Shown one piece after another: positions 1-64,000 of a DNA stretch of 64,000 nucleotides; within the stretch, counting starts at the first letter, position 1; every line of letters begins with the position of its first letter. Position numbers and translations under genes: made by a program. The stretch comes from a virus (lineage: Duplodnaviria > Caudoviricetes): positions 1-64,000 of IMG/VR virus record IMGVR_UViG_3300031993_000048. The stretch is one strand, 5' to 3'. Under the pieces are notes generated by a model. The model did no database searches. It worked only from the letters and a program-made list of their open reading frames with translations, and was not told where the DNA came from.

Positions 1-243
1 CCTCCTTTCGTTGTCATGCCAGGTGTTCAGGTGCGCGAGGCACGCCGTCATGCGCTCCTGCACCTCCATCCGCCACTCGTCCGGGATCCCCAGCGCGGGG
101 GCCTCGAGCTTGCGGTGGAGGAACAGCGTCCAGTCGATCGTGTTCAGCACCCACCGGCACTCCTTCAGGAGCGCCTTGGTGATCCTCGGAGACTTCGGAG
201 GGTTCGGGAGCCTGGCATGGCTCCCCGTCTTTCCCTTCTCCAT
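1..243 (-). CDS. Hypothetical protein, partial (runs off left edge; not in ORF track): MEKGKTGSHARLPNPPKSPRITKALLKECRWVLNTIDWTLFLHRKLEAPALGIPDEWRMEVQERMTACLAHLNTWHDNER...
   Basis: Manual translation: ATG at 243 with GGAGG upstream, no stop before base 1, protein-like composition. Confidence 0.6.
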   Translation of the reverse strand, partial: MEKGKTGSHARLPNPPKSPRITKALLKECRWVLNTIDWTLFLHRKLEAPALGIPDEWRMEVQERMTACLAHLNTWHDNERR

Positions 244-448
244 TCTCAAGTTCCTCCAGATTGAAGTCCAGCGTCTTGCCGGACAGTTCTCTCCTGAAAC
301 AGTAGGCGAGCTTCCTCTCCGCATGCGGCGCGTTCCGCGCGCGTATGTGCATGAGGTGCTCGCCGTTCATCCTCACGGAGTACAGCCCCTCGTGGTTGAC
401 CACGGGAGCCTTCTCCGGCTTCATGACCATCTGTATCATTTCGGCCAC
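14..448 (-). CDS. Hypothetical protein (first ~68 aa convincing; C-terminal half overlaps the 1-243 gene)
   Basis: ORF track; start overlaps the end of the 436-696 gene. Confidence 0.5.
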   Translation of the reverse strand: MAEMIQMVMKPEKAPVVNHEGLYSVRMNGEHLMHIRARNAPHAERKLAYCFRRELSGKTLDFNLEELENGEGKDGEPCQAPEPSEVSEDHQGAPEGVPVGAEHDRLDAVPPPQARGPRAGDPGRVADGGAGAHDGVPRAPEHLA

Positions 449-696
449 ACTATCACGTAGTTCTTCGAGCCGTTGAGCTCGACCAGCCTCACGAGGCTCG
501 TGAGGGCGACCCTCCGCAGCCTCACCGCGAACGCCTCCGGGTCAGCGCACGTCCCGTGCACCCGCACCCAGTAGCATCCGCGGTTCTTGGAGTCGAGCCG
601 CACCATGCAGCGCCCGGCCCCGCGATTGCGGATGCCGAGCTCGGCGTATGCGGCGTCGACGTACAGCTGGAGCGTATAGCGGAGATGGGCCGTCAT
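436..696 (-). CDS. Hypothetical protein, 86 aa (MTAHLRYTLQLY...)
   Basis: 3' part of track ORF 436..2004; ATG at 696 overlaps the stop of the 693-1724 gene. Confidence 0.65.
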   Translation of the reverse strand: MTAHLRYTLQLYVDAAYAELGIRNRGAGRCMVRLDSKNRGCYWVRVHGTCADPEAFAVRLRRVALTSLVRLVELNGSKNYVIVWPK

Positions 697-1724
697 TTCC
701 ACGCTCCCGGCCATCCGGCCTCGAGCCTGGCGTCCCACTCCTCGCGGAGCTCGTCGAGCTCGCTGCGGACCGCGTCCCACTTGGGGGCGTACCCTTCGAC
801 GCACCTCCGCTGCCTGTCCTCGAACTCCTTCACGTCCTTGCGGACGGTCTCGAGCCACGCCTTCGCCCTCGCCTGCGAATCCTCGCCGACGCCGGACTCG
901 ACGTACTTCCCGTACGAGCGCTCGAGATCCTTCATGAAGACGTCGAAGGCGATGAGCGAATCGCCCACCTTCTCCGTCAGCTCGCTCCGCTCGAGGACCG
1001 TGCAGAAGTCGGACAGGCTGCTGTTGCCGCGGATGGACTCGACCATCTCGTCCGTGACCCAGCTTCCCCAGATCGGCGACTCGTCGCAGCGCTCGAAGTC
1101 GGACGGGTACTCGATCAGCCACAGCAGGGCGAGGATCGCCCCGAACTCGCGGAACTCGTCGTCGCTCGTCTCCGTGGAGAGAGCGGCGAAGGCGTCCTCC
1201 AGGTCGGCGAGGAGCGCGTCCTCCACCTCCTTGTCGGTCGCCATGTGCGTCCCGTAGTTCCTGTGCCTCCACGCGTCCCTCGAGAGAGTGCAGATGCGGT
1301 TCAGCATCGCGCTCGAGAATCCGTCGTACGACACCCAATGGCTGCCGGCGTACTCGACGATCTTCGCCCGGTTCTCGGGCTTGAAGATCGCGGCTTTCGC
1401 GAGCTGCCAGAACGAGTCGTCCACGTCTACCGACAAGTCCAGCCAGTCCGACATGAAGTTGTATTCGCGCGGGCTCCCGAACTTCGTCGCCTTGATGGAG
1501 ACGACTCCGTACTGCGAGAGCGGCTTCTCCGCCGCGAAGACCTTGTTGGCCTCCTCGACGATGCGGTCGTGCATCTTGGCGGAGTCGTAGTCGTCGCAGA
1601 CGAAGCGGCCCTCCTCGCGCTCCGCGTCCTCGTCGGGCTGCCAGAGGGAGTCGTAGCTGAACGGTCCCTCGTAGGTGGACACGTCCACGATTGGCGCTAT
1701 GCGCGTCGATGTGTTGAGAGTCAT
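693..1724 (-). CDS. Phage hypothetical protein, 343 aa (SPREYNF and SYDGF motifs)
   Basis: ORF track; AGGAG upstream; acidic, normal composition. Confidence 0.8.
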   Translation of the reverse strand: MTLNTSTRIAPIVDVSTYEGPFSYDSLWQPDEDAEREEGRFVCDDYDSAKMHDRIVEEANKVFAAEKPLSQYGVVSIKATKFGSPREYNFMSDWLDLSVDVDDSFWQLAKAAIFKPENRAKIVEYAGSHWVSYDGFSSAMLNRICTLSRDAWRHRNYGTHMATDKEVEDALLADLEDAFAALSTETSDDEFREFGAILALLWLIEYPSDFERCDESPIWGSWVTDEMVESIRGNSSLSDFCTVLERSELTEKVGDSLIAFDVFMKDLERSYGKYVESGVGEDSQARAKAWLETVRKDVKEFEDRQRRCVEGYAPKWDAVRSELDELREEWDARLEAGWPGAWK

Positions 1725-1727
1725 AGA

Positions 1728-2366
1728 TCACTCCTTGATGTTCTTCGCGTCGTCGTGGTACAGGACGCACGAGACGCAGCATCCGTCGTTGAGATCGACC
1801 TGCACCCTGCCCTCGTCCTTGAGCTGGGACTTCACCCAGCGCACGAACTCGTCGCTCCACTTCATGTGGTGCTGGCGGTACAGGTCCTTCACGTAGTCGA
1901 GGAAGGTCGCGATCGCGGTCTCCTCGCTCGTGAACGCCTCCGGGTACGGAGTCGTGAACTCCGGGTCCTCGCAGTCGCTGTCGCCCCACGTCACCGTGTG
2001 CCACAGGTCACCCTCCACGTCGTTCTCGTCGACGTCGAAGTGCCAGCTGTTCTGCCCGTCGAAGACGTAGTAGCAGCCCTGGCCGGCGAGCTCGTCGCGC
2101 AGAAACTCCTCGAGCTTCGAGACGCACCCGCGCCGTATCTTCCACGCGCCGTCCTTGCGGCCTTCGCAGAAGAACTCGGCTGCTTCCGGGTGGTTCTCGT
2201 CGTGCGCCATCGACCATGCGAGGTCGTTGCGCAGCCCGAGCCGGTCCATGACGTACTTCACGCACTCGTCGAGCGCGCGCCCCCGGGTCGTGTAGGACCC
2301 GACGACGCAGCGGTCGAGCGGCTCGCGCGCGAGGTCGTCCAGCGACGTCACCGTATAGATCGTCAT
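1728..2366 (-). CDS. Hypothetical protein, 212 aa (MTIYTVTSLDD...)
   Basis: Restarted at ATG 2366 (GGAGGTGA upstream, overlaps previous stop). Confidence 0.75.
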   Translation of the reverse strand: MTIYTVTSLDDLAREPLDRCVVGSYTTRGRALDECVKYVMDRLGLRNDLAWSMAHDENHPEAAEFFCEGRKDGAWKIRRGCVSKLEEFLRDELAGQGCYYVFDGQNSWHFDVDENDVEGDLWHTVTWGDSDCEDPEFTTPYPEAFTSEETAIATFLDYVKDLYRQHHMKWSDEFVRWVKSQLKDEGRVQVDLNDGCCVSCVLYHDDAKNIKE

Positions 2367-2716
2367 TCCTTCACCTCCTCCAGGAAGTAGGGTTCCTGGG
2401 CCACGTAGCTCTCGTCGCCGTCGCCCGTGCAGGTGTCGACCACCGCGCGGTGGCGCATCCACTCGTACGCCTTGGCCTCCGCCTCCTCGACGGTGTGCGC
2501 CTCGATGACGGGGTTGGCCTCGAACTTGAGGCTGAACATGTACTTCCTCGTCGGCGACGCCTTGAGCTCCATCACGGCGGCCCCGCCGTCCTGCGGCACC
2601 GTGGCGCCCTTGAGCTCAACGCGCACGCCGCTGTCGAGGACGAGCCGCACGGGCTGGTCGGGGTTCGGGAAGAACTCCCTGTCGGCGAAGTACCTCGCCC
2701 ACTCCCCGACGGTCAC
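2363..2716 (-). CDS. Hypothetical protein, 117 aa (GTG start, VTVGEWARYF...)
   Basis: 3' part of track ORF 2363..3052; GTGA overlap with the upstream stop. Confidence 0.7.
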   Translation of the reverse strand: MTVGEWARYFADREFFPNPDQPVRLVLDSGVRVELKGATVPQDGGAAVMELKASPTRKYMFSLKFEANPVIEAHTVEEAEAKAYEWMRHRAVVDTCTGDGDESYVAQEPYFLEEVKE

Positions 2717-3072
2717 GACTTCGCCCCCTTCTTCGCCTTGCGCTTCACGACGCCGGCGTTCTCGTCGACCTTCCTCGCGTTGGCCTTCGCCTCCACGTGG
2801 CTGGTGACGCTCTCGGCCGACGCGCAGTAGCGGCAGTCGACGTCTCCCCCGTCCGTCTCGTCCGGGTCGTTCGGGGTCTTCAGCTCGTAGTCGGCGAACA
2901 GCAGCGCGACCTGCTCGGCCACCCTGTCGAACGCCTCTTCCGGCTCCGTGCACGCCGGAAGGTTCCGGCGCACCTCGTGCGCGAACCACACCGCGGCGGC
3001 GCACACGGAATCGAAGAGCTGGTGGGACTCCTCGGAGCCCTTGTACTCGCATGATATGTCAACAACATTCAT
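2713..3072 (-). CDS. Hypothetical protein, 119 aa (MNVVDISCEY...), basic C-terminus
   Basis: 3' part of track ORF 2713..3696; TGATG coupling, GGAGG upstream. Confidence 0.7.
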   Translation of the reverse strand: MNVVDISCEYKGSEESHQLFDSVCAAAVWFAHEVRRNLPACTEPEEAFDRVAEQVALLFADYELKTPNDPDETDGGDVDCRYCASAESVTSHVEAKANARKVDENAGVVKRKAKKGAKS

Positions 3073-3347
3073 CAGCAGAATCCTCCCGGTTCGTATTTCG
3101 TCTTGAAGCAGACCCGCCGGACGATGGTCGCGAAGAGCTTCACCATGTCCTCGAACTCGCCGACGAACTGCACGTAGTATTCCCGCTGCTCCGGAGTCAT
3201 CCCGAGATACGGCCCGCCGTCCGGCACGCCGTTCATCAGCCACCCCGTCTGGTCGTCCTCGTCGTTGAGGTGCCGGACGAGGTTGTCCATGAGCATCAGG
3301 CACTTGGCCCGGCTCTCGACCTGCGCCACGCCGAGTTCCGCGCTCAT
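3072..3347 (-). CDS. Hypothetical protein, 91 aa (MSAELGVAQ...WLMNGVPDG...)
   Basis: Restart at ATG 3347, overlapping the upstream gene end. Confidence 0.7.
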   Translation of the reverse strand: MSAELGVAQVESRAKCLMLMDNLVRHLNDEDDQTGWLMNGVPDGGPYLGMTPEQREYYVQFVGEFEDMVKLFATIVRRVCFKTKYEPGGFC

Positions 3348-3649
3348 AGGAACACGTCCTCCGCGCACACGAGCTCGTCGATGGCCTCGACGCGTCCGAA
3401 CGCCTCCCGGCACAGCAGGAAGACAAACGTCGACACGGCGTCGCGGAACGCGTCCTCGGCGCCCTTGCCCCTCGCGGCCAGCCAGCCCTCGTAGAAGGCG
3501 ATCTGCGCGTCGGTCGGACGCTGCGTCTCGGAAGGCCCGCCGAAGCCGGTCTCCCTCTCCCAGTCCTCCAGGCGGGTACCCCCGTCCAGCTTGGCGGCGA
3601 GGATGTCCATGGCGTACATCGCCTCCGCCATCCCTTTTCTCGATAGCAT
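3344..3649 (-). CDS. Hypothetical protein, 101 aa (MLSRKGMAEAM...)
   Basis: AAAGGAG Shine-Dalgarno before ATG 3649. Confidence 0.75.
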   Translation of the reverse strand: MLSRKGMAEAMYAMDILAAKLDGGTRLEDWERETGFGGPSETQRPTDAQIAFYEGWLAARGKGAEDAFRDAVSTFVFLLCREAFGRVEAIDELVCAEDVFL

Positions 3650-3801
3650 TTGAGCACTCCTTTCGGTTTGCCTCGGAACTTGGTTTCTTCCGCCACCCGG
3701 CGGATTACTCGGCCACCACGCCACTTCGCGGCGTTCCGGTATATGGTGGTGAGGGTTTTACAGGTTCACCCACAACCTCTTCTCGTCCTACCACGTCTTC
3801 T

Positions 3802-4065
3802 TCATTTCGCCTCTCCTACCTTCATCTCTACCTTCAGCACGGTCACGCGCCTGTCCCCGTCGATCAGCCTCTTCATGGACCCGCGCATGTGACGCCGGGC
3901 CTGCTCCTTCGTCCTGAAGGTCTCCGCCTTCGTCAGATCGTCCGTCCACTTCCATCCGCCCGGATGCGACGCCTGAAAGCCGACGTACCGGGCAGGCGGA
4001 AAGCCCGGGGCGAACCCGACCACGAACGCGTGGCCTCCATTCTCCCTGAACTCGACCCGACTCAT
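3802..4065 (-). CDS. Hypothetical protein, 87 aa (MSRVEFRENG...)
   Basis: Restart at ATG 4065 in TGATG overlap. Confidence 0.7.
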   Translation of the reverse strand: MSRVEFRENGGHAFVVGFAPGFPPARYVGFQASHPGGWKWTDDLTKAETFRTKEQARRHMRGSMKRLIDGDRRVTVLKVEMKVGEAK

Positions 4066-4151
4066 CACTTGTCCTTCCTCGTCTTCCACATGTACCAGAT
4101 GTGCGCGGTCGCCGGAAGAAGCAGCCACGCCCCGGCCAGCACGTCATCCAC
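4065..4151 (-). CDS. 28-aa hydrophobic micropeptide MDDVLAGAWLLLPATAHIWYMWKTRKDK
   Basis: Manual translation; GTG start with GGAGG upstream; stop overlaps next ATG; below track length cutoff. Confidence 0.55.
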   Translation of the reverse strand: MDDVLAGAWLLLPATAHIWYMWKTRKDK

Positions 4152-4233
4152 GGCAGTCCTCCCGCACGAGGCGCCAGAACTGCCAGCAGACGACGCAGAG
4201 CCACGGAACGAATATCACGCAGTCATCGTTCAC
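4144..4233 (-). CDS. 29-aa hydrophobic micropeptide MNDDCVIFVPWLCVVCWQFWRLVREDCRG
   Basis: Manual translation; GTG start with GGGAG upstream; overlaps both neighbours. Confidence 0.5.
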   Translation of the reverse strand: MNDDCVIFVPWLCVVCWQFWRLVREDCRG

Positions 4234-4963
4234 GGGTTATCTCCCATCCGTCGAAGGTCTTGCCCTCCATGTGCGTGATCTTCCACCTCGGGCAGCCGCG
4301 GTACGGCGAGAGCTTGTAGCCGTTGTCGCGCCTGCACTCGCCCCGGAAGATGTCCTCGAACGTCGAGACGCCCTTCCCGCCGAACGAGAAGTGCGGCAGG
4401 CAGGCCTTGCCCTCGACGGCGTAGAGGTGCCAGAGCGAAGGATGCTCGATGCAGTACCGGTCCAGGGCGGGCGCGGAGCCAATCGCCTCGCAGATGGCGG
4501 CGGACGACTTGTCGTACCCGCAGCCCGAGGCGTAGCCCTTGCGCATCCCGTCGTTGTCCCAGTTGCCGTTTTTGTCCTTCGTCCTGACCCACGCCTCGAC
4601 CCTCGGGCAGTTGCCCCAGGTGCGCGACTTGCGCCAGTCCATGCGGATCGAGATCTCCCACAGCTCGCCGGCCTTGTCGGCCCGCTCGAGCCGCTCGAGC
4701 TCCTGGCGCTCCCACTTCGGCAGGTCCTTCTTGAGGTGTTCCGTCGAGGTGGCGATGCGCCGGGCCTTCTCGGCCATGAGGCGCTTCTCGAAGTCCTCGG
4801 CGGTCTCCTTGTCCCACCGGACGAGGCCGAGCGGGTGCTCGTCGGAACGCCAGGTCTCGGAGACGAGGCCCTTGAGCCTCGCCTCCGTCTCCCTCCGCTC
4901 CTTGCGGTAGTAGCGCTTGATCTGCGCCAGCACCCGCGCGTAGTTGCGGATGTGCTTCGCCAT
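4223..4963 (-). CDS. Phage hypothetical protein, 246 aa (MAKHIRNY...; ASGCGYDKSSAA motif)
   Basis: 3' part of track ORF 4223..5479; TGATG coupling. Confidence 0.8.
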   Translation of the reverse strand: MAKHIRNYARVLAQIKRYYRKERRETEARLKGLVSETWRSDEHPLGLVRWDKETAEDFEKRLMAEKARRIATSTEHLKKDLPKWERQELERLERADKAGELWEISIRMDWRKSRTWGNCPRVEAWVRTKDKNGNWDNDGMRKGYASGCGYDKSSAAICEAIGSAPALDRYCIEHPSLWHLYAVEGKACLPHFSFGGKGVSTFEDIFRGECRRDNGYKLSPYRGCPRWKITHMEGKTFDGWEITRER

Positions 4964-5547
4964 CAGACGAGCTCCTCCGCGCCTTCCGGCCCGGACTGCG
5001 TCTGCTGCGTCAGCGGGCAGCCGGAGATCCTGGAGAGCCTGCTCTCCGCGTCCTCCTTGGCCTGCTTCGCCGCGGCAAGCTCGTCCCGGAGCTTCTTCAG
5101 CTCGTCGTCGCGCTCCCGGAGCTCGCGCTCGCGGTCCGTCTCCTCCCGGTACTCGGGAAGGCACGTCGACGGGGCGCCGAACACGTGGCGATACTTGTCC
5201 ACCTCGTCCCCGTGGTAGCGCTCGAACCAGCGGCGCGCCTGCTCCTCCGTGAGCGGATGGACGGTGGAGGCGTCGTTCCCGCTCCAGCCGAACCCGACGA
5301 CGAGGAAGAACGCCCCGTTCCCGTAGTCGATCTTGTCGTCGTCCCACGTCCAGCCGCCCCAGCTCGTCTTCTTGCGCGCCTCCGAGAGGACGACGCCCGG
5401 CTTGAGGGCGATCTCCCGGTAGAGCGTCTCCGTGACCTTGCACCGGCCGCCCGTGGGCGACTTCATGGGCTCGAGCCACTCCGAGTTGTCCGCCACCTCC
5501 CTCGCGAGGTTGGTGTCGTACAGGTGTCCGTCTATGATCTTCTGCAT
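4963..5547 (-). CDS. Phage hypothetical protein, 194 aa (KIIDGHLYDT N-terminal motif, coiled-coil tail)
   Basis: ORF track; AGGAG upstream; N-terminus resembles a common phage/plasmid hypothetical family (from memory). Confidence 0.8.
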   Translation of the reverse strand: MQKIIDGHLYDTNLAREVADNSEWLEPMKSPTGGRCKVTETLYREIALKPGVVLSEARKKTSWGGWTWDDDKIDYGNGAFFLVVGFGWSGNDASTVHPLTEEQARRWFERYHGDEVDKYRHVFGAPSTCLPEYREETDRERELRERDDELKKLRDELAAAKQAKEDAESRLSRISGCPLTQQTQSGPEGAEELV

Positions 5548-5551
5548 GTTC

Positions 5552-6034
5552 CTACTCCTTGTTGATCTTTTCCGCCGCTTCCCGCAGCATCTTCTCGAAC
5601 GCCTCGGGCTTCATCCCGAGGTCCTTCTTGTACACGACGATGCGCCGCGCCTCCTTCGCGCAGAGCTCGTCGAACGCCTCGAGGGCGTCCTGGGCCTTCC
5701 GCGCCGGCGACCCTTCGGGCCACAGGTTCCTGCCGGACCCGTAGTCGTACTTCGCCTGAAGCCCGACCGCGGACCGCACCGCGCCCTTGGCGTGGTCGGA
5801 GAGCGCGATCTTCGCGTCTTCGACCTGGACGTCGCATCCGTCCCTCCGGGCCTGGACGACGACCTTGCGGACGAGCGCCTCGACGCCGTCCTCGATCATC
5901 CCCTGGTACTTGTCGCGCAGCCTCTCGACCTTCGCGACCTCCGCGTCGAGCGCGGCCTTGAGCTTCGCGCGCCGTGCGGCGGCCAGCTCGGCCACGCGCT
6001 CCTCGACGTAGCTTTCAAACCTGGCTTTCGCCAT
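5552..6034 (-). CDS. Hypothetical coiled-coil protein, 160 aa (MAKARFESY...)
   Basis: AAGGAG 9 nt before ATG 6034. Confidence 0.75.
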   Translation of the reverse strand: MAKARFESYVEERVAELAAARRAKLKAALDAEVAKVERLRDKYQGMIEDGVEALVRKVVVQARRDGCDVQVEDAKIALSDHAKGAVRSAVGLQAKYDYGSGRNLWPEGSPARKAQDALEAFDELCAKEARRIVVYKKDLGMKPEAFEKMLREAAEKINKE

Positions 6035-6056
6035 TTGTTTCATCTCCTTGAACTGT

Positions 6057-6281
6057 TCACGAAAAAATCTTCGCGACGACATACCCTATCGCCGCGACCG
6101 TCCCCAGCGCGGCCAGGACGACGTCCCAGCCGCGCCACCTCGGCACGGAAGGCGGGGCGAACTCGCGCTCCGTCTCCTGCCTGCACTGCTCGCGCAGCCT
6201 CCAGAAGGCGCGGGCGCGGCGCTTCTCGCGCACCGCGGCCCTGTGCCTCGGGTTCGGCTTACGCCTCTTCGGCTTTCGCAT
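6057..6281 (-). CDS. 74-aa basic protein with C-terminal transmembrane helix
   Basis: ORF track; K/R-rich N-terminus, hydrophobic VVLAALGTVAAIGYVVA. Confidence 0.7.
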   Translation of the reverse strand: MRKPKRRKPNPRHRAAVREKRRARAFWRLREQCRQETEREFAPPSVPRWRGWDVVLAALGTVAAIGYVVAKIFS

Positions 6282-6609
6282 GCTCGGCGGTCTCCTTCGC
6301 TGCGCGGTCGGCGCGACGACGCTCGAACTCGGTCATCAGCCCGGCGGCGATGACCTTGTAGCGGCGCGTCTGGAAGGGGCGTTCGGCGGCCGCCTTCGCG
6401 ACCTCCTGGAGCGCCCACGTCGGGAGCTTCTTCAGCTCCTTGAGCGTGACCATCCTGTCGCTCTTCTCGACGAGAGGGCGGACCCTCTCGATCGCGTCGA
6501 ACCACGCGGAGCCCTTTTCAGGGCAGTCCGCGAAGTGCGCGCTCGCGGCGGCCGCGAACGCGGTCAGCGCCCACACGGCGCCGATCTTGACTGTTCTCTT
6601 GTTCTTCAT
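6259..6609 (-). CDS. Hypothetical protein, 116 aa, with hydrophobic Ala-rich N-terminus
   Basis: GGAAAGGA upstream of ATG 6609. Confidence 0.75.
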   Translation of the reverse strand: MKNKRTVKIGAVWALTAFAAAASAHFADCPEKGSAWFDAIERVRPLVEKSDRMVTLKELKKLPTWALQEVAKAAAERPFQTRRYKVIAAGLMTEFERRRADRAAKETAEHAKAEEA

Positions 6610-6653
6610 TGTCTGTTCCTTTCCGGTTGTTGGTGAAGCCTCCGCACCCGCGG

Positions 6654-6750
6654 GGACCTCGGAAATCGAAAGCACCTTACGGGTGCCAGTCGGCCCTTTC
6701 CACAGCTCGGTTCACGTGGGCGGCTGTGCTGCATCGGGCGACAGGTCCTG
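6654..6750 (-). ncRNA. Candidate structured leader RNA, copy A (multibranch, closed by GGACCU/AGGUCC)
   Basis: Nested stems found by eye; shares CAGGACCYGUCGCC...AGGUCC with 7183-7277. Confidence 0.4.
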
Positions 6751-6792
6751 TACCCTTCCCGGGGTGGCATGCGCTCCGGTTCTCCTGACGCT

Positions 6793-7146
6793 CTACGCGG
6801 CCCTCGGCACGAGGACCCAGCCCTCGTCTTCGAGATACGCGTCCACGGGGCTGTAGAGCCACCCCGGGAGCCTGCTGTCCAGGCCCTTCGGGATCAGCTC
6901 CATCAGCTCGCCGACGCAGCGCACGTCGAGCCCGCGGATGAACTCGCGGACCTTGTCCTGGATCATCAGCGCAACGCGGCGGGCGCGGATCGGCTTGCCG
7001 TCCACGTACGTCTTCATGGCGGCGACCAGCGTAGTGGCCGCGGAAGACCATAAAGACCCTCCGCCGGCGCCGAGCTTGTCCGATATCGGCCCGACGTTCT
7101 CGAGCGCGATCTTCTTGACGCGCTCGAACTGTATCATCTTGTCCAT
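6793..7146 (-). CDS. Hypothetical protein, 117 aa (MDKMIQFERV...)
   Basis: GAAAGGAG upstream of ATG 7146. Confidence 0.75.
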   Translation of the reverse strand: MDKMIQFERVKKIALENVGPISDKLGAGGGSLWSSAATTLVAAMKTYVDGKPIRARRVALMIQDKVREFIRGLDVRCVGELMELIPKGLDSRLPGWLYSPVDAYLEDEGWVLVPRAA

Positions 7147-7182
7147 GACGTTCTCCTTTCGCTGGAAAATGAATCCCCGGTC

Positions 7183-7277
7183 GGACCTGAACGTCTGCGA
7201 GCTGGACTGTCGGCTCGTAGGGCCGATGTGCTCTGTCAGACGTCGTCGCCTGGCCAAGGCCGCGGCGACGGGTCCTG
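7183..7277 (-). ncRNA. Candidate structured leader RNA, copy B
   Basis: GGACC/GGUCC, CGUCGCC/GGCGACG and ACGUCUG/CAGACGU stems. Confidence 0.4.
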
Positions 7278-7458
7278 ACGACGCCGGGGGCACCGTACGC
7301 TAATCAGTGCATAGTTCCTCCTTGGTCGAGGTGAAATAGCTCCCGGCGCACCCCCGATGGGGCTCTCGGTCGCCGGGCAACCGCGGACAGTTATTTGTCT
7401 CATGGGCTCATGAAGTCTCGAACGAACGTCGAGCCCAAGTCCTCCCTCGTCGCCGAAA

Positions 7459-7786
7459 TGGTCGCCCCGGCGGGGATCGAACCCGCACGCGACCGCCTAC
7501 TTTCGGGCGCACCGTCGGGGCACGCGTACTCCGAATCTCACGGAGCGGAACGGTACAACTCGCGCACCTGCCGCATGCTTTCCCCCTTCGCCGGGTCAAT
7601 GGCGAGGCAAAAATCTCCGGGAGAGACCGGAGCCAAACGCCCTCGCTCGCCGACGCGGTACTCGACATGCCGAATCGCTACATCTCCCGCCCTACCCGAC
7701 CGTGCCGCCTGTTGGGCATCGGCATTTGTTGCGCACGGCTCGCACGCTTCGGCGGAAGCTCAACCCGACGCTTAAAAGGCGGGGCA
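7459..7786 (-). ncRNA. tRNA-like structured RNA (T-arm, acceptor 3' strand and CCA); 5' end uncertain (7786 or 7522)
   Basis: Minus strand 7486-7459 reads GCGGG-TTCGATC-CCCGC-CGGGGCG-A-CCA; complementary TGCCCCG at 7786-7780 and 7522-7516; no canonical D or anticodon arm. Confidence 0.6.
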
Positions 7787-7878
7787 AGTCTTCCGTTTTC
7801 CTTCACGGGACGTAAAATCGCAAATGCAGAGAACCGTCTCTTCGACGCGCCGCCGGTCTCCGCTTCCGGCTGTTGGCG

Positions 7879-7896
7879 CGAATCAGGAAAAAAGTG
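7879..7896 (-). promoter_or_regulatory. Conserved motif ACTTTTTTCCTGATTCG, copy 1 (candidate phage-specific promoter)
   Basis: Identical 17-mer at 8235-8251 (minus) and 9263-9279 (plus). Confidence 0.55.
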
Positions 7897-8017
7897 GGGG
7901 GCGGGAAGAGAAGTCGAGCGCGAAGGAGCTTCGACGTCCTCCCGCACCGGTTCCTCGAGGCTTTGAAACGGGCATGCGCGAGCCTGAAGGAAGAGAGACC
8001 CCGCCTACACGGCAGGG

Positions 8018-8197
8018 TCAGTCCACGCGGCGGTACGCCCGCCACGCCTTCAGCGCCTCCTCGAACGTCATGTTCAGCGAGTGCTTGCGGTACTCGCGCC
8101 ATACGTGCAGGGCGGCCTGCCGGGACGAATAGGCCCAGCGATACTCGCTGCGCAGATGCGTCTCGATGCGATAGAAGCTCTTCTTCGCCTTCTCCAT
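8018..8197 (-). CDS. Small basic protein, 59 aa (MEKAKKSFYR...), first gene of the left arm
   Basis: GGAGG upstream of ATG 8197. Confidence 0.7.
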   Translation of the reverse strand: MEKAKKSFYRIETHLRSEYRWAYSSRQAALHVWREYRKHSLNMTFEEALKAWRAYRRVD

Positions 8198-8234
8198 AGA
8201 TTCCTCCGTTCCGCACGCCACGCCATGTGACGCA

Positions 8235-8252
8235 CGAATCAGGAAAAAAGTG
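8235..8252 (-). promoter_or_regulatory. Conserved motif ACTTTTTTCCTGATTCG, copy 2
   Basis: About 40 nt upstream of the 8197 start. Confidence 0.55.
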
Positions 8253-8339
8253 CGGGAAGGGCGGAGACGACCAGTTCCCCGGATCGTCGTAGCGGTGTAG
8301 CGGCGCTTCGTCGGGTCGGGTCTTCGTCGCTTCGACGTA

Positions 8340-8424
8340 TCGTCGAATCGGTTCTCCGGCTCTTCGGGGATGCGGCGATTCGGTTCTCCGGCTCTTCGGG
8401 GAGAGGGCGATTCGTCGAATCGGT
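8340..8424. repeat. Direct repeats: TCGGTTCTCCGGCTCTTCGGGGA x2 (8348-8370, 8380-8402) bracketed by TCGTCGAATCGGT x2
   Basis: Read directly from sequence. Confidence 0.85.
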
Positions 8425-8552
8425 CGAGGGTTCTATAACTTAAAAAATCGAAATTTGCGAAAGTGCGGAATGGCGAGGGTGTTTTTTCCGCAGGTTACGC
8501 GTTCTCGAAGTGGCTCAAGCCCGCTCCAGCAGAGGCTGAAGTCCACCTCGCG

Positions 8553-8644
8553 TGTAGTATGGTTTCCAAAAATATTGGTGGGCTAAAAATCAAAAATCGA
8601 CTTTTCATTTTTTCTCTTACAATTTTTTTGGAAACCATACTACA
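8553..8644. repeat. Perfect 20-bp inverted repeat (TGTAGTATGGTTTCCAAAAA) with 52-bp AT-rich spacer
   Basis: 8553-8572 is the exact reverse complement of 8625-8644. Confidence 0.9.
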
Positions 8645-9262
8645 TTTCATAACCTGTTCATAACTTATAATTATCAAAATATGATATTATTCTCGAAAAG
8701 CAAATAAGCATGAGAGCCAAAATAACGAAGTTGGTCTTGTTGACCAACACGTAATCTGCGGAGTAAACACCCCCGCCAACGAACACCTATGTGAAAGAGT
8801 TATGCGACAAAAATTTTTTCACGAAATTCATGCCGGCGAAATGTTATGTAAACTACACCCCCTCAAAACGCGATTTTTAGTTATACGCCCGAATCGCCTA
8901 ATCCCCCGACCCCCTCGAATCCCCTTTTGGCACATATCCTCCGCGGACAGCCGTTTCGCCGAATCTTATGAACAGCCTGTTCACAACCTGTTCACGGGCT
9001 TCGGTGTCGAGACGACCGAATCGGCGGAACGCCGTGTCGGGGACGCCAGGCGAGGCGTTGCGTGACCAGTTCCGCCGTTTTGCGAAACGCGAGGGGTCTT
9101 GCCGTTTCGCGAAACGGGGGATCGGGCGAGCCGTCCGGTTCGTGCGGATCGTCCGGTCCGCGCGACGGGCCGCGATGTCGAGACGTGCGAATCGGCGGAG
9201 CCGCGATGTCGTCGATCCGCGGGCGAGGCGGAACAGCACCAGTTCCCAATCGTCCGTGCCTT

Positions 9263-9279
9263 ACTTTTTTCCTGATTCG
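9263..9279 (+). promoter_or_regulatory. Conserved motif ACTTTTTTCCTGATTCG, copy 3 (inverted, faces the SSB-like gene)
   Basis: About 85 nt upstream of ATG 9363. Confidence 0.55.
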
Positions 9280-9362
9280 CCATCTACCGTATCGGGTGCG
9301 GTAGGCGGTGCGTCGCCGAACGGCGAGCAATGAACACCCGCAAAACCGAAAGGAACCCAACC

Positions 9363-9770
9363 ATGAACCGTACCATATCGTTTGTCAGCCTCTTCCGCAA
9401 TACGCGCAAGAACGAAACCACCGGGAAGAACGAAATCTCCTGGGGCGCATCGTTCAAGGTCGACGGAACCGACATCGGCGCGACGCATCTGCCGGCGTTC
9501 GACCTCTCCTTGTTCGCGACGAAGCTGTCGCAGGACGGGAAGACTCGCTACCTCGGCAGCAAGCGTCCGCTGGTCGTCGAGTACAGCGACATCCGCGCCG
9601 GGAAGAAGGCAGGCAAGTTCTTCACGAACATCGCCGCCATCTACGAGCAGCCCGAAGCGGACGCGAACGCGCTCGACCGCCTGCTCGCGGGCGAAGCCGA
9701 GGCGACCGCGCCTGCGACGGACGAACCCGCCAACGCGAGCGAGGACGAAGACGAAGTCACCGAGTTCTGA
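9363..9770 (+). CDS. Putative single-stranded DNA-binding protein, 135 aa
   Basis: GAAAGGA upstream; beta-rich basic core with aromatics; acidic tail ending EDEDEVTEF, like SSB C-termini. Confidence 0.55.
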   Translation: MNRTISFVSLFRNTRKNETTGKNEISWGASFKVDGTDIGATHLPAFDLSLFATKLSQDGKTRYLGSKRPLVVEYSDIRAGKKAGKFFTNIAAIYEQPEADANALDRLLAGEAEATAPATDEPANASEDEDEVTEF

Positions 9771-9796
9771 TGACTCGAGGTCGCGTCGCATCGAAG

Positions 9797-9823
9797 CCCC
9801 CGAAGAGATTCGGGGGTTTCTTT
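9797..9823 (+). terminator. Intrinsic terminator after the SSB-like gene
   Basis: CCCCCGAA-GAGA-TTCGGGGG followed by TTTCTTT. Confidence 0.75.
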
Positions 9824-10185
9824 GCTTCAGGAGGAATACTTTGTTCCTTTTTCGGTTGGATAAAGCAACCTTGCCCGTCATGGGTATTCTTTGCTTCAGG
9901 CGAAACGCGAACCGAACGAAACGAACGAACACACGAACCGAAGACATCAGACAAACGACCGAGCCGCCGGACCGGACGCGCCGCCTTGCCGAACGGGACG
10001 CGATGCGGGGAGACGGCGAAAGGACGAAGCGCCGAGACGAGGGGGAGGGGGTGCGGCGAACCGAAAGCACCGACGGCAAGCCGATTTCGGAGAATTTCGC
10101 GACCCACCCCTCCCCCTTGCCAATACATACGGCCACGGGAGGGCCCCCTCCCCTCGAGGGCGCGACGGAAAATTCGCTTTACCCC

Positions 10186-10215
10186 TTGCGCGGCACCCGC
10201 CGGGTATGCTATACT
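10186..10215 (+). promoter_or_regulatory. Sigma70-like promoter (TTGCGC-18-TG.TATACT) for the tail/adhesin operon
   Basis: Consensus match about 60 nt upstream of ATG 10273. Confidence 0.65.
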
Positions 10216-10272
10216 GTCGGCGTTGCGGGACGTAGAGGGGTCGTCCAGAACCTTACAAAGGAGGTTATCGAC

Positions 10273-11832
10273 ATGGCAAGAAAGAAGAAGGAGGCGCTCG
10301 CCGTTCCGGCCGAGTCGCCCGATACGCCCGAGGCGCAGTCCGCCCTCGCGCCCGATACGCAGGGCACCCCTGCGCCCGAAACGCCCGAAACGCCCGAAAC
10401 GCCCGAACCGCCCGAAACGGACAAGCCCAAGTCCCCGCCCCTCGGCGAGACCGCCGACGACGTCTCGTCCGCGACGAACGTCTCGATCCCGGCGAGGAAG
10501 AACGCGCTCTCCCCGCACGTCGACGCGGTCGAGAGGATGGGCCTCGGCATGCTGCGCTTCGCGCTCGCCGCGGCGCTCTGCCCGCTCGCGCTCCTCGGCT
10601 CGCCGAAGGTCTCGGAGATCACCGTCGGGGACAACCCCGTGGCCTTCGCGATCGTGTCGGGGTCCGACCTCGCGATGGCCGTGGAGTACGACGTGAGCCC
10701 CATGCAGCTCGACGAGGTCGCGGTCGTGGCGCCCGACAAGTCGAACGGCACTTCCGTGGTCGTGAAGCGCAGGCGCCCCTACGGCCTTCCGTACATCGAG
10801 TCCGTCACGTACGAGGAGTACGGCAGGGCCCGTCCCCCTCTCGGCTCGTACGACGTGGAGACGGCTCCCGCGATATGGCACGCGAAGGCCGCCTCGGCCG
10901 ATTCGACCGGGATGGTGTGGCGGACGACGCAGGTCGTGACGAACTACGTCTACGACGCCGCCGAGGGGAAGGAGCGCTGGGTCGTCTCCACCAACGACTA
11001 CGTCTCCCCGTCCGCGATCCAGATGTCCCGCCTGTCGCTCGTGTCGGGCCCGACGGGATCCGGCTACAGCTACCCGTTCGGGCGCGACCTCCTCGCGACC
11101 CCGGCGTTCGGGACGTACGACTCCCGCCGCATCGCCTACTCCGTCGACTACAACGCGCTGGGCGTCATCGACATGGGGACGGGCGCGAATGACACGAACT
11201 CCGTCCCCGTGGCGGAGTGGACGCGCCTGGGCGGGATCACGAACCGGCTCTTCCAGTTCACGGGCGCGTACACCAACAGGACGGTCGTCTACTGCCGCGA
11301 CTGGCGGGACGGGCCGTTCGAGTGGATCGAGACCAACGGCACGTGGATCGCGGTCCGCGGAGGCGAAAGCGTGGCGACCGTGTCGAAGTATCTCGGCAAC
11401 GCCAACGACCCGTCGTACGGGCACGAGGCGGCGAAGTTCCTCTTCCGCCCGCTCGAGGCCGTGCTGGGGCGCAGCTGGGAATCGTCCGGCAGGTGGTTCG
11501 ACCCGTCCGTGTGGCGGCAGCCCGCGCCGTCCGCGTGGCTCGACGCGCCGGCGCAGTGCGTGACCTACGAGGACGGCATCGCGGCGGCCTGGCCGCGCGA
11601 CGCCTTCCCCGTCCTCTGGGCGGTGCCCTCCCACAAGGCGACCTACGTCGCCAACTGGGGGTCCAAGTCCGGGACCGTGGACGAGGTCCTCGCGACCGTG
11701 TCCCTGACCGGGAACGTGGGGCGCGTGGCCTTCGACAGGCCCGTGTCCCTCCTGAAGGGCGACGTGCTGTACGTGTCGTCCGGGATAGCGAGCAACGACG
11801 CGTTCCGCGTCACTTTCACGGGAAGGAGATAG
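10273..11832 (+). CDS. Putative virion or exported protein, 519 aa; PET-repeat N-terminus then a signal-peptide-like segment
   Basis: GGAGG upstream of ATG 10273 (3' part of track ORF 9382..11832). Confidence 0.75.
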   Translation: MARKKKEALAVPAESPDTPEAQSALAPDTQGTPAPETPETPETPEPPETDKPKSPPLGETADDVSSATNVSIPARKNALSPHVDAVERMGLGMLRFALAAALCPLALLGSPKVSEITVGDNPVAFAIVSGSDLAMAVEYDVSPMQLDEVAVVAPDKSNGTSVVVKRRRPYGLPYIESVTYEEYGRARPPLGSYDVETAPAIWHAKAASADSTGMVWRTTQVVTNYVYDAAEGKERWVVSTNDYVSPSAIQMSRLSLVSGPTGSGYSYPFGRDLLATPAFGTYDSRRIAYSVDYNALGVIDMGTGANDTNSVPVAEWTRLGGITNRLFQFTGAYTNRTVVYCRDWRDGPFEWIETNGTWIAVRGGESVATVSKYLGNANDPSYGHEAAKFLFRPLEAVLGRSWESSGRWFDPSVWRQPAPSAWLDAPAQCVTYEDGIAAAWPRDAFPVLWAVPSHKATYVANWGSKSGTVDEVLATVSLTGNVGRVAFDRPVSLLKGDVLYVSSGIASNDAFRVTFTGRR

Positions 11833-11836
11833 CGCC

Positions 11837-12256
11837 ATGTCCATGTACGATCCCACGAACGTCGATATGAGGCAGGCGAAGTCGCTCGACGCGGCGTTCG
11901 CCAAGATAAGGGCCCTCGAGGCCGAGGTCCGGCAGGTCGGGGCCAGGGCGGTCCCGTCCGTCATCGACCTCCCGGCCGACTACCTCGAGAAGCACGACAC
12001 GCTGGACTACTCCGAATGGTTCCCGGACGGGGTAGGGAGCGCCGTCTTCATCCTGCACTCGACCGATTCGCTGTCCGAGGGCATCCAGGAGAACGGGCTG
12101 TCCGGGTTCGTCGAGGGCGACAGGACGGACCTGTCCTCCCCCGGCGTCTATCCCGACGCGAGCGAGATGGAGGGCCCCGGCGTCGACCTCTTCCTCCGCA
12201 TAACCCTGTTGGGCGAATACATCGTGGCCGAGCGGCTCGCGTACACCTACCTGTGA
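11837..12256 (+). CDS. Hypothetical protein, 139 aa
   Basis: ORF track; GGAG upstream. Confidence 0.75.
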   Translation: MSMYDPTNVDMRQAKSLDAAFAKIRALEAEVRQVGARAVPSVIDLPADYLEKHDTLDYSEWFPDGVGSAVFILHSTDSLSEGIQENGLSGFVEGDRTDLSSPGVYPDASEMEGPGVDLFLRITLLGEYIVAERLAYTYL

Positions 12257-12270
12257 CCGGAGGACGCCCG

Positions 12271-13173
12271 ATGGCCAACATAGCGGACATATTGCAGGAC
12301 GCGGCGTGGCCGGACGACTACCCGGCCAGCGTCGGGTTCGTCCGCCGCCAGCTGTACGTCGGCCGCGCCCTCGTGTGCGGCTACCTGCACGAAGGGGAGT
12401 TCTACCCCGACACCGACCACGACGAGCCGTTCGCGCACGTCGACGAGAGGATCTTCGTCGACATCCCGAGCGGGCAGGCGTACCGGTGGGGAGGGTCGTC
12501 GTACGTGGGCGTCTCCGTGACGACCTCCGACGACCTGTCCGCCGTGCACTACGACAGGCCGGACGGCAAGGGCGCGGCGGAGAAGGCGCAGGCCCTCGAG
12601 AACCTCGGGGCCGCGTCCGCCGCGGCGCTCTCGACCCTGGCGGGCATCGTGGGGGCGATCTCCCCCAAGGCGGCCGGGTGGGACGCGGCGAAGGCGAAGG
12701 TCGACGACCCCGTCTCCCCCGCGAGCGGCTCGACGAAGCTGACGACCGCCGGGCAGGTCTTCGCGTGGGCGACGACGTACTTCGCGTCGCTCCAGGTCGC
12801 GTGGTCGAACCTCACGTCGAAGCCGACGACGCTCTCCGGCTACGGGATAACGGACGCCGTGAAGTCCGTGAAGGTCGGAGACGCGGCGGCGGTCTCGCCG
12901 GACGCGAACGGCGTCGTGAACCTCCCCGCCGCCAGCATCAGCGACCCCAACGCCCTCAAGGTCGACGGCTCGCAGACGCTCACCGCCGCCCAGAAGTCGA
13001 ACGTCCTCGCGGCGCTCGGAATGTCGGGAAGCTCGCCCGCGCCCGTCGTGAGCGCGGCCGAGACGGCGAAGGCGTGGTGGGACTCGCACGGGGCGGACAT
13101 GACGAACGCCGAGAAGACCTCGCTTCTCCAGAAGATCGTGAACTACATAGCCGCGAAGGAGGGACTGTCGTGA
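12271..13173 (+). CDS. Tail fibre-like protein, 300 aa
   Basis: IFVDIPSGQAYRWGGSSYV and WSNLTSKPTTLSGYGITDA motifs typical of phage tail fibres; GGAGG upstream. Confidence 0.7.
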   Translation: MANIADILQDAAWPDDYPASVGFVRRQLYVGRALVCGYLHEGEFYPDTDHDEPFAHVDERIFVDIPSGQAYRWGGSSYVGVSVTTSDDLSAVHYDRPDGKGAAEKAQALENLGAASAAALSTLAGIVGAISPKAAGWDAAKAKVDDPVSPASGSTKLTTAGQVFAWATTYFASLQVAWSNLTSKPTTLSGYGITDAVKSVKVGDAAAVSPDANGVVNLPAASISDPNALKVDGSQTLTAAQKSNVLAALGMSGSSPAPVVSAAETAKAWWDSHGADMTNAEKTSLLQKIVNYIAAKEGLS

Positions 13174-15059
13174 ACGTCCTCTCTATCATGCTCGCCGCGG
13201 CGGTGACGACCGCGCAGATGAGCAGCCTGCGCGATTCCTCGACCGTCGTGACGGGCGTCGACGCCGGGGCGTTCCTGGCGTCCTCCAACAACACGTACTC
13301 CGCCGGGAGGACGAACCTGCTCTTCTCCGGCGGGACCGTGAGGTCCTCCGGGACCGCGTTCGTCGTGGACGGGGGCGGGCTCGCCCTGAAGCCCGGGACG
13401 CCGCTCGTGATCGAGGGGCCCGTGTACCTCCCGACCAACGCCCTGGCGTCCGCGTCCATCCCCGGATGGGAGTCGCTCGACCAGAGGATGGACCGGAAGC
13501 TCGTCGGCCTCTACTACTACGACACGGACCGGTACGGGAACCGCACCGCGATAACGCAGGGCGCCCGCGACCCGAGCTACCCCGTGGGGCCCTGGAGCGT
13601 CTCCATAGGCCCGTTCGCCTCCGCGAGCGGCTACTACGCCCTCGCGGGCGGGATGGACTCCCTCGCGTCCGGCGCGTCGTCCCTCGCGTACGGCACGGCG
13701 GCGAGGGCGACCGCGGACGACGCGTACGCCATAGGCTACGCGCCCGTGTCGTCGAACCAGTACGCCTTCACGTGGAACGGGAGGACGGGGTACTTCTACG
13801 GCTCGCACGGGCGCGGGACGTTCAACATCTTCCCCGCCGCCGGCGTCGACGGGTTCTGGATCGGCGAGCAGACGCTCGCGGACTACGTGACCTCGAGGGT
13901 CTCCGGCTTCGCGAACCCCTCGTACCCGTTCACCTTCCGCGCCGCGCTCGGCGACTCCGGCATACAGTTCTCGACCCTCGCGGGCGGCAACCGCCAGGTG
14001 TTCACCGGCGGGACCGCGCTCGTCATGCAGGACGGGTCGACGCTCGTCGTCTCGTCCAACGCCACGCTCGCCGTGGCGCGCCCGTGGGACGTGACGGTCG
14101 GAGGGACCGCCCTCGACTCGTGGGTCGCCTCCCTCGCGGCCTCCGCGAACGAGGGCGCCGTGAAGGCCGTCGTGGAGTCGGAGACGGGCGGGACGAACGC
14201 CGTCCGGGCCGCCGCCTCCTTCGCCGCCCTCAACGCGACGAAGTGGACCGGTGAGGGCTCCGCCGCCGGCATGGTCCTCCTGCGCGATCCCGTCGAGGGC
14301 AGGTGGACGGACGGGACGAACTACATCGTCTGGTCGGACATCTCGACCTGGAACTACTACGGGACGAACGGGACGGGCTCCGCCTCGGGAGGCCTTACGG
14401 CCGGAAGGATAGTCTTCGACGGGATAGACGGCGACTTCGCCTTCGTCGCCTCCCCGGACGGGCGGGGCGACTTCGTGCGGGCGACGGACGTCGCCGCCCT
14501 CGCGCCGCCTCCCGGGAACTACCTCGCCGTCAGCAACGCCGCGCTGGCCTCGCAGTCCCTCGAGGCCGCGAGGACCGGGTTCGGCGAATGGCGCGCCCCG
14601 ACGAACGCGACGTACGAGCTCGTCGAGATGATAATAGATGGCGGGTGGTGCGCGGTGAGGTTCAGGCTCGACGGGTCGGCGACGGTGTACGACGCGATGC
14701 CGAAGCCGTACCAGGACGACATGACGAACTTCACGTTCAACGCCGGGCTGCCCCCGCTCGTCCGCGACCGCTTCCCGACGATGGCCGACCTCGGCGGCTT
14801 CGCGAAGGCGTCCGACCTCGAGGGCGTGGCGCATGCGAGCGACCTCGCCGGGGTAGTGACCGCCGCCGTCGTGACGAACGTCGTCCGCTCCGTGGTCGCC
14901 ATGACCTCGGACTACGTGTGGGACGCGCAGGCGGAGTGCCTCTTCAGGCGTTCGATGGAGAACCAGTACCTCTACTGGACGCCGGTGACGAACGTGAACG
15001 CGCTTCTCCCCGAGAACGCGGAAGTGCTGGAGTACCTGGAGGCGCACAAGAATGACTAA
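13170..15059 (+). CDS. Tail fibre/adhesin-like protein, 629 aa, with signal-peptide-like N-terminus and YadA-head-like repeats
   Basis: GTG start (VNVLSIMLAAAVTTA); 14-aa repeats IGPFASASGYYALAGGMDSLASGASSLAYGTAARATADDAYAIG at ~13605-13736. Confidence 0.65.
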   Translation: MNVLSIMLAAAVTTAQMSSLRDSSTVVTGVDAGAFLASSNNTYSAGRTNLLFSGGTVRSSGTAFVVDGGGLALKPGTPLVIEGPVYLPTNALASASIPGWESLDQRMDRKLVGLYYYDTDRYGNRTAITQGARDPSYPVGPWSVSIGPFASASGYYALAGGMDSLASGASSLAYGTAARATADDAYAIGYAPVSSNQYAFTWNGRTGYFYGSHGRGTFNIFPAAGVDGFWIGEQTLADYVTSRVSGFANPSYPFTFRAALGDSGIQFSTLAGGNRQVFTGGTALVMQDGSTLVVSSNATLAVARPWDVTVGGTALDSWVASLAASANEGAVKAVVESETGGTNAVRAAASFAALNATKWTGEGSAAGMVLLRDPVEGRWTDGTNYIVWSDISTWNYYGTNGTGSASGGLTAGRIVFDGIDGDFAFVASPDGRGDFVRATDVAALAPPPGNYLAVSNAALASQSLEAARTGFGEWRAPTNATYELVEMIIDGGWCAVRFRLDGSATVYDAMPKPYQDDMTNFTFNAGLPPLVRDRFPTMADLGGFAKASDLEGVAHASDLAGVVTAAVVTNVVRSVVAMTSDYVWDAQAECLFRRSMENQYLYWTPVTNVNALLPENAEVLEYLEAHKND

Positions 15060-15246
15060 CCTCGTATTGACGGCCCTGCTCGCCATGTCCCCCGCGGACT
15101 TCGCGCAGCTCACGAACCGCGTGGACGTCCTGTGGACGGCCCACACCCAGCGCGTCGAGAGGATCGAGCGCGCCCGCGAGAACGCCCGGAGGCGCCGCGA
15201 GGGCCCGCCCGACAGGCCGTTCCGCGCGAAGGGAGGAAGGCGATGA
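15052..15246 (+). CDS. 64-aa protein with hydrophobic N-terminus and basic C-terminus
   Basis: ORF track; coupled to both neighbours. Confidence 0.7.
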   Translation: MTNLVLTALLAMSPADFAQLTNRVDVLWTAHTQRVERIERARENARRRREGPPDRPFRAKGGRR

Positions 15247-16004
15247 GGAAGCTCCTTCTCCTGCTTCTCCCGCTCTCGCTCCTCGCCGATCCGGTCAGGA
15301 TGCGCGAGCTCATGGTCGGCGACGACGGGTCGCTCAACTCGACGAACGCCGTCGCCACGCAGGCCGACCTCGCCAGGGTCGCCGCGTCGAACCAGGTGGC
15401 CGTCGCCGAGCTGAACGCCGCGAGGCAGGGCTACGACCAGGCCGTGGACCTCCTGTCCGCCGTCGCGACGAACATCGCCGCCGGGACGCCCGTCGTCTTC
15501 TACTCCGTCGAGCTCTCGAGCTTCGACGCCGCCGTCGTCTTCGACGAGAACACCGACAAGGTGAAGGTCATAGGCTTCACGGACACGAAGGAGACGGACA
15601 CCGTGCGCGGGACGGCGTGCCGCAAGTGGCGCATCCGCTTCGCCTTCACCGCCGACCTCCAGTCCGTGCAGCCGAGCGTCGCGTACGCGCAGGTCATCGA
15701 CGGCACTCCCGCCGGCGACTGGGAGAACCTGCACGAGGACAACGTCTCGGCCGCCGTCGCCGAGGAGGGGACGTACACGGACGGGGACGGGAACACCTAC
15801 TCCCACGTCTACCACGTGGACGCGTGGCTCCCCGTCGCGAACTCCGGCTTCTCCTTCGTGCGCATACCCAACGACGCCGCGATCGCGGACGGGGCGACGC
15901 TCGACCTCCCGAACGGGGTGAGCGGCGGCGCCACGACGACCGTGACGTGGGGCGGGAAGACCCTGACGTTCCGGGGCGGACTCCTGACGGAGGTGGGCGA
16001 GTGA
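15243..16004 (+). CDS. Putative exported or virion protein, 253 aa (MRKLLLLLLPLSLLA-DP...)
   Basis: GGAAGG upstream; classic signal-peptide-like N-terminus. Confidence 0.75.
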   Translation: MRKLLLLLLPLSLLADPVRMRELMVGDDGSLNSTNAVATQADLARVAASNQVAVAELNAARQGYDQAVDLLSAVATNIAAGTPVVFYSVELSSFDAAVVFDENTDKVKVIGFTDTKETDTVRGTACRKWRIRFAFTADLQSVQPSVAYAQVIDGTPAGDWENLHEDNVSAAVAEEGTYTDGDGNTYSHVYHVDAWLPVANSGFSFVRIPNDAAIADGATLDLPNGVSGGATTTVTWGGKTLTFRGGLLTEVGE

Positions 16005-16789
16005 TCTGCGGACTTGCCATGAAGGCGCTCGTCGCCCTGCTCGCCGCGTGCCTCGCGGCCCTCGCGTGCATCTGGATGAAGCCCCTCCTCTCGAGGGCGT
16101 CGTCGAGGCTGTCCGGCTGGGAGAAGGCCGTCCTGCTCCTCGCGGTCGCGGCGTTCACGTTCTACGGCGGCTCCAAGTCGATCATGTCGAAGACGTCGCA
16201 CGACCCGGAGATCGGGCTCTCGGCGGCGGAGTACGTGAAGGGGACGAACGGCGTCCCGGCGTCCCTCGTCTCCTCCCTCGGGGCCGGGACGAACATGGTC
16301 GCGTACGCCTTCTCCGTCACCAACTCGGCGCTGACGGCGGAGGAGCTTCTCGCGAAGCTGTGGTTCCGCGAGGACAACCGGAACGCGTGGACGAACTTCG
16401 CCGCCGCCGGGGTCTCGATGCAGACGGCGTCCGAGACGCACAGCCCCACCACGACCGTGTGGCTCGCCTACGCCACGAACTCGTGGGAGCACCAGCAGAT
16501 ATACGTCGGCGACGACCTTCCCCCCGTGTACGTCGAGACCGAGGGCGGCATAACGCTGGACTCCCTCGTCATGACGTCGAAGAAGGCGACGATAACCTAC
16601 ACCGTCGACGCGTCCGCGCTCACGGGCCCGGGGCAGGTCGTCTTCGAGAGGATGGCGACGGGCGGGAACTGGGCGGCCGTGAGGACCGTCGAGGCCTCCG
16701 CCGGGACGCACTCCGAGGTGTTCTTCGGGTTCTTCGTCAGGATCCGCACGATGTGGCGCATAAGGCTTCAGGTGGAGGTGACGGAATGA
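16001..16789 (+). CDS. Membrane-anchored protein, 262 aa (two N-terminal hydrophobic helices ending AFTFYGGSK, then beta-rich domains)
   Basis: GTG start overlapping the previous stop; 3' part of track ORF 15617..16789. Confidence 0.7.
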   Translation: MICGLAMKALVALLAACLAALACIWMKPLLSRASSRLSGWEKAVLLLAVAAFTFYGGSKSIMSKTSHDPEIGLSAAEYVKGTNGVPASLVSSLGAGTNMVAYAFSVTNSALTAEELLAKLWFREDNRNAWTNFAAAGVSMQTASETHSPTTTVWLAYATNSWEHQQIYVGDDLPPVYVETEGGITLDSLVMTSKKATITYTVDASALTGPGQVVFERMATGGNWAAVRTVEASAGTHSEVFFGFFVRIRTMWRIRLQVEVTE

Positions 16790-17622
16790 GGTGGCTGGTT
16801 CTCCTTCTGCCCTTCGCGGCGTTCGCCCAGCTGGGCGCGGACAGGTCGGTGGTGGCCGAGTCCGTCTCCAACGTCCACACCAACTACTCGTGGAGGAAGA
16901 ACGTCATAATGGAGACGGAGGGCGGGCAGCTCCGCGACAAGCAGCACGCGCTCGCCACCGTCGCCAACGCCTCCGCGCAGGCCGAGACCGCGGACGGCGT
17001 CGGACGCGTAGCCTCCGCGTGGAGGCAGGGGTTCTCGAACGGCGTCGAGTCCCTGTCCGCCACGCTCTCCAGCGTCCCGCGCACCGGGCGGTACGTCTCC
17101 CTCCGGTTCCCGCTCGTCCCGCAGACCTCGCGCAGGTTCGACATCTACGTCGTCTCCAACCGGTACGACTCCGCCGCGAACGAGGACATCCTCTGGATAT
17201 ACTTCGGGCAGAGCTACACGAACCCGCCCACGATGATGGTGCCGTACGTCTACGAGTCCGGCTTCACGACCAACAGGGTCGCCGCCTCGTGGAAGAAGGC
17301 GGGGACGACCGACCACTTCACGAACACGGTGACGCTCGTCGGGCGGGCCGACGGCGCGAACAGGACGTACGTGTGCCACAAGCTGCACGTCCCGCGCCCG
17401 GCGGTGCTCGCGGGCGTCCCGTGCAACCTGGACCCGCACGGGAAGTGGGGCGGTCCGGGCGGCGTCGTCTTCGGGAGCTACCTCCTGACCGTGACGCAGT
17501 CCGGCGTGACCTACCCGACCTACACGGGACCCGTCACCAACCAGGAGGCGGGGGTAGTTGCGTTGTTTGACAACGGCGCGTTCCTCGGAACGGTGCCCAT
17601 AGGAGAGGAGATCGGACAATGA
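16786..17622 (+). CDS. Putative exported or virion protein, 278 aa (MRWLVLLLPFAAFA-Q...)
   Basis: GGAGG upstream, ATGA coupling; AxA signal peptidase-like site. Confidence 0.75.
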   Translation: MRWLVLLLPFAAFAQLGADRSVVAESVSNVHTNYSWRKNVIMETEGGQLRDKQHALATVANASAQAETADGVGRVASAWRQGFSNGVESLSATLSSVPRTGRYVSLRFPLVPQTSRRFDIYVVSNRYDSAANEDILWIYFGQSYTNPPTMMVPYVYESGFTTNRVAASWKKAGTTDHFTNTVTLVGRADGANRTYVCHKLHVPRPAVLAGVPCNLDPHGKWGGPGGVVFGSYLLTVTQSGVTYPTYTGPVTNQEAGVVALFDNGAFLGTVPIGEEIGQ

Positions 17623-18080
17623 AGAAGATCGCAATGCTGGCCGTGATGTTCCTTGCCGCCGCGGCGTCCGCCGCGGGGCTCGACAAGGTGACGGTGTCGA
17701 GGCTCGAGTCCATCGCGTCGCAGCGGAGGCTCCAGTCGAGGGTCGTCACGAACGGGACGATGATCTGCACCTACGTGCAGGCGGGGAGGACGTGGACGGT
17801 CACGAACCGCCTCTTCTCCGCGACGGGGTACGCCCGCCCGCCCGTCTACTCGAAGCTCAAGATGTACGTCGTCTTCTCGAAGGCCGGCCACTGGGACGCG
17901 CTCAAGGCGTGGCTCCAGACGCAGACCGTCGAGGGCGTGAACGCCTGGGAGGCGTTCGACATGTGCAACGAGGTGGCGTCCGACAACCCGCTGTTCCTCC
18001 AGTGGCTTCCGGTGGCGGAGGCCGCGCTCGGGGTGGACGACGCGACGGCGAAGGCGTTGCTCAAGCAGTGCGAGCAGTAG
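17619..18080 (+). CDS. Putative exported protein, 153 aa (MKKIAMLAVMFLAAAASA-A...)
   Basis: ORF track; textbook Sec signal peptide. Confidence 0.8.
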   Translation: MKKIAMLAVMFLAAAASAAGLDKVTVSRLESIASQRRLQSRVVTNGTMICTYVQAGRTWTVTNRLFSATGYARPPVYSKLKMYVVFSKAGHWDALKAWLQTQTVEGVNAWEAFDMCNEVASDNPLFLQWLPVAEAALGVDDATAKALLKQCEQ

Positions 18081-18090
18081 GGAGGCGGAC

Positions 18091-18507
18091 ATGAAGCTCA
18101 CGATACGCAAGTACGATCCCGCGAACCCGACGAGGATCCACATCGACGAGGGTGGCTGCATCTTCTCGTCGAACTCCTACGACGTCCGGGTGTTTGCCGA
18201 CGACTTCAGGACGGACACGACCACGAAGGGGCACCTCCGCCTCCTGCGCAAGGCGTCGGAGGAGGACTCGGAGCTCACCGAGTACGCGAAGTGCCTCCTC
18301 GTCGCCGACCCCTACCGCAGGGACTGCCGCGCCGGGACGCTCGTCGTGAACGACCTCGCGCACGCGGAGCTGTGGGCCGCGCTCGCGCCCGAGAGCAGGC
18401 GGAACATCGACGACGGCTTCACGCTGGAGGTGACTCTCCAGGCCGGGGCGAGTCGCGTTGTCTACGCGCAGGTGCCGGTCATGCTGGCGCCCGCGGAGGG
18501 GGAGTAG
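18091..18507 (+). CDS. Hypothetical beta-rich protein, 138 aa
   Basis: ORF track; GGAGG upstream. Confidence 0.75.
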   Translation: MKLTIRKYDPANPTRIHIDEGGCIFSSNSYDVRVFADDFRTDTTTKGHLRLLRKASEEDSELTEYAKCLLVADPYRRDCRAGTLVVNDLAHAELWAALAPESRRNIDDGFTLEVTLQAGASRVVYAQVPVMLAPAEGE

Positions 18508-18508
18508 C

Positions 18509-18991
18509 GTGGACGTCATCGCCGACAACCAGACGGAGGCCACCATCGCCAAGCTGCGGCGCGGGGAGGCGACCGACGCCATCCGCGACGAGGTGTCGGC
18601 GGCCCTGCTGTCCTCGATGCAGACGATCATCGCCGAGCTCGGGGAGATGAAGAAGAGCCTGTGGTCCGCGCAGACGCTGAAGGACCTCGTGGACGAGAGG
18701 CACAACGTCCGCTGCGCGTCGTGCCCGGCGAAGCAGTTCGCCAGCATCCAGGCCGTGCTGGCCTCGCAGAAGAAGCAGGAGGACGCCGGCGGAAAGTCGG
18801 AGGACGCGGGCGGAAAGCCGGGGGAGAAGCCATCGTGGCTCCAGCTTCTCCTCTCGTCCGAGTCGATAAGGTACTTCATACTCATCCTCGTCCTCGTGTG
18901 GGCGGTCATCTACATCAAGACCGGCCCGGAGGGCGTGGACGCGGTGAAGGGCGGGGTCGCCCATACGGTAACGGGAGGACAAGTCAAATGA
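18509..18991 (+). CDS. Membrane protein, 160 aa, with C-terminal TM helix (holin-like candidate)
   Basis: GTG start; YFILILVLVWAVIYI; position next to lipoprotein and protease genes. Confidence 0.55.
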   Translation: MDVIADNQTEATIAKLRRGEATDAIRDEVSAALLSSMQTIIAELGEMKKSLWSAQTLKDLVDERHNVRCASCPAKQFASIQAVLASQKKQEDAGGKSEDAGGKPGEKPSWLQLLLSSESIRYFILILVLVWAVIYIKTGPEGVDAVKGGVAHTVTGGQVK

Positions 18992-19116
18992 AGTGGATGT
19001 TCGCAGTCGTCGCGCTGGCCCTGCTGGCCGGCTGCGCGTCGAGGCACGAGCTGCCGAGCGGGGACCGGTTCCCGGAACCCGACCGGTGGTGGCTGGCTGG
19101 AGGAAACGGAGAATGA
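18988..19116 (+). CDS. 42-aa lipoprotein (spanin-like candidate) MKWMFAVVALALLAG-CASRH...
   Basis: Lipobox LAGC; ATGA coupling. Confidence 0.7.
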   Translation: MKWMFAVVALALLAGCASRHELPSGDRFPEPDRWWLAGGNGE

Positions 19117-19808
19117 ACAAGTACGAGAAGCTGTTCTTCCCCGGCGCCCTGAAGACGCCGGAGAAGCTGAAGTCCAGGGCGTTCTGCGCGGCGAAGAACT
19201 TCGAGCCGCCGAAGGAGCTCATACTGTCGGGGTACTGCGTGCCCGTCGACAACCAGGGGCAGACCCCGTGGTGCGCCGCGTACAGCGCGGCCAACTACGC
19301 GGAGAACATCCTCTGGCGCAAGCGGGGCTACCACTCCGAGATCGACCCGGAGCCGCTGTACAGGTACGCCAAGTCGATCGACGGCGACCCGCACGGCGAC
19401 GGGACGTACCTGGAGTGCACGCTCGAGGCGCTCGTCAAGTACGGGCACTTCGACGGGACCCTGTGCAAGATCAGGACGTTCGGCGGGCCCGGGTTCGGGC
19501 GCGACGCCGCGTCCGCGCTCCTGGACGTCAAGTACGCCGTCCACAAGTACGGCATCTGCATGGCCGGGTTCAACGTCTCCTCCGAGTGGTTCCGCCCGAA
19601 GAACGGCGTCATCACCGGCGCGACGAAGGACAGCGAGGGCGGCCACGCCGTCCTCATCTGCGGGTACGACGAGGGCGGCGTCCTCGTGCAGAACAGCTGG
19701 GGCAAGGACTACGGCCACGGCGGGTTCGTGTACGTTTCCAACAAGGCGTTCGCCGACCAGTTCATATACGGCGCGATCCTCACGCGGTCGCTCGACGGGT
19801 TCAACTGA
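19113..19808 (+). CDS. Papain-like cysteine peptidase (family C1-like), 231 aa
   Basis: DNQGQTPWCAAY (oxyanion Q, catalytic C), GGHAVLICGYD (H), QNSWGKDYGHGGF (N). Confidence 0.9.
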   Translation: MNKYEKLFFPGALKTPEKLKSRAFCAAKNFEPPKELILSGYCVPVDNQGQTPWCAAYSAANYAENILWRKRGYHSEIDPEPLYRYAKSIDGDPHGDGTYLECTLEALVKYGHFDGTLCKIRTFGGPGFGRDAASALLDVKYAVHKYGICMAGFNVSSEWFRPKNGVITGATKDSEGGHAVLICGYDEGGVLVQNSWGKDYGHGGFVYVSNKAFADQFIYGAILTRSLDGFN

Positions 19809-19822
19809 TCCCGGGAGGGCGG

Positions 19823-21760
19823 ATGGCCGACAGCGGGTACAGGCGGTACTACGGGCAGGACTGGCCTCCCGTGCCCGACGGGCGCGGGAACCTCGTCCCC
19901 GTCACCAAGGCGTTCGCCGGGCTCGTGATCGGGAAGAAGTGGCGGTTCTTCAAGGCCCAGCAGGACATCGAGTTCGACGTCGAGCCGTGGGTCGCCATGC
20001 TGGACGCGGCGAAGGCGCTCATACCCGAGCGGTACTTCGTCGTCTCCGAGTGGACGGAGCAGCACTTCCACGACTGGTGCATGTGCCCGAAGGGGATCGT
20101 CACGATCGGCTGCGCGTCGTGCGGCAAGTCGTGCGACACCGGGAACCTCATGGTCCTCGACTACATCGTCGACCCGTTCGACACCGTGATACTGCTCGGC
20201 TCCACCACGAAGGAGGCGCTCAAGTCCCGCTCGTGGAACTTCGTCCAGCAGTACCACGCCGCGCTCTGCAACAACAGGCTCGGGCTCGCCGTCCCCGGCA
20301 AGATCACGAAGGCGGGGTACGCCCTCGTGAACGTGAGCGAGGACGGGTCGCCGGAGTCCGTCGGCGACAAGGCCGGCATACAGGGCAGGGCCCTCAACGA
20401 GGACGGCAACCTCCAGGGCGCGCACGCGAAGTTCGTGCGCCTCGTCGTCGACGAGCTCGCCACGATCCGCAACCACGACGCGATCAAGACCGCGATGACG
20501 AACCTCCGCGTCGGCGCCCTCGACTTCAAGTTCGCCGCGCTCGCCAACCCCGAGAGCTGGGACGACCCGTCGTGCCAGTACATCGTGCCGGAGGGCGGGA
20601 CGAAGGCCGTCGACGTCGACACCGGGTTCTGGGTGTCCACCCGCGGCTACTGGGTCAGGCACCACGACGGGCTCAAGTCGCCCGCGCTCAAGTCGCCGGA
20701 GGCCGCCGCGAAGTTCTCGTTCCTGATGACGCAGGACGTGATAGACGACAACCTCCGCGAGTGCGACGGCAACTGGGACGCGCCGCAGATGTGGAAGATG
20801 GTGCGCGGGTTCCCGATGCCCGTGAACGTCTCGGCCCCGACCGTCCTCGACAGGAAGGTCGGCGAGCAGAACAAGGTGACGGAGCCCGTGGAGTCCTACG
20901 GCAGGCCGCCGGTCGCGGTGGCCGCGGGCGTCGACCCCGCGTGGAGCGACGGCGGCGACGGCGCGATCTACCAGCGCGTCCTTATAAGGAACGTCGACGG
21001 GCGCCTGGTGCTCGACTTCTCCGACGGGCAGAGGAAGCTCGCGATCGGCGCGACGAAGGGCGTCCCCGTCTCGCAGCAGCTGATAACGCAGGTGAAGGAG
21101 ATCATGCAGTCGCCGGGCGACTACTGCGCGCCGCTCTCCGCGACCGCCGTGGACGCGTCCGCGAACCAGGGCCTCGCCGACGACCTCGACATGTTCATCG
21201 GCCAGGGCGCCGCGTCGTGCCTCCACGTCAACAACTCCAACAGGGCGTCGTCGAACCCGATAAGGGCGATGGGCGTCGGCAGGGCCGACAAGAAGGACAG
21301 GCAGGTCGAGCGGTGCTGCGACAGGTACGGCGACCGCGGGACGGAGGCGTGGTGCGTCCTCGCCGAGTTCTGCAAGGCCGGGCAGGTGCGCGGGCTCCCG
21401 GAGGAGGCGTTCCGCCAGCTCACGCAGCGCAGGTTCATGCTCGTCACGAAGAAGGTGAACGGCGAGACGATGTCCTCCGGCGTGAGGTTCCCGCTCCGCC
21501 TGGAGCCGAAGGACGATTTCAAGAAACGGATAAAGAAGTCCCCCGACGAGTGCGACGCGTGCGCCCTCGCGGCGCTCGCGGTGAAGGAGGCGCTCGGCCT
21601 CCTGCCGTTCGGATGGATGGCCCCCGCGGACGTTCCGCTCACGGGCCCCGCCGTGCCGCCCGCGCCGCTCGAGCTCGTCGACGTGCCCGACCCGGAGGCG
21701 TACTGCGCCGCGCCGGACTCGGGGCCGTGCGGGGCCGGAGAGGAGGATCCCTCATGGTGA
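19823..21760 (+). CDS. terL: Terminase large subunit, 645 aa
   Basis: Walker A GCASCGKS, Walker B LVVDE, nuclease motifs GVDPAWSDGGD and KKSPDECDA. Confidence 0.88.
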   Translation: MADSGYRRYYGQDWPPVPDGRGNLVPVTKAFAGLVIGKKWRFFKAQQDIEFDVEPWVAMLDAAKALIPERYFVVSEWTEQHFHDWCMCPKGIVTIGCASCGKSCDTGNLMVLDYIVDPFDTVILLGSTTKEALKSRSWNFVQQYHAALCNNRLGLAVPGKITKAGYALVNVSEDGSPESVGDKAGIQGRALNEDGNLQGAHAKFVRLVVDELATIRNHDAIKTAMTNLRVGALDFKFAALANPESWDDPSCQYIVPEGGTKAVDVDTGFWVSTRGYWVRHHDGLKSPALKSPEAAAKFSFLMTQDVIDDNLRECDGNWDAPQMWKMVRGFPMPVNVSAPTVLDRKVGEQNKVTEPVESYGRPPVAVAAGVDPAWSDGGDGAIYQRVLIRNVDGRLVLDFSDGQRKLAIGATKGVPVSQQLITQVKEIMQSPGDYCAPLSATAVDASANQGLADDLDMFIGQGAASCLHVNNSNRASSNPIRAMGVGRADKKDRQVERCCDRYGDRGTEAWCVLAEFCKAGQVRGLPEEAFRQLTQRRFMLVTKKVNGETMSSGVRFPLRLEPKDDFKKRIKKSPDECDACALAALAVKEALGLLPFGWMAPADVPLTGPAVPPAPLELVDVPDPEAYCAAPDSGPCGAGEEDPSW

Positions 21761-24700
21761 GCGCGAACGACAGGGGCGCGGCGGAGAAGATAGCGGCCGA
21801 CCTCGTGTGGAGGCTGGACGTCCTCCAGCACCGGTGCAGGTACAACGTCCGCACCGGCAAGTACAGGAACCTGCCGACGAGGATCCGCAGGTTCTCCAAC
21901 GCCTGCCCGACCGACATCGTCGCCGACGTCCTCGACGCCCTCATCAGGATGGCGCCGTACACCCGCGTCGTCTTCAACGGCGAGGACGATCCCGAGGTGC
22001 GCTACCGTCCGACGATGACGATGATCAAGAAGGACGACTCCCTGAAGTCCACGGAGGGCAGCAAGGGCACGTACACGATCGTCCAGGACCTCCTGCTCGA
22101 GGGCGAGATAGACCTCTTCATGCACGGCGACGCGTCGTCGTGCTCGCGCGCCGTGACCGCCACGCGCTACTGGGACGAGGCCGAGGTGATGGACTGCCCG
22201 CAGGGAGGGCAGGGCGTCGTCTACCAGGTGACGGACGTCGTGCGCGACAAGGAGACCGACCTCTTCTCGTTCACCGTCAAGGAGACGCGCGCGATCACGC
22301 AGCACCTCCCGGAGACCGTGACGGAGTGCGACGACGACAAGACCGTGACCGTCGAGACCTGGGACAACGTCTACACCGACGACACCGGGGCGGAGCGGAC
22401 GTACAGGTGGGACGACGTCGTCCACGACGGGAGCGCGATCGGGCTGCCCGCCCCGTGCGACCACGAGGACGGGACGCTCGTCAAGATCGACGTCTCCGAG
22501 AACGACGACTGCACCCTGAAGATACAGGTGACGCGCACGACCTCGAAGCCCGAGGAGTACGCCGAGTACCTCCGCTACCGCGACCAGTTCCTGAAGAGGG
22601 ACATGGACTTCCACAAGGCCGTCGCGCCCGTCCCCGGCGACAGGAGCGGAGTCGAGTACGACCCCGCCGCCGGGACGAAGACGACCGTCGAGGTGAAGTC
22701 GAACGAGGACGGCACCGTCGACAGGCGCGTGACCGTCGACACCGAGCGGGCCGTCCAGAACTACGAGTACAGCGAGACCGTCATGCCCCGGTTCACGGAG
22801 AAGTCCTGGACCGACCGGTTCCAGCTCTCGCCGGCGGCGGGGCTCCCGCCCGAGTTCGCGTACGGCACGTGGAAGTTCACGAAGACCGAGGCCGGACGCT
22901 ACCACAACACGTACACGGGCCACGTCCCGATAGCGAGCACGATCGGCTACCAGTGCGACGACACCGCGTTCCTCCACACGCACTCGGAGAACAGGACGCT
23001 CGCGGCCTACCCCGACCCGGAGGAGTGCGTCCCCGTCGCGGGCGGCGGCGTCGTGACGGCCTACGACGTCAGGAAGGACGACCAGGGCAACATCACCAAG
23101 GTCACGCAGAGGAAGACGGAGCACGAGTACCCGGCGTACAGGCGCACGGTCTCGTCGACGCTCCTCGGCAAGATCGTCCGCGTCTACGACAAGAGCATGG
23201 CCTCGATCCTCGGCGACCCCGCGGACGGCACCGTCGCGACCGTCGAGTACCAGGTGACGGACGGGAGGCTCTTCGACAGGGTGCAGGAGACGTTCGTCCT
23301 GAACAACGACGAGATCGAGCTCGCGGCCAACTGCCGCAAGACCGTGTTCGAGCACGTGCAGGCGGGCGAGAAGACCGCGACCGCGATGGGCGGCCACACG
23401 TCGGACGCGGGCGTGCGGCCCGACCAGTACACGAGCGGGGCCCCGCTCCGCGGCTGGCACTCGCAGACGCACTTCGTGAAGGACGTGAACACGGGCGCGA
23501 TCCGCCGGCAGGTCGAGGAGACCGTGGAGATACCCTTCCAGGACGCTGTCGTGGAGAAGCACCGGACGCTCCGCGGGACCCTCGTGAAGGTGACGCACCG
23601 CAACCAGACGGTGACGGCGGCGCAGCTTCTCGGGCTCGACAAGTCCGTCGGCCAGCAGGAGTCCCGCTCGACGAACCTCGGCGGGTCGGTCGACCAGACG
23701 CTCACCTACTACGTCCCGAACGCGGGGGCGGACTTGCAGGCCAGCTGCTCGCTCACGATCACCCGGCACAGGCACGAGACCGAGACCGTCCTCGAGGACG
23801 GCGCGGCGGTCGAGGCGGGCTCGGGCGTCGTCAAGGCCGGCGGCGGGCTGTGCGTCAAGGAGACCGTCCAGTCCGACGAGAACGGGATCGCGACGAAGAA
23901 GGTCGAGACCACGAAGGAGCTCGACCGCGTGTTCGGCTCGCGCGTCCACGAGGACGCGTTGCAGGCGCACCAGGTCATCGAGGAGACGAGCGCCAGGAAG
24001 AACCTCGGCGACGCCGACGGCGAGGGGACGGAGTTCCCGGACGGCCACGCCACGCACCCGAACGCGGGGGCGGAGGGCGCCGCGTCCAACCTCGCGGACG
24101 GCGTCGCCAGCCCGTTCGACGCCTCGCGGACGGACGCGGGGCTCGGCGACAACACGTTCCCCAACGGGCCCAAGGGGTACCTCGGGGAGTGGATCACCAC
24201 GGGCAAGCTCGTCCCCGGCGGCGGGTTCGAGCGCGGGCTCCAGTACGTCGCCGACAGCGAGCTCACGGACGGCGGGCGGTACCACACGAAGAAGTACAAG
24301 TACGTCCCCAAGCCGCAGAAGTGGCTGGACGCCGCGCTCGAGAACACGACCGGCGGCCACTACACGTGGAACTTCAGGAACCTCACGCAGGAGCAGGTGA
24401 AGGAGCTTGTGATCGACGCCTGCGCGGTCGCGGGCGGGGCGGAGAACCGGACCGGCAAGTTCTTCGGGTCGTTCAAGAACTGCCCGTTCATCCGCCGCGT
24501 GCTGAACGACTTCGGGCTCTACGACGGATCCTGCGGGTTCGAGTCCCGGGCCGTGACCGGCAGCGGCTCCAGCTCGCAGGCCACGACCGACTACATCGAC
24601 ACGATCGCGACGTGGAGGGAGGTCGACGTGAAGGTCGTGCCCGTGGTCGCGGAGGACGTCGACCTCGACGGGTTCGCCGCCTACGTGACCACGACCACGT

Positions 24701-24894
24701 CGGACTGGGTGCTGAAGGTCGGCAAGGGCCGCACGAAGATCAACAACTCGACGTTCTACGGAACCCCGTCGATCCAGTTCGACCCGCTCTCGGAGCGGTT
24801 CACGATCCGCGCGTGCACGGGCGTGACGACGAAGACGGAGTACATCGAGAAGGTCGGAAGCGGAGCCGAGATAACGGTGAAGCCGAAGACGTGA
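21754..24894 (+). CDS. Large Thr-rich repeat protein, 1046 aa, probable tail/virion component
   Basis: GGAGG upstream of ATG 21754; recurring beta-hairpin motifs (e.g. NEDGTVD, TEAGRYH, DENGIAT). Confidence 0.7.
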   Translation: MVSANDRGAAEKIAADLVWRLDVLQHRCRYNVRTGKYRNLPTRIRRFSNACPTDIVADVLDALIRMAPYTRVVFNGEDDPEVRYRPTMTMIKKDDSLKSTEGSKGTYTIVQDLLLEGEIDLFMHGDASSCSRAVTATRYWDEAEVMDCPQGGQGVVYQVTDVVRDKETDLFSFTVKETRAITQHLPETVTECDDDKTVTVETWDNVYTDDTGAERTYRWDDVVHDGSAIGLPAPCDHEDGTLVKIDVSENDDCTLKIQVTRTTSKPEEYAEYLRYRDQFLKRDMDFHKAVAPVPGDRSGVEYDPAAGTKTTVEVKSNEDGTVDRRVTVDTERAVQNYEYSETVMPRFTEKSWTDRFQLSPAAGLPPEFAYGTWKFTKTEAGRYHNTYTGHVPIASTIGYQCDDTAFLHTHSENRTLAAYPDPEECVPVAGGGVVTAYDVRKDDQGNITKVTQRKTEHEYPAYRRTVSSTLLGKIVRVYDKSMASILGDPADGTVATVEYQVTDGRLFDRVQETFVLNNDEIELAANCRKTVFEHVQAGEKTATAMGGHTSDAGVRPDQYTSGAPLRGWHSQTHFVKDVNTGAIRRQVEETVEIPFQDAVVEKHRTLRGTLVKVTHRNQTVTAAQLLGLDKSVGQQESRSTNLGGSVDQTLTYYVPNAGADLQASCSLTITRHRHETETVLEDGAAVEAGSGVVKAGGGLCVKETVQSDENGIATKKVETTKELDRVFGSRVHEDALQAHQVIEETSARKNLGDADGEGTEFPDGHATHPNAGAEGAASNLADGVASPFDASRTDAGLGDNTFPNGPKGYLGEWITTGKLVPGGGFERGLQYVADSELTDGGRYHTKKYKYVPKPQKWLDAALENTTGGHYTWNFRNLTQEQVKELVIDACAVAGGAENRTGKFFGSFKNCPFIRRVLNDFGLYDGSCGFESRAVTGSGSSSQATTDYIDTIATWREVDVKVVPVVAEDVDLDGFAAYVTTTTSDWVLKVGKGRTKINNSTFYGTPSIQFDPLSERFTIRACTGVTTKTEYIEKVGSGAEITVKPKT

Positions 24895-24904
24895 CGGAGG
24901 GGTT

Positions 24905-26059
24905 ATGGCGGGAGCATCCAGCAAGAGTCCTGACAAGGCGCCGACGACGTCGCCGCAGCGCGCGCAGCCGATGGAGTCGTTCTACCTCGACGCCGCCCTC
25001 GGCGCCGACGGCGGAGGCGAAGAGTCCGCGGCGATGGGCGGGGGCGGAGCGGCGGGCGGCTCCGTGCAGTTCGGGAACCCCGTGCGGCTTTCCGCGCCCG
25101 TCACCTTCCAGCTCCGGTTCAGCCGTCCGCAGGGGGAGAAGGCGAGGCGCGAGCTCCAGATGTACATGGCCGACCCCGACTACGCCGTGTGCTGGAACGG
25201 GGTGGCGCTCGAGGACGACTCCGACCTCCCCGGCGGGAACTTCATGGGCGGGCGGTGGGAGACGATCTCGTCGGACGCGTCGCGGTCGATGAGGGTGTGG
25301 CTCGACATCCACCTGAAGCTGCTGTACGACCGCAAGCTCGAGAAGCGCACGATCACGGAGACGATCGACGGCGTCGAGCGCGAAGTCGAGCGCAAGTTCG
25401 TGAAGGACACGTTCCGCAAGGTGGACGACGACTGCAAGAAGTTCAAGGTCGTCGTGGGCGCCCGCCCGTCCGAGACCAAGGACCAGTGGATCGCCAAGAA
25501 GGCGGCGGACGTCGGAGGCGGAACCCCGCTCTCCACGAGTCCGCTCGTCCGGTGGCGGCTCCTCGCCGACAACAAGGACGACGGCTCGCAGGAGCTCGAG
25601 GCCGAGGTCCACTACTCGATCCTGGTCGGCGGCGTGTACGACGGCAAGATCGTGAACAACGTGCTGGGCGCGATCCAGATCGTCAACTTCAACGGACTCG
25701 AGAGCTACGTGCCGGAGGACAGTGGCACGGGAAGCGCGTCGGCGTCGCAGTCGGCGTCGCAGTCCGAGTCCGCCGGAATGAGCGAGAGCATGTCCGCCGG
25801 CGGCTCCGGCTCCGGCGGCGGGCCCGGCGGGGCTTCCGGCTCCGGCGGAGGTCCGGGCGGCTCCGGCTCCTCCACCCCGCCGCCCCCGCAGACCGGGACG
25901 ACCGGCAGGAAGAAGCGCAAGTACGTCGGGGAGATACGGTACGTGTGCCCGAACTTCCAGCAGCGCATCGACACCTACGACCCCGAGACCGACACGGTGA
26001 CGGAGGGCGAGTGGACGAACGTCACGACCGCCGTGCCGCACAGCGGGGAGCACGCGTAA
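24905..26059 (+). CDS. Hypothetical structural protein, 384 aa, with Gly/Ser linkers
   Basis: ORF track; GGAGG upstream. Confidence 0.75.
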   Translation: MAGASSKSPDKAPTTSPQRAQPMESFYLDAALGADGGGEESAAMGGGGAAGGSVQFGNPVRLSAPVTFQLRFSRPQGEKARRELQMYMADPDYAVCWNGVALEDDSDLPGGNFMGGRWETISSDASRSMRVWLDIHLKLLYDRKLEKRTITETIDGVEREVERKFVKDTFRKVDDDCKKFKVVVGARPSETKDQWIAKKAADVGGGTPLSTSPLVRWRLLADNKDDGSQELEAEVHYSILVGGVYDGKIVNNVLGAIQIVNFNGLESYVPEDSGTGSASASQSASQSESAGMSESMSAGGSGSGGGPGGASGSGGGPGGSGSSTPPPPQTGTTGRKKRKYVGEIRYVCPNFQQRIDTYDPETDTVTEGEWTNVTTAVPHSGEHA

Positions 26060-26068
26060 GGAGGACGA

Positions 26069-29000
26069 ATGGGGGTCCACGTCAGTCCAGTGGCGGCGGA
26101 TGACGCCGGATGTTTTGCGGCGCTGCGCCAGGTAAGCCGCGCGCAGACGGCATGGGGCCACCCCGGGAGCGACAACGGCCCGTCCGTCTGGACGACTACG
26201 TGGGCGGTGGACGCCAACGCGGCCGACGGGTGGTACCTCGACTACATAGACGTACAGGTGGTGACGCGCTGTACGATGTGGAACAGCCAGTACTACGGGG
26301 GCAGTCCCCGTCCCGCGGACCGCGTGACGTCGTTCAGGCTCGCGGCGGGCGGCACGTTCGTGACGAAGACGTCCACGGAAACTTGCGCCATAGCGTTGTC
26401 CGACAGCGGCTACCATGGCGACCACCATACGTACGTGCAGGAGGTCTTGTCGGTCGTCGCGCACTTTTCCACGTCGCCGACGCCGGAGACCGGGACGTCC
26501 AAATGGGGCTCGGAGGGCGGCGGGATAGACCCGGGCGCGGGCGACGAGGTGTCCGGCACGGCCAAGGACCCGTGGACCGCGTCCGCCGACGGGGGCGGCA
26601 GCCAGACGGAGAGCGTGCCCGACCCTTCGTGGATTCAGGTAAACGTGTCGGCCTCCCCCTCGGGGATGGGTGTTGTCGCCGGCGGAGGGCTGCGCCAAGG
26701 TCGTGTCGGCGAGATGGCCACGTTCGGTCTGTCCGCGAAGCCCCTCGATCCCCTGAAGTTCAGGTTCGTCAAATGGACGCGTAATGGGGCGACCGTCGGG
26801 ACTGACGAGAACATCTTTCCGCAGTTCCGCTATCAGGCGGGCACGACGGCGGCCAGCCCGACCACATACAATTACACGGCGGTGTTCGAGCAGATCGCGC
26901 CGTCCGTGAGCGTCAAGGCGGAGATGTCTCCGTCCGTGTCCTACTGGCGGGTGTCCCCGTCCGACCGCGAGCGCCGGTACAAGAACGGCGACAACACGGT
27001 CGAGGACTTCCAGGTGTTCGCGTGGGCGCAGGGCGAGGAACCGTCCGACCCCACGGAGCAGTACCGGTTCGACCACTGGGAGATAACGAGCGGGAGCGAG
27101 TACGCCACGATCAGCGACCCGAACAACCCGACGGCGATAGTGCGCGTCGAGTACGGGCCGGGCGGGACCGACAGGGACGTGACCGTGCAGGCCGTCCTCC
27201 TGTCGAACAAGCCGTACGTCGTGCAGATCTCCGCCGTCGCCGGGAACCCGGCGATGGGCGACGTCTCCGGCGGGCTCTACAGGATCGACGCAGTCGAGGG
27301 CGTCAAGTACTGCACGCAGCTTTCCGCGACCCCGAAGGCCGGGTACCGGTTCACCGGATGGTCGAGCGACAAGGGCGGGTCCGCACCGTCCGCGAGCTTC
27401 AACGCGTGCCTGACGTGCAGCTCCGACGAGAACCAGAACTCGGTCACGTGGACGGCGCACTTCGAGCCCGACCCGGACGCCCCGATCATCCCGGAGTTCA
27501 CCGGCTCCGTCGGGGGCGGCGGGAGCGGGAGCGAGAGCGGGTCCGGCGAGCCGCCCCCCGAGTGGTCGGGCACGACGGAGCGCTCCGCGGTCCGCGTGAC
27601 CGTGACATGCGACGAGACGAAGGGCACCGCCACGGTCGGCGGGGGCGCGTCGGACCTGCGCACCGGCTACGTCGGCCAGACGCGCACGCTCTCGCTCGAG
27701 GCGAAGCCGAAGGCGGCGTCCGGCTCCCCGGCGTGTCCGCTCTACAAGTTCGCCGGATGGTACGAGAACGGGACGCTCCTGTCCGAGGACGCGGTCCACT
27801 TCATCGAGCACGTCCTCCAGCCCGGCTACTCCGAGGAGTCCCCGGAGGAGCGGACGATCGAGGCGAGGTTCGAGCTCGCGGGCCCCGTCATCCATCTCGT
27901 CGCAAGCGTGTCGCCGGACGCCGGCGAGTGGTCCGTCTCCCCGTCGGAGAAGTGGTTCGCGAAGACGGGCGACTGCAAGGACAGGACGAACGAGGCCGAG
28001 CTGCTCGTCGCGTCCATGAACGCGGGCGCGTCGATCTACAAGTTCGACCGCTGGTCCGTCTCCGGCGCGGGCGCGTCCCTGACGGGGACGACGAACCCCG
28101 CGACCACCGTGTCGATGCAGTACCCCGAGGGCACGGAGATACGCACGGTCGAAGTCACCGCCGTCCTCAAGGAGAAGCGCAAGGTCTGCGTCACCTTCAA
28201 GGCGTCGGCGGGGGCCGGCGGCTCCGTGTCCGGCGGAGGGAAGGAGTGCGGGCGGGAGGGCGACCGGATATGCTCCCCGAATCCGCTCGTCGCGACGCCG
28301 GACGAAGGGTACAGGTTCGTCGGGTGGACGGGCCCGTCGCCCTCGGACGACGACTCGTTCACGCCGTGCGTGCTCGCGTCCGCCGCGGGCGTGCCCGGCG
28401 ACGGGGACGTCGAGATCGAGAGGACGTGGACGGCGAACTTCGAGGCGCTGCCGGAGACCTCGTCCGGCGGCGAGTCCGAAGGCGGCTCCGGGGGCGGCTC
28501 CGGCGGAACTCCCCCGCCCGGATCGGAGGGCGGCTCCGAAGGCGGTTCCGGCGAAGGATCGGGCACGTCCGGCTCCGGCGGGGAGACGACCGGAGAGGAA
28601 TACGTCTACATCGAGATCACGGCGAAGATCGCCGACGACAGCCCGTGCGGCGGCGCCGTGTCGAACGCCGGCGGGTCCTGGTACCTCCTGCGCGGCGACG
28701 AGGTGTACTTCGTCTCCGAGGCGTTCCCGGAGGCCGGGTGCACGGTCGTGGAGTGGGTGGACAACGACGGCGTCGTGCGCTCCACGGGCCCGCGCGTCGA
28801 GATCACGGTGCCCGCCGACAGGGACAGGGAGATCACGCTCACCGCGATCCTCGCGTCCTCGACCGAGCCGGAGACCTCGACGGCCGACCAGACGGAGTCG
28901 GGCGGAGAGTCCTACGTCGAGTTCAAGACGGAGACGACCGGGCCCGGCAAGGGGGCGACGTCGCCTTCGTGGGACAGGAAGCGCGGGGAGCCTGGCACCG

Positions 29001-29260
29001 ACGTGACGTTCACGACTACCGCGTACCCGAACCCCGGGAGCAAGTTCCAGGAGTGGAGGGACGAGGGCGGGAACGTCATATCGCAGGAGCCCACGCTCAC
29101 GGTGTCCGTCACCGTCGCGGACGAGCCGCAGACGGTGACGTACACGGCGGTCATGGCGATAGTCGGCCCGCTCCTGTACGGGGACGACGGGTCGCTCCTG
29201 TACGGCGCGGGATGCGCCGGACCCGTGTACGCCGACAAGGTGGTGAAGATGGACGGTTGA
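26069..29260 (+). CDS. Adhesin or decoration-like protein, 1063 aa, with ~8 divergent InlB-B-like beta-grasp repeats
   Basis: Repeated G-x-V-S-G-G ... A-x-P-x-x-G-Y-x-F-x-x-W ... x-T-A-x-F units. Confidence 0.75.
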   Translation: MGVHVSPVAADDAGCFAALRQVSRAQTAWGHPGSDNGPSVWTTTWAVDANAADGWYLDYIDVQVVTRCTMWNSQYYGGSPRPADRVTSFRLAAGGTFVTKTSTETCAIALSDSGYHGDHHTYVQEVLSVVAHFSTSPTPETGTSKWGSEGGGIDPGAGDEVSGTAKDPWTASADGGGSQTESVPDPSWIQVNVSASPSGMGVVAGGGLRQGRVGEMATFGLSAKPLDPLKFRFVKWTRNGATVGTDENIFPQFRYQAGTTAASPTTYNYTAVFEQIAPSVSVKAEMSPSVSYWRVSPSDRERRYKNGDNTVEDFQVFAWAQGEEPSDPTEQYRFDHWEITSGSEYATISDPNNPTAIVRVEYGPGGTDRDVTVQAVLLSNKPYVVQISAVAGNPAMGDVSGGLYRIDAVEGVKYCTQLSATPKAGYRFTGWSSDKGGSAPSASFNACLTCSSDENQNSVTWTAHFEPDPDAPIIPEFTGSVGGGGSGSESGSGEPPPEWSGTTERSAVRVTVTCDETKGTATVGGGASDLRTGYVGQTRTLSLEAKPKAASGSPACPLYKFAGWYENGTLLSEDAVHFIEHVLQPGYSEESPEERTIEARFELAGPVIHLVASVSPDAGEWSVSPSEKWFAKTGDCKDRTNEAELLVASMNAGASIYKFDRWSVSGAGASLTGTTNPATTVSMQYPEGTEIRTVEVTAVLKEKRKVCVTFKASAGAGGSVSGGGKECGREGDRICSPNPLVATPDEGYRFVGWTGPSPSDDDSFTPCVLASAAGVPGDGDVEIERTWTANFEALPETSSGGESEGGSGGGSGGTPPPGSEGGSEGGSGEGSGTSGSGGETTGEEYVYIEITAKIADDSPCGGAVSNAGGSWYLLRGDEVYFVSEAFPEAGCTVVEWVDNDGVVRSTGPRVEITVPADRDREITLTAILASSTEPETSTADQTESGGESYVEFKTETTGPGKGATSPSWDRKRGEPGTDVTFTTTAYPNPGSKFQEWRDEGGNVISQEPTLTVSVTVADEPQTVTYTAVMAIVGPLLYGDDGSLLYGAGCAGPVYADKVVKMDG

Positions 29261-29286
29261 CGCGGACCGCGCAGTTGTGGTATCAT
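29257..29286 (+). promoter_or_regulatory. Sigma70-like promoter (TTGACG-18-TATCAT, TGTGG extended -10) for the head operon
   Basis: Consensus match upstream of ATG 29312. Confidence 0.7.
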
Positions 29287-29311
29287 ATTGGCCGAGAGGG
29301 GAACAGAAGAA

Positions 29312-29881
29312 ATGTCAAACGTAATCCACGTAAAGCTCACGTGCCCGGAGGCGCGTGGCCTGAAGGACCGGTTCACCGGCAAGGAACTCGAGATCTTCGC
29401 GCACGTGTGCGAAGGCGTCGCGACCTACAGCGCGCCCGGAGCGTTCTCGCTCCGGGTCCCGCAGCTCACGGTCGACGCCCTCATGCGGCGCGCGTCCACG
29501 AGAGGGAACGTCGCCGGCATCGCCGACGCCGACGAGAGGATGAGGTGCCCGTACACGAAGGAGCCCCTGTCCGTCGTCGAGATCCCCGGCGAAGGGTACA
29601 TACTCGACGGCGGGTTCGATCCCACCGTGGCGACGCTCGACCTCGCGGACTTCCTCGCGAAGGCGTCCGGCGGGGACCGCGAGGCGAAGGCGCCCGAGGC
29701 GCTGTCCGTCGTCGACGTCCCGGACCTCACGCCCGACGACGGCGACCTCGCGCACAAGGTCGTCGAGGAGGAGACGGAGAAGGCCGCGCACGAGCTGGTG
29801 AAGGCCATGCCCGGAGTCGACAAGGGCCGCACGACCGTCGGGTACGAGTCCGGCGGCAAGAAGGGGAAGAAGGGCAAGTGA
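29312..29881 (+). CDS. Hypothetical protein, 189 aa
   Basis: Restart at ATG 29312; basic tail GGKKGKKGK. Confidence 0.75.
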   Translation: MSNVIHVKLTCPEARGLKDRFTGKELEIFAHVCEGVATYSAPGAFSLRVPQLTVDALMRRASTRGNVAGIADADERMRCPYTKEPLSVVEIPGEGYILDGGFDPTVATLDLADFLAKASGGDREAKAPEALSVVDVPDLTPDDGDLAHKVVEEETEKAAHELVKAMPGVDKGRTTVGYESGGKKGKKGK

Positions 29882-30423
29882 GCAGGTTCGCGCGCACGAT
29901 GTCGGCCCCGCCGGGAGGCGAGTGGTTCTGGGAGGACGGCGAGACGTTCATACACTCGCCGTCGTACGCCGACGCCGTCGACGCGCTCGCCCGGCATTTC
30001 CGGGCGAAGGGAATCCAGAGGGACCCCGCGACCGCGCTCGCCGAGCACATGTGCCCGCGCATGCCGCGCGGGTTCTGCATAGGCGCGACGCAGGCGCAGT
30101 CCGGCCCGACGCTCTCCGAGCTTCTCACCCGCACGAGGGACATCTGCCTCGGGGCGCGCATGCAGGACGCCGCGACCGCGCAGCGCAGGCTCGAGCGGTG
30201 CGCCTCCTGCCCGAAGTGCTCGCACCCGACGTGCGTGCCGTGCCGCGGCGTGGACGCGCAGATATACGAGATGTTCGAGGGGCGCAGGCCGCCCGTCCCC
30301 GCCGACCGCAAGTCCGGCGTGTGCGACTGCTTCACCGTGTTCGCGATGGCGCTCGCGACCGTGGACGACAAGGTCCCGGACCCGCCCGACCTTCCCGACA
30401 CCTGCTGGAGGAACGAAAGATGA
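29878..30423 (+). CDS. Cys-rich putative metal-binding protein, 181 aa
   Basis: GTG start; RCASCPKC...CVPC...CDC...TCW. Confidence 0.75.
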   Translation: MSRFARTMSAPPGGEWFWEDGETFIHSPSYADAVDALARHFRAKGIQRDPATALAEHMCPRMPRGFCIGATQAQSGPTLSELLTRTRDICLGARMQDAATAQRRLERCASCPKCSHPTCVPCRGVDAQIYEMFEGRRPPVPADRKSGVCDCFTVFAMALATVDDKVPDPPDLPDTCWRNER

Positions 30424-33080
30424 GCTGGATATACGGCTACGACTACACCGACGGCGACAGCGCCCGGCCCGCGCGCGAGCGGTTCTCCGACCCCCGCGCC
30501 CTCTACAAGGTCTTCGAGACCTTCCGCAGGTACGACATCAAGGACCAGGAGCGCCGCGCGCGCATCCTCGCGATCTACAACAAGAACCGCCCGTACAAGC
30601 CGGAGGAGCTCGAGAAGATCGGGCAGAAGTGGCGGACGAACCTCAACTTCGGCGCGCTCGCGAACGCGGTCGACGCGAGGGCCGGCGCGGTCGCGCGCAT
30701 AGCGACGGAGACGTGCAGCCTCGTGAGCCTCGAGAGCCCCGTGCCGCAGTTCGCCGGGCCGGAGGACGAGGCCGTCACGACCGTCATCGAGGAGGAGTTC
30801 TCCCGCGCCATCCGGCTCGACGGGAGGGTCATCCCGCAGCTCGCGCTCGCCAACAAGGAGGCGGACCTCTACGGGTGCGGGCCGGTCACGTGGCGCGACC
30901 CCGAGGACTACGTGCCGCAGGCGCTCCGCCGGGGACAGGTGCTGTTCGACCCCGAAGGCCCGACGGCGTCCGCCGACCACGAGATCATCATGGTCGACAC
31001 GGAGCTTTCCGCGACGGAGGCGTTCCGCGTCGTCGACAACCCGGACATGGCCGCGTCTGCCGGGTGGAACGTCGAGGCCATGAAGAAGTGGATCGTGCGC
31101 GTGTTCCGCGAGGACTTCGACACGAGGAGCGACACGTCCGCCGTCGGCGGCGTCGGCGTCCTCGAGTCCATGCTCGAGACCATGCGCCGCAACGACTACT
31201 TCGAGGCGAACCAGTTCCGCAAGTTCCACGTCCTGTTCGTGTTCGTGCGCGAGATGGCCGCGCCCCGCAAGATAACGCAGATCATCGTGCCCGCCAACGA
31301 CCAGCTCGTCGGCGACGACTGCGACAAGGAGTTCCTGTACAAGAAGCAGGACGCCTACGACACGATGGACGACGTGTTCTTCTGGTTCTGCCCGGACCTC
31401 TCGAAGCACTACATCCGGTCGGCCCGCGGCATAGCGTCCGACGTCGCGCCCAAGTCCGCCGTCAAGGACCGCGTGTGCTGCGCGATGGTGGACGGCGTCA
31501 TCCGCGCCATGTCCCTCGTCGTGAGGCAGCAGGGCCCCGGCGCGTCGCCGGTCACCTCGCTCCAGGAGGTCGGGCCGTACACCGTGATCGGCCAGGACTT
31601 CGAGGCCGTGCCGAACGCGAACCAGATGTCCAACTTCCAGAGCGCCGTCTCCGTCGTGCAGATGCTCGACCAGGAGAGCACGGGCTCGCTCGCCGGCATG
31701 GCGTTCGGGGCGACCGTGCCGAGGGTCGCCGCCGGAGGCGACAGGCAGTCGAAGGCGGAGGCAGAGATCGCCGAGCGCAGGCAGACGCAGCGCGACGACA
31801 ACTACATGACCTCGCGCCTCGCGTTCCACCGCCTCGTGTGGCGCGGGACGTTCCGCAGGTTCATGAAGATCGCGACCGGTCCCGACGTCGTGTGCCGCGA
31901 GTACCCGCACGTCCAGGAGTTCAAGGAGCGGTGCGAGAAGCGCGGGGTGGACAAGGCCACGCTCCGCGAGGCGCTGAAGACGTTCCAGGTCGACGTGAGC
32001 CGCGAGGTGATGCTCGGGATGGACGGGCTCACGCAGCTCATCGCCGACGCCCTCGCCCAGTTCGGGGGCACGTCCGACGAGCCGGGCCGCAAGCGCATGG
32101 CGCACGACGTCATCCGCTTCCGCCTCGGGCCGAAGCTCGCCAACAGGTACTTCCCCATCGAGTCCCGCGACAACGGGCCGTCCAACGACGCGTCCGTGGC
32201 GACGCTCGAGAACAACGCGCTCCAGGCGGGGCAGCCGGTCCTCGTCGGCCCCGACCAGCGCCAGCTCGCCCACATCAACGTCCACATGCAGGTCCTCCAG
32301 TCGATCCAGGAGCAGGTGCAGAACGGCATCGCCGAGGCCCAGCGCGAGTGGGAGGAGCAGGGGCAGATGGAGCAGAGCGCGGACGGGAACCTCGCGCCGA
32401 AGATCGAGGATCCCGAGCGCCTCATGCGGGTCCTCGTCGCGACCTCGCAGCACATCCAGGAGCATCTCGCCATCTTCTCCGTGCAGCCCAACACGAAGGA
32501 GGAGGCGCAGCGCGTGAGCCAGGTCCTCACCGGCATGGGCGACGTGACGCAGGCCCTCAACCTCGCCATCGCCACCCAGCGCCGCGTCCGCGAGGCCGAG
32601 GAGGAGAAGCGCCAGCGCGAGCTCGAGGAGCTCCAGCGCGCGGCGGACGAGGCGGAGATCGCGAAGGCCAACCACAAGGCGGACCTCGACGCGCAGAACG
32701 CCAGGCACAAGATCGACCTCGACCACCAGGTCGCGCTCGAGCGCCTCCGCATGGAGGGTGAGATCGGTCGCCAGCGCCTCGCGATCGAGGCCGACAGCGC
32801 GAGGGGCAAGCAGCGCATCGCCTTCGAGACCGCGCGCAACGACGCGCTGGTGAAGTCCGAGCAGGCCCGCGGAGACATGGCCCGCAGGGACGCGGAGTCC
32901 CGGCAGAGCATGGAGCTCAACAGGGCGAGCGCGGAGCAGGAGGCCCGGATCAGGGCCGGCGAGGCCGCGCAGAACAGGCTTGAGGGCCGCAGGGCCATCA
33001 GAAGCGTGACCGGTCGGGAGACGCCGCAGCCCGCCGATCTCGCGGACAACGGAGCGTCCGGCGGGGTGGTCCCGCTGTGA
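30420..33080 (+). CDS. Portal protein, 886 aa, with long C-terminal coiled coil
   Basis: PYKPEELEKIGQKWRTNLNF N-terminal motif resembling podoviral portals; size; position before scaffold and capsid. Confidence 0.75.
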   Translation: MSWIYGYDYTDGDSARPARERFSDPRALYKVFETFRRYDIKDQERRARILAIYNKNRPYKPEELEKIGQKWRTNLNFGALANAVDARAGAVARIATETCSLVSLESPVPQFAGPEDEAVTTVIEEEFSRAIRLDGRVIPQLALANKEADLYGCGPVTWRDPEDYVPQALRRGQVLFDPEGPTASADHEIIMVDTELSATEAFRVVDNPDMAASAGWNVEAMKKWIVRVFREDFDTRSDTSAVGGVGVLESMLETMRRNDYFEANQFRKFHVLFVFVREMAAPRKITQIIVPANDQLVGDDCDKEFLYKKQDAYDTMDDVFFWFCPDLSKHYIRSARGIASDVAPKSAVKDRVCCAMVDGVIRAMSLVVRQQGPGASPVTSLQEVGPYTVIGQDFEAVPNANQMSNFQSAVSVVQMLDQESTGSLAGMAFGATVPRVAAGGDRQSKAEAEIAERRQTQRDDNYMTSRLAFHRLVWRGTFRRFMKIATGPDVVCREYPHVQEFKERCEKRGVDKATLREALKTFQVDVSREVMLGMDGLTQLIADALAQFGGTSDEPGRKRMAHDVIRFRLGPKLANRYFPIESRDNGPSNDASVATLENNALQAGQPVLVGPDQRQLAHINVHMQVLQSIQEQVQNGIAEAQREWEEQGQMEQSADGNLAPKIEDPERLMRVLVATSQHIQEHLAIFSVQPNTKEEAQRVSQVLTGMGDVTQALNLAIATQRRVREAEEEKRQRELEELQRAADEAEIAKANHKADLDAQNARHKIDLDHQVALERLRMEGEIGRQRLAIEADSARGKQRIAFETARNDALVKSEQARGDMARRDAESRQSMELNRASAEQEARIRAGEAAQNRLEGRRAIRSVTGRETPQPADLADNGASGGVVPL

Positions 33081-33094
33081 AAGGAGAAAGACAC

Positions 33095-33412
33095 ATGGAA
33101 GAGAAGAAGACAGACACCCTCGGGGCCGAACTCATCCCCGAGGCCAAGGACAAGGTGAGCCACGAGGACGCGGAGAAGGTCCGCGCGCTCGTCAGGCTCG
33201 ACATCGCGAAGTTCCGCCAGCAGAAGGAGCAGTTCCTTCGCGCCGCCGCGGACTGCGACGTCGCGATCGCGCAGCAGGAGGTCGTGCTCGCCGACCTCGA
33301 CCGCCGCGAAGTCGGGGTCGCGTACCCCGAGCCCCCGGAGGCCCCCAAGGAGCCGCCGAAGGCCGATCTCGGCCAGCCGAGGGGACCCGGAGCCGAAGGG
33401 GAGCAGAAGTGA
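33095..33412 (+). CDS. Hypothetical coiled-coil protein, 105 aa
   Basis: AAGGAG upstream of ATG 33095. Confidence 0.7.
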   Translation: MEEKKTDTLGAELIPEAKDKVSHEDAEKVRALVRLDIAKFRQQKEQFLRAAADCDVAIAQQEVVLADLDRREVGVAYPEPPEAPKEPPKADLGQPRGPGAEGEQK

Positions 33413-33816
33413 CCGATCCCGCGATCAGGCATCTGGTCGAGGTTCTCACCGCCGACATGCGTACGCGCATGTCCGGCGGGCTCGAGCGGTTCCTCACGCG
33501 CCTCGCCCTCGACGGCGGGCGCAAGGACTACGAGGAGTGGGCCGCGTCCCCGATGACGCGGACCTTCCTCGACGCGGTCAAGTCCCTCGCGGACACCGTG
33601 CCGCTCGCCGAACCGTCCGACCACGGAGGGCTCGCGAAGGCGTTCGGGTGCCTGTCGGCGCTGCGCCTCGTCGTGAACCTCGTAGAGGATCCGACGAAGG
33701 TGTTTCCGTCGATCTACGACGGGGCGGGCATGCTCATGTCGCGCACCGTCGACGGCACGCCGACCGCGTCCTACGAGACGCCTCCCACCAGCGAACCCGA
33801 ATCCACGGAGACATAA
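33409..33816 (+). CDS. Hypothetical protein, 135 aa
   Basis: ORF track; GTGA coupling. Confidence 0.7.
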   Translation: MTDPAIRHLVEVLTADMRTRMSGGLERFLTRLALDGGRKDYEEWAASPMTRTFLDAVKSLADTVPLAEPSDHGGLAKAFGCLSALRLVVNLVEDPTKVFPSIYDGAGMLMSRTVDGTPTASYETPPTSEPESTET

Positions 33817-33819
33817 GAC

Positions 33820-35196
33820 ATGGCAGAATCCGCACCGAGCGCCGCCGCGCTCGACGCCCAGGTCGCCGGGCAGATAGGCGACATCCTGAACGGGCTCACG
33901 GGAGGCGGGGAACCGCCCGCCCCCGCGCAGCCGCCCGCGCAGCCGCCCGCGCAGCCGGCGGAGCCTCCCGCGGCGCAGCCGCCGTCGGAGCCGCCCCCGC
34001 CCGCGCAGCCCAGGCCGCCGGAGCAGCCCGCGCCCGCGCAGCCGCCCGCGCAGCCGCCCGCGCAGCCCCCGGCCCAGCCCCCGGCCCAGCCTCCCGAACC
34101 CGAGTTCACCGTCGCGCCGACGTCCGCGGACACGCTCCGCTCGATGTTCTCGCGCCAGCAGGTGCAGCCGGCGGAGGCGCAGCCGCCCGTCGAGGTCCCG
34201 CCGGACGTCCCGATCGCGGAGCCCGAGAACATGGACGAGAAGGCGCGCAACGCCTGGGTCGAGTCCCGCAACCGCGAGAAGCAGCTGCGGCAGTTCCTCG
34301 CCCAGCAGAAGCGCCAGATCGACGAGTTCGCGGGCAAGCAGGAGGAGTTCCAGAAGGAGCGCGATGAGCTCGCGAAGGCCCTGAAGGAGCGCGACGACCA
34401 GCTGAAGGCCGCGAACGAGAAGCTCGGGAAGCTCGACCTCTCCGGCTCCGTGGAGTTCCGCAAGAGGTACGACCAGCCGCTCCAGCAGGCGGAGGCGAAC
34501 CTCGACACGGCGATACACGACTCCATCGAGGGGGCCGACACCCCGGAGCAGATCGCGAAGATCCGCCAGTACATCCTCGGCGACGACGCGCAGTTCAGCG
34601 AGTACATCTCCGGCCTCGACATCGACACGCAGGGGACGCTCATCGAGAAGCGGCGCACGCTCATCGAGCTGTCGGCCCAGCGCGAGCAGGCGTTGAAGGA
34701 CTGGCAGACGACGGCGCGCGGGCTCACCGACGCCGCCGCGAGGGAGGACGCCGCCGAGCGCGCGATCGCGAGGCGGAGGGCGGCGGAGAACGCCGTCCGC
34801 CGCAACACGACCGAGCTGCCGGCAAACCTCCGCCCGTACGTCACGACCGACGAGGCCTTCGCCGACGAGGTGAAGACCGCGAACGACGCGTTCTCCGCGT
34901 TCATGGCCACGGCCACGGACGAGGAGATGGCGGCCGCCGCGCACCTCGGGCACTTCATACCGGCCATGAACCGCGCGCTCATGCTCGCGATCGGCAGGGC
35001 GCAGCAGGCGGAGGAGGAGCTCCTGCGCATGCGCGGGATCCGCAACGTCCCGATGAGGACCGCGCCGCCCGCCCCCGCGCCGAAGCCGCCGCCTCCGCCC
35101 CCGCCCACCGCGGAGGGACTGGAGAACCAGACCCTGCGCGGGATCGAGGAGACCCTCGCGCCGCTCATGGGCGGCCCCGCCGTCCCCCGGGCATAG
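33820..35196 (+). CDS. Probable capsid scaffolding protein, 458 aa
   Basis: AQPP tandem repeats then long coiled coil; lies between portal and capsid. Confidence 0.65.
   Translation: MAESAPSAAALDAQVAGQIGDILNGLTGGGEPPAPAQPPAQPPAQPAEPPAAQPPSEPPPPAQPRPPEQPAPAQPPAQPPAQPPAQPPAQPPEPEFTVAPTSADTLRSMFSRQQVQPAEAQPPVEVPPDVPIAEPENMDEKARNAWVESRNREKQLRQFLAQQKRQIDEFAGKQEEFQKERDELAKALKERDDQLKAANEKLGKLDLSGSVEFRKRYDQPLQQAEANLDTAIHDSIEGADTPEQIAKIRQYILGDDAQFSEYISGLDIDTQGTLIEKRRTLIELSAQREQALKDWQTTARGLTDAAAREDAAERAIARRRAAENAVRRNTTELPANLRPYVTTDEAFADEVKTANDAFSAFMATATDEEMAAAAHLGHFIPAMNRALMLAIGRAQQAEEELLRMRGIRNVPMRTAPPAPAPKPPPPPPPTAEGLENQTLRGIEETLAPLMGGPAVPRA
33921..34096 (+). repeat. Degenerate 12-bp tandem repeat (GCGCAGCCGCCC; AQPP)
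   Basis: Read directly from sequence. Confidence 0.85.
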
Positions 35197-35210
35197 CCGG
35201 AACCGGACCT

Positions 35211-35256
35211 GTCCGCGCTCGCCGCAAGCCCCTCTGCGGTGGGCGCGGACTTTTTT
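35211..35256 (+). terminator. Intrinsic terminator after the scaffold gene
   Basis: GTCCGCGCTC...GGGCGCGGAC hairpin followed by TTTTTT. Confidence 0.85.
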
Positions 35257-35268
35257 GCTTTCTGGGGC

Positions 35269-35297
35269 TTGCGCGCGAGGCGCAGATGTGGTATCAT
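35269..35297 (+). promoter_or_regulatory. Sigma70-like promoter (TTGCGC-17-TATCAT, TGTGG extended -10) for the capsid gene
   Basis: Consensus match directly after the terminator. Confidence 0.75.
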
Positions 35298-35485
35298 AGG
35301 TGCCGACGGAGTAAATCGCCCTCCCCGCGGGGCACCTGAACTCGGGTCTATTCCGCGTGCCCGCGCGGCGCACCCGGCCACGTACAGGCCGGACAAAGGG
35401 TCTACTTTCGCGACAGCCCGCGCGAGATGCAGGAGACGCGTGTCTCCCGCGCAACCGTTCACGTTCCAAGAAAAGGAAAAAGACT

Positions 35486-37732
35486 ATGGCTACTTTGCCA
35501 GGTTATGACTCTGCCCGCGCCGCGCTGTCGGGCATCGAAGGTTTCAATGACGGAGCCGCCGCCATTCCCGGCCGCTCCGGCCCGTTCGCGAAGTTCCTGC
35601 TGCCCGGCATGGGCGACGAGGCTCGCTTCGGGATAGGTCCCGTGCGCAAGTCGTCCGGTTGGGTCGAGACCCAGCTCGGCCGCTACGCCGTGCAGGGAAT
35701 CCCCGCCGACCAGAAGCGCCGCTACGCCGGCCCCATCGCGGGCGCGTCGGTCGCCGAACAGCTCGAAGGCTGGACGCAGGCGCTCGACACGATCGCCGCG
35801 ACGCAGGCCAACACGATCCACGAGATCGCGACGATGCGCCTGTCGAAGTTCTGGATCAACATGATCAAGAGCGAGTCCTGGAAGCCGTTCAACGGCTGGG
35901 AGTCGAAGGTCACGATCTTCCGCGGCGGCCTCCTGCACCAGTCGGGCCTCTCCAACTGGCGCCGCATCATGCCGGTCCCCGAGCTCGGCGTCAACCATCC
36001 GTCGACCCTTCCCGGGTTCGAGACGGTCATGGGCACGACCGAGGAGCTGACGGGCGTCGGCTACGAGGCGGGCTGGGGCTCCGACTCGATCAACATCGAC
36101 CATCTGCGCAACGTGCCCAACGCGCCGCAGCAGGTCAAGCAGATCCTCGACGTCGGCGTCGACCAGGCGATCGCGCTCCGCGAGAGCTACAACCGCGAGA
36201 CGTACATCAACATGGCGTGCCTCATGCACCGCGCCTTCGTGATGTGCTGCGACTGCCAGCCCACCGAGGACGTCGGCTCGCGCGCGTTCATCTACGACCC
36301 GCACGTGGCGTGCGACGCCTTCCAGGCCGTCGTCGGCACGAACGTGCCCTCCGGCACGGTGCTCGTCGGCAAGGCCACGAACTCCGGCGTGGTGGAGAAC
36401 AACGACTGGGTCGCCCTCGTCGACGACCGCAGCGCCTTCACCAACAAGAAGGTGTTCGCGTTCCTCGACTCCACGACCCGCCTCGACTGCTACGGCCAGT
36501 ACCACGCCCAGAAGGACGTCGTCATCGACCCGTCCACGGGCATGGAGGCTCCGTTCGTGCTGATCGACGCCGGTCCCGCGGGCGAGACCCTCGAGATCGA
36601 GCCGCCGAACTTCGACATGCTCGAGCGCATGACGGACGAGTACGCGCAGCGCTGCCCCGAGGCCGCTGTCGGCCACGACGGCGACGTTCCCGTGTTCGCG
36701 ATCACGCTCAACCACAGCGACATCGACAAGCTCATCCGGGCGACGCCGATCGAGTGGGACGCGTGGCGCCGCGCCGAGCCGCAGGCGCTCATCACGCACT
36801 ACGGCATCAGCAAGGCGAAGGTCTACCGCCGCTGGGCGATCGTGAACGACACGAACCAGCTGCGCATGAAGCCGATCGCCTACATCTCGGAGTACACCTC
36901 CACGGAGGCGAAGAAGTACGGCAACGTCGGCTACCGCGACGGGGACGACACCTCGCTCCAGGGCCGCGCCGTCTACGTCTGCGTGGTCGTGAACCCGAAG
37001 ATGCTCTCGCCCACCCGCAAGGGCACGAACGGCTACTCCGTGCCGGTTCCGAACCCCGAGTACTTCACCGCGCCCCTCGCGCTGGCGAACGTCGTCATCA
37101 AGGACACGTTCATCAACCAGCTCGAAGGCCCGGCCCCGTCCATCGGCAACGGCACCGACTTCGGCCCGCAGCCTCCGTGCAACGGAACGTGGGGCTTCCT
37201 GAACATCCAGGACAAGCTCACGAACCCGTTCCGCCAGACGGGCAACTTCTACGGCCTCCTGCGCACGCACGTGAAGCCGACGAAGTACACCCAGGAGGCG
37301 GCGTGCTTCGTGTACGCCCGCGACGTCCAGGCGTTCAAGGCGTTCACGCAGGCCGAGAACCGGATCATCAACCCCGACTACACCGGCCTCTCGCAGAGCG
37401 CCGCCGTGGCCAAGGTCGAGTCCTCCGCGTTCACCGGCACGTCCGCGGTGACGACCCTCCCCGCCGGCAAGCCGATCGACCTGACGCTCGAGACCACGCC
37501 CCACCTCGCGCTCGAGCTGGGCTCGAAGGTCGAGCTGGCCAAGGACACCGGAGGCACGCTCTCGGGCAACTCCCCCGTGGTGGTGCTCGACGCGAGCCGC
37601 TGGCCGCGCGTCAAGGTGGCCCCGCTGTCGACCCTCACGCTCTCCAACGTGGGCATCGCCGACAACTACGTCACCTCCACGCACGAGTCGCACGACCTCA
37701 CCCTCACGGGCACGGTCCTCGTCGGCAAGTAG
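35486..37732 (+). CDS. Probable major capsid protein, 748 aa
   Basis: Follows portal and scaffold; own promoter and downstream hairpin; strongly biased codons; fold not confirmed. Confidence 0.65.
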   Translation: MATLPGYDSARAALSGIEGFNDGAAAIPGRSGPFAKFLLPGMGDEARFGIGPVRKSSGWVETQLGRYAVQGIPADQKRRYAGPIAGASVAEQLEGWTQALDTIAATQANTIHEIATMRLSKFWINMIKSESWKPFNGWESKVTIFRGGLLHQSGLSNWRRIMPVPELGVNHPSTLPGFETVMGTTEELTGVGYEAGWGSDSINIDHLRNVPNAPQQVKQILDVGVDQAIALRESYNRETYINMACLMHRAFVMCCDCQPTEDVGSRAFIYDPHVACDAFQAVVGTNVPSGTVLVGKATNSGVVENNDWVALVDDRSAFTNKKVFAFLDSTTRLDCYGQYHAQKDVVIDPSTGMEAPFVLIDAGPAGETLEIEPPNFDMLERMTDEYAQRCPEAAVGHDGDVPVFAITLNHSDIDKLIRATPIEWDAWRRAEPQALITHYGISKAKVYRRWAIVNDTNQLRMKPIAYISEYTSTEAKKYGNVGYRDGDDTSLQGRAVYVCVVVNPKMLSPTRKGTNGYSVPVPNPEYFTAPLALANVVIKDTFINQLEGPAPSIGNGTDFGPQPPCNGTWGFLNIQDKLTNPFRQTGNFYGLLRTHVKPTKYTQEAACFVYARDVQAFKAFTQAENRIINPDYTGLSQSAAVAKVESSAFTGTSAVTTLPAGKPIDLTLETTPHLALELGSKVELAKDTGGTLSGNSPVVVLDASRWPRVKVAPLSTLTLSNVGIADNYVTSTHESHDLTLTGTVLVGK

Positions 37733-37740
37733 CCGACGAA

Positions 37741-37774
37741 GGCTCCGCCGGGCGCTTTCTCCCCCGGCGGAGCC
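37741..37774 (+). terminator. Hairpin or terminator after the capsid gene
   Basis: GGCTCCGCCGGG/CCCGGCGGAGCC 12-bp stem; weak U-tract. Confidence 0.55.
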
Positions 37775-37807
37775 GACTCTCTTCAACCGGACACGGGAAC
37801 CGACGGC

Positions 37808-38773
37808 ATGAAGTACACTTTCGGAAAGGCCAAGCAGCTGCTTGCGAGGTCGTGCCACTCGAAGGCCGAGGACATAGGCGAGAAGATCAACATCGCCGTC
37901 CGCGCCCTCTGCGACACGAACCCCTTCGAGCACGAGTTTCTCCGGCAGGTGGTGCGCATGACGTCCGCGACTCCCGTGTTCAGCCTCCCCCAGGGGGCGA
38001 CGGGGCTGGTGCGCGTCTGCGTCAACGGACGCCCGACGACGCTGCACGGCCCCGATTTCCAGTTTCTCTCGTCCGGCCCCGGCGACCTCGACATGGTGCC
38101 CGGCGGCTACGAGAGGTTCGGCGGCGACGTGGCCGACCTCGGCACCTCGCCCGTGTGGATGCAGCCGTCCGGCTTCGGGTGGCTCGCTGCCACCTACAAG
38201 GGTTCGGCGCTCCAGCCTCCGATCACCGTCCACGCGACGGGGATGGACGGCGACCGGGTCACGTTCAAGCTGATGCCGAAGGCGGAGTCCGCTCCGCTCG
38301 AATACGACAAGGCGCACCCCGTGCGCACGATAGACAGCGTCGTCCTCGACCCGTCTACCGACAACTACATTTCGCTGTACATGACCGAGGTGCTGCCCGC
38401 GAGGAGCGAGTGCCTCGTCGCCCGGTACCATCCGGGCTTCCACGTCCCCGAGTTCAGGCGGTACAGGCTTCCGTGCCTTCCGCATCCGGGGCCGTACGAG
38501 ATCCTCGCGGAAATACAGTTCGAGCCTCCCGACCTCATCGACGACGAGGACGTGATACCGTTCCCGTCCCTCGAGCCGATCAAGTCGATGATCCTCTACG
38601 AATACTCGAACCAGAACCTCGAGGGCACCGCCGCGGAGGCGTACCTGAAGCAGGCGCAGGAGTGGCTCGCGAGGGCCAACCAGCGCAACCGCCTCCAGCA
38701 GGGCCCTGTCACCCTGAACGTGCCGTACGAAGGCTCCGTTGGCCAGCTGTGCGACGCGCTCGACAACCTGTAA
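37808..38773 (+). CDS. Putative head-tail adaptor or tail tubular protein, 321 aa
   Basis: Post-capsid position in podoviral order; helical N- and C-termini around a beta core. Confidence 0.5.
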   Translation: MKYTFGKAKQLLARSCHSKAEDIGEKINIAVRALCDTNPFEHEFLRQVVRMTSATPVFSLPQGATGLVRVCVNGRPTTLHGPDFQFLSSGPGDLDMVPGGYERFGGDVADLGTSPVWMQPSGFGWLAATYKGSALQPPITVHATGMDGDRVTFKLMPKAESAPLEYDKAHPVRTIDSVVLDPSTDNYISLYMTEVLPARSECLVARYHPGFHVPEFRRYRLPCLPHPGPYEILAEIQFEPPDLIDDEDVIPFPSLEPIKSMILYEYSNQNLEGTAAEAYLKQAQEWLARANQRNRLQQGPVTLNVPYEGSVGQLCDALDNL

Positions 38774-38783
38774 GGAGGCAAGC

Positions 38784-40859
38784 GTGGCGAACGGAACAGT
38801 CCAGAAGGGCACCGACAACGTCGAGGACCGCACGGAAGACAGGACGCGGAAGGCCCAGCCTCCCCGTCCGCCCGAGCACCGCTCGATGACCGTGACGGTG
38901 CAGGCGGGCGACGGCGTGGTCGGGGGAGACTCCTCCGCCACCGCGACCCGCGGCTACGGGAACGGCTGGACGACCCGCGGCATGAACGTCACCGAGGCCC
39001 GGCAGCGCAGGGAGGCGGCGGACAAGGCCGCCCGCGACGCCGCGTACAGGGCGGACAAGGCAGCCCGCGACGCCCATCGCGCGGATCTCGAGAGGAACGC
39101 CTACCGCATGAACGCGGCCACCCAGCGCCGCGACGCCCGCGAGGCCCGTGCCCGCGAGGAGGCCAGGAGGGCGGAGCGCGCGAAGACGACGATCGACGCG
39201 GCGGAGTGGGAGAAGGCCGGGCAGAGGAACGGCCAGCTCCGCACGGAGGAGGTGAAGAACGCCGACGGCTCCCTCGTCATGGGGGCCGACAAGAAGCCCG
39301 TCGTGAAGACCTTCCGCAACGAGGGCTCGATGTTCGACCCGACGAAGAACGCAGACGCGGTCGCCGCCGTCGAGAAGTGGTGGCAGGATTCCGGCGGACA
39401 GTTCACGACGGGCCACGGAGTGCCGCAGGGCACGTTCGACAAGAACGGGAAGCTCCAGGCGGCGAACCTCACGTCCGACCAGTTCGCCCAGCTCCAGCGT
39501 CTCCAGGGCGCGTTCGACGAGAAGATGGCCCCGATCCGCCAGGCGCAGGCGATGCGCGACGCGCAGAGCTACCTCAAGGCCTCGGAGCTTGTCCAGCAGA
39601 ACGGCGTGCAGGTGTGGGACACGAGGACGGGCGAACGCCGGCTGTCCAGGGACCAGGTGATGGAAGCCGCGCGCCGCATACAGACGCAGTCCGCGTACGG
39701 GGCGCTGGCCAACCTCGACAACGCCGCGTCTCGCGCCGAAGGCGGACGGTACTACGGCGAGGGCGGCATGGACCGGATGCTCGCCGACGAGCAGACGGTG
39801 ATTTCGCGCATGCGCGATCTCGGGTTCAAGGCGAACGAGATCACCAACGACCAGGGTCGTCTGGAGGTCCAGAGGGCTTCGGCCGCGCTTCTCTCGAGAG
39901 CGCAGCAGGGACAGGCCGGGCAGACGCCGGCCGCGGCTCCGAAGGCCACTCCCAGGCCCGCGGCCAAGCCGGCCGCGGCACAGCCGGCGGTGCCTGCGGC
40001 GCAACCGGCGGTGCCTGCGGCGCAACCCGCGCCCGCCCCGAAGCCGACCGCGGTGCCGAAGGCCGCGCCGAAGGCGGAAGTCAAGCCGGAAGTGAAGGCC
40101 GAGGTCAAGTCGGCCGTAGCCACGGCGGAGCCTGCCCAGCCTTCCGCGGAGCCTGCGGCAGACCGCATACCGGACGAAACGACGGCGGCGGCGCTCCGCG
40201 AGGCGTTCGGGCTTTCGGCGGAATCGCCGGTACCTACGATGTCCGATCTCGTCAGCGGAAAGACGACCGCGCTCCCACCGTTGAAGTCGACCAAGACGAG
40301 CGCGGAGCCAAGTGCGCCGGGATTCCTGGACCGCGTGATGGCGCGGGCGAAGGAAGCGTGGAACGCGTCCGGCCAGTCCAAGCCCGCGATGGGCATCGGC
40401 ATGCCAGGCATGCTGCCGGTGACGGCGGCGGAACGTGCGAGCCCCGCAGGACGGAAGGCCGAAAGGGACGCGGTTCTCGCGTCGTTGTCGATGGTAGGAA
40501 CAGGTGGAGCCAGCGCAGGAATCAGGATCGGGACGCAAGCTCTCGGCCGGGCGATCGGCCGCAAGGCGACCGGCACGGCGACACGCGCCGTCGCCCGTGC
40601 GCTCTCGAACCCCGCCGTGCGCGGGGCCGCCAAGGAGACCGTCAAGTTCGACGCGCTCACCCCTGCGCAGCAGACCTTGACTCTCGCAAAGAAGTCGATG
40701 ATGACTCCGGCGCAGAAGAAGGCTGCTGACCTCGCGTTCAAGCGCACCCTCGACAGGCAGTACAGGGCGGCAATCGAAGCGACCAAGACGTCCGCCGAAA
40801 AGACCCTCGATGCTGTCGGCAAATTCAGGAAGAGGGTCAAGGGAGGGCTCTTCAGATGA
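38784..40859 (+). CDS. Putative internal virion (ejection) protein, 691 aa, with AQPA repeats
   Basis: GTG start after GGAGG; Ala-rich helical composition; position. Confidence 0.55.
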   Translation: MANGTVQKGTDNVEDRTEDRTRKAQPPRPPEHRSMTVTVQAGDGVVGGDSSATATRGYGNGWTTRGMNVTEARQRREAADKAARDAAYRADKAARDAHRADLERNAYRMNAATQRRDAREARAREEARRAERAKTTIDAAEWEKAGQRNGQLRTEEVKNADGSLVMGADKKPVVKTFRNEGSMFDPTKNADAVAAVEKWWQDSGGQFTTGHGVPQGTFDKNGKLQAANLTSDQFAQLQRLQGAFDEKMAPIRQAQAMRDAQSYLKASELVQQNGVQVWDTRTGERRLSRDQVMEAARRIQTQSAYGALANLDNAASRAEGGRYYGEGGMDRMLADEQTVISRMRDLGFKANEITNDQGRLEVQRASAALLSRAQQGQAGQTPAAAPKATPRPAAKPAAAQPAVPAAQPAVPAAQPAPAPKPTAVPKAAPKAEVKPEVKAEVKSAVATAEPAQPSAEPAADRIPDETTAAALREAFGLSAESPVPTMSDLVSGKTTALPPLKSTKTSAEPSAPGFLDRVMARAKEAWNASGQSKPAMGIGMPGMLPVTAAERASPAGRKAERDAVLASLSMVGTGGASAGIRIGTQALGRAIGRKATGTATRAVARALSNPAVRGAAKETVKFDALTPAQQTLTLAKKSMMTPAQKKAADLAFKRTLDRQYRAAIEATKTSAEKTLDAVGKFRKRVKGGLFR

Positions 40860-41362
40860 ACGGAGATTGGCCCTTCTACCCTCTCGTGAGGTCGGGCGAG
40901 CTCTTCACGGAGCACGGCGACGACTTCAGGACGCGGTACTTCGACGGAGTGGCCTCGGCCCCCGCCGGGTTCGTCGCGCCCGAGCACGTGTTCGGCACGA
41001 ACGGCTGGCGCAGGAAGCTCGAGGAGACCGGCGCCGATCCCGTCGCCGCGTTCGAGGCGTTCAGCCAGGAATGGGACGCGCTGCCGTACCAGGCCCGCAG
41101 GGACCTCGTCGTCGGCAACGCGGTCGCCAGGTTCTACGCCCCCGGCGTCGCCAAGAGCGTCGCGGACGCGGGGCTCCGGGCGAGCAGGGACGACGGCGCG
41201 GCGATCTCGACCGACCCCGACCTCGGGTTTCTCGCGCTCGGCGACCCCGTGAAGTCCAGCGAGGAGTTCCAGAAGAAGCTGCTCGGCGCTTCCGCGGAGC
41301 CGGCGCCCGATCCGCTCGCCGATCTCATGGCGGACGCGCAGGGAGAGGAGGCGCAGGCATGA
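40856..41362 (+). CDS. Hypothetical virion protein, 168 aa
   Basis: ORF track; ATGA coupling. Confidence 0.7.
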   Translation: MNGDWPFYPLVRSGELFTEHGDDFRTRYFDGVASAPAGFVAPEHVFGTNGWRRKLEETGADPVAAFEAFSQEWDALPYQARRDLVVGNAVARFYAPGVAKSVADAGLRASRDDGAAISTDPDLGFLALGDPVKSSEEFQKKLLGASAEPAPDPLADLMADAQGEEAQA

Positions 41363-43848
41363 CGAGCCCGCTCGATTCAGGAGCCTGGATGAGGCTCGAC
41401 CAGGAGCAGTTCGGCGGATTCCCTTCGGAGGACAGGCGCCCCGGCGCGTCCACGGGCTTCGGGCTGTTCGGCACCGATCCGTCCACCGGGCCGGTGCTCG
41501 ACACCCGCGGCGCGTTCAATCCCGCCTTCAACGGAGGCACGGAGCATCCCGCGTTCGAGGCGGAGACCGACCCGTTCCGCGCCGTGCTGCCCGGCCTCGC
41601 GAAGCGCGCGAGGAAGGGCGACGCCGCGGCGGCGGCCCAGTACCAGGTGTTCTACAGGACTCTCGACTCGAAGAAGCGCCTCTACGACCTCGCGTACTCG
41701 ACCGGCCTCAACGACCGCAACGCGACGGACATCATGAACCACGTGTTCGACAGCGTCGCGCCGGAGAAGTTCGGAGGCGGCACCGACCAGTTCCGCTCCG
41801 TCTACGCCCGCTACCTCGCGTCGCAGGCGAAGCAGCGCGGCACGAACGCCCGCGACCTCTTCGCGTCCGAGCAGTCGCTCACGGACGCGTTCCGCACGTC
41901 GTTCCTCCCGTCGCTCTCCGCCGCCACGGGCATCGCGAGGGCGAGCGGGCTGAAGGACCTGTACGGCGCGAGCGACGGCATGATGGCCAACGCCGGGCTC
42001 TTCCTCAAGAAGGGCATCGCCGAGTGGGAGGCGAAGAACGGCCTGCGCGACGACGCGACCAGGGTCGCTCTGATGTCCCGGGCCGCCGAATACTACGCGA
42101 AGTGCCTGTCGAACCCGGGGCTTCGCGCCCTGGCGGGAGACGCGTACTCGATGGTCGAGGCCGCCGCAGGGGAGGTCGGAGCCGTCTCCGGCCCCCGCAA
42201 GTTCAACAAGTTCGACGACTACACCCGCGCGGTCGCGAATCTCGACCGCGGCTTCATCAGCTACACCGGCTCGTCCGACAGCGACAGGGCCGCGGGCTAC
42301 GGCCCGGGCACGGGGAACAACGACGGAAGCGACGGGCGCACCGCCGCGTTCTGGGCGTTCCACGACGCCTACGAAAAGGCCTACGCCGCGAACCTCACGC
42401 AGAACGGAGGGGCGCGGAACTGGAGCGACGCCACGAGGGCGCAGCTCGAGGCCGACATCGCGGCCAACCTCGCGGACGTTTCGCCGCGCGCGGTGGCCGC
42501 CGGGAGCGTTACGAAAGACGGCCAGTCGAGCTCGGCGTGGGACAACATGATACGGTCCCTCGCCCGCGAGGCCCGCGAGATGGGCGAGAAGGAGGGCGTC
42601 GTCGACATGAACCGGCTGGCGACGCGCTACGTCAGGGACGTCAAGCTCCCGGAGCCCGCGACCGTCCCGCAGGCGCTCGGGCTGCGCGACGCCATGCAGA
42701 AGATCGCCGACGACATGGTGACGTGGGGTATCGACGAGCGGCCCGTGTTCCGCGTCGCGGGATCGCTGCGACCGCAGTACGACCCGAAGGCGATCCGCGC
42801 CCGCGTCGAAGAGCAGCTCGCCCAGCTGCTCGGCGCGCCCGGCGTGGACGCGAACTTCGCGAAGGACAACGCCGGGTTCCTGAACGACGTGACGAAGGTC
42901 ATCACGTCGTACATCGGCAACGCCAACAACGTCGCCGATTCGTGGGCCGCGGGAAGCGGCAACGTCGCCGAGTACCGGACGGGCCTGAAGGACCGCATCA
43001 ACGCCCTGTACATGGCGGAGGAGCTCCGCCGGCGCGGCGTCGACGTCAGCCCCTGGTGGGAGCCGGCCACGGCCGGCGAGGACTTCCAGGTGCGCGGCAA
43101 CACGCAGGAGAACCTGCGCGGGATCTACGGCGGGCTTTCCGAGGCGATAGGCCGCAAGCTCGGCGAGCTCGGGGAGGACACGAGCGGGATGCACGGGGCC
43201 GACCTCCACAACTGGCACTTCCTCCACAACATGAAGAAGGGCCTCGACTTCCTGCTCATGTCCGGCGGGGACTTCGGTCCCGACTCCCCGGACGGCAAGA
43301 AGGCGGAGACGTACAGGAAGCTGTTCGACGCGTGGGCCGGATCCGACATGTCGTCCGCCCGGGCCGCCGCGGACCGCGCCGTCGCGATCGACCGGGGGAA
43401 GTCCGTCACCGAGCTGTTCGCCTCGCCGCCCGGGCTCACCGACGAGGCGAAGGCCCTTTCCGTCCTGTCCGAGGACATGTTCTCCGACGTCCTGAACCCG
43501 GTCATGGCGAACAGGGCGAAGGCGTACGTGAAGACCGTTCTCGGCGGAGCGGACTACATGAACATCGGCAAGGAGGCGAGAGACCTTCTCGCGGACCGCT
43601 ACCACCTCGGCGTCATGCAGCTCATGCGCCAGGTCATGCGCTCCCGGCCGGAGATCGCCCCCACGCAGTGGGCGAGCGACGACGTGTTCTTCAAGGCGCT
43701 CGACGGCGCCGCGGCCCCGCTCTTCGCGCAGGCGAAGGCGATGTCCGCGGAGCTCGGCGCGGCGAAGCAGGCGGCGGCCTTGCAGTTCGCCGCCCAGAAG
43801 TATCGCGACGCCCTTGGCATCAAGGGCGAGTACGAGGACAACAAGTAA
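41359..43848 (+). CDS. Putative internal virion (ejection) protein, 829 aa
   Basis: GGAGG upstream of ATG 41359; Ala-rich helical composition. Confidence 0.6.
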   Translation: MTSPLDSGAWMRLDQEQFGGFPSEDRRPGASTGFGLFGTDPSTGPVLDTRGAFNPAFNGGTEHPAFEAETDPFRAVLPGLAKRARKGDAAAAAQYQVFYRTLDSKKRLYDLAYSTGLNDRNATDIMNHVFDSVAPEKFGGGTDQFRSVYARYLASQAKQRGTNARDLFASEQSLTDAFRTSFLPSLSAATGIARASGLKDLYGASDGMMANAGLFLKKGIAEWEAKNGLRDDATRVALMSRAAEYYAKCLSNPGLRALAGDAYSMVEAAAGEVGAVSGPRKFNKFDDYTRAVANLDRGFISYTGSSDSDRAAGYGPGTGNNDGSDGRTAAFWAFHDAYEKAYAANLTQNGGARNWSDATRAQLEADIAANLADVSPRAVAAGSVTKDGQSSSAWDNMIRSLAREAREMGEKEGVVDMNRLATRYVRDVKLPEPATVPQALGLRDAMQKIADDMVTWGIDERPVFRVAGSLRPQYDPKAIRARVEEQLAQLLGAPGVDANFAKDNAGFLNDVTKVITSYIGNANNVADSWAAGSGNVAEYRTGLKDRINALYMAEELRRRGVDVSPWWEPATAGEDFQVRGNTQENLRGIYGGLSEAIGRKLGELGEDTSGMHGADLHNWHFLHNMKKGLDFLLMSGGDFGPDSPDGKKAETYRKLFDAWAGSDMSSARAAADRAVAIDRGKSVTELFASPPGLTDEAKALSVLSEDMFSDVLNPVMANRAKAYVKTVLGGADYMNIGKEARDLLADRYHLGVMQLMRQVMRSRPEIAPTQWASDDVFFKALDGAAAPLFAQAKAMSAELGAAKQAAALQFAAQKYRDALGIKGEYEDNK

Positions 43849-43859
43849 AGGAGGAACAC

Positions 43860-44243
43860 ATGGACATCAGCAAGTGGATGATAGCGATCAAGCTCCTGTT
43901 CGGAGGGGTCGGCGCCGTGGCAAGCTACGTGCTCGACCTGCTGAACAAGGCCCTGGCGGCGCTTCCCGCGGGCAACCGCGTGAAGATTCAGGCCGTCCTG
44001 AACCTGGCGGAGCGCGTCCTCTCCGTGCTGACCGCGCTGAAGTGGCTCTGCCCGACGAAGTGGCAGACCGCGTACGGCAAGTCGGTCGACGCGGTGGAGA
44101 CGGTCGTCGCCGCGCTGGCGGACCTGACCATCACGGTCGACGAGATCGGGAAGGTGCGCAAGGCGTTCGCCGAGGCGGTGGCCTCGTGGAAGGGCGACGA
44201 TGACGAAACGTGCGTCGACTGCGTCGACTGCGACGTCGGTTGA
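43860..44243 (+). CDS. Amphipathic or membrane protein, 127 aa, ending CVDCVDCDVG
   Basis: AAGGAGG upstream of ATG 43860; hydrophobic N-terminus WMIAIKLLFGGVGAVASYVL. Confidence 0.75.
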   Translation: MDISKWMIAIKLLFGGVGAVASYVLDLLNKALAALPAGNRVKIQAVLNLAERVLSVLTALKWLCPTKWQTAYGKSVDAVETVVAALADLTITVDEIGKVRKAFAEAVASWKGDDDETCVDCVDCDVG

Positions 44244-44400
44244 CCCCGACGAGCTGGCGGACCGCCGGTTCATCGAGAAGTGGAAACCGCGAAAGCCCCC
44301 TCCGGGATGGTCCCCGGAGGGGTGCAACATCCGCCGCTACACGAGGGTCGTCGGACTCCGCACCGTGTACGTCGAGGTGAGGAGCGGTCTCGCCAATTAG
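44200..44400 (+). CDS. Possible small basic protein, 66 aa
   Basis: ORF track; fills the gap but overlaps the previous gene by 44 nt. Confidence 0.35.
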   Translation: MTKRASTASTATSVDPDELADRRFIEKWKPRKPPPGWSPEGCNIRRYTRVVGLRTVYVEVRSGLAN

Positions 44401-44404
44401 GGGC

Positions 44405-44433
44405 TTCCACGCCCCGGCATATTGTGGTATAAT
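44405..44433 (+). promoter_or_regulatory. Sigma70-like promoter (TTCCAC-17-TATAAT, TGTGG extended -10) for the giant gene
   Basis: Perfect extended -10 about 45 nt upstream of ATG 44478. Confidence 0.75.
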
Positions 44434-44477
44434 TGTCGGCACGCGGCGCGAGGGCGCCGCGCAAGGAGCGATGGAAG

Positions 44478-47400
44478 ATGCCGAGAAACCCGTTTGCCGA
44501 CCCGTTCACGAACCCCGCCGACGCGGGCGAATCCCTTTTTGGGCGCGATGGCGCGATGGCGCCCGCCATGCCCCGGCTCGTGCCGGCCGCCGACGAGATC
44601 GCGGACTCGTCGCTCTCGATTTCTTCCGCCCCGGATCCCCTGGCGCCTCGCCTCGACGACGATGACGACGAGCCGGACGTTCCGCAGTTCCAGTCTCCGT
44701 ACAAGGGCCAGGACCTCCTGTCCGAACCCATGGACAAGGAGAAGGGGCCGACGGCGTTCCAGCGCAAGGAGATAAACTGGTCCGACGGCGGGGAGGACCT
44801 GACCCGCCCGCGCCGCCGCAACGTCGCCCCCTCCGACTGGCTCGAGGTCGACTACCTGTTCGGGAAGAAGGAGGGCGCGTCGGGCAAGCCCGTCGAGGCC
44901 GCCAACGTGTTCGGGCGCCAGTTCACCCGCGACGAGCTCGAGCGCGACGAGGACGGCAGGAAGCTCCTCGGGCTCATGGAGTTCCGCCGGTCCGGCAAGG
45001 TCAACGAGGGCGGGGCGCTCGCCAACTTCGGCAAGGGGTTCTCCGACTGGGGCACCTCCGACATACCTTTCTACGGCTGGTTCGCCGACATCGGCACGAC
45101 TGTCGGCGACGCCATCGAGATGTCGCGGACGATCCGCAAGCTCCAGGACGGTGGCGAGGTGACGCCGCGCGAGGCGATCCGCCTGCGCACGCACATGCTC
45201 CGGCAGGAGCTCGAGAGCCAGCGCACGATGGCGCACCAGGTCGGCTCCACCGTCCGCTCGTCCGTGACGCTGGGCGCGGAGATCCTCGCGTCGTCCGCGA
45301 TAGGCGCGGGCATCGGCGCGATGTTCGGGGGCGTGGGAGCCCCGGTCGGCGCGGCGGTCGGCGCGCTGTTCGCCCCGATCCGCTGGCTCTTCGGCATCGG
45401 CGGCACCGCCGCGAAGGCCGGCGCGCGCAAGGTCGTCAACGTCGGGATGAAGCAGCTCACCGCGAAGATGGCGAGGGACCTCACGGCGGCCGAGCTCAAG
45501 ACGATCGTCCGCACGGGGGCCGCGACCTACGGCGAGGAGGGGGTCCGCTCGCTCCTCCGCGAAGGCGTGAAGAAGGGGCTGCGCGGGCGCGAGCTGTACC
45601 ATTCGCTCGCGGGCGAGCTCCAGTACGCGACGAGGATGTCCGACCCCGGCAGGATGGCCGCCCGCGCCCTGTTCAGCGCCGACTACCGGCTCGCCCTCGA
45701 GGGCGGGCTCCGCGCCGCCGTGGAGCAGAAGGCGCTCGCCAAGACCCTCGTGAACGCGACGAAGGACGACATCGCGCGGCTGTCCGTCAGGGAGCGCGCG
45801 AGGCTCGTGAACGAGGGCATCCGCAAGATGGTCGCCAACAACGAGTGGAAGCCGTTCGTGCAGGACTTCGCCAAGGGCGTGATGGTGGGCGACCGCACGG
45901 CCGCCGTCGACTTCGTGCGGAAGGGCGTCCAGGAGGCGACAGGGCGCACGCTCGTCGCCCCGCAGTACGCGCAGCGCATCCTCGACATCGCCGCGTCCAG
46001 CGTGGCGAAGGACATGGAGCTCGCCGCCGGCAAGCTCGCCTTCGCCAACCCCGTCCGGTTCTTCAGGTACTTCGGCGAGCACGCCGCGCGCGGCCTCGTC
46101 CAGTCGGAGCACGGGCTCTTCGGTGGAGCCCCGACGATCGCGCACAGCGGGTTCACCACGTTCGCCCGCGGCAAGGACGCGCTCAAGGAGGGCATCGGCC
46201 GCGTGTTCATAGAGGCCCCGATCCAGGGCGCGCTCCAGTTCGTCGGCGGGCCGCTCGCGCTCTCCCCGATATTCGCCGCCGCGTCCGGCTACAGCCCGAC
46301 CGACCTCACGGTGAAGGGGCAGCTCGGCTACCAGATCGACGCCCTGATCCGCGGCGACAGGGAGAAGATGGACACGGCGCGGCAGGCCGCGCTCGGCTCC
46401 GCGTTCGTCGAGTACGCGTCGGAGGCCGCCGGCCGGGGGCTCGGCGCGATGTTCGGCGGCGCGGTGGCGACCGCCGTCGGCAAGTCGCCGTCCGCCGTGG
46501 CCGAGGGCGCGAAGGCGATGGTGACTCCGGTCTCCCGCCGGATCGGCTCCGCGCTCGACCGTGCCGTGAAGGCCGTGTACGGCGAGGGCGACCTCCTGAA
46601 GAACGGCGTCGAGGGGTTCACGGGCCAGGCGTCCCGCGCCCTCCGCGGCCTCACGGGCCGCTCCGGCGTGAAGGCGTCGGTGGCCCGCGCCGTCCAGAAC
46701 CGCACGATAGACGGGTTCGACGACGCCACGAAGACCGCGCTCGCCCGGAAGGGCGTGAAGGACTGGAAGGGCTTCCAGAAGTTCGTCGCCGCGTCCGCCG
46801 CCGACGGCAACCGCATGCGCGCCGGCCTCAACTACTTCGGCCTCAAGCTGATGGAGCGCGGCATGACCCCCGACAGGGTGGTGCAGTTCTTCCGCCAGGC
46901 CGGCTATTCCGGGATCCTCGAGGAGATGGGCGAGGAGCGCGTCGGCGACTTCATGCGCGGGCTCTTCGGGTTCGACGACACCGCGTCCGACGCGACGTGG
47001 AAGGACAAGCTCCGGTCGATGTTCTCCGGCATCACGGACTTCGACCAGCTCGCGACGGAGTTCATCGCCTTCGCGATCCCCGGCGCGATCCGCCGCGGCA
47101 CCATATCGGCGCAGTCGTGGCTCGCGAACGGCGCGGTCGGGCAGGCGAGGGCGGCGGCCCAGGGCCTGCGGTACATGACGGACCTCGGGCGCGGCAAGGT
47201 GTACGCCGCGGTCGGCGGGGTCACGCAGGAGGACAAGGAGCGGATCGAGCGCCGTCCGGCGGAGTCGGCCGCGATGCGGGACGGCGTGCTGGGGACGACG
47301 AAGGACAACCGGAGCCGGATGTCGGCGAACGCCGCGGCCATGGCGGCGAACGCGGCCGGGATCGAGCAGGCGGTGCGCGACGCCGGCGGCCTGTCCGAGC

Positions 47401-50400
47401 AGGGCAGCTCGCCCGACGAGCGCGCGGCGTACGAGGCGATGCTCGCGCCCGTCCTGTCCGCGCAGGGCGAGGGGCAGATGAGGGCCGCGATGGACGAGCT
47501 CGCCGACGAGTACCTCGCCGCGGGGGACGAGGCGACGCTCGAGAGGACGATGGAGCAGACGGGGGCGACCGCGATCTTCGGCGAGGACGGCGTGGACGCG
47601 ATCCGCAGGGAGTGGCGCAAGGGCGCGGGGCACGAGTTCTCCGCCGACAGCGAGATCGAGGCGTCCCTGGCGGACTGGAAGGCGTTCGACGCGCAGTCCC
47701 CGACGGTCTCGAGGCGCGAGCCGGGATCGGTCGGCGAGGCGGTCGACGACATGTGCGCGCAGATCGCGGGCATGGACCGCAACGCGTCCGTGACGGCGGG
47801 CGAGGAGGACCGGGCGAACGGCGAGCGCGACGCGATGGTCGCCGACGAGAACGCCCGCGACGTCGCCGTCGAGGACGCGATGACGCTCGCGAGGTACCTC
47901 GGTCGCGGAGCGGTGAACTCGTCCCGCGAGATGAGCTTCGGCAGGCGCGTCATGTCGCGCATCGTCGGCATGCTCGGCGCCGCGTCCACGGGCGACCTGT
48001 CGCTCGCGGCGACCAGCCCGGCCGCGTGGCTCGCGCAGGACGAGGGCGTGGACAAGAACCTCCAGATGGCGCTCCTGCAATGCTATTCCGCCGGGCTCAT
48101 GTCCGGGTGGGCGAAGATGTCGGCCGGCCAGTCCGAGGCGCTGCGCCAGGCGGTCGGGTCGGTGGAGACCGCGGAGGAGCTTCGCCAGAAGCTGGACGCC
48201 CTGCGGAGGGAGCGGAGGATCTCCGACGACATATTCGACCAGCTCGAGGAGGCCGGCGAGGAGACGTTCCGGGCCCGGGTCACGGAGTTCATGACGGCGT
48301 ACATGACGGCGAGCGGCGTGGCCCTCGTCACGCGGCAGGACGCCGTGGACATGGCGCGGTCCATCGTGGCGAAGCGCCACGAGAAGGCGGGCGAGGCGTT
48401 CGAGAGGGACGAGGCGTGGTTCGCCCGCGAGGACATAGCGCGCGAGGTGGAGGCCGCGAGGTCCGACGTGATCGACGGCGTGATCGCGACGGCCAGGAAC
48501 TCCCTCGGCTACACGACGCACAGGGGCGCGGGGGACTACGGCACCTACATGACCGTCGACGTGGCGCAGGCCATGAAGAACGGCACGAGCGCCGAGGTGC
48601 TCGCCGCCATCCTCGACTCCCCGGCGTTCAGGGGCGTCGCCCGCGTGCAGAACGTCTCCGGCCTGTCGGAGCACGAGCGCGAGATGGCGATGTCGCTTTT
48701 GACGTCCGACGTCGCCGACCTCGGCGCGATCGCCGCGATCGAGACGGAAGGCGAGGGGAACGCCGACAGGGAGCTGACGGAGCGCGAGCTCGCCGAGGTC
48801 AACGCGGCCATGCGCGCGAACCCGAGCGACTACACGCCCGAGGCGTTCCAGAACCTCGCGAGGACGTTCGTGCGCCGCGTGAAGCTCGCCCGCGAGAACA
48901 TGCGGTCCACGTTCTCCAGGCTGGACGACGCAGGGAACAGGATCGTGGCGACTATCGCCCCGGCGGCCGGAGGGTTCGCCGTGGTGGAGACGGACGAGTC
49001 GACCGGGGCGACGACGCGGACGGAGGTCGCCGGGAGCCGCGAGGACGTCGAGGCGCAGCTCGCCTCGCAGGGCTTCGCGCTGGAGGAGCAGAGGCTCGTC
49101 ATATCGCAGGTGAAGACCTTCGCGTCGTCCGACGCGACGAGCCTCCTCTTCCTGCGCAGCGGGCAGGACCGCGAGGCCGTCCGCGACATCTTCAAGGACT
49201 CCGCCGGCGAGATCGAGGACGAGAACGTCCTTCCGCCGTGGTGCCGCAAGGAGCGGAGGGAGCCCGGCGGCCCGCTGGTGTGGAAGTATTCCGACGACCA
49301 GTCCGACCTCGCCGCGGAGGAGTTCAGGCGCGAGCTCGCCCTCGCCGACGAGTACGAGCGCAACGGCGACTCCTGGATGTACTATCTCGCAGGCACCGGC
49401 GCGTCCGCGAAGGACCGCAGGGCGCGGATGGCGGAGGCGAAGAAGATGCACGAGCGCGTGTACGGCGTGTCCGTCGAGGGCGCCTCGCCGACGAGCGGCT
49501 ACGAGTCCCGCGCCCGCCTGGAGCTGGAGCGCCTCGGGATCCGCCGCAGCTCCTCGGTCGGCACCGACCTCCAGCAGATCGGCATGCCGTCCGACGCCTA
49601 CGTGATGCCGGTCGACGCGGTGAACGCGAAGGACGTGGTCGTGCTGACGCCCGACTACTTCGCGCTGGGCCACGGCGAGGCCCTGCTGCGGCACGGCGTC
49701 CGGCACGCGCTCAACGCGTACGTCGCCGGCGCGGGCGAGGAGGCCGAGCTCCGCAACGCGCTGCTCGTGGAGGCGTACCGCGAGTTCCGGGGCTGCATCG
49801 ACGACATCGTCGCGGAGGCGGAGACGGCGCGCGGCGGGCGGGCGGAGGCGAAGAGGCTCCGCGCCGCGTACGACGAGCTGTTCCCGGCCAGGGCGGACGG
49901 GCTCCCGTCCACGCTCGACCTCGCGAAGATCGCGTCGTCCTCCCTGTTCTTCTCCTGCGACCGCGGGAACTACGAGGACGGCAACGGGTTCCTCCATTCC
50001 GCGGAGCTGTCGAAGGCGGCGGACCGGTTCCGCTCGACCGACATCTTCATGTTCTTCATGTCCGCCGTGGACGAGGCGCTCGGAGGGAAGGGCCTGTTCG
50101 ATCCGGCGCGCTCCAGCGCGGGCGGGCTCGCCCGCTACCGCGCGGCGTTCGCCCCCGACTTCGTGAAGCTGCGCGAGGCCCGCAAGTCCGCCGTGTTCGG
50201 CGGCCAGAGCGGGGAGATGAAGAACCCGTTCGTGCGCGGCTTCAGGCTGCGCGACGGGCTCACTGCGGACGAGGTGCGGAGCGGGGCCGGGAAGTGGGTC
50301 GTCCCCGACGCGGCCATCGGCCTGAAGGAGCCGACGAGCGACAGGCTCCGCGCCCGCGACTTCGACGGCAAGATCGGCGGCTACTGGGGGCTCTACGCGT

Positions 50401-53400
50401 CGAGCGGCCAGCGCTTCGCGCAGGCGTACGGCTCGCTCACGGGCGAGCGCGACGCCGTGCTGTCGTCCGCGAGGGCCTTCGAGATGGCGAGGCGCTCCGA
50501 CCTCTGCGGCGGCGAGACCGCGGGCGGGACGGAGACGAGGGCCCGCATGAGCGACACGGTCGCGCCCCTCGCGAAGAGGGAGCTCCGCAGGCTCTCCGAG
50601 ACGCTGTCGGTCGCGGACATATCACCGGCGTCGCTCGAGAGCGCGGGGCAGGCGATGCGCTCGATAGCGACGAGCCTCATGGCGGGGGCGAAGGACAAGG
50701 CCCGCACGGAGGCCGCGCTCGTCCGCGAGTTCGAGGGCTGGCTTCTCGGGCGCGGGGTCTCCAAGGCGATCGCCGCCGAGATGGTCGCGGCGTTCGAGAG
50801 GGCCACGGTGCGCCCGATCGCGAAGAAGACCGACGAGGAGGCGAAGAACGAGGAGGCCGACGCGCAGAACGCGGAGACCGAGGAGATCGAGAACCGCGAG
50901 TCCACCAACGACCCGGACAACGAGCGGCGCGTCGGACAGTTCATAAACGACCAGAACATCATGGCCGTCTCCGGCTTCCTGAAGTTCATCATGCCCGCCG
51001 AGTGCGGGGACTCCGCGCCGACGTTCCTCCGGCTCCGCGCGGACCTCTCCCGCCCGGAGATGTACGGCGAGCTGGCGGGCGAGAGGGCGTCGTGGAAGGA
51101 GGACGTGGACGCGTTCGTAAGGATGCTCGGCGTCAACTCCGACCTGCGGAACATCGACAGGGCGCTCGCGTCCAACCTCGTGAACCTCTCGTCGCGCGAG
51201 GACACCGACCGGATGCTCGACCGCGTCGCGACGCTCCTGTGGGAGAACGGGAGGCGCGACTACGCCCTCGCCGTCGCCGCGATCCGCAACGTCGATCCCG
51301 CCAACGGCGAGCGGAGCAAGATGCTCGAGAGGCTGTCGCAGGCGACGGCGGTCACGCCGATGCGCCTCGACCGCACCGGCCCGGCCAAGCCGTTCGGGAT
51401 CGACTTCATCGGCTCGGGCGCGCGGGCGGACGTCGTGCCCGGCGTCGTGGCGTCCGGCTACACGTCGCTCTCCGAGACGGTGCTCAAGGGGATGTTCAAG
51501 GCGGACGGGTCGCTCGCGAAGGACGCGGGCGCCGCGCTCGCGAAGGTCGTCGCGTACGTCCGGTCCGACAGCTTCGCGTCGAAGCGGCTCGCCCCGATCC
51601 TCGGAACTCCGGTCAAGGTCGGCTTCGTCCACGTCACGTTCGACAAGGCGCTGTACGAGACGCTCGAGGCCGTCGCGAACGGCAAGGGCGCGACGACCCT
51701 GGCGGAATACACGGACGCCGTGCTCGCCGTCGCGGACATAATCAGGGCGCGCTCCGCGGCCGCCGCGGACGTCCTGGACGGAATCCTCGGGGCGGGCAGC
51801 CAGTACGCCCACATGCTCCGTTCCCCGTACGTCCTGTCCGAGGTCGTGCGCGTGGCGCTTTCGGCGTACAACATGAAGCGCGGTACGTCGTACGGGCGCA
51901 ACCTCCGCGAGGCCGCCGTGATGAAGCTCGTCAGGCTCGCCAACTACCTCGTGGCCGACCCGTCGCAGCGCGGCAAGGTGTCGTGGCAGACCAGCGTGCA
52001 GCGGTGCTCCGGCATCGTCGAGGACCTCGTCGTCGAACCGGTCGAGGGGCTGCTGCTCCGGCTCGGGGTCAACCCCGCGTCGACCACGCTCGAGGCCGAC
52101 CTGGCGAAGGCCCTGGAGGGCAAGGACGCCGACTGGGTGCGCGACACCCTGCGCCAGATGGCGAAGGACAAGCTCGCGACGGACATGCACCTCGACTGCG
52201 GAGCCAACCCGGCGGAGGCGATAAGGAAGCGCGACAAGGCGGGGGACAAGCCCTGGACGGGCCTCAACAACGCCCCGACGTTCGTCCCCGGCGCGTACCG
52301 CTCCGCAAGCAACCTCGACGTCCTCGTGGAGGCGTACCTCGCCGGCGCGCCACGTTCCAGCGCGACGCTCGGCGGCCGCGCGGCGAGCGCCATAGAGGGC
52401 GCGAAGAACAAGTCCGTGCAGACTCTCCCCTCGATGCTCCCCGGGTTCGTGAGGTTCGCGAACAGCGTCCTGTGCCAGGCCTCCGGCGTCACCGACGAGC
52501 TTGCCGGGAACGGCAACCGCTGGCGGGACAGGTCGAATCCGATCGTGTCGTTCGTCGGCGCGAAGGACTCCGGCGGCAGGCTGCTTCGCCGCGAGTCGGT
52601 GGCGGGCGCGCTCCGCAGCGCGATCGACGCGGAGAACAGCGACCCCGAGTACGTGCCTACGCACGTCCTCGTGCCGTTCTTCCGCGCCGACAAGCCCGCG
52701 TGCTACGCCCTGCGCATACCGGTCGGCACGATGCGCGCGATGATCGAGGCGGCCGTCGGGAACGAGGAGGTCGTGCGCCAGCTTCCGGCCGATCTCGCGG
52801 CCGTCGTGGAGGAAGTCGCGAAGACGAAGGGCGAAGACCTGAAGGGCAAGGAGTACGTCGCCTACAAGAAGAAGTTCCACCAGGCGGCGTACGCCCTCGC
52901 CGCGTCCGCGCTCGGCCAGTCGCAGATCGACCCGAAGCGCGTCCCCGTCCTCTCGTCGTGCGGCCCGCTCATCTCGACCTACGTCGACAGGGGCGAGGGC
53001 ACCGACCCGAGGGCCGGCTGCTACTTCGTCTCGATGGTGGGAGGGTCGACGGGCGCGTCCATGATGGGCGGCTACATCACCGCCGGCGTTCTCCCGTCCC
53101 GCGTGTCGGGCATGGGCGAGGGATCGTGGAGCCAGGCGCAGAAGCTGCACATGTTCTCCGTGAAGCGCGGCGTCAACTTCAAGAAGGGCCAGGCGTCGGC
53201 GATCGGCCTCGGCTTCTACGCCGACGGACGGTCGGACGACAGGTCGCGGACCAACGGCGAGATCGTCTCCAACCACGCCGTGCGGTTCGCCCAGCGGCAG
53301 GGCCGCCGGCAGCTCGAGGCGCTGCTCTCGCAGGAGTTCAAGGACGCGGGGCTCTCCGGCCAGAACCTTCTCGATCCGGTGCCGGCCCTCGAGGACGGCG

Positions 53401-56400
53401 CGACGGACGAGCAGAAGGCGGAGCACGCCGAGCTCGAGCGCATCCACGACAAGGCGGTCGACGTCGCGAACGCGTTCCTCGCGAACGCCACGATCGCGGT
53501 CGACGACCTCGAGACGAACAAGGCGGGGCTCTTCGGATCGTCGTGCGGCGTCAAGGTCGAGAAGGGCGCGACGAAGATCGAGGTCGGCGGCGTCACGGTC
53601 GCGGAGCTCGCAGACGGCAAGTGGAGGTCGTCCGTGCCGGGGTTCGAGTTCGACTTCGACGGCGAGGGCGTGAAGAACGGGCGGGCCCTCGTCATGCCGG
53701 TCCTCGCGGCGCTCGCGGCGAAGCAGGGCGGCAGGGTCGACGCGGCGGGCATCGAGGGGACGTGGGTCAGGCCCGACGGCTCCGAGTTCACCGGAAAGCT
53801 CGGCGACTCCGGGCTGCTCTCCGAGGGCGAGACGCTCGCCTGCGAGATCGACAAGGAGACCGGCGCGGCGCGCGTCGTGTTCTTCACCCGCGACATGTAC
53901 GGGCAGGTCGTCGCCAGCAACGCCAACTCGTCGAAGGCGTCGGACCACCACGTGTTTCCGACGAACGCGACCCGCGACCACTGGATGATGGAGGCGATAA
54001 CGAACGCCACCACGCCGGGCGGGCGCAACGGCTCGCGCCGGTTCATCGACGCGCACGCCGGGTACTCGCTCCTCCGCCTCGCCACGCTCGCGCACAACGG
54101 CGAGCTGATGCGGCGCGAGATGCGCAGGGACCAGGAGCTCGTCGCCCTCCTGAAGGCGCACCCGAACGACAACCAGGTGCGCGACGCGATCTCCGACAGG
54201 GCCAGGGCGTTCCTCGAGAAGCAGACGCTGGTCGGGTACTACGGGAACCACGGCATCATGGTGCCGTCCGGCGGCAAGCTCGTGTCGGGCGACGAGTTCG
54301 CGCACACGGTCGAGATCGAGTGGGCCCCCGGCACGACCGACTACGACAGGGGCTGCTACAAGCCCGCGACCGTCTACACGCGGGAGGAGGCCGAGGCGTT
54401 CGGCGCGTCCCGCAGCTGGGCGTCCGGCTCCGTGAACGCGGACGTGGAGGGGTTCCGCTACGGGCTCTACTTCGACGAGGCGGCGCTCGACAGTCTGCTG
54501 TCGCAGGTCGCCCCGGACGAACAGGCTCTCGCCCGCTTCGCCCGCGCGGGAGTGGACGCCGCCGTCGCGGGGCGCATGGCGCGGCTGGCCGCGTTCATGG
54601 AGGACCTGGGAGGCCCGCTCGAGTCGCAGGAGCAGCGGACGAAGAGGGACGCGCTCCTCGCGTGCGCCTACGACTACACGGGCAAGAAGGCGAGCGAGAA
54701 TGTCCGCGCGAAGGACATCCGGTTCGACGACCTGTTCGTCAGGTCGTGGGACGGCACGACGTCGTTCGACTATGCGGCTGTCGACCACGAGGGCCGTGTC
54801 TCGCTGCACGACGGCGCGAAGCACCTGTACCTCGGCGGCTCCGTGTTCCACGCCCACCGCTCGCCCTCCGGCAACATCGCGGCGGCGTGCGGCACGGTGC
54901 GCGCGACATGCCCGTACTCGTTCTTCCCGGACGGCAGGATCGGGCGCGAGTCCAAGTACGCGCTCGATCCCGTCACCACGGCGACGCAGGGCTCCGACAT
55001 GGACGGCGACTCCGCGTCCCTCCAGTTCTACGACTACGGCGCGGAGGACCTCGTCGACGCGCCGGCGATGCGCCGGTTCACCGACGCCGTCCTCGGCGGG
55101 GCGGACCCGTTCGACGTCGCGAAGGAGATGAAGTGGACGGTCGTCCAGGACGGCATGGAGGTCGTGGACCCCCGCGTTCTCCGCGCCGTCTCGCGTCTCG
55201 TGTTCTCCGCCCAGGCGAACAACTACCGCGAGGCCGCCACGTTCCACCAGGGCTACACGAGCGTGACCGCGCTGGCCGGTCGCAAGGCGACCGGAGCCGA
55301 CTTCGCCGTGCACTACCGCGAGAACCCGCCGGCCGACGGCGTGTTCGCGGACTACGGGTTCGCCGGGCGGCACCCCGTCGGGACGGACGCCGTGTTCTCC
55401 GAACCGTTCGGGGCGGAGACGCTCGCCCGGTTCGAGACGCTCGCGGGCCGCAAGGTCCTCGGCCGCCTGTCCGCCGAGTTCAAGGCGAAGTGGTTCGTCG
55501 AGGGCAAGAAGATGAACAAGGTCCTCGAGGCCATCGTGGACGAGATCCGGGGCAAGCCGAAGAACAGCCTCCTCAAGATGGGCGAGGCGGCCGACGCGTC
55601 CGACGCCGCGTCCGACTCCGCGAAGGCGCGCGGAATCTCCGTCGCGTCGCAGTCGACCATCCTCCGTGCCATCGTGACCGACCTGTTCGGGACCGGCGAC
55701 AGGATGACGTACGACGAGGCGAAGGGGTATTCCGCCGTCATCGACCTCATAGCCCACATCGACGGCGTCTCGAACAACCTCTTCGACACGCTGAAGAAGA
55801 TGTTCGCCACCCGCGCCGGATGGACGACCTCGATGCTGCCGTTTTTCCTCGGCCGCCTCGCCGTAGACGCGCGCGAGGAGGCGGGCAGGGGCGGGCCGGT
55901 AGACTCGGCGTTCGTCCTCGCGGAGGCGGCGAAGTTCCTCGAGGAGCTGACCCGCGTCGACGGGAAGATCCATACGTCCGCCACGGTGGCGGGGCGGCTC
56001 GCGTCGCTTCTCGATCCGGTCAGGCGCGACGTCGCGGCCGCCCGGCTCGCCGAGCTGTACAACGGGGAGCAGAAGGACAAGGGCGCGACCGTCATGACGC
56101 AGTACCGCGGCAGGCCCAAGACCGCCGACGAGATCATAAACGACTTCTGCCGCAAGCGCCTCGAGGGCGAGGCGTACTCGATGACGCGCGACGCCAAGGC
56201 GGTGTACGCCGCCGCGTACATGACGGACGCCGCGCATCCGGTCGACGAGTCCGACTACGCCGTCTACGACCTCGTGGCGTCCTCGATGGACGACAGCAAG
56301 GCGCTGTGCCGCGCCGTCGACTACATGAAGGTCGCGGGCAAGGGGCTCGCGGACGTCGGGCGCTACGCGCTCAAGGCCGAGGGGGAGGAGACGGACGAGA

Positions 56401-59400
56401 CGATCGCCCGCGACCCCGCGCTGCGCCTCCAGGACCTGGTGGTGAAGGGCTTCTCCTCGCAGGTGGCGAACTGGCTCGACTCCACGGAAAACCTCCAGCT
56501 GGTCCTCGACGGGCAGCTCGGACGCAGGCCGTGGGACTTCGCGGCGGGGTCCGCCCTGCGCGACAACGCCGACCGGTTCGTCCATCTGATCGGAGCCGTG
56601 CGCGGCGTCGACCCCGCTCTCGTGCGCGCCATCGCGACGAAGACGACGACCGAGCAGGTCCCGCAGGGCGGGAAGGTCGCGGACCGGACGGTCGAGACGG
56701 CCTCCACGGAGACGCTCCTCCGCCGCATAGCGACCACGGTGGCCGTGTACGGGGACCTCGCCGCGACCGGAAGGGCGAAGGTCCCGGCGATCGCCCGGCT
56801 CCTCTCCTCGATACGCGTCGGGGACAACGGCGTCTCCCTTTCGCTCTCGTCGCGGGAAACCTCCGCCGACATCGAGACGCTCCGCGCCGGGTTCGACCTC
56901 CTCGCCGGCCAGGGCGGGGCGAAGGGCTACAGGATATACGAGCGCAACGAGGCGGGCGAGGCCGCGGACACGGGCCTGCGCGTGAGCGGCGCGGAGCTCG
57001 CGAAGCTCCTCGTCCTCCACGCGTCGCTCACGGGCACGTTCGGCGCGGCGCAGGACTACGTGACGCAGTCCAACCTCCCCGCCGTGTTCGGCGACGCGAG
57101 GCTCCGCTTCCTCGAGCGGTGCCGCCACGAGATCCTGGACACGGCCGAGATCGCGAGCGCCCTCGGGCTCGCGCCGGTCGACGTCGCGCGCACGAGCGCC
57201 TACGACCTCTTCGGCGACGTCGAGGTCATCCGCACCATCGGGAGGGAGCAGGCGAGGGACGTGGAGCTGCCGTACCTGCGCGAGGAGCTCGCCGCCGCGA
57301 AGAAGGCCGACGACGCGTCGCGGACGCGCACGGTGCTGCGCCGGGGCAAGGCCGTCAAGAAGGGGCTCGAGGACGGCGAGGAGGCGTTCCAGAGCTTCCG
57401 CACCTATCCCGCCCTGTCCGTCCTCCGCGGCGCCGCCGGGCTCACCCGCTACGGCGCGGAGGTCAACAACGCGCTCGAGGCCCGCCTCGGGCCGCACGAC
57501 CTGTACCGCCGCTGGATGTCGGACGACCCGTTCGCGGAGCTGACGCAGGACGTCCCCGGGCCGGAGACGGTCGCGTCCGCCGAGATCGGCTTCCCGGTCG
57601 AGGAGAAGTCCCCGCGCGTCGACGCTTCGGCGGTGGACACGTCGTGGGCCGATCCGCTCGAGACCCGCACGGCGTTCCGCCGCCCGGGCGAGACGGAGGA
57701 CGCGTACGTGTTCCCGCGCCCCGCGCTGTCGGAGGACGGGAGCCGCGTCGTGTTCTCCACGGACGACATGGTCGACTCCCTCGAGAAGGCGTACAACGGG
57801 CTCCTCGACGCGCTCATCGACGACTCGAAGTCCAACGAGGCCCGCGCCGAGCGCAAGCGCCTGTACAACGAGCTGAACCCGACGAAGAAGATCCTGACGC
57901 GCAGGCCCGACCTCGTGGCGTCGGACCTCGCGGACATCCTCTCGGAGGCCGCGAGGCGCGACGCCGACGTGTACGACGCGCTCGACAAGATCGGCGACAG
58001 GCTCGCGGTCCACCCCGACCCGAGGATCGCGGCGGCCATCGACATCGCGAACTCCCGCCTCGGGGCGGAGGGGCGGAACGGGATCGCGCGTCCGTCGGCC
58101 CCTGCGACGAGGGCGAGCTTCATGGGAGGCGCGACGCGCGCCCGGGTCGAGGCCGACCCCCGCTCCGCGTTCGCGGACAGGGCGGAGCGCGTGGCGCCCG
58201 GCTTCACGTCGCAGCAGATGATGTCCGCGAAGACCGCTGTCGTCGGCGCGTTCGAGAAGGCGTTCGACGGCGCGGAGGTCACGGAGGTGCAGGGCAAGGA
58301 CGGCGCGGAGACGAACCTCCTCAAGGTGACGCGCCGGATCGCGAACGGCAGGCAGATCGTCACGTACGTGGCGATCGGCTCCAGAATGGGCGACACGCTC
58401 GGCATGGAGGCCGCCGCGGACTCGATCGCCGCGCTCCTCAACGCCCGGAACGGCGGGTCGCTCACGGGCGAGGCCGTCATACGCGCGTTCGGCGCGGCGA
58501 ACGTCGCCAGGCTCGCCGACATCATGCGGCGCACCGGCGCGCAGACCGGAGAGTCCGACACGACGAGCCTCGACTTCGCGCCGTTCATGTCGGGCGTGAT
58601 CCGCCTTTCCGACAGGGCGGACTTCACGACGCTCTTCCACGAGTACTACCACCAGATGGTCGCCGTCTACAGGAAGCTCGGCATCCTCGACCCCGACACC
58701 GAGCGGAGGCTCAACGAGGACTTCGGCGGCGAGGAAGGCGCGGCGGAGATGTTCGGCCGCTACCTCTCCGGCGTCGAGGCGGGCGCGGACGACGTGGAGC
58801 TCCGGGACTTCATGGGCGCGGACGGGCTCACCGACGCGCACCTCCGGCTGTTCGCGGACTTCCGCCGCAGGGCCGCCGACATCGCGCGCGGCATGTTCCG
58901 CGGCATGGACGCCGACGGCGCCGCGCACTTCGTCGCGCTCCGCATCGTGCAAGGCGAGGTGACGGAAGAGGAGGCCCTGCGCATCGCCGAGCCGTCCGCG
59001 GCCGACGTGGAGAACCTCGAGCGCCAGCTCCAGGGGCTCGAGTCCCGCCCGCGCCTCGACGTCCTCACGGACGAGCAGATGGCGGACGCGATGTCGATCA
59101 GGGAGGCCGCGCTCGCCGCGCTGGCGTCCGGCGACGCCGGCGCGATCCGCGCGGCGGGGCTGCGCACGCTGGCGTTCTTCCAGAAGAAGACGCCGTCGGC
59201 TCCCGTGTCCAGGACGACGGACTCCGAAGCCCGGGACGAGGAGCGCGGGGAGCGCGCGGAGGACGTCGACATCTCCCGCGTCTCCGGGTTCATCAGGAGG
59301 GCGCTCCTCCGGTACGAGAGGGACGGCATGGGCGAGGACTTCGCCGAGTCGATGCGCCTGTATCGCGAGTTCCCCGTGGTCGGGGACGCGGCGAGCGGCC

Positions 59401-62400
59401 CGAACGCCGCCCTGTTCTACACCGTGCGCAGCTTCATCGCGCACGTCGCGGAGGCGGAGAACATCTCGATATACAGGGAAGACGGGTCGCTCACGCCCGC
59501 CGGCGAGAAGCTCATGTCGAGCGAGACCGTCGGCGAGCTCGCCATGCGCTTCGTCAACAACGCCACGCAGGAGCGCCGGTCGCAGGACCGCCGGCAGGGC
59601 GTGGAGTGGGCCTCGTCCGCGTGGGCGTTCAGCCGCGCGCTCGAGAGCGTCGCGCCCGGGACGTACGAGCGGTACTGCGCCCTGCTCGCCCGCAAGAGCG
59701 CGGAGGCGTTCCGCCGCCTCGGCGAGTCCCTGCTCGCCCGTCCCGGGAAGACGCAAGACGACATAGACGCCGCCAACGAGTTCATCGCGAAGTCCGGGGA
59801 GATCGAGAACTTCGTCCGCCACGTGGCGAGGGGCGAGGACGTCCGCTCGCTGCTGCCGTTCGACGTCGAGTCCGGCGGAAACCTGCACGGCCTGTTCCTC
59901 GCGTACTTCACCGGAGGCGCGAGGTTCCAGCGGGACGAGGAGGGCGAATACCTCTACCCGAAGGGCCCGGTGCGCCCGTACTCGCGGGAGCTCGACCACA
60001 CGTCCCGCCTCGAGACCGGGGACCCGGCGCTCGATCCGCTCGTCGACCTCGCCTACAACTACGCGGCGCAGGCGTTCTCCGTCGCGGAGGCCGCGCGCAG
60101 CTACCGCAGGCAGGTGCTCGGCGAGGGCAAGGACGGGGAGGCCGCGGACGAGGAGCGCCCGGAGGGCGTCGGCGAGACCGCCGGCCCGGCGTCCATCTCG
60201 TCCGAGGAGGTCTCCGAGTCGACGAAGGGCCTCGAGGAGGCGCTGCCCCCGGACGCGCCGCTCGACGTCAACGCGTCCCCCGCGGCGACGGCGCCGTCCG
60301 ACTTCTTCGCGAAGGTCGACACGACGCTCACGACGCCGGAGTGGATCCTGGCGAACCCGGGCAAGTGGCTCGAGTCCGACATGCAGCGGAACCTGTCCGG
60401 CGCGTCCATGCGCGACATGATGACCGACCACGCCGTGAAGGCGGCGACGGAGCGGCACTACCGGCTCGCGATGGACTGGGTGCAGTTCTTCGGCATGGAC
60501 ACGCACGTCGGCGACGGGGTGCGCAAGGTCGAGATCGTGGAGTCGAGGCTGGGCAGGAACGCCCAGGGCGACTTCTCGGTCTCGGAGGGGAACGCCCATT
60601 CCGTGATGCGCTTCTCGCAGACGCGGGGCGCGCTGTTCGGCGCGTTCGCGTGGCAGGAGAAGAGGGTCGGGGAGGCGCTCACGACCGACGACATCCGCGA
60701 GCTGCACGCGGTCGGGCGCCTCGTGAAGCTCATCGCGAACCGCCAGTCCGCGGACCTGCTCGGGATCGAGATCGGGCACCTCGCCGTGCCGGGCGCGGTC
60801 GAGATGCTGCGCAGGGACGACTACGCCGACTTCCTCTCGAGGGGGCGGCTCCTCGAGCGCGTCGCCGACTCGGGCTACCGCCTGAACGCCCTCGAGGACC
60901 TGCTGCGCCGGATCGTGGACGACGTCCCGAAGTCCGTCCTCGACGCCGGGTTCTACGACGCGGTCGTCGGGGCGCTCCGCAAGGCCGCGCTCCGGTCGGG
61001 CCCCGGAGGCGCGGAGCTTCCGCCGGAGGCCGTGAACGAGAACATGCTGCGCGCGCTCGAGAGGGCGGGCGTCGTCCACCGGTCGAAGGGCACCGGGCGC
61101 GCGGTCGTCTGCGTCTCGGCGAAGCGCATGCTCGACGCGTGGAACGCGTCGGACGCGAAGCGCAAGCTCCGGGACGCCGGGCGGCCGGAGAAGATGCTGA
61201 ACCCGTACTACTGGGCCGACAGGTTCGCGAGGGCCGCGAAGGACCTGAACAACGTCGCGGCGAAGTCCACGTACCTCACGCTCGGCGAGGGGTCGCGGTT
61301 CACGCTCGCCGGCACGAGCCGCTTCTGGTGGCACGGCGGGACGGGCTCCCACAAGTTCCAGGTCGACGCGTACCAGAACGCGATCAGGGCGTTCGAGGGG
61401 ATGTCCCCGTCGAGCGTGGACGTCCTCCGGGCGAAGCAGTCGGAGCTCTTCGAGATCATCGAGGCGAGCCGCGACCCGTCGGTGCTGCGCCGCCAGGCGT
61501 TCTCGAAGAAGGGTGTCTCCCGCCTCTCCGACCGCGAGCTCCGCTACCTCGCCTACCTCATGGGGCTCACGACCCGCGGCGACGAGACGCGGTTCGACGC
61601 CGCGGGGTTCGCGCGCGACATCGCGGCGGGCCGGTACGAGACGTTCGACCGCGACCTCAAGGTGCCCTGCACCATCCGGCGCGACGCGACCGTGCTCGAC
61701 ATCCGCCTCCAGATCGCGGAGCTCGTGTCGAGGAAGACGTTCTCCGAGAACCTCTCCGCGCTGACCGCCGAGGAGCGCCAGGACTACCTCAACGCGCAGA
61801 CCGCCGCCGACGAGCTCCGCGAGACGCTCTCGCGCGACGTGCCGGGGCGCGTGACCGCCCGCAGCGAGATGGAGGAGTTCGACCGCACCGGGCGTCTCGG
61901 CGACTCGCGCACCGCCGCGGAGTCGCTCATCGAGATGTGCAAGGAGCTGACGACCGCCGAGCGGTTCCGCGGATGCCTCGCGCAGATGCTCGCGGCGGTC
62001 TCCGCCGACGGCACGCCGTCGTTCGTCGTCGCCCCGACGGAGGCCGCGGTCGGCGTGGACCGCATGCCGGACGAGTACTGGGGCGCGCTCGCGCGCCACG
62101 TCGCGAGGTTCCTCGGGCGCAAGATCCCGACGATCGGCTACGACGAGGGGCTCTCCGGCGCGGAGAACATGCGCCGCATCCACAGGCAGCTCTCCGAGGG
62201 CGACCAGAAGCTGTACGGGAAGATGAGCGCGTCGAAGTACGGCGGGGGCCGGCTCTTCCAGGGCGACATCCTCTGCCGCCTGGACGACCGGGACGCCGCC
62301 GGGAACGTGGACGAGGCGACGAGGGCGCTCGGCGGAGAGGCCGCGTGCTACATGAAGCAGCTCCTGTCGGCGCTCCGCGCGCCGACGCAGAGCGCGGCGT

Positions 62401-64000
62401 GGCGCGTCCTCGACACCATGGCGAGCTGGTCGAAGATCTCGTCCGTCGGCTTCTCCGCGTTCTTCCAGATCGCGACCGCCTTCGAGTCCCCGACCGCCGC
62501 CGTCGGGTTCCTCCGCGCCCTCGCGGGCCAGGCCGAGTGGATCGGCAAGGCCGTCAGGAAGGCGACCGGCTCCGACGAGGTGTTCACCCGCGACCTCGTC
62601 CGGCTCCTCAACTCCAACGACCCGTTCGTGACGGAGGCGAGGGAGCTGTGCGACCTCGTCGGCATGCCGCTCGACCCGGCGCTCGACTTCACGAACGACC
62701 CGAACGACTCGAACCCCGTCCTCGGCCACGCGCAGGGCGTGAAGAGGCAGGTCGAGCAGGTCTCCGCGTTCGCGGAGCGCGCGCTCGGCAGGCGCGGCGG
62801 CAAGGCCGTCCGCAAGGCCCTCGAGTTCGGCTACCGCCACCCGACGGACTACACGTTCAACGTCGTCCTCAACGGCGTCAAGATGGCGGTCGTCATGCAG
62901 ACGGTCCGCCGCCTGCGCGAGGAGTGCCTGAAGGGCGGGCGCCCGTTCGACCTCGTGAAGGAGATGCGCAAGTACGGCGGCTACGTCAACGCCGAGATCG
63001 GCGGCATCGACCCCGCGCGCTACGCGTGGGCGACGCCCGGCATGCGCAAGCTCCTGTCGCTCGGCATGTTCTCGTGGCAGTGGACGGTCGGCGCGTGGAG
63101 CGCGGGCGGGGGCGAGGCGATCTCCGACCTCATATTCGGCGGGCACTCGTCCACGAAGGCGCTCCGCCGCCACGCGCTCCTGCGCTGGATCAGGATGTTC
63201 GGCATCGTGAAGTTCGGCGTGCCCGCCGTCCTCCAGGCCGGGATCAAGGTCCTCTCGATGCTGGGCCTCAAGGCGCTTCCGCCGGACCCCGACGACCCCG
63301 AGGACGGCCTCGAGCAGGAGGTCGACGAGATGCCGTGGTGGACGTTCAACAACGAGTCGAAGGCCGGCATGCTCGCGTTCGACGTGACCCCGCTCCTGAA
63401 GCTCGCGGCCCGCGTGCCGGGCATGAAGGAGATGAAGCGCGCGGACGTCCCGTACCTCTCGTGGGCGATCCCGGCGTACGTCGGCGGCGGGCGCAACACC
63501 ACCGGCAAGCGGCACTACTACATGCACTTCGGCAAGCAGTCGGACGAGTTCTGGCGCTGGTTCGAGAACCCGCTCGGGCAGTTCGTGTCGAAGCTCTCGA
63601 TCCCGCTCCAGAAGGGGCTCGAGGGATTCTTCGGAAGGCTCTCCCCGAACGGCTTCTCCAAGGGCTTCGCCGACAAGACGATGGTCGACCGGTGGTTCAC
63701 GCTGTCGCTCGATCCCGACCAGTCGGCGCTCGCGAACTTCGTCCTCTCGCACTTCATGTCGTTCTCCGTGGAGGGCATGAAGGCGAACGCGGACGCCGGG
63801 TTCCTCGCCGCCGTGGGTCCGATGCGCATGGGGCAGTCGAAGCGCTCGACGATGCTCCGCATCGAGGACCGGCTCCAGCGCTTCGTCGAGGACGACCGCA
63901 CGGGCAACCCGTGGAGCAGCAGGAAGAACCGCCGCAAGTTCAACCTCATGTGCACGGACATCCTGCGCGAGGCGCAGCTGAACGGCGTGGACGTGACGAC
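44478..64000 (+). CDS. Giant virion polyprotein (>6,500 aa, 3' partial) with two-barrel RNA polymerase and zincin metallopeptidase motifs
   Basis: AAGGAG 9 nt before ATG (MPRNPFADPF...); the track lists no stop-terminated ORF in this frame, and in-register antisense ORFs (44397..49997, 50622..63752) agree; HRSP at 54855-54866, GSDMDGD at 54990-55010, HEYYH at 58638-58652. Confidence 0.85.
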   Translation, partial: MPRNPFADPFTNPADAGESLFGRDGAMAPAMPRLVPAADEIADSSLSISSAPDPLAPRLDDDDDEPDVPQFQSPYKGQDLLSEPMDKEKGPTAFQRKEINWSDGGEDLTRPRRRNVAPSDWLEVDYLFGKKEGASGKPVEAANVFGRQFTRDELERDEDGRKLLGLMEFRRSGKVNEGGALANFGKGFSDWGTSDIPFYGWFADIGTTVGDAIEMSRTIRKLQDGGEVTPREAIRLRTHMLRQELESQRTMAHQVGSTVRSSVTLGAEILASSAIGAGIGAMFGGVGAPVGAAVGALFAPIRWLFGIGGTAAKAGARKVVNVGMKQLTAKMARDLTAAELKTIVRTGAATYGEEGVRSLLREGVKKGLRGRELYHSLAGELQYATRMSDPGRMAARALFSADYRLALEGGLRAAVEQKALAKTLVNATKDDIARLSVRERARLVNEGIRKMVANNEWKPFVQDFAKGVMVGDRTAAVDFVRKGVQEATGRTLVAPQYAQRILDIAASSVAKDMELAAGKLAFANPVRFFRYFGEHAARGLVQSEHGLFGGAPTIAHSGFTTFARGKDALKEGIGRVFIEAPIQGALQFVGGPLALSPIFAAASGYSPTDLTVKGQLGYQIDALIRGDREKMDTARQAALGSAFVEYASEAAGRGLGAMFGGAVATAVGKSPSAVAEGAKAMVTPVSRRIGSALDRAVKAVYGEGDLLKNGVEGFTGQASRALRGLTGRSGVKASVARAVQNRTIDGFDDATKTALARKGVKDWKGFQKFVAASAADGNRMRAGLNYFGLKLMERGMTPDRVVQFFRQAGYSGILEEMGEERVGDFMRGLFGFDDTASDATWKDKLRSMFSGITDFDQLATEFIAFAIPGAIRRGTISAQSWLANGAVGQARAAAQGLRYMTDLGRGKVYAAVGGVTQEDKERIERRPAESAAMRDGVLGTTKDNRSRMSANAAAMAANAAGIEQAVRDAGGLSEQGSSPDERAAYEAMLAPVLSAQGEGQMRAAMDELADEYLAAGDEATLERTMEQTGATAIFGEDGVDAIRREWRKGAGHEFSADSEIEASLADWKAFDAQSPTVSRREPGSVGEAVDDMCAQIAGMDRNASVTAGEEDRANGERDAMVADENARDVAVEDAMTLARYLGRGAVNSSREMSFGRRVMSRIVGMLGAASTGDLSLAATSPAAWLAQDEGVDKNLQMALLQCYSAGLMSGWAKMSAGQSEALRQAVGSVETAEELRQKLDALRRERRISDDIFDQLEEAGEETFRARVTEFMTAYMTASGVALVTRQDAVDMARSIVAKRHEKAGEAFERDEAWFAREDIAREVEAARSDVIDGVIATARNSLGYTTHRGAGDYGTYMTVDVAQAMKNGTSAEVLAAILDSPAFRGVARVQNVSGLSEHEREMAMSLLTSDVADLGAIAAIETEGEGNADRELTERELAEVNAAMRANPSDYTPEAFQNLARTFVRRVKLARENMRSTFSRLDDAGNRIVATIAPAAGGFAVVETDESTGATTRTEVAGSREDVEAQLASQGFALEEQRLVISQVKTFASSDATSLLFLRSGQDREAVRDIFKDSAGEIEDENVLPPWCRKERREPGGPLVWKYSDDQSDLAAEEFRRELALADEYERNGDSWMYYLAGTGASAKDRRARMAEAKKMHERVYGVSVEGASPTSGYESRARLELERLGIRRSSSVGTDLQQIGMPSDAYVMPVDAVNAKDVVVLTPDYFALGHGEALLRHGVRHALNAYVAGAGEEAELRNALLVEAYREFRGCIDDIVAEAETARGGRAEAKRLRAAYDELFPARADGLPSTLDLAKIASSSLFFSCDRGNYEDGNGFLHSAELSKAADRFRSTDIFMFFMSAVDEALGGKGLFDPARSSAGGLARYRAAFAPDFVKLREARKSAVFGGQSGEMKNPFVRGFRLRDGLTADEVRSGAGKWVVPDAAIGLKEPTSDRLRARDFDGKIGGYWGLYASSGQRFAQAYGSLTGERDAVLSSARAFEMARRSDLCGGETAGGTETRARMSDTVAPLAKRELRRLSETLSVADISPASLESAGQAMRSIATSLMAGAKDKARTEAALVREFEGWLLGRGVSKAIAAEMVAAFERATVRPIAKKTDEEAKNEEADAQNAETEEIENRESTNDPDNERRVGQFINDQNIMAVSGFLKFIMPAECGDSAPTFLRLRADLSRPEMYGELAGERASWKEDVDAFVRMLGVNSDLRNIDRALASNLVNLSSREDTDRMLDRVATLLWENGRRDYALAVAAIRNVDPANGERSKMLERLSQATAVTPMRLDRTGPAKPFGIDFIGSGARADVVPGVVASGYTSLSETVLKGMFKADGSLAKDAGAALAKVVAYVRSDSFASKRLAPILGTPVKVGFVHVTFDKALYETLEAVANGKGATTLAEYTDAVLAVADIIRARSAAAADVLDGILGAGSQYAHMLRSPYVLSEVVRVALSAYNMKRGTSYGRNLREAAVMKLVRLANYLVADPSQRGKVSWQTSVQRCSGIVEDLVVEPVEGLLLRLGVNPASTTLEADLAKALEGKDADWVRDTLRQMAKDKLATDMHLDCGANPAEAIRKRDKAGDKPWTGLNNAPTFVPGAYRSASNLDVLVEAYLAGAPRSSATLGGRAASAIEGAKNKSVQTLPSMLPGFVRFANSVLCQASGVTDELAGNGNRWRDRSNPIVSFVGAKDSGGRLLRRESVAGALRSAIDAENSDPEYVPTHVLVPFFRADKPACYALRIPVGTMRAMIEAAVGNEEVVRQLPADLAAVVEEVAKTKGEDLKGKEYVAYKKKFHQAAYALAASALGQSQIDPKRVPVLSSCGPLISTYVDRGEGTDPRAGCYFVSMVGGSTGASMMGGYITAGVLPSRVSGMGEGSWSQAQKLHMFSVKRGVNFKKGQASAIGLGFYADGRSDDRSRTNGEIVSNHAVRFAQRQGRRQLEALLSQEFKDAGLSGQNLLDPVPALEDGATDEQKAEHAELERIHDKAVDVANAFLANATIAVDDLETNKAGLFGSSCGVKVEKGATKIEVGGVTVAELADGKWRSSVPGFEFDFDGEGVKNGRALVMPVLAALAAKQGGRVDAAGIEGTWVRPDGSEFTGKLGDSGLLSEGETLACEIDKETGAARVVFFTRDMYGQVVASNANSSKASDHHVFPTNATRDHWMMEAITNATTPGGRNGSRRFIDAHAGYSLLRLATLAHNGELMRREMRRDQELVALLKAHPNDNQVRDAISDRARAFLEKQTLVGYYGNHGIMVPSGGKLVSGDEFAHTVEIEWAPGTTDYDRGCYKPATVYTREEAEAFGASRSWASGSVNADVEGFRYGLYFDEAALDSLLSQVAPDEQALARFARAGVDAAVAGRMARLAAFMEDLGGPLESQEQRTKRDALLACAYDYTGKKASENVRAKDIRFDDLFVRSWDGTTSFDYAAVDHEGRVSLHDGAKHLYLGGSVFHAHRSPSGNIAAACGTVRATCPYSFFPDGRIGRESKYALDPVTTATQGSDMDGDSASLQFYDYGAEDLVDAPAMRRFTDAVLGGADPFDVAKEMKWTVVQDGMEVVDPRVLRAVSRLVFSAQANNYREAATFHQGYTSVTALAGRKATGADFAVHYRENPPADGVFADYGFAGRHPVGTDAVFSEPFGAETLARFETLAGRKVLGRLSAEFKAKWFVEGKKMNKVLEAIVDEIRGKPKNSLLKMGEAADASDAASDSAKARGISVASQSTILRAIVTDLFGTGDRMTYDEAKGYSAVIDLIAHIDGVSNNLFDTLKKMFATRAGWTTSMLPFFLGRLAVDAREEAGRGGPVDSAFVLAEAAKFLEELTRVDGKIHTSATVAGRLASLLDPVRRDVAAARLAELYNGEQKDKGATVMTQYRGRPKTADEIINDFCRKRLEGEAYSMTRDAKAVYAAAYMTDAAHPVDESDYAVYDLVASSMDDSKALCRAVDYMKVAGKGLADVGRYALKAEGEETDETIARDPALRLQDLVVKGFSSQVANWLDSTENLQLVLDGQLGRRPWDFAAGSALRDNADRFVHLIGAVRGVDPALVRAIATKTTTEQVPQGGKVADRTVETASTETLLRRIATTVAVYGDLAATGRAKVPAIARLLSSIRVGDNGVSLSLSSRETSADIETLRAGFDLLAGQGGAKGYRIYERNEAGEAADTGLRVSGAELAKLLVLHASLTGTFGAAQDYVTQSNLPAVFGDARLRFLERCRHEILDTAEIASALGLAPVDVARTSAYDLFGDVEVIRTIGREQARDVELPYLREELAAAKKADDASRTRTVLRRGKAVKKGLEDGEEAFQSFRTYPALSVLRGAAGLTRYGAEVNNALEARLGPHDLYRRWMSDDPFAELTQDVPGPETVASAEIGFPVEEKSPRVDASAVDTSWADPLETRTAFRRPGETEDAYVFPRPALSEDGSRVVFSTDDMVDSLEKAYNGLLDALIDDSKSNEARAERKRLYNELNPTKKILTRRPDLVASDLADILSEAARRDADVYDALDKIGDRLAVHPDPRIAAAIDIANSRLGAEGRNGIARPSAPATRASFMGGATRARVEADPRSAFADRAERVAPGFTSQQMMSAKTAVVGAFEKAFDGAEVTEVQGKDGAETNLLKVTRRIANGRQIVTYVAIGSRMGDTLGMEAAADSIAALLNARNGGSLTGEAVIRAFGAANVARLADIMRRTGAQTGESDTTSLDFAPFMSGVIRLSDRADFTTLFHEYYHQMVAVYRKLGILDPDTERRLNEDFGGEEGAAEMFGRYLSGVEAGADDVELRDFMGADGLTDAHLRLFADFRRRAADIARGMFRGMDADGAAHFVALRIVQGEVTEEEALRIAEPSAADVENLERQLQGLESRPRLDVLTDEQMADAMSIREAALAALASGDAGAIRAAGLRTLAFFQKKTPSAPVSRTTDSEARDEERGERAEDVDISRVSGFIRRALLRYERDGMGEDFAESMRLYREFPVVGDAASGPNAALFYTVRSFIAHVAEAENISIYREDGSLTPAGEKLMSSETVGELAMRFVNNATQERRSQDRRQGVEWASSAWAFSRALESVAPGTYERYCALLARKSAEAFRRLGESLLARPGKTQDDIDAANEFIAKSGEIENFVRHVARGEDVRSLLPFDVESGGNLHGLFLAYFTGGARFQRDEEGEYLYPKGPVRPYSRELDHTSRLETGDPALDPLVDLAYNYAAQAFSVAEAARSYRRQVLGEGKDGEAADEERPEGVGETAGPASISSEEVSESTKGLEEALPPDAPLDVNASPAATAPSDFFAKVDTTLTTPEWILANPGKWLESDMQRNLSGASMRDMMTDHAVKAATERHYRLAMDWVQFFGMDTHVGDGVRKVEIVESRLGRNAQGDFSVSEGNAHSVMRFSQTRGALFGAFAWQEKRVGEALTTDDIRELHAVGRLVKLIANRQSADLLGIEIGHLAVPGAVEMLRRDDYADFLSRGRLLERVADSGYRLNALEDLLRRIVDDVPKSVLDAGFYDAVVGALRKAALRSGPGGAELPPEAVNENMLRALERAGVVHRSKGTGRAVVCVSAKRMLDAWNASDAKRKLRDAGRPEKMLNPYYWADRFARAAKDLNNVAAKSTYLTLGEGSRFTLAGTSRFWWHGGTGSHKFQVDAYQNAIRAFEGMSPSSVDVLRAKQSELFEIIEASRDPSVLRRQAFSKKGVSRLSDRELRYLAYLMGLTTRGDETRFDAAGFARDIAAGRYETFDRDLKVPCTIRRDATVLDIRLQIAELVSRKTFSENLSALTAEERQDYLNAQTAADELRETLSRDVPGRVTARSEMEEFDRTGRLGDSRTAAESLIEMCKELTTAERFRGCLAQMLAAVSADGTPSFVVAPTEAAVGVDRMPDEYWGALARHVARFLGRKIPTIGYDEGLSGAENMRRIHRQLSEGDQKLYGKMSASKYGGGRLFQGDILCRLDDRDAAGNVDEATRALGGEAACYMKQLLSALRAPTQSAAWRVLDTMASWSKISSVGFSAFFQIATAFESPTAAVGFLRALAGQAEWIGKAVRKATGSDEVFTRDLVRLLNSNDPFVTEARELCDLVGMPLDPALDFTNDPNDSNPVLGHAQGVKRQVEQVSAFAERALGRRGGKAVRKALEFGYRHPTDYTFNVVLNGVKMAVVMQTVRRLREECLKGGRPFDLVKEMRKYGGYVNAEIGGIDPARYAWATPGMRKLLSLGMFSWQWTVGAWSAGGGEAISDLIFGGHSSTKALRRHALLRWIRMFGIVKFGVPAVLQAGIKVLSMLGLKALPPDPDDPEDGLEQEVDEMPWWTFNNESKAGMLAFDVTPLLKLAARVPGMKEMKRADVPYLSWAIPAYVGGGRNTTGKRHYYMHFGKQSDEFWRWFENPLGQFVSKLSIPLQKGLEGFFGRLSPNGFSKGFADKTMVDRWFTLSLDPDQSALANFVLSHFMSFSVEGMKANADAGFLAAVGPMRMGQSKRSTMLRIEDRLQRFVEDDRTGNPWSSRKNRRKFNLMCTDILREAQLNGVDVT

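Follow-up and report, generated by a model that had tools for sequence, protein, structure and literature searches.

A structured RNA of ruminant-gut phages with a leucine-type tRNA frame, a giant variable arm and no conserved anticodon

The DNA analysed here (the window) comprises the opening 64 kb of a 77.6-kb IMG/VR record of a cattle-rumen phage, which is approximately 81% complete and has a G+C content of approximately 69%. An RNA gene of 354 nt lies at positions 7459-7812 on the minus strand, running from C1 of an acceptor stem to an encoded CCA, and the 18 other distinct members of its family start and stop at the same bases. The leftward gene arm carries it at its inner end, where it adjoins a spacer of approximately 2 kb, poorer in G+C, between two divergent gene arms; it stands alone in the early region, outside any tRNA cluster. 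Its downstream neighbour encodes a 117-aa protein that has many homologues and belongs to no known family. The first-pass annotation of this DNA had proposed a novel tRNA-mimicking RNA of about 330 nt at this site. We find a discrete RNA of about 350 nt with a CCA end, as proposed, but its true length is 354 nt and it reaches 26 nt further upstream. The 5′ end had been placed at 7786, whereas homology begins at CGTCCCG (7812-7806), a heptamer that covaries with the 3′ acceptor strand, and positions 1-342 of the family profile align to 7812-7459 (nhmmer).

The 16-nt motif CTTTTTTCCTGATTCG is found at 7879-7894 on the minus strand, 67 nt upstream of the RNA, in agreement with an earlier claim that a motif copy (7894-7879) precedes it. 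Three exact copies are present within the window against none expected by chance; the motif is confined to the closest relatives and is followed in the window by a small leader hairpin. We consider it a candidate promoter or operator for the unit that holds the RNA. On the other side, the CCA is followed by a conserved hairpin (7403-7437, minus strand, z -1.98), which lies in the leader of the next gene and is kept in most relatives, and then by the ribosome-binding site of that gene. In the L013 clade the stop codon of an upstream ORF falls within nt 8-10 of the RNA, which means that the RNA has to be released by processing of a longer transcript, in the manner of tRNAs. Bovine RNA libraries (four runs from three studies) yielded contigs with pieces that are 80-100% like the window, only inside 7466-7583 and 7676-7809; these are contigs of relatives, possibly arising from DNA carry-over, and show neither transcription nor ends. 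No joints were seen in the contigs from these four runs. Essentially no Pfam or PHROG families were found among the neighbouring genes and the large phage proteins, which therefore give no lead to a partner, and no partner protein was identified among the neighbouring genes by these two databases. Genes for SmpB, reverse transcriptase, Ro60 and a CCA-adding enzyme are absent from the record, although SmpB would be provided by the host. The idea that the RNA 3′ end matches a primer-binding site was rejected, as the window holds no second site complementary to its 3′ 18 nt.

Nineteen distinct full-length homologues, including the window copy, were assembled. They measure 339-354 nt, are 59-99.7% identical to the window copy, and all start with the acceptor 5′ strand and end with CCA. 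Contigs carrying homologues of the 117-aa gene revealed that the region 7827-7457 is kept at 74-79% identity in other phages. A search with a pattern of conserved blocks gave two further IMG/VR contigs (approximately 95 kb) and 15 metagenome contigs, and a further pattern scan returned only the two IMG/VR contigs already in the set. An nhmmer profile added the distant members L035, L036 and L033 together with the partial member L038, found beside more distant 117-aa genes. The carriers are ruminant-gut phage contigs, of which the complete or near-complete ones measure approximately 80-100 kb. Sequencing runs containing the stretch are bovine gut metagenomes; gut runs from sheep and goat appear among those listed, but with small shares only.

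In L011 and L012 the RNA sits on the opposite side of the 117-aa gene, which identifies it as a discrete unit with homology stopping at the CCA. The complete 100-kb relative G001 has the 117-aa gene but lacks a copy of the RNA, and at the corresponding spot it has a minihelix composed of a 7-bp acceptor and a T-arm. The RNA is thus dispensable for this phage group, and its gene is accessory. The RNA 3′ end has no exact match in the viral contigs searched or in 185,579 prokaryotic species (one genome each), and hence the searches turned up no host tRNA, prophage copy or att partner. A blastn search of the phage GenBank collection gave no match, and a literature search found no paper describing the RNA family.

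Folding the 19-sequence alignment with RNAalifold gave a model of 92 pairs in 18 helices. In this model 93.2% of cells are paired, compared with 37-44% when partners are slid by 1-3 columns; double-sided changes occur at 46 of the 92 pairs (8-17 when slid) and the covariation score is 0.343 (0.06-0.07 when slid). None of 500 shuffles reached the model on any measure. Covariation across related phages, which the first-pass annotation had named as a check on its proposal, is present at half of all pairs, for a revised fold. The minimum free energies of 7786-7459 and 7880-7459 are not better than those of dinucleotide shuffles (z +0.69 and +0.41, respectively), and so the evidence for structure is comparative rather than thermodynamic.

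The two ends of the RNA come together in an acceptor stem. Its 5′ strand CGUCCCG (7806-7812) pairs with 7469-7463, with double-sided changes at five of the seven pairs and 99.2% of cells paired, and its 3′ strand CGGGGCG is followed by A73 as the discriminator and then by the CCA (7459-7469 in all), both invariant in 19/19 sequences. Pair 3:70 is CG in nine sequences, UA in nine and UG, with the U on the 5′ side, in the remaining one; pair 4:69 is CG, UA or GC across the family and pair 6:67 is CG or UA. Pairs 1:72 and 2:71 are inverted in L033, where the stem reads GCCGCCG/CGGCGGC. U8, G9 and a D-arm follow at 7786-7805, the D-arm proper occupying 7803-7786. It consists of a 3-bp stem AAG/CUU, a G13-A22 mismatch that leaves 13:22 unpaired, and the loop GAAAACGGAAGA, which carries A14, A15, G18, G19 and A20a. 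The loop positions are invariant among the 19 sequences, the invariant run comprising A14, A15, GG and AAGA, and the middle stem pair 11:24 is A-U in six sequences and U-A in 13. A D-arm had been reported as missing; the swap from A-U to U-A at 11:24 places one here.

The T-arm (GCGGG, UUCGAUC, CCCGC) occupies 7470-7486. Its stem is invariant, as are U54, C56 and A58, and U55 is replaced by C in L036 only; U48, directly 5′ of the T-stem, is invariant across the 19 sequences. This part of the RNA had been read correctly from the start, as a tRNA-like 3′ end with a 5-bp T-stem GCGGG/CCCGC, the loop TTCGATC, CGGGGCG, A and CCA at 7486-7459 on the minus strand. With the big arm described below deleted in silico, 11 of the 19 members are called by ARAGORN as full-length cloverleaves. 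The layout of the RNA is that of a class-II (leucine-type) tRNA frame with intact elbow nucleotides.

Directly after position 26 there is a hairpin that resembles an anticodon arm (hairpin A, 7764-7784), with a stem of 6 bp and a 2-nt bulge and with a 7-nt loop, CUUUUAA. The first-pass annotation had seen no normal anticodon arm here; the loop of this anticodon-like hairpin is unconserved. The stem covaries, pair 31:50 being CG in 12 sequences and GC in seven. By clade, the loop is CUUUUAA in the window, CUUCUAA in L026 and CUACAAA in three divergent clades; it is CUCAAGA in L036 and AUUUGAA in L033, and in the L016 clade it is a GACA (GNRA) tetraloop. The triplets at the anticodon position accordingly read UUU in the window, UCU in L026, ACA in three clades, CAA in L036 and UUG in L033. 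With a non-conserved loop on a non-canonical stem, a conserved decoding role is excluded for the RNA.

Between hairpin A and the T-arm lies a branched arm of approximately 277 nt (7487-7763) with 13 helices inside it, most of them with compensatory changes. Its basal stem starts 4 nt after hairpin A, and 2 nt (GU) precede the T-stem; the 5′ strand GC..CCGCC (7751-7759) pairs with 7497-7489. This stem is misaligned by MAFFT and was seen through per-sequence cofolds, which give the same topology. It reads GUCGCC/GGCGGC, CUCC/GGAG, AUCC/GGAU, UUCC/GGAA or UCGUCCC/GGGACGA by clade, and its first pair is G-C, C-G, A-U or U-A depending on the clade. The position of this compensatory stem, 4 nt from hairpin A and 2 nt from the T-stem, identifies the arm as a hugely expanded true variable arm. 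Duplex energies of the basal stem were -10.5 kcal/mol for cognate and -8.2 kcal/mol for non-cognate strands, a small difference that was set aside as a test.

Further into the arm, the helix H6b has the 5′ strand GCCGUGCG (7732-7739), which pairs with 7517-7511; pair 80:327 is CG in 13 sequences and AU in six, and pair 79:328 is UA in L033. Hairpin C (7699-7723) has a bulged A, a conserved loop YAACAGGY and double-sided changes at seven of its eight pairs. Hairpin F (7528-7546), formed by GCUCCG/CGGAGU around a conserved 7-nt loop UGAGAYU, is 100% paired and shows a change from CG to AU at pair 294:306. The distal stalk (7562-7697) is made of the stacked helices H8 to H16, with columns 121-152 paired to 259-322 at 97-100% and with many double changes. 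H8 (7697-7694 with 7521-7518), H9-10 (7692-7687 with 7553-7547) and the long H12 stack (7678-7666 with 7577-7562) are all strongly supported, as are H6b and hairpins C and F. In the window clade the stalk carries an additional terminal hairpin (7632-7615). The arm also contains a T-loop-like hairpin and several invariant purine-rich junctions.

This fold replaces the one given in the first-pass annotation, which had been built around the sequence TGCCCCG. That heptamer does occur twice, at 7786-7780 and 7522-7516, but neither copy is an acceptor strand. The copy at 7786-7780 covers the final D-stem base, position 26 and the opening of hairpin A. The copy at 7522-7516 supplies the 3′ side of two long-range helices, both of them covarying. 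The proposed 64-nt mini-tRNA is unsupported. A tmRNA-like P2 helix CGTCGGG/CCCGACG fails in the relatives, where both strands pair elsewhere, CGTCGGG being the 3′ strand of hairpin A and CCCGACG part of another covarying helix. A suggested pseudoknot, ATGCCGA/TCGGCAT, also breaks down in the relatives, and both its strands belong to other covarying helices, as do the strands of a hairpin that had been likened to a variable arm. The notion of two mutually exclusive folds finds no support.

Searches with known RNA families left the gene unclassified. Rfam 15 at gathering thresholds gave no match in the whole window, and the Rfam tRNA model RF00005 did not match the phage RNA at its gathering score or at E<=10. 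When 7200-8100 was searched at that looser cut-off, a single match fell inside the RNA: tmRNA_permuted, with 11.8 bits against a gathering score of 47, which covered the T-arm alone. The second match in that region is a snoRNA model, which lies outside the RNA on the plus strand. In default mode ARAGORN calls an 89-nt tRNA-Val(GAC) at 7547-7459, a call that we rejected since it takes for its 'acceptor' the 5′ strand of hairpin F, a strand with a local, covarying partner. In intron mode it calls a tRNA-Pro(CGG) starting at 7880 with a 329-nt intron; this was also rejected, its 5′ half being conserved only among near-identical relatives and its acceptor pairing at 5/7 positions. The ARAGORN tmRNA search found no tmRNA. 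The first-pass annotation was right that the RNA is no canonical tmRNA, and like it we detected no group I core, Rfam and ARAGORN finding neither; the outcome it had said would refute it, a match to a known family such as tmRNA or an intron-containing tRNA, did not appear in credible form in either.

Among known RNAs, the closest comparison is class-II tRNA-Leu, represented here by that of phage T4 (L044 4457-4371; RF00005). It likewise has a 7-bp acceptor, A73 and CCA; U8 and G9, a 3-bp D-stem, an unpaired 13:22 and a D-loop with A14, A15, GG and AGA; and U48 adjoining a 5-bp T-stem with a UUCGAnC T-loop. In both RNAs the extra arm exits between the anticodon stem and the T-stem. However, this arm is branched and approximately 277 nt long in the phage RNA and 16 nt long in T4 tRNA-Leu, the anticodon stem differs from the usual 5 bp in having 6 bp and a 2-nt bulge, and the loop, which is not conserved, contains no leucine anticodon except in L036 (CAA). 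The next nearest are T4 RNAC and RNAD (the species 1 and 2 stable RNAs, 139 and 119 nt), which come from the T4 tRNA region and whose role is still undescribed (PMC3014915, PMC9697503). These are phage-encoded tRNA-like stable RNAs, and the T4 rnaC sequence holds a T-arm-type motif, GGTTCGAATCC. They are one third the size of the phage RNA, though, and derive from a tRNA region, whereas the rumen-phage gene is not in a tRNA cluster; the T4 tRNA region (L044) gave no match to the family profile (nhmmer --max, E<=100). The RNA has the frame of class-II tRNA-Leu without its decoding features or its arm size. A tRNA frame that gives precise processing and stability to an attached module is also a feature of engineered 'tRNA scaffold' RNAs, of mascRNA/MALAT1 and of the tRNA-miRNA hybrids of gammaherpesvirus 68. 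In the tRNA scaffold and the natural tRNA-linked RNAs the cargo is located in the anticodon stem or after the tRNA; here, by contrast, the variable arm forms the cargo, on a frame that retains the CCA together with a synthetase identity set.

That identity set is the one for leucine. As given in section 12 of a review, it comprises in bacteria A73, A15-U48, G18G19, A20a and the D/T-loop contacts, and the anticodon arm, like the long variable arm, is reported there to be dispensable for LeuRS (PMC9976931). For E. coli, A14 is named in addition elsewhere in that review (PMC9976931). All the bacterial leucine elements named in these sections are fixed in the 19 sequences, save for the C at U55 in L036, although the LeuRS of the host may follow different rules. 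Since the full set is kept and LeuRS needs neither the anticodon nor the variable arm, binding by LeuRS is probable and leucylation possible. The leucine-type positions could also be mere inheritance, retained for folding and not for LeuRS.

Several other readings of the RNA were considered. One is that the gene encodes a tRNA of approximately 80 nt and that the big domain is an intron in its variable loop, self-splicing or removed by an enzyme. Group I introns are frequent in phages, excision in silico yields ARAGORN-acceptable tRNAs in 11 of 19 members, and an invariant G two bases before the T-stem might be a terminal G. The reading is retained, as an improbable one, because excision gives tRNA-like products and because this G precedes U48. 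Nevertheless, no group I, group II or other ribozyme family matched at E<=10 in three divergent members (the window copy, L033 and L036), no U is conserved at a 5′ splice site, and an all-against-all pair scan detected no second covarying partner of an exon strand. The domain is closed by its own basal stem, as variable arms are, while the would-be tRNAs have inconsistent or no anticodons and an irregular anticodon stem, and L038 has the domain without the tRNA 3′ half. Known bacterial tRNA introns are, moreover, located in the anticodon loop.

A still less probable reading, and in our view a very unlikely one, is a divergent tmRNA-like RNA that rescues ribosomes with a charged tRNA-like part and a message-like part. 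Like tmRNA (SsrA), the phage RNA is large, its ends form an acceptor and a T-arm with CCA, and its T-arm sequence is similar, tmRNA_permuted being its sole, weak Rfam match. It could also be charged by a synthetase that ignores the anticodon, as LeuRS does, going by the review section above, in common with AlaRS. Unlike tmRNA, it has a real D-stem and an anticodon-like arm, and its big domain exits at the variable-arm position as a closed stem. The absence of G3:U70 and of a stop-terminated tag, noted in the first-pass annotation, holds across the family: pair 3:70 is never G-U in the 19 sequences, only UA, CG or UG, and no conserved open tag frame exists among them. Stop triplets common to 19/19 are found at alignment columns 8, 138 and 297 only, all of them tRNA-core or structured positions, whether paired or in core loops, and the tag codons that would result are altered by compensatory changes; the negative ARAGORN tmRNA search points the same way. 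That the locus is a degraded tRNA, an attP remnant or a chance tRNA-like sequence might be suggested by the artefactual ARAGORN calls (tRNA-Val at 7547-7459 and tRNA-Pro from 7880) and by a single-sequence fold that is not unusually stable. Conservation of the whole 354 nt and the covariation of 46 pairs effectively exclude this, and the record encodes no integrase or serine recombinase and the 3′ end has no exact prokaryotic match in the genomes searched. A more serious rival, which we nonetheless judge unlikely, is a counter-defence decoy: a tRNA mimic that would divert or trap tRNA-directed immune enzymes, such as anticodon nucleases or CCA-end modifiers, away from host tRNAs, with a loop that tracks the nucleases of different hosts. 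A decoy for anticodon nucleases or synthetases had been offered as an example in the first-pass annotation, and the clade-to-clade changes of the loop are compatible with it without proving it. Most members do have a 7-nt, U33-containing loop of anticodon type that varies by clade while the frame stays fixed, and absence from G001, together with a changing position next to the 117-aa gene, is what arms-race genes typically show. Yet in one clade a GNRA tetraloop takes the place of the loop, ACA is not among the normal anticodons of bacteria, and the stem of hairpin A has an extra pair as well as a bulge. The neighbourhood yielded no identified defence or anti-defence gene, stoichiometric trapping of an enzyme would need tight binding, and a decoy leaves the conserved 277-nt arm unexplained.

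What the alignment establishes is a conserved, structured RNA that combines a tRNA-Leu frame and a giant variable arm and lacks a conserved anticodon. We favour, with a probability of roughly 0.6, the reading that it serves as a non-decoding carrier RNA, matured by host enzymes, in which the class-II leucine-tRNA frame bears the big arm as the working part. The RNA would be transcribed inside an early left-arm unit and excised by the tRNA maturation enzymes of the host, with RNase P acting at C1 and trimming of the 3′ side to the CCA. Judging from the nucleotides it retains, host LeuRS would probably bind the product and might leucylate it. The tRNA frame would supply maturation, stability and an address to the tRNA-binding machinery, and the work would fall to the conserved big arm, which would most likely bind a protein or RNA partner; the carrier RNA itself would read no codons. 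More speculatively, it might be among the largest of an undescribed class of phage effectors on a leucine-tRNA frame, which host LeuRS charges or captures by way of the retained identity elements and whose arm is a ribozyme or a docking platform that acts on the translation machinery or on tRNA-directed immunity; we put this forward as a tentative suggestion.

Non-decoding tRNA-like RNAs of phages, such as T4 RNAC and RNAD, have gone fifty years without a function, and the family described here is an extreme and well-defined case. Its complete leucine-type frame, its variable arm expanded approximately 17-fold and its 46 compensatory pairs make the role testable. As ARAGORN miscalls the locus and Rfam is silent, such genes are invisible to phage annotation. 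A natural tRNA frame that carries a large RNA module is also of interest to RNA engineers. The big arm can exist alone: in the partial member L038 it is still present along with a 5′ part that resembles a D-arm, but the T-arm and the 3′ half of the acceptor are gone, and a terminator-like hairpin forms the end in their place.

An exact 16-mer, CTTTTTTCCTGATTCG, occurs at three places in the window, at 7879-7894 and 8235-8250 on the minus strand and at 9264-9279 on the plus strand, against an expectation of 0 copies. Every copy is directed into a transcription unit (3/3), and the sequence is found nowhere but in this phage and the two relatives nearest to it. We regard CTTTTTTCCTGATTCG as a candidate phage-specific promoter or operator. 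The less G+C-rich spacer that parts the two divergent gene arms carries five direct repeats with a 16-nt period and a 46-nt near-perfect palindrome, the latter sitting within an A+T-rich patch. The spacer, with these elements (8301-8420 and 8553-8644), may serve as an origin or in regulation.

Downstream of the giant tRNA-framed RNA, the neighbouring 117-aa gene has in its leader a 63-nt block (7330-7392, minus strand) that is 100% identical to positions 2692-2754 of the related contig L013 and 92% identical to L014, within flanks that have diverged. The block forms a G+C-rich hairpin, with a folding z of only -0.29.

Variant loci were also observed among the relatives. The complete phage G001 (contig L002), which is without the giant RNA, carries a 7-bp acceptor-like stem at the equivalent site (2699-2757), upstream of its 117-aa gene. 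The stem comes with a T-arm, GGUUCGAGUCC, and one small hairpin; the 3′ end of the element reads A-UCC in place of ACCA, and its fold has a minimum free energy of -31.1 kcal/mol (z -1.5). A divergent member of the giant-RNA family in contig L038 (7240-7600) retains the big variable arm and a D-arm-like 5′ part, and ends in a hairpin, CCCGUGCCGACGGG, followed by AUUU, in place of the T-arm and acceptor. In contig L033 a normal tRNA-Arg(CCU) gene (6621-6697) lies ~740 nt downstream of the giant-RNA copy.

Almost no Pfam matches were found in the phage beyond a papain-type cysteine protease domain (18993-19808, plus strand) and the InlB B-repeat (Flg_new_2) repeats of a 1,063-aa protein (26069-29260, plus strand). 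One uninterrupted reading frame of 7,059 codons, spanning 44433-64000 in the window and continuing to 65612 in the full record, accounts for ~27% of the record; its GC3 is 0.97 and its sole Pfam match is a weak one to DUF6861.

Follow-up and report, generated by a model that had tools for sequence, protein, structure and literature searches.

By the textbook account, tailed phages assemble wholly in the cytoplasm. A block of nine closely spaced genes (g1 to g9) on the + strand at 10273-18080 of the phage studied here raises the question of whether some of its products leave the cytoplasm and, if so, to what end. The phage is 77.6 kb long with 69% GC, and the window, meaning the whole 64,000-nt stretch of DNA that was analyzed, covers most of its genome. 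It is a rumen phage whose hosts are probably Kiritimatiellae-type bacteria. Each of the nine genes is preceded by a GGAGG-type ribosome-binding site, and adjacent genes either overlap by 4 to 8 nt or are separated by a gap of at most 14 nt. A strong terminator lies upstream (9793-9820), no strong-stemmed terminator-like site was found from 10273 to 19808, and the + strand genes at 18091..19808 belong to the same apparent transcription unit. The block has two parts: a variable front of fiber-like genes, g1 to g4, which differs among relatives, and a conserved cassette, g5 to g9.

An earlier note on this DNA had quoted hydrophobic or signal-like segments from seven of these genes. We located all seven at the genes named and found that the signal or anchor assignment is robust for g6, g7, g8, and g9 and weaker for g1, g4, and g5. 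Using a simple, crude sequence rule that also fires on other proteins of this phage, we obtained strong leader calls for 4 of the 9 block genes and for 7 of the 62 other genes of the phage (Fisher p = 0.03). Three of the genes, g6 (15243..16004, + strand, 253 aa), g8 (16786..17622, + strand, 278 aa), and g9 (17619..18080, + strand, 153 aa), encode a basic n-region (starting MRK, MR, and MKK, respectively), an uncharged hydrophobic core of 11 to 17 residues with a mean Kyte-Doolittle hydropathy of 2.0 to 2.8 (Leu rich in g6), and small residues at -3 and -1 of a predicted cut (LLA/D, AFA/Q, and ASA/A, the slash marking the cut). Their relatives likewise start with M followed by K or R. All relatives examined retain the features of g6 to g9, with a hydrophobic core that shifts in sequence and length. 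Among the 24 closest relatives of g8, all retain the leader and an Ala-x-Ala/Gln site; Ala14 is invariant, Gln15 is nearly so, and Ala at -3 and -1 and Gln at +1 are almost fixed.

The earlier note had proposed checking whether homologs keep the signal peptides. The leader was kept in 9 of 9 relatives of g6, where the core varies, and in 12 of 12 relatives of g9, and the anchor of g7 was kept in 8 of 8. Of the 88 full-length relatives of g8, which reach down to about 22% identity, 86 have an N-terminal signal or anchor; by the crude rule, 73 of the 88 have canonical leaders and 13 more are uncharged or anchor-like. That these leaders persist to such low identity, in low-GC as well as high-GC members, strongly supports the claim that these late-operon proteins do not stay in the cytoplasm but are exported or membrane anchored. 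It is thus well supported by sequence that the leaders of g6, g8, and g9 behave as true Sec signals. From these signals we infer export, and the cassette very probably makes its gear outside the cytoplasm. Both alternatives offered by the earlier note, receptor-binding appendages maturing on the envelope side and an exported surface complex on the infected cell, are compatible with these data.

The fourth robust gene, g7 (16019..16789, + strand, 256 aa), encodes N-terminal hydrophobic helices with a basic loop between them and a conserved YGGSK motif at the membrane edge. It is predicted to be an inner-membrane anchor, and the beta-rich domain beyond YGGSK is presumably periplasmic. Short forms of 111 to 125 aa at two related loci (L021 and L022) have the same transmembrane helix and YGG(S/T)K, and the g7 profile matched in further loci. 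We rejected g7 as a lipoprotein processed by signal peptidase II. The criterion was L-[AS]-[GA]-C ending a leader of about 15 to 25 residues; its LAAC, at residues 8 to 11, is placed too close to the N-terminus, and relatives do not retain it.

We then compared g6 and g8. Both have a signal peptide, a helix of about 40 residues, and a beta-rich domain. Aligning the two families with hhalign gave a probability of 98% (E = 2e-13 over 224 columns), and g6 and g8 are therefore paralogs. The joint family contains 78 representative clusters at 50% identity. In the AlphaFold2 model of g8 (pLDDT 81), a disordered linker is followed by a hairpin (residues 41 to 51), a 40-residue helix (56 to 95) that is unpacked, and a beta-sandwich (120 to 271). 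The model suggests that g8 works as an oligomer. No solved or viral structure matched the g8 fold at Z of 5 or more. The small, predicted secreted protein g9, last gene of the core, had no Pfam or PHROG match, including to the tail fiber assembly chaperone (Caudo_TAP); its Atlas neighbors were viral hypothetical proteins, with tail-fiber-assembly-like clusters only at a chance-level score (0.75).

The front of the block is less uniform. The first gene, g1 (10273..11832, + strand, 519 aa), starts behind a GGAGG Shine-Dalgarno sequence and encodes a Pro/Glu/Thr-rich N-terminal tail, a hydrophobic segment at residues 93 to 109, and a 410-aa body. The 92-residue tail is translated, as shown by a GC3 of 0.8 to 1.0 and an in-frame 9-aa indel in the sole homolog (84% identity). 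Because the hydrophobic segment is thus internal, g1 is a candidate N-in signal-anchor membrane protein rather than one with a cleaved leader. It had no family match in Pfam and PHROG searches and is not present in related loci. Both g2 (11837..12256, + strand, 139 aa), which belongs to the variable part, and g3 (12271..13173, + strand, 300 aa) lack an export signal. The earlier note's description of g3 as a clear tail-fiber gene was too strong. Its PHROG matches are weak (E = 1.4e-5 to 1e-3), among them tail fiber phrog_7389 (tail fiber E = 1.3e-4), and whole-length tblastn gave no match. Residues 170 to 270 hit annotated tail fiber genes at E = 2e-3 to 0.6 through a short P2 gpH-type motif (about residues 175 to 230) common to such genes. 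We consider g3 weakly tail-fiber-like.

The fiber- or adhesin-like g4 (13170..15059, + strand, 629 aa) has a leader-like N-terminus that ends TTA/Q and has no basic residue ahead of the hydrophobic core, and this N-terminus aligns with canonical leaders of proteins from P0104, L003, and L004. Calling it YadA-head-like was likewise an overstatement: Pfam gave no YadA_head (PF05658) match at E of 0.1 or below, and the Ser/Ala/Gly-rich repeats are visible by eye only. With neither YadA_head repeats nor a C-terminal beta-barrel membrane anchor family found in Pfam, we rejected g4 as a YadA-type trimeric autotransporter adhesin. Another gene, outside the window at 66564-68030, does pass YadA_head (26.9 bits against a cutoff of 25). 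The g4 body varies among relatives, and the last 65 or so residues form a distinct module that is conserved along with the cassette: in L001 to L004, the C-terminal 62 to 87 aa are 65 to 82% identical and the remainder is replaced. Finally, g5 (15052..15246, + strand, 64 aa) has an uncharged hydrophobic run of about 9 to 12 residues with no K or R before it and, at the C-terminal end, a strongly basic tail. Only close relatives retain g5, for which a leader or membrane association is doubtful on sequence.

We asked how the cassette is distributed. The ordered core g6-g7-g8-g9 occurs in at least 10 loci, and the order is found whole or in part in L001 to L008, L014 to L016, L021, L022, L025, L026, L028, and L029, as well as in a prophage of a complete genome. 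These loci include Kiritimatiellae/Verrucomicrobiota prophages, and their head and tail genes are otherwise not recognizably related. In a comparison of the window with L003, identity is higher for the cassette (g6, 73%; g7, 81%; g8, 77%) than for the large terminase (58%). The cassette accounts for nearly everything common to the window and L001, the exception being one small protein at 32%, and for everything common to the window and L015 or L016. The g4 C-terminal module and g5 were not detectable in the distant L015 and L016; thus, the proposed coupling is documented only within the closer group. In L003, L004, L014 to L016, L022, and G295, the protein at the g4 position has a leader, and the one in L022 matches a tail-fiber PHROG at E = 2.4e-7. 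The family is present in 3 of 151 genomes of the class and 8 of 401 of the phylum, a sporadic distribution that fits carriage by phages. These data show that the cassette is conserved and horizontally mobile.

Our proposed explanation, to which we give about an even chance, is that the cassette is a module for extracytoplasmic maturation or display of fibers or adhesins, made late in infection and joined in the block to a fast-changing front of fiber-like or adhesin-like proteins. Its core, g6-g7-g8-g9, joined by g5 and the last 65 or so residues of g4 in closer relatives, forms the distal part of the late operon of Kiritimatiellae/Verrucomicrobiota phages and prophages that have no other recognizable relationship. 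The products of g6, g8, and g9 would cross the inner membrane via Sec and be cut by signal peptidase I, while g7 would remain anchored there with its body in the periplasm. The paralogs g6 and g8 may pair via their long helices and, with g7 and g9, form a membrane-tethered periplasmic assembly. This assembly would partner an exported, exchangeable fiber-like protein of the g4 class through the co-conserved C-terminal module of g4 and would either join released particles at lysis or stay on the cell envelope. The link to g4 is proposed because only the last 62 to 87 residues of g4 travel with the cassette. We infer the complex, this link, and the g6-g8 pairing from co-conservation and one monomer model. 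Several observations count against the proposal. Conservation in the g8 family is highest in the C-terminal beta-sandwich, the reverse of what is usual for receptor-binding heads. As an integral membrane protein, g7 would be an unexpected companion for a virion part. No charged n-region is present in g4 or g5, and g3, the best fiber candidate, is leaderless. A bolder version, which we consider unlikely, is that tailed phages of Kiritimatiellae/Verrucomicrobiota assemble particles across two compartments, with heads and tails built in the cytoplasm, Sec-exported host-recognition fibers folded on an inner-membrane-tethered periplasmic scaffold of g6 to g9, and the two joined only at lysis, once the compartments mix.

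It is also possible, though we place distinctly less weight on it than on a fiber or adhesin module, that the cassette is a host-envelope accessory unrelated to fibers. It could be an exported complex, tethered to the membrane, that aids envelope disruption at lysis much as spanins do, or could block or mask receptors, for superinfection exclusion or protection of progeny from debris, and would merely adjoin the fiber genes, as such genes often do; llp and cor, for example, adjoin the receptor-binding genes of T5 and T1/phi80. An inner-membrane anchor with periplasmic helical partners would fit this role, as would moron-like movement between otherwise not recognizably related phages and conserved C-terminal domains that are unlike fast-evolving receptor binders. 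Small membrane protein and lipoprotein genes also lie directly or closely downstream in the window, L002, L022, and the G295 prophage. In the window, g10 (from 18091, + strand, 138 aa) is followed on the + strand by genes for a protein that has a transmembrane segment at its C-terminus (18509-18991), a lipoprotein of 42 aa bearing an LAGC lipobox (18988-19116), and a papain-family C1 peptidase (19113-19808; Pfam Peptidase_C1, E = 2e-9), ahead of the large terminase (19823-21760; phrog_2, E = 7.6e-8). Together, the genes at 18091..19808 look like a lysis cassette. However, this candidate lysis set is separate from g6 to g9, and the L001 cassette is not beside recognizable lysis genes. Moreover, g6, g8, and g9 have no lipobox, there was no PADLOC or Pfam match, and four conserved proteins are many for exclusion. 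An envelope accessory would also leave the co-conservation of the g4 C-terminus unexplained.

We regard it as quite improbable that the cassette is a bacterial cell-surface fiber or adhesin system captured by prophages for lysogenic conversion and a passenger in this lytic-looking phage. The cassette does occur inside Kiritimatiellae/Verrucomicrobiota prophages, at the prophage end beside host genes. However, all loci of sufficient length for a judgment place it next to phage late genes, and the family is found in only the 8 phylum genomes noted above. In the window, it is translationally coupled inside the late operon, and there is no integrase among the phage proteins scanned. Least credible of all is that the N-termini are not export signals and belong to ordinary cytoplasmic virion parts, through Ala/Leu-rich high-GC coding or a structural N-terminus: g4 and g5 have no basic residues, the g5 run is too short, and high GC inflates Ala/Leu content, but the low-GC members of the g8 family keep the same leader design, so GC-driven richness cannot explain the leaders, the charge-hydrophobic-AxA pattern stays while the sequence drifts, contrary to the behavior expected of a structural element, and 86 of 88 members comply.

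Several late, fiber-adjacent proteins are thus predicted to lie beyond the inner membrane in phages with unlike heads and tails, and this would be new biology whichever their destination. Products that end up in the particle would mean a way of maturing virions that has not been described; products retained at the envelope would form a novel class of envelope effectors of phages in the bacterial lineage Kiritimatiellae. If the two-compartment version is true, the cassette would be the first machinery dedicated to maturing virion parts of tailed phages outside the cytoplasm. The g6/g8 family is uncharacterized; its model is confident, and no known fold clearly matches it. It provides a means of connecting uncultured rumen phages with their hosts; a literature search found no cultured Kiritimatiellae phage.

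Among known systems, the fiber cassettes of P2 (H-G), lambda (stf-tfa), and Mu (S-U) are alike in placing an exchangeable fiber gene before conserved small partners at the end of the late operon and in moving horizontally between unlike phages, and g3 and P2 gpH have a short motif in common. Those cassettes are cytoplasmic and leaderless, and their fibers have a conserved N-terminus and a variable C-terminus. In the window, by contrast, the polarity is reversed and the partners are predicted to be exported. The lambda Rz/Rz1 spanins resemble the cassette in having an inner-membrane-anchored protein, a periplasmic helical domain, and periplasmic partners, with holin-like and lipoprotein genes close by. 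A spanin system consists of two proteins of about 60 to 150 aa, one of them an outer-membrane lipoprotein, whereas g6, g8, and g9 are larger, lack a lipobox, have beta-sandwich domains, and are followed by a separate 42-aa lipoprotein. We therefore rejected a two-component spanin. T5 Llp and T1/phi80 Cor are also exported phage proteins encoded beside host-recognition genes; they are single small lipoproteins, in contrast to a four-gene core with neither a lipobox nor a PADLOC match.

Another known system is gp091 to gp094 of Cellulophaga phage phi10:1 (GenBank KC821618). As in the window, canonical signal peptides are encoded by successive genes of the late operon where the tail module ends, and the record annotates four consecutive leader-bearing proteins as structural and detected by MS/MS. 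The likeness is one of layout; the host is a member of the Bacteroidota, and the membrane-anchored member and the paralog pair are not seen there. The record gives no mechanism, and detection in purified particles is not proof of incorporation. The earlier note's suggestion of an undescribed system holds in part. The cassette proteins of the window have no Pfam, PHROG, NCBIfam, or PADLOC family match, their sequences match no solved structure, and no fold match is clear. However, leader-bearing proteins annotated as structural are on record in phi10:1, and the phenomenon is thus not without precedent.

Nine consecutive plus-strand genes at 10273-18080 (g1 to g9) had been described in an earlier note as an exported tail/adhesin operon. 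We found all seven of the hydrophobic segments quoted there, and the observation was largely right: it holds for the leaders (predicted N-terminal signal peptides) of g6, g8 and g9 and for the helices of g7, and it is weaker for g1, g4 and g5. The g6, g8 and g9 proteins begin with a classical tripartite leader, consisting of a basic start, an uncharged core, and small residues at -3 and -1. The N-terminus of g7 consists of hydrophobic helices with a basic loop between them, and a conserved YGGSK closes the second helix; we dropped the reading of g7 as a lipoprotein because the alignment of its relatives keeps the helix and YGGSK. In g4 there is no basic residue before the core, and the N-terminus aligns to the canonical leaders of its relatives. 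The hydrophobic run of g5 is short and uncharged, and its export signal is doubtful.

The segment in g1 is internal, behind 92 residues that are coding, with GC3 of 0.8-1.0 and an in-frame 9-residue indel in the sole homologue (84% identical). A start at Met89 or Met93 would shorten g1 and place a leader at the N-terminus; we dropped this reading because of the upstream GC3 of 1.0 and that indel. With the segment internal and the preceding residues coding, g1 would be a candidate signal-anchor protein.

A crude leader rule flags the block, but it also flags 7 of the 62 other proteins of this phage. Thus, the rule alone proves little, and the real test of the export signals is conservation across relatives. 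A word-indexed search yielded 24 relatives of g8 at 38-78% identity. All 24 start with M-K/R and a hydrophobic core that varies in sequence and length, followed by Ala-x-Ala and then Gln-Leu-Gly-Ala-Asp-Arg, in which Ala14 is invariant and Gln15 nearly invariant. Searching 1.84 billion representatives with a profile expanded the family to 78 clusters at 50% identity. By our own crude rule for leader classes, 73 of the 88 full-length members have a canonical leader, 13 have an uncharged or anchor-like one, and 2 have none. The same leader design is kept in the low-GC members. Therefore, the design does not stem from the Ala/Leu richness that high-GC coding brings. Conservation is the same elsewhere in g6-g7-g8-g9, hereafter the cassette: the leader is present in 9/9 relatives of g6 and 12/12 of g9, and the anchor in 8/8 of g7. 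This pattern of leaders and anchors, kept across relatives, argues strongly for the export that the earlier note had proposed, and we infer from the sequences that the cassette proteins are exported. As a separate observation, a minus-strand gene of the early arm (6259-6609, 116 aa) carries a canonical leader with a basic start, a hydrophobic core and AFA|A, so predicted export is not restricted to the late genes of this phage.

Rumen metagenomes, a 163-kb IMG/VR contig (L001) and genome bins, the last including two contigs of one sheep-rumen Kiritimatiellae MAG, supplied the loci related to the cassette. The order g6-g7-g8-g9 is kept across these loci. In the closer ones, the cassette is accompanied by g5 and by the C-terminal 62-87 residues of g4, and other sequences stand in for g1 to g3 and the g4 body. 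The cassette is mobile. Between the window and L003, identity is 73% for g6, 81% for g7, 77% for g8 and 62% for g9, and the terminase is less conserved at 58%. The cassette is nearly the sole similarity to L001 (57% GC), together with one small protein at 32%, and it is the only similarity to L015 and L016. Loci with flanks of sufficient length show it at the far end of a prophage late operon. In G087, genes for an HK97-type capsid (phrog_247, E 2e-70) and a tape-measure protein come first, then those for two large leader-bearing proteins, of which one matches a tail-fibre PHROG (E 2.4e-7); the cassette, a lipoprotein and host miaA follow in that order. In a complete 6.1-Mb genome, terminase, portal and capsid genes precede a leader-bearing 493-aa protein, after which come the cassette and then a holin-like protein and a lipoprotein. 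Thus, these contexts show that the cassette is common to phages with no detectable similarity in morphogenetic genes. The g6/g8 family was found in 3 of the 151 Kiritimatiellae genomes and, phylum-wide, in 8 of 401, a sporadic occurrence as expected of phage cargo. The binned contigs and prophages indicate that the host is probably of Kiritimatiellae type.

Other leader-bearing proteins occur near some of these cassettes. Downstream of the L001 cassette, at 12666-15393, three tandem genes of ~290-305 aa with canonical leaders and similar post-leader starts look like paralogues expanded locally from another exported family. In L022, a Kiritimatiellae prophage, the gene immediately before the fibre-like one (11190-13832) encodes an 880-aa leader-bearing protein with an extremely high Cys content; the dozens of C-x-C and C-G-C motifs suggest a metal-bound or disulfide-rich, extracytoplasmic protein.

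The window is the initial 64 kb of one 77,601-bp contig of 69% GC, in which the sole recognisable morphogenetic gene is the large terminase (phrog_2, E 7.6e-8); searches of IMG/VR and INPHARED found no close relative of it. Short minus-strand genes fill both contig ends, and a single long plus-strand arm spans 9363-71847. The strongest terminator-like hairpin of the region (9793-9820; 12-bp stem, 7 GC pairs, followed by a T-run) stands between a 135-aa gene (9363-9770) and the block, and a ~450-nt non-coding stretch then leads up to g1. From 10273 to the terminase there are no terminator-like sites with a strong stem. A GGAGG-type ribosome-binding site precedes each of g1 to g9, adjacent genes either overlap (4-8 nt) or leave gaps of at most 14 nt, and GC3 of 0.9-0.98 backs the reading frames. 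BLASTP found no paralogues of the block elsewhere in this genome, and no integrase turned up among the phage proteins scanned.

In the structural arm, a 1,063-aa protein without a leader (26069-29260) contains InlB B-repeat (Flg_new_2) domains in three divergent copies (E 2.7e-22) and is a candidate surface-binding virion protein. A giant gene of 7,044 codons (GC3 0.97, GGAGG-type ribosome-binding site) runs from 44478 to 65612 of the contig, past the window end, and occupies 27% of the phage genome. The small protein at 43860-44243 belongs to a family with members in L001 (17902-18237; 32% identity) and L022 (19607-19948) and thus occurs in three cassette-bearing phages that are otherwise unlike; its hydrophobic motif at the N-terminus is K-x-L/F-F-G-G followed by D-Y-L-L, and it may act in the membrane or in lysis. 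In L001 a similar long gene seems to begin at 18326, after the homologue of this protein. Right after the giant gene, just outside the window, is a second exported-protein cluster (contig 65609-71847; 1609-7847 of L035, the adjoining contig part). It includes a lipoprotein of 124 aa (LCAGC) and two further proteins, one of 192 aa with a leader and one of 1,143 aa with a leader or lipobox. Its leaderless 488-aa protein (66564-68030) passes Pfam YadA_head (26.9 bits; cut-off 25). The YadA label given earlier to g4 fails in Pfam as well as in the anchor test, and the fibre label of the block is weak.

The g6 and g8 families are paralogous, being homologous over their whole length by profile-profile comparison (probability 98%, E 2e-13). 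Only g8 gave a good model among the cassette proteins: AlphaFold2 reached a mean pLDDT of 81 with 73 sequences, against 44 with 24 close sequences. The model runs from the leader through a disordered linker, a hairpin (41-51) and a helix (56-95) to a beta-sandwich (120-271; pLDDT >90), and the 40-residue helix is unpacked in the monomer. Foldseek found no match to it in PDB and BFVD at E ≤0.001. For the whole model, VIA-align, run wide and with a second look, gave no Z ≥5, its matches being single long helices and generic beta-barrels. Solved structures had no match by sequence or by profile, and the ESM Atlas gave no usable match for g8 and leads only for g9. Nothing significant was found for g1 to g10 (g10 being the next gene downstream) in Pfam, PHROGs, NCBIfam or PADLOC, and family searches with 73 g8-family members found nothing. 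The cassette is outside all families of these four databases and has no clear structural match.

We propose that g7 would tether a periplasmic assembly to the inner membrane, in which g6 and g8 may pair via their helices, and that the C-terminal module of g4, conserved along with the cassette, might link this assembly to a fibre-like protein that is itself exported and exchangeable. The products could stay on the cell envelope, or they could later join released particles. A virion role is favored by the position of the cassette beside fibre-like genes, with which it is translationally coupled, and by the leaders on g4-position proteins. It is also favored by a precedent in Cellulophaga phage phi10:1, whose record annotates gp091-gp094 as MS/MS-detected structural proteins, all four with canonical leaders. 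Against a virion role stand the integral membrane protein g7, the C-terminal domains as the conserved parts of the g8 family, and lysis-like genes nearby in several contexts. In the window the lysis-like genes are three, coupled by 4-nt overlaps (18509-19808), and encode a protein of 160 aa that has a single C-terminal transmembrane segment, a proline-rich lipoprotein of 42 aa (LAGC) and a papain-family C1 peptidase (Pfam E 2e-9). All three are kept in L002-L004, and no muramidase or amidase was found among the phage proteins scanned.

We found no paper on exported tail fibres or on Kiritimatiellae phages. Llp and Cor resemble the cassette only in being exported and fibre-adjacent. Spanins share a membrane-anchored helical periplasmic component, but the cassette has no lipoprotein partner, and its proteins are of other sizes and domain types. 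P2 H-G and lambda stf-tfa share the logic of a fibre plus a partner; in contrast to them, the partners in the cassette carry predicted export signals, and the polarity of conservation is reversed.
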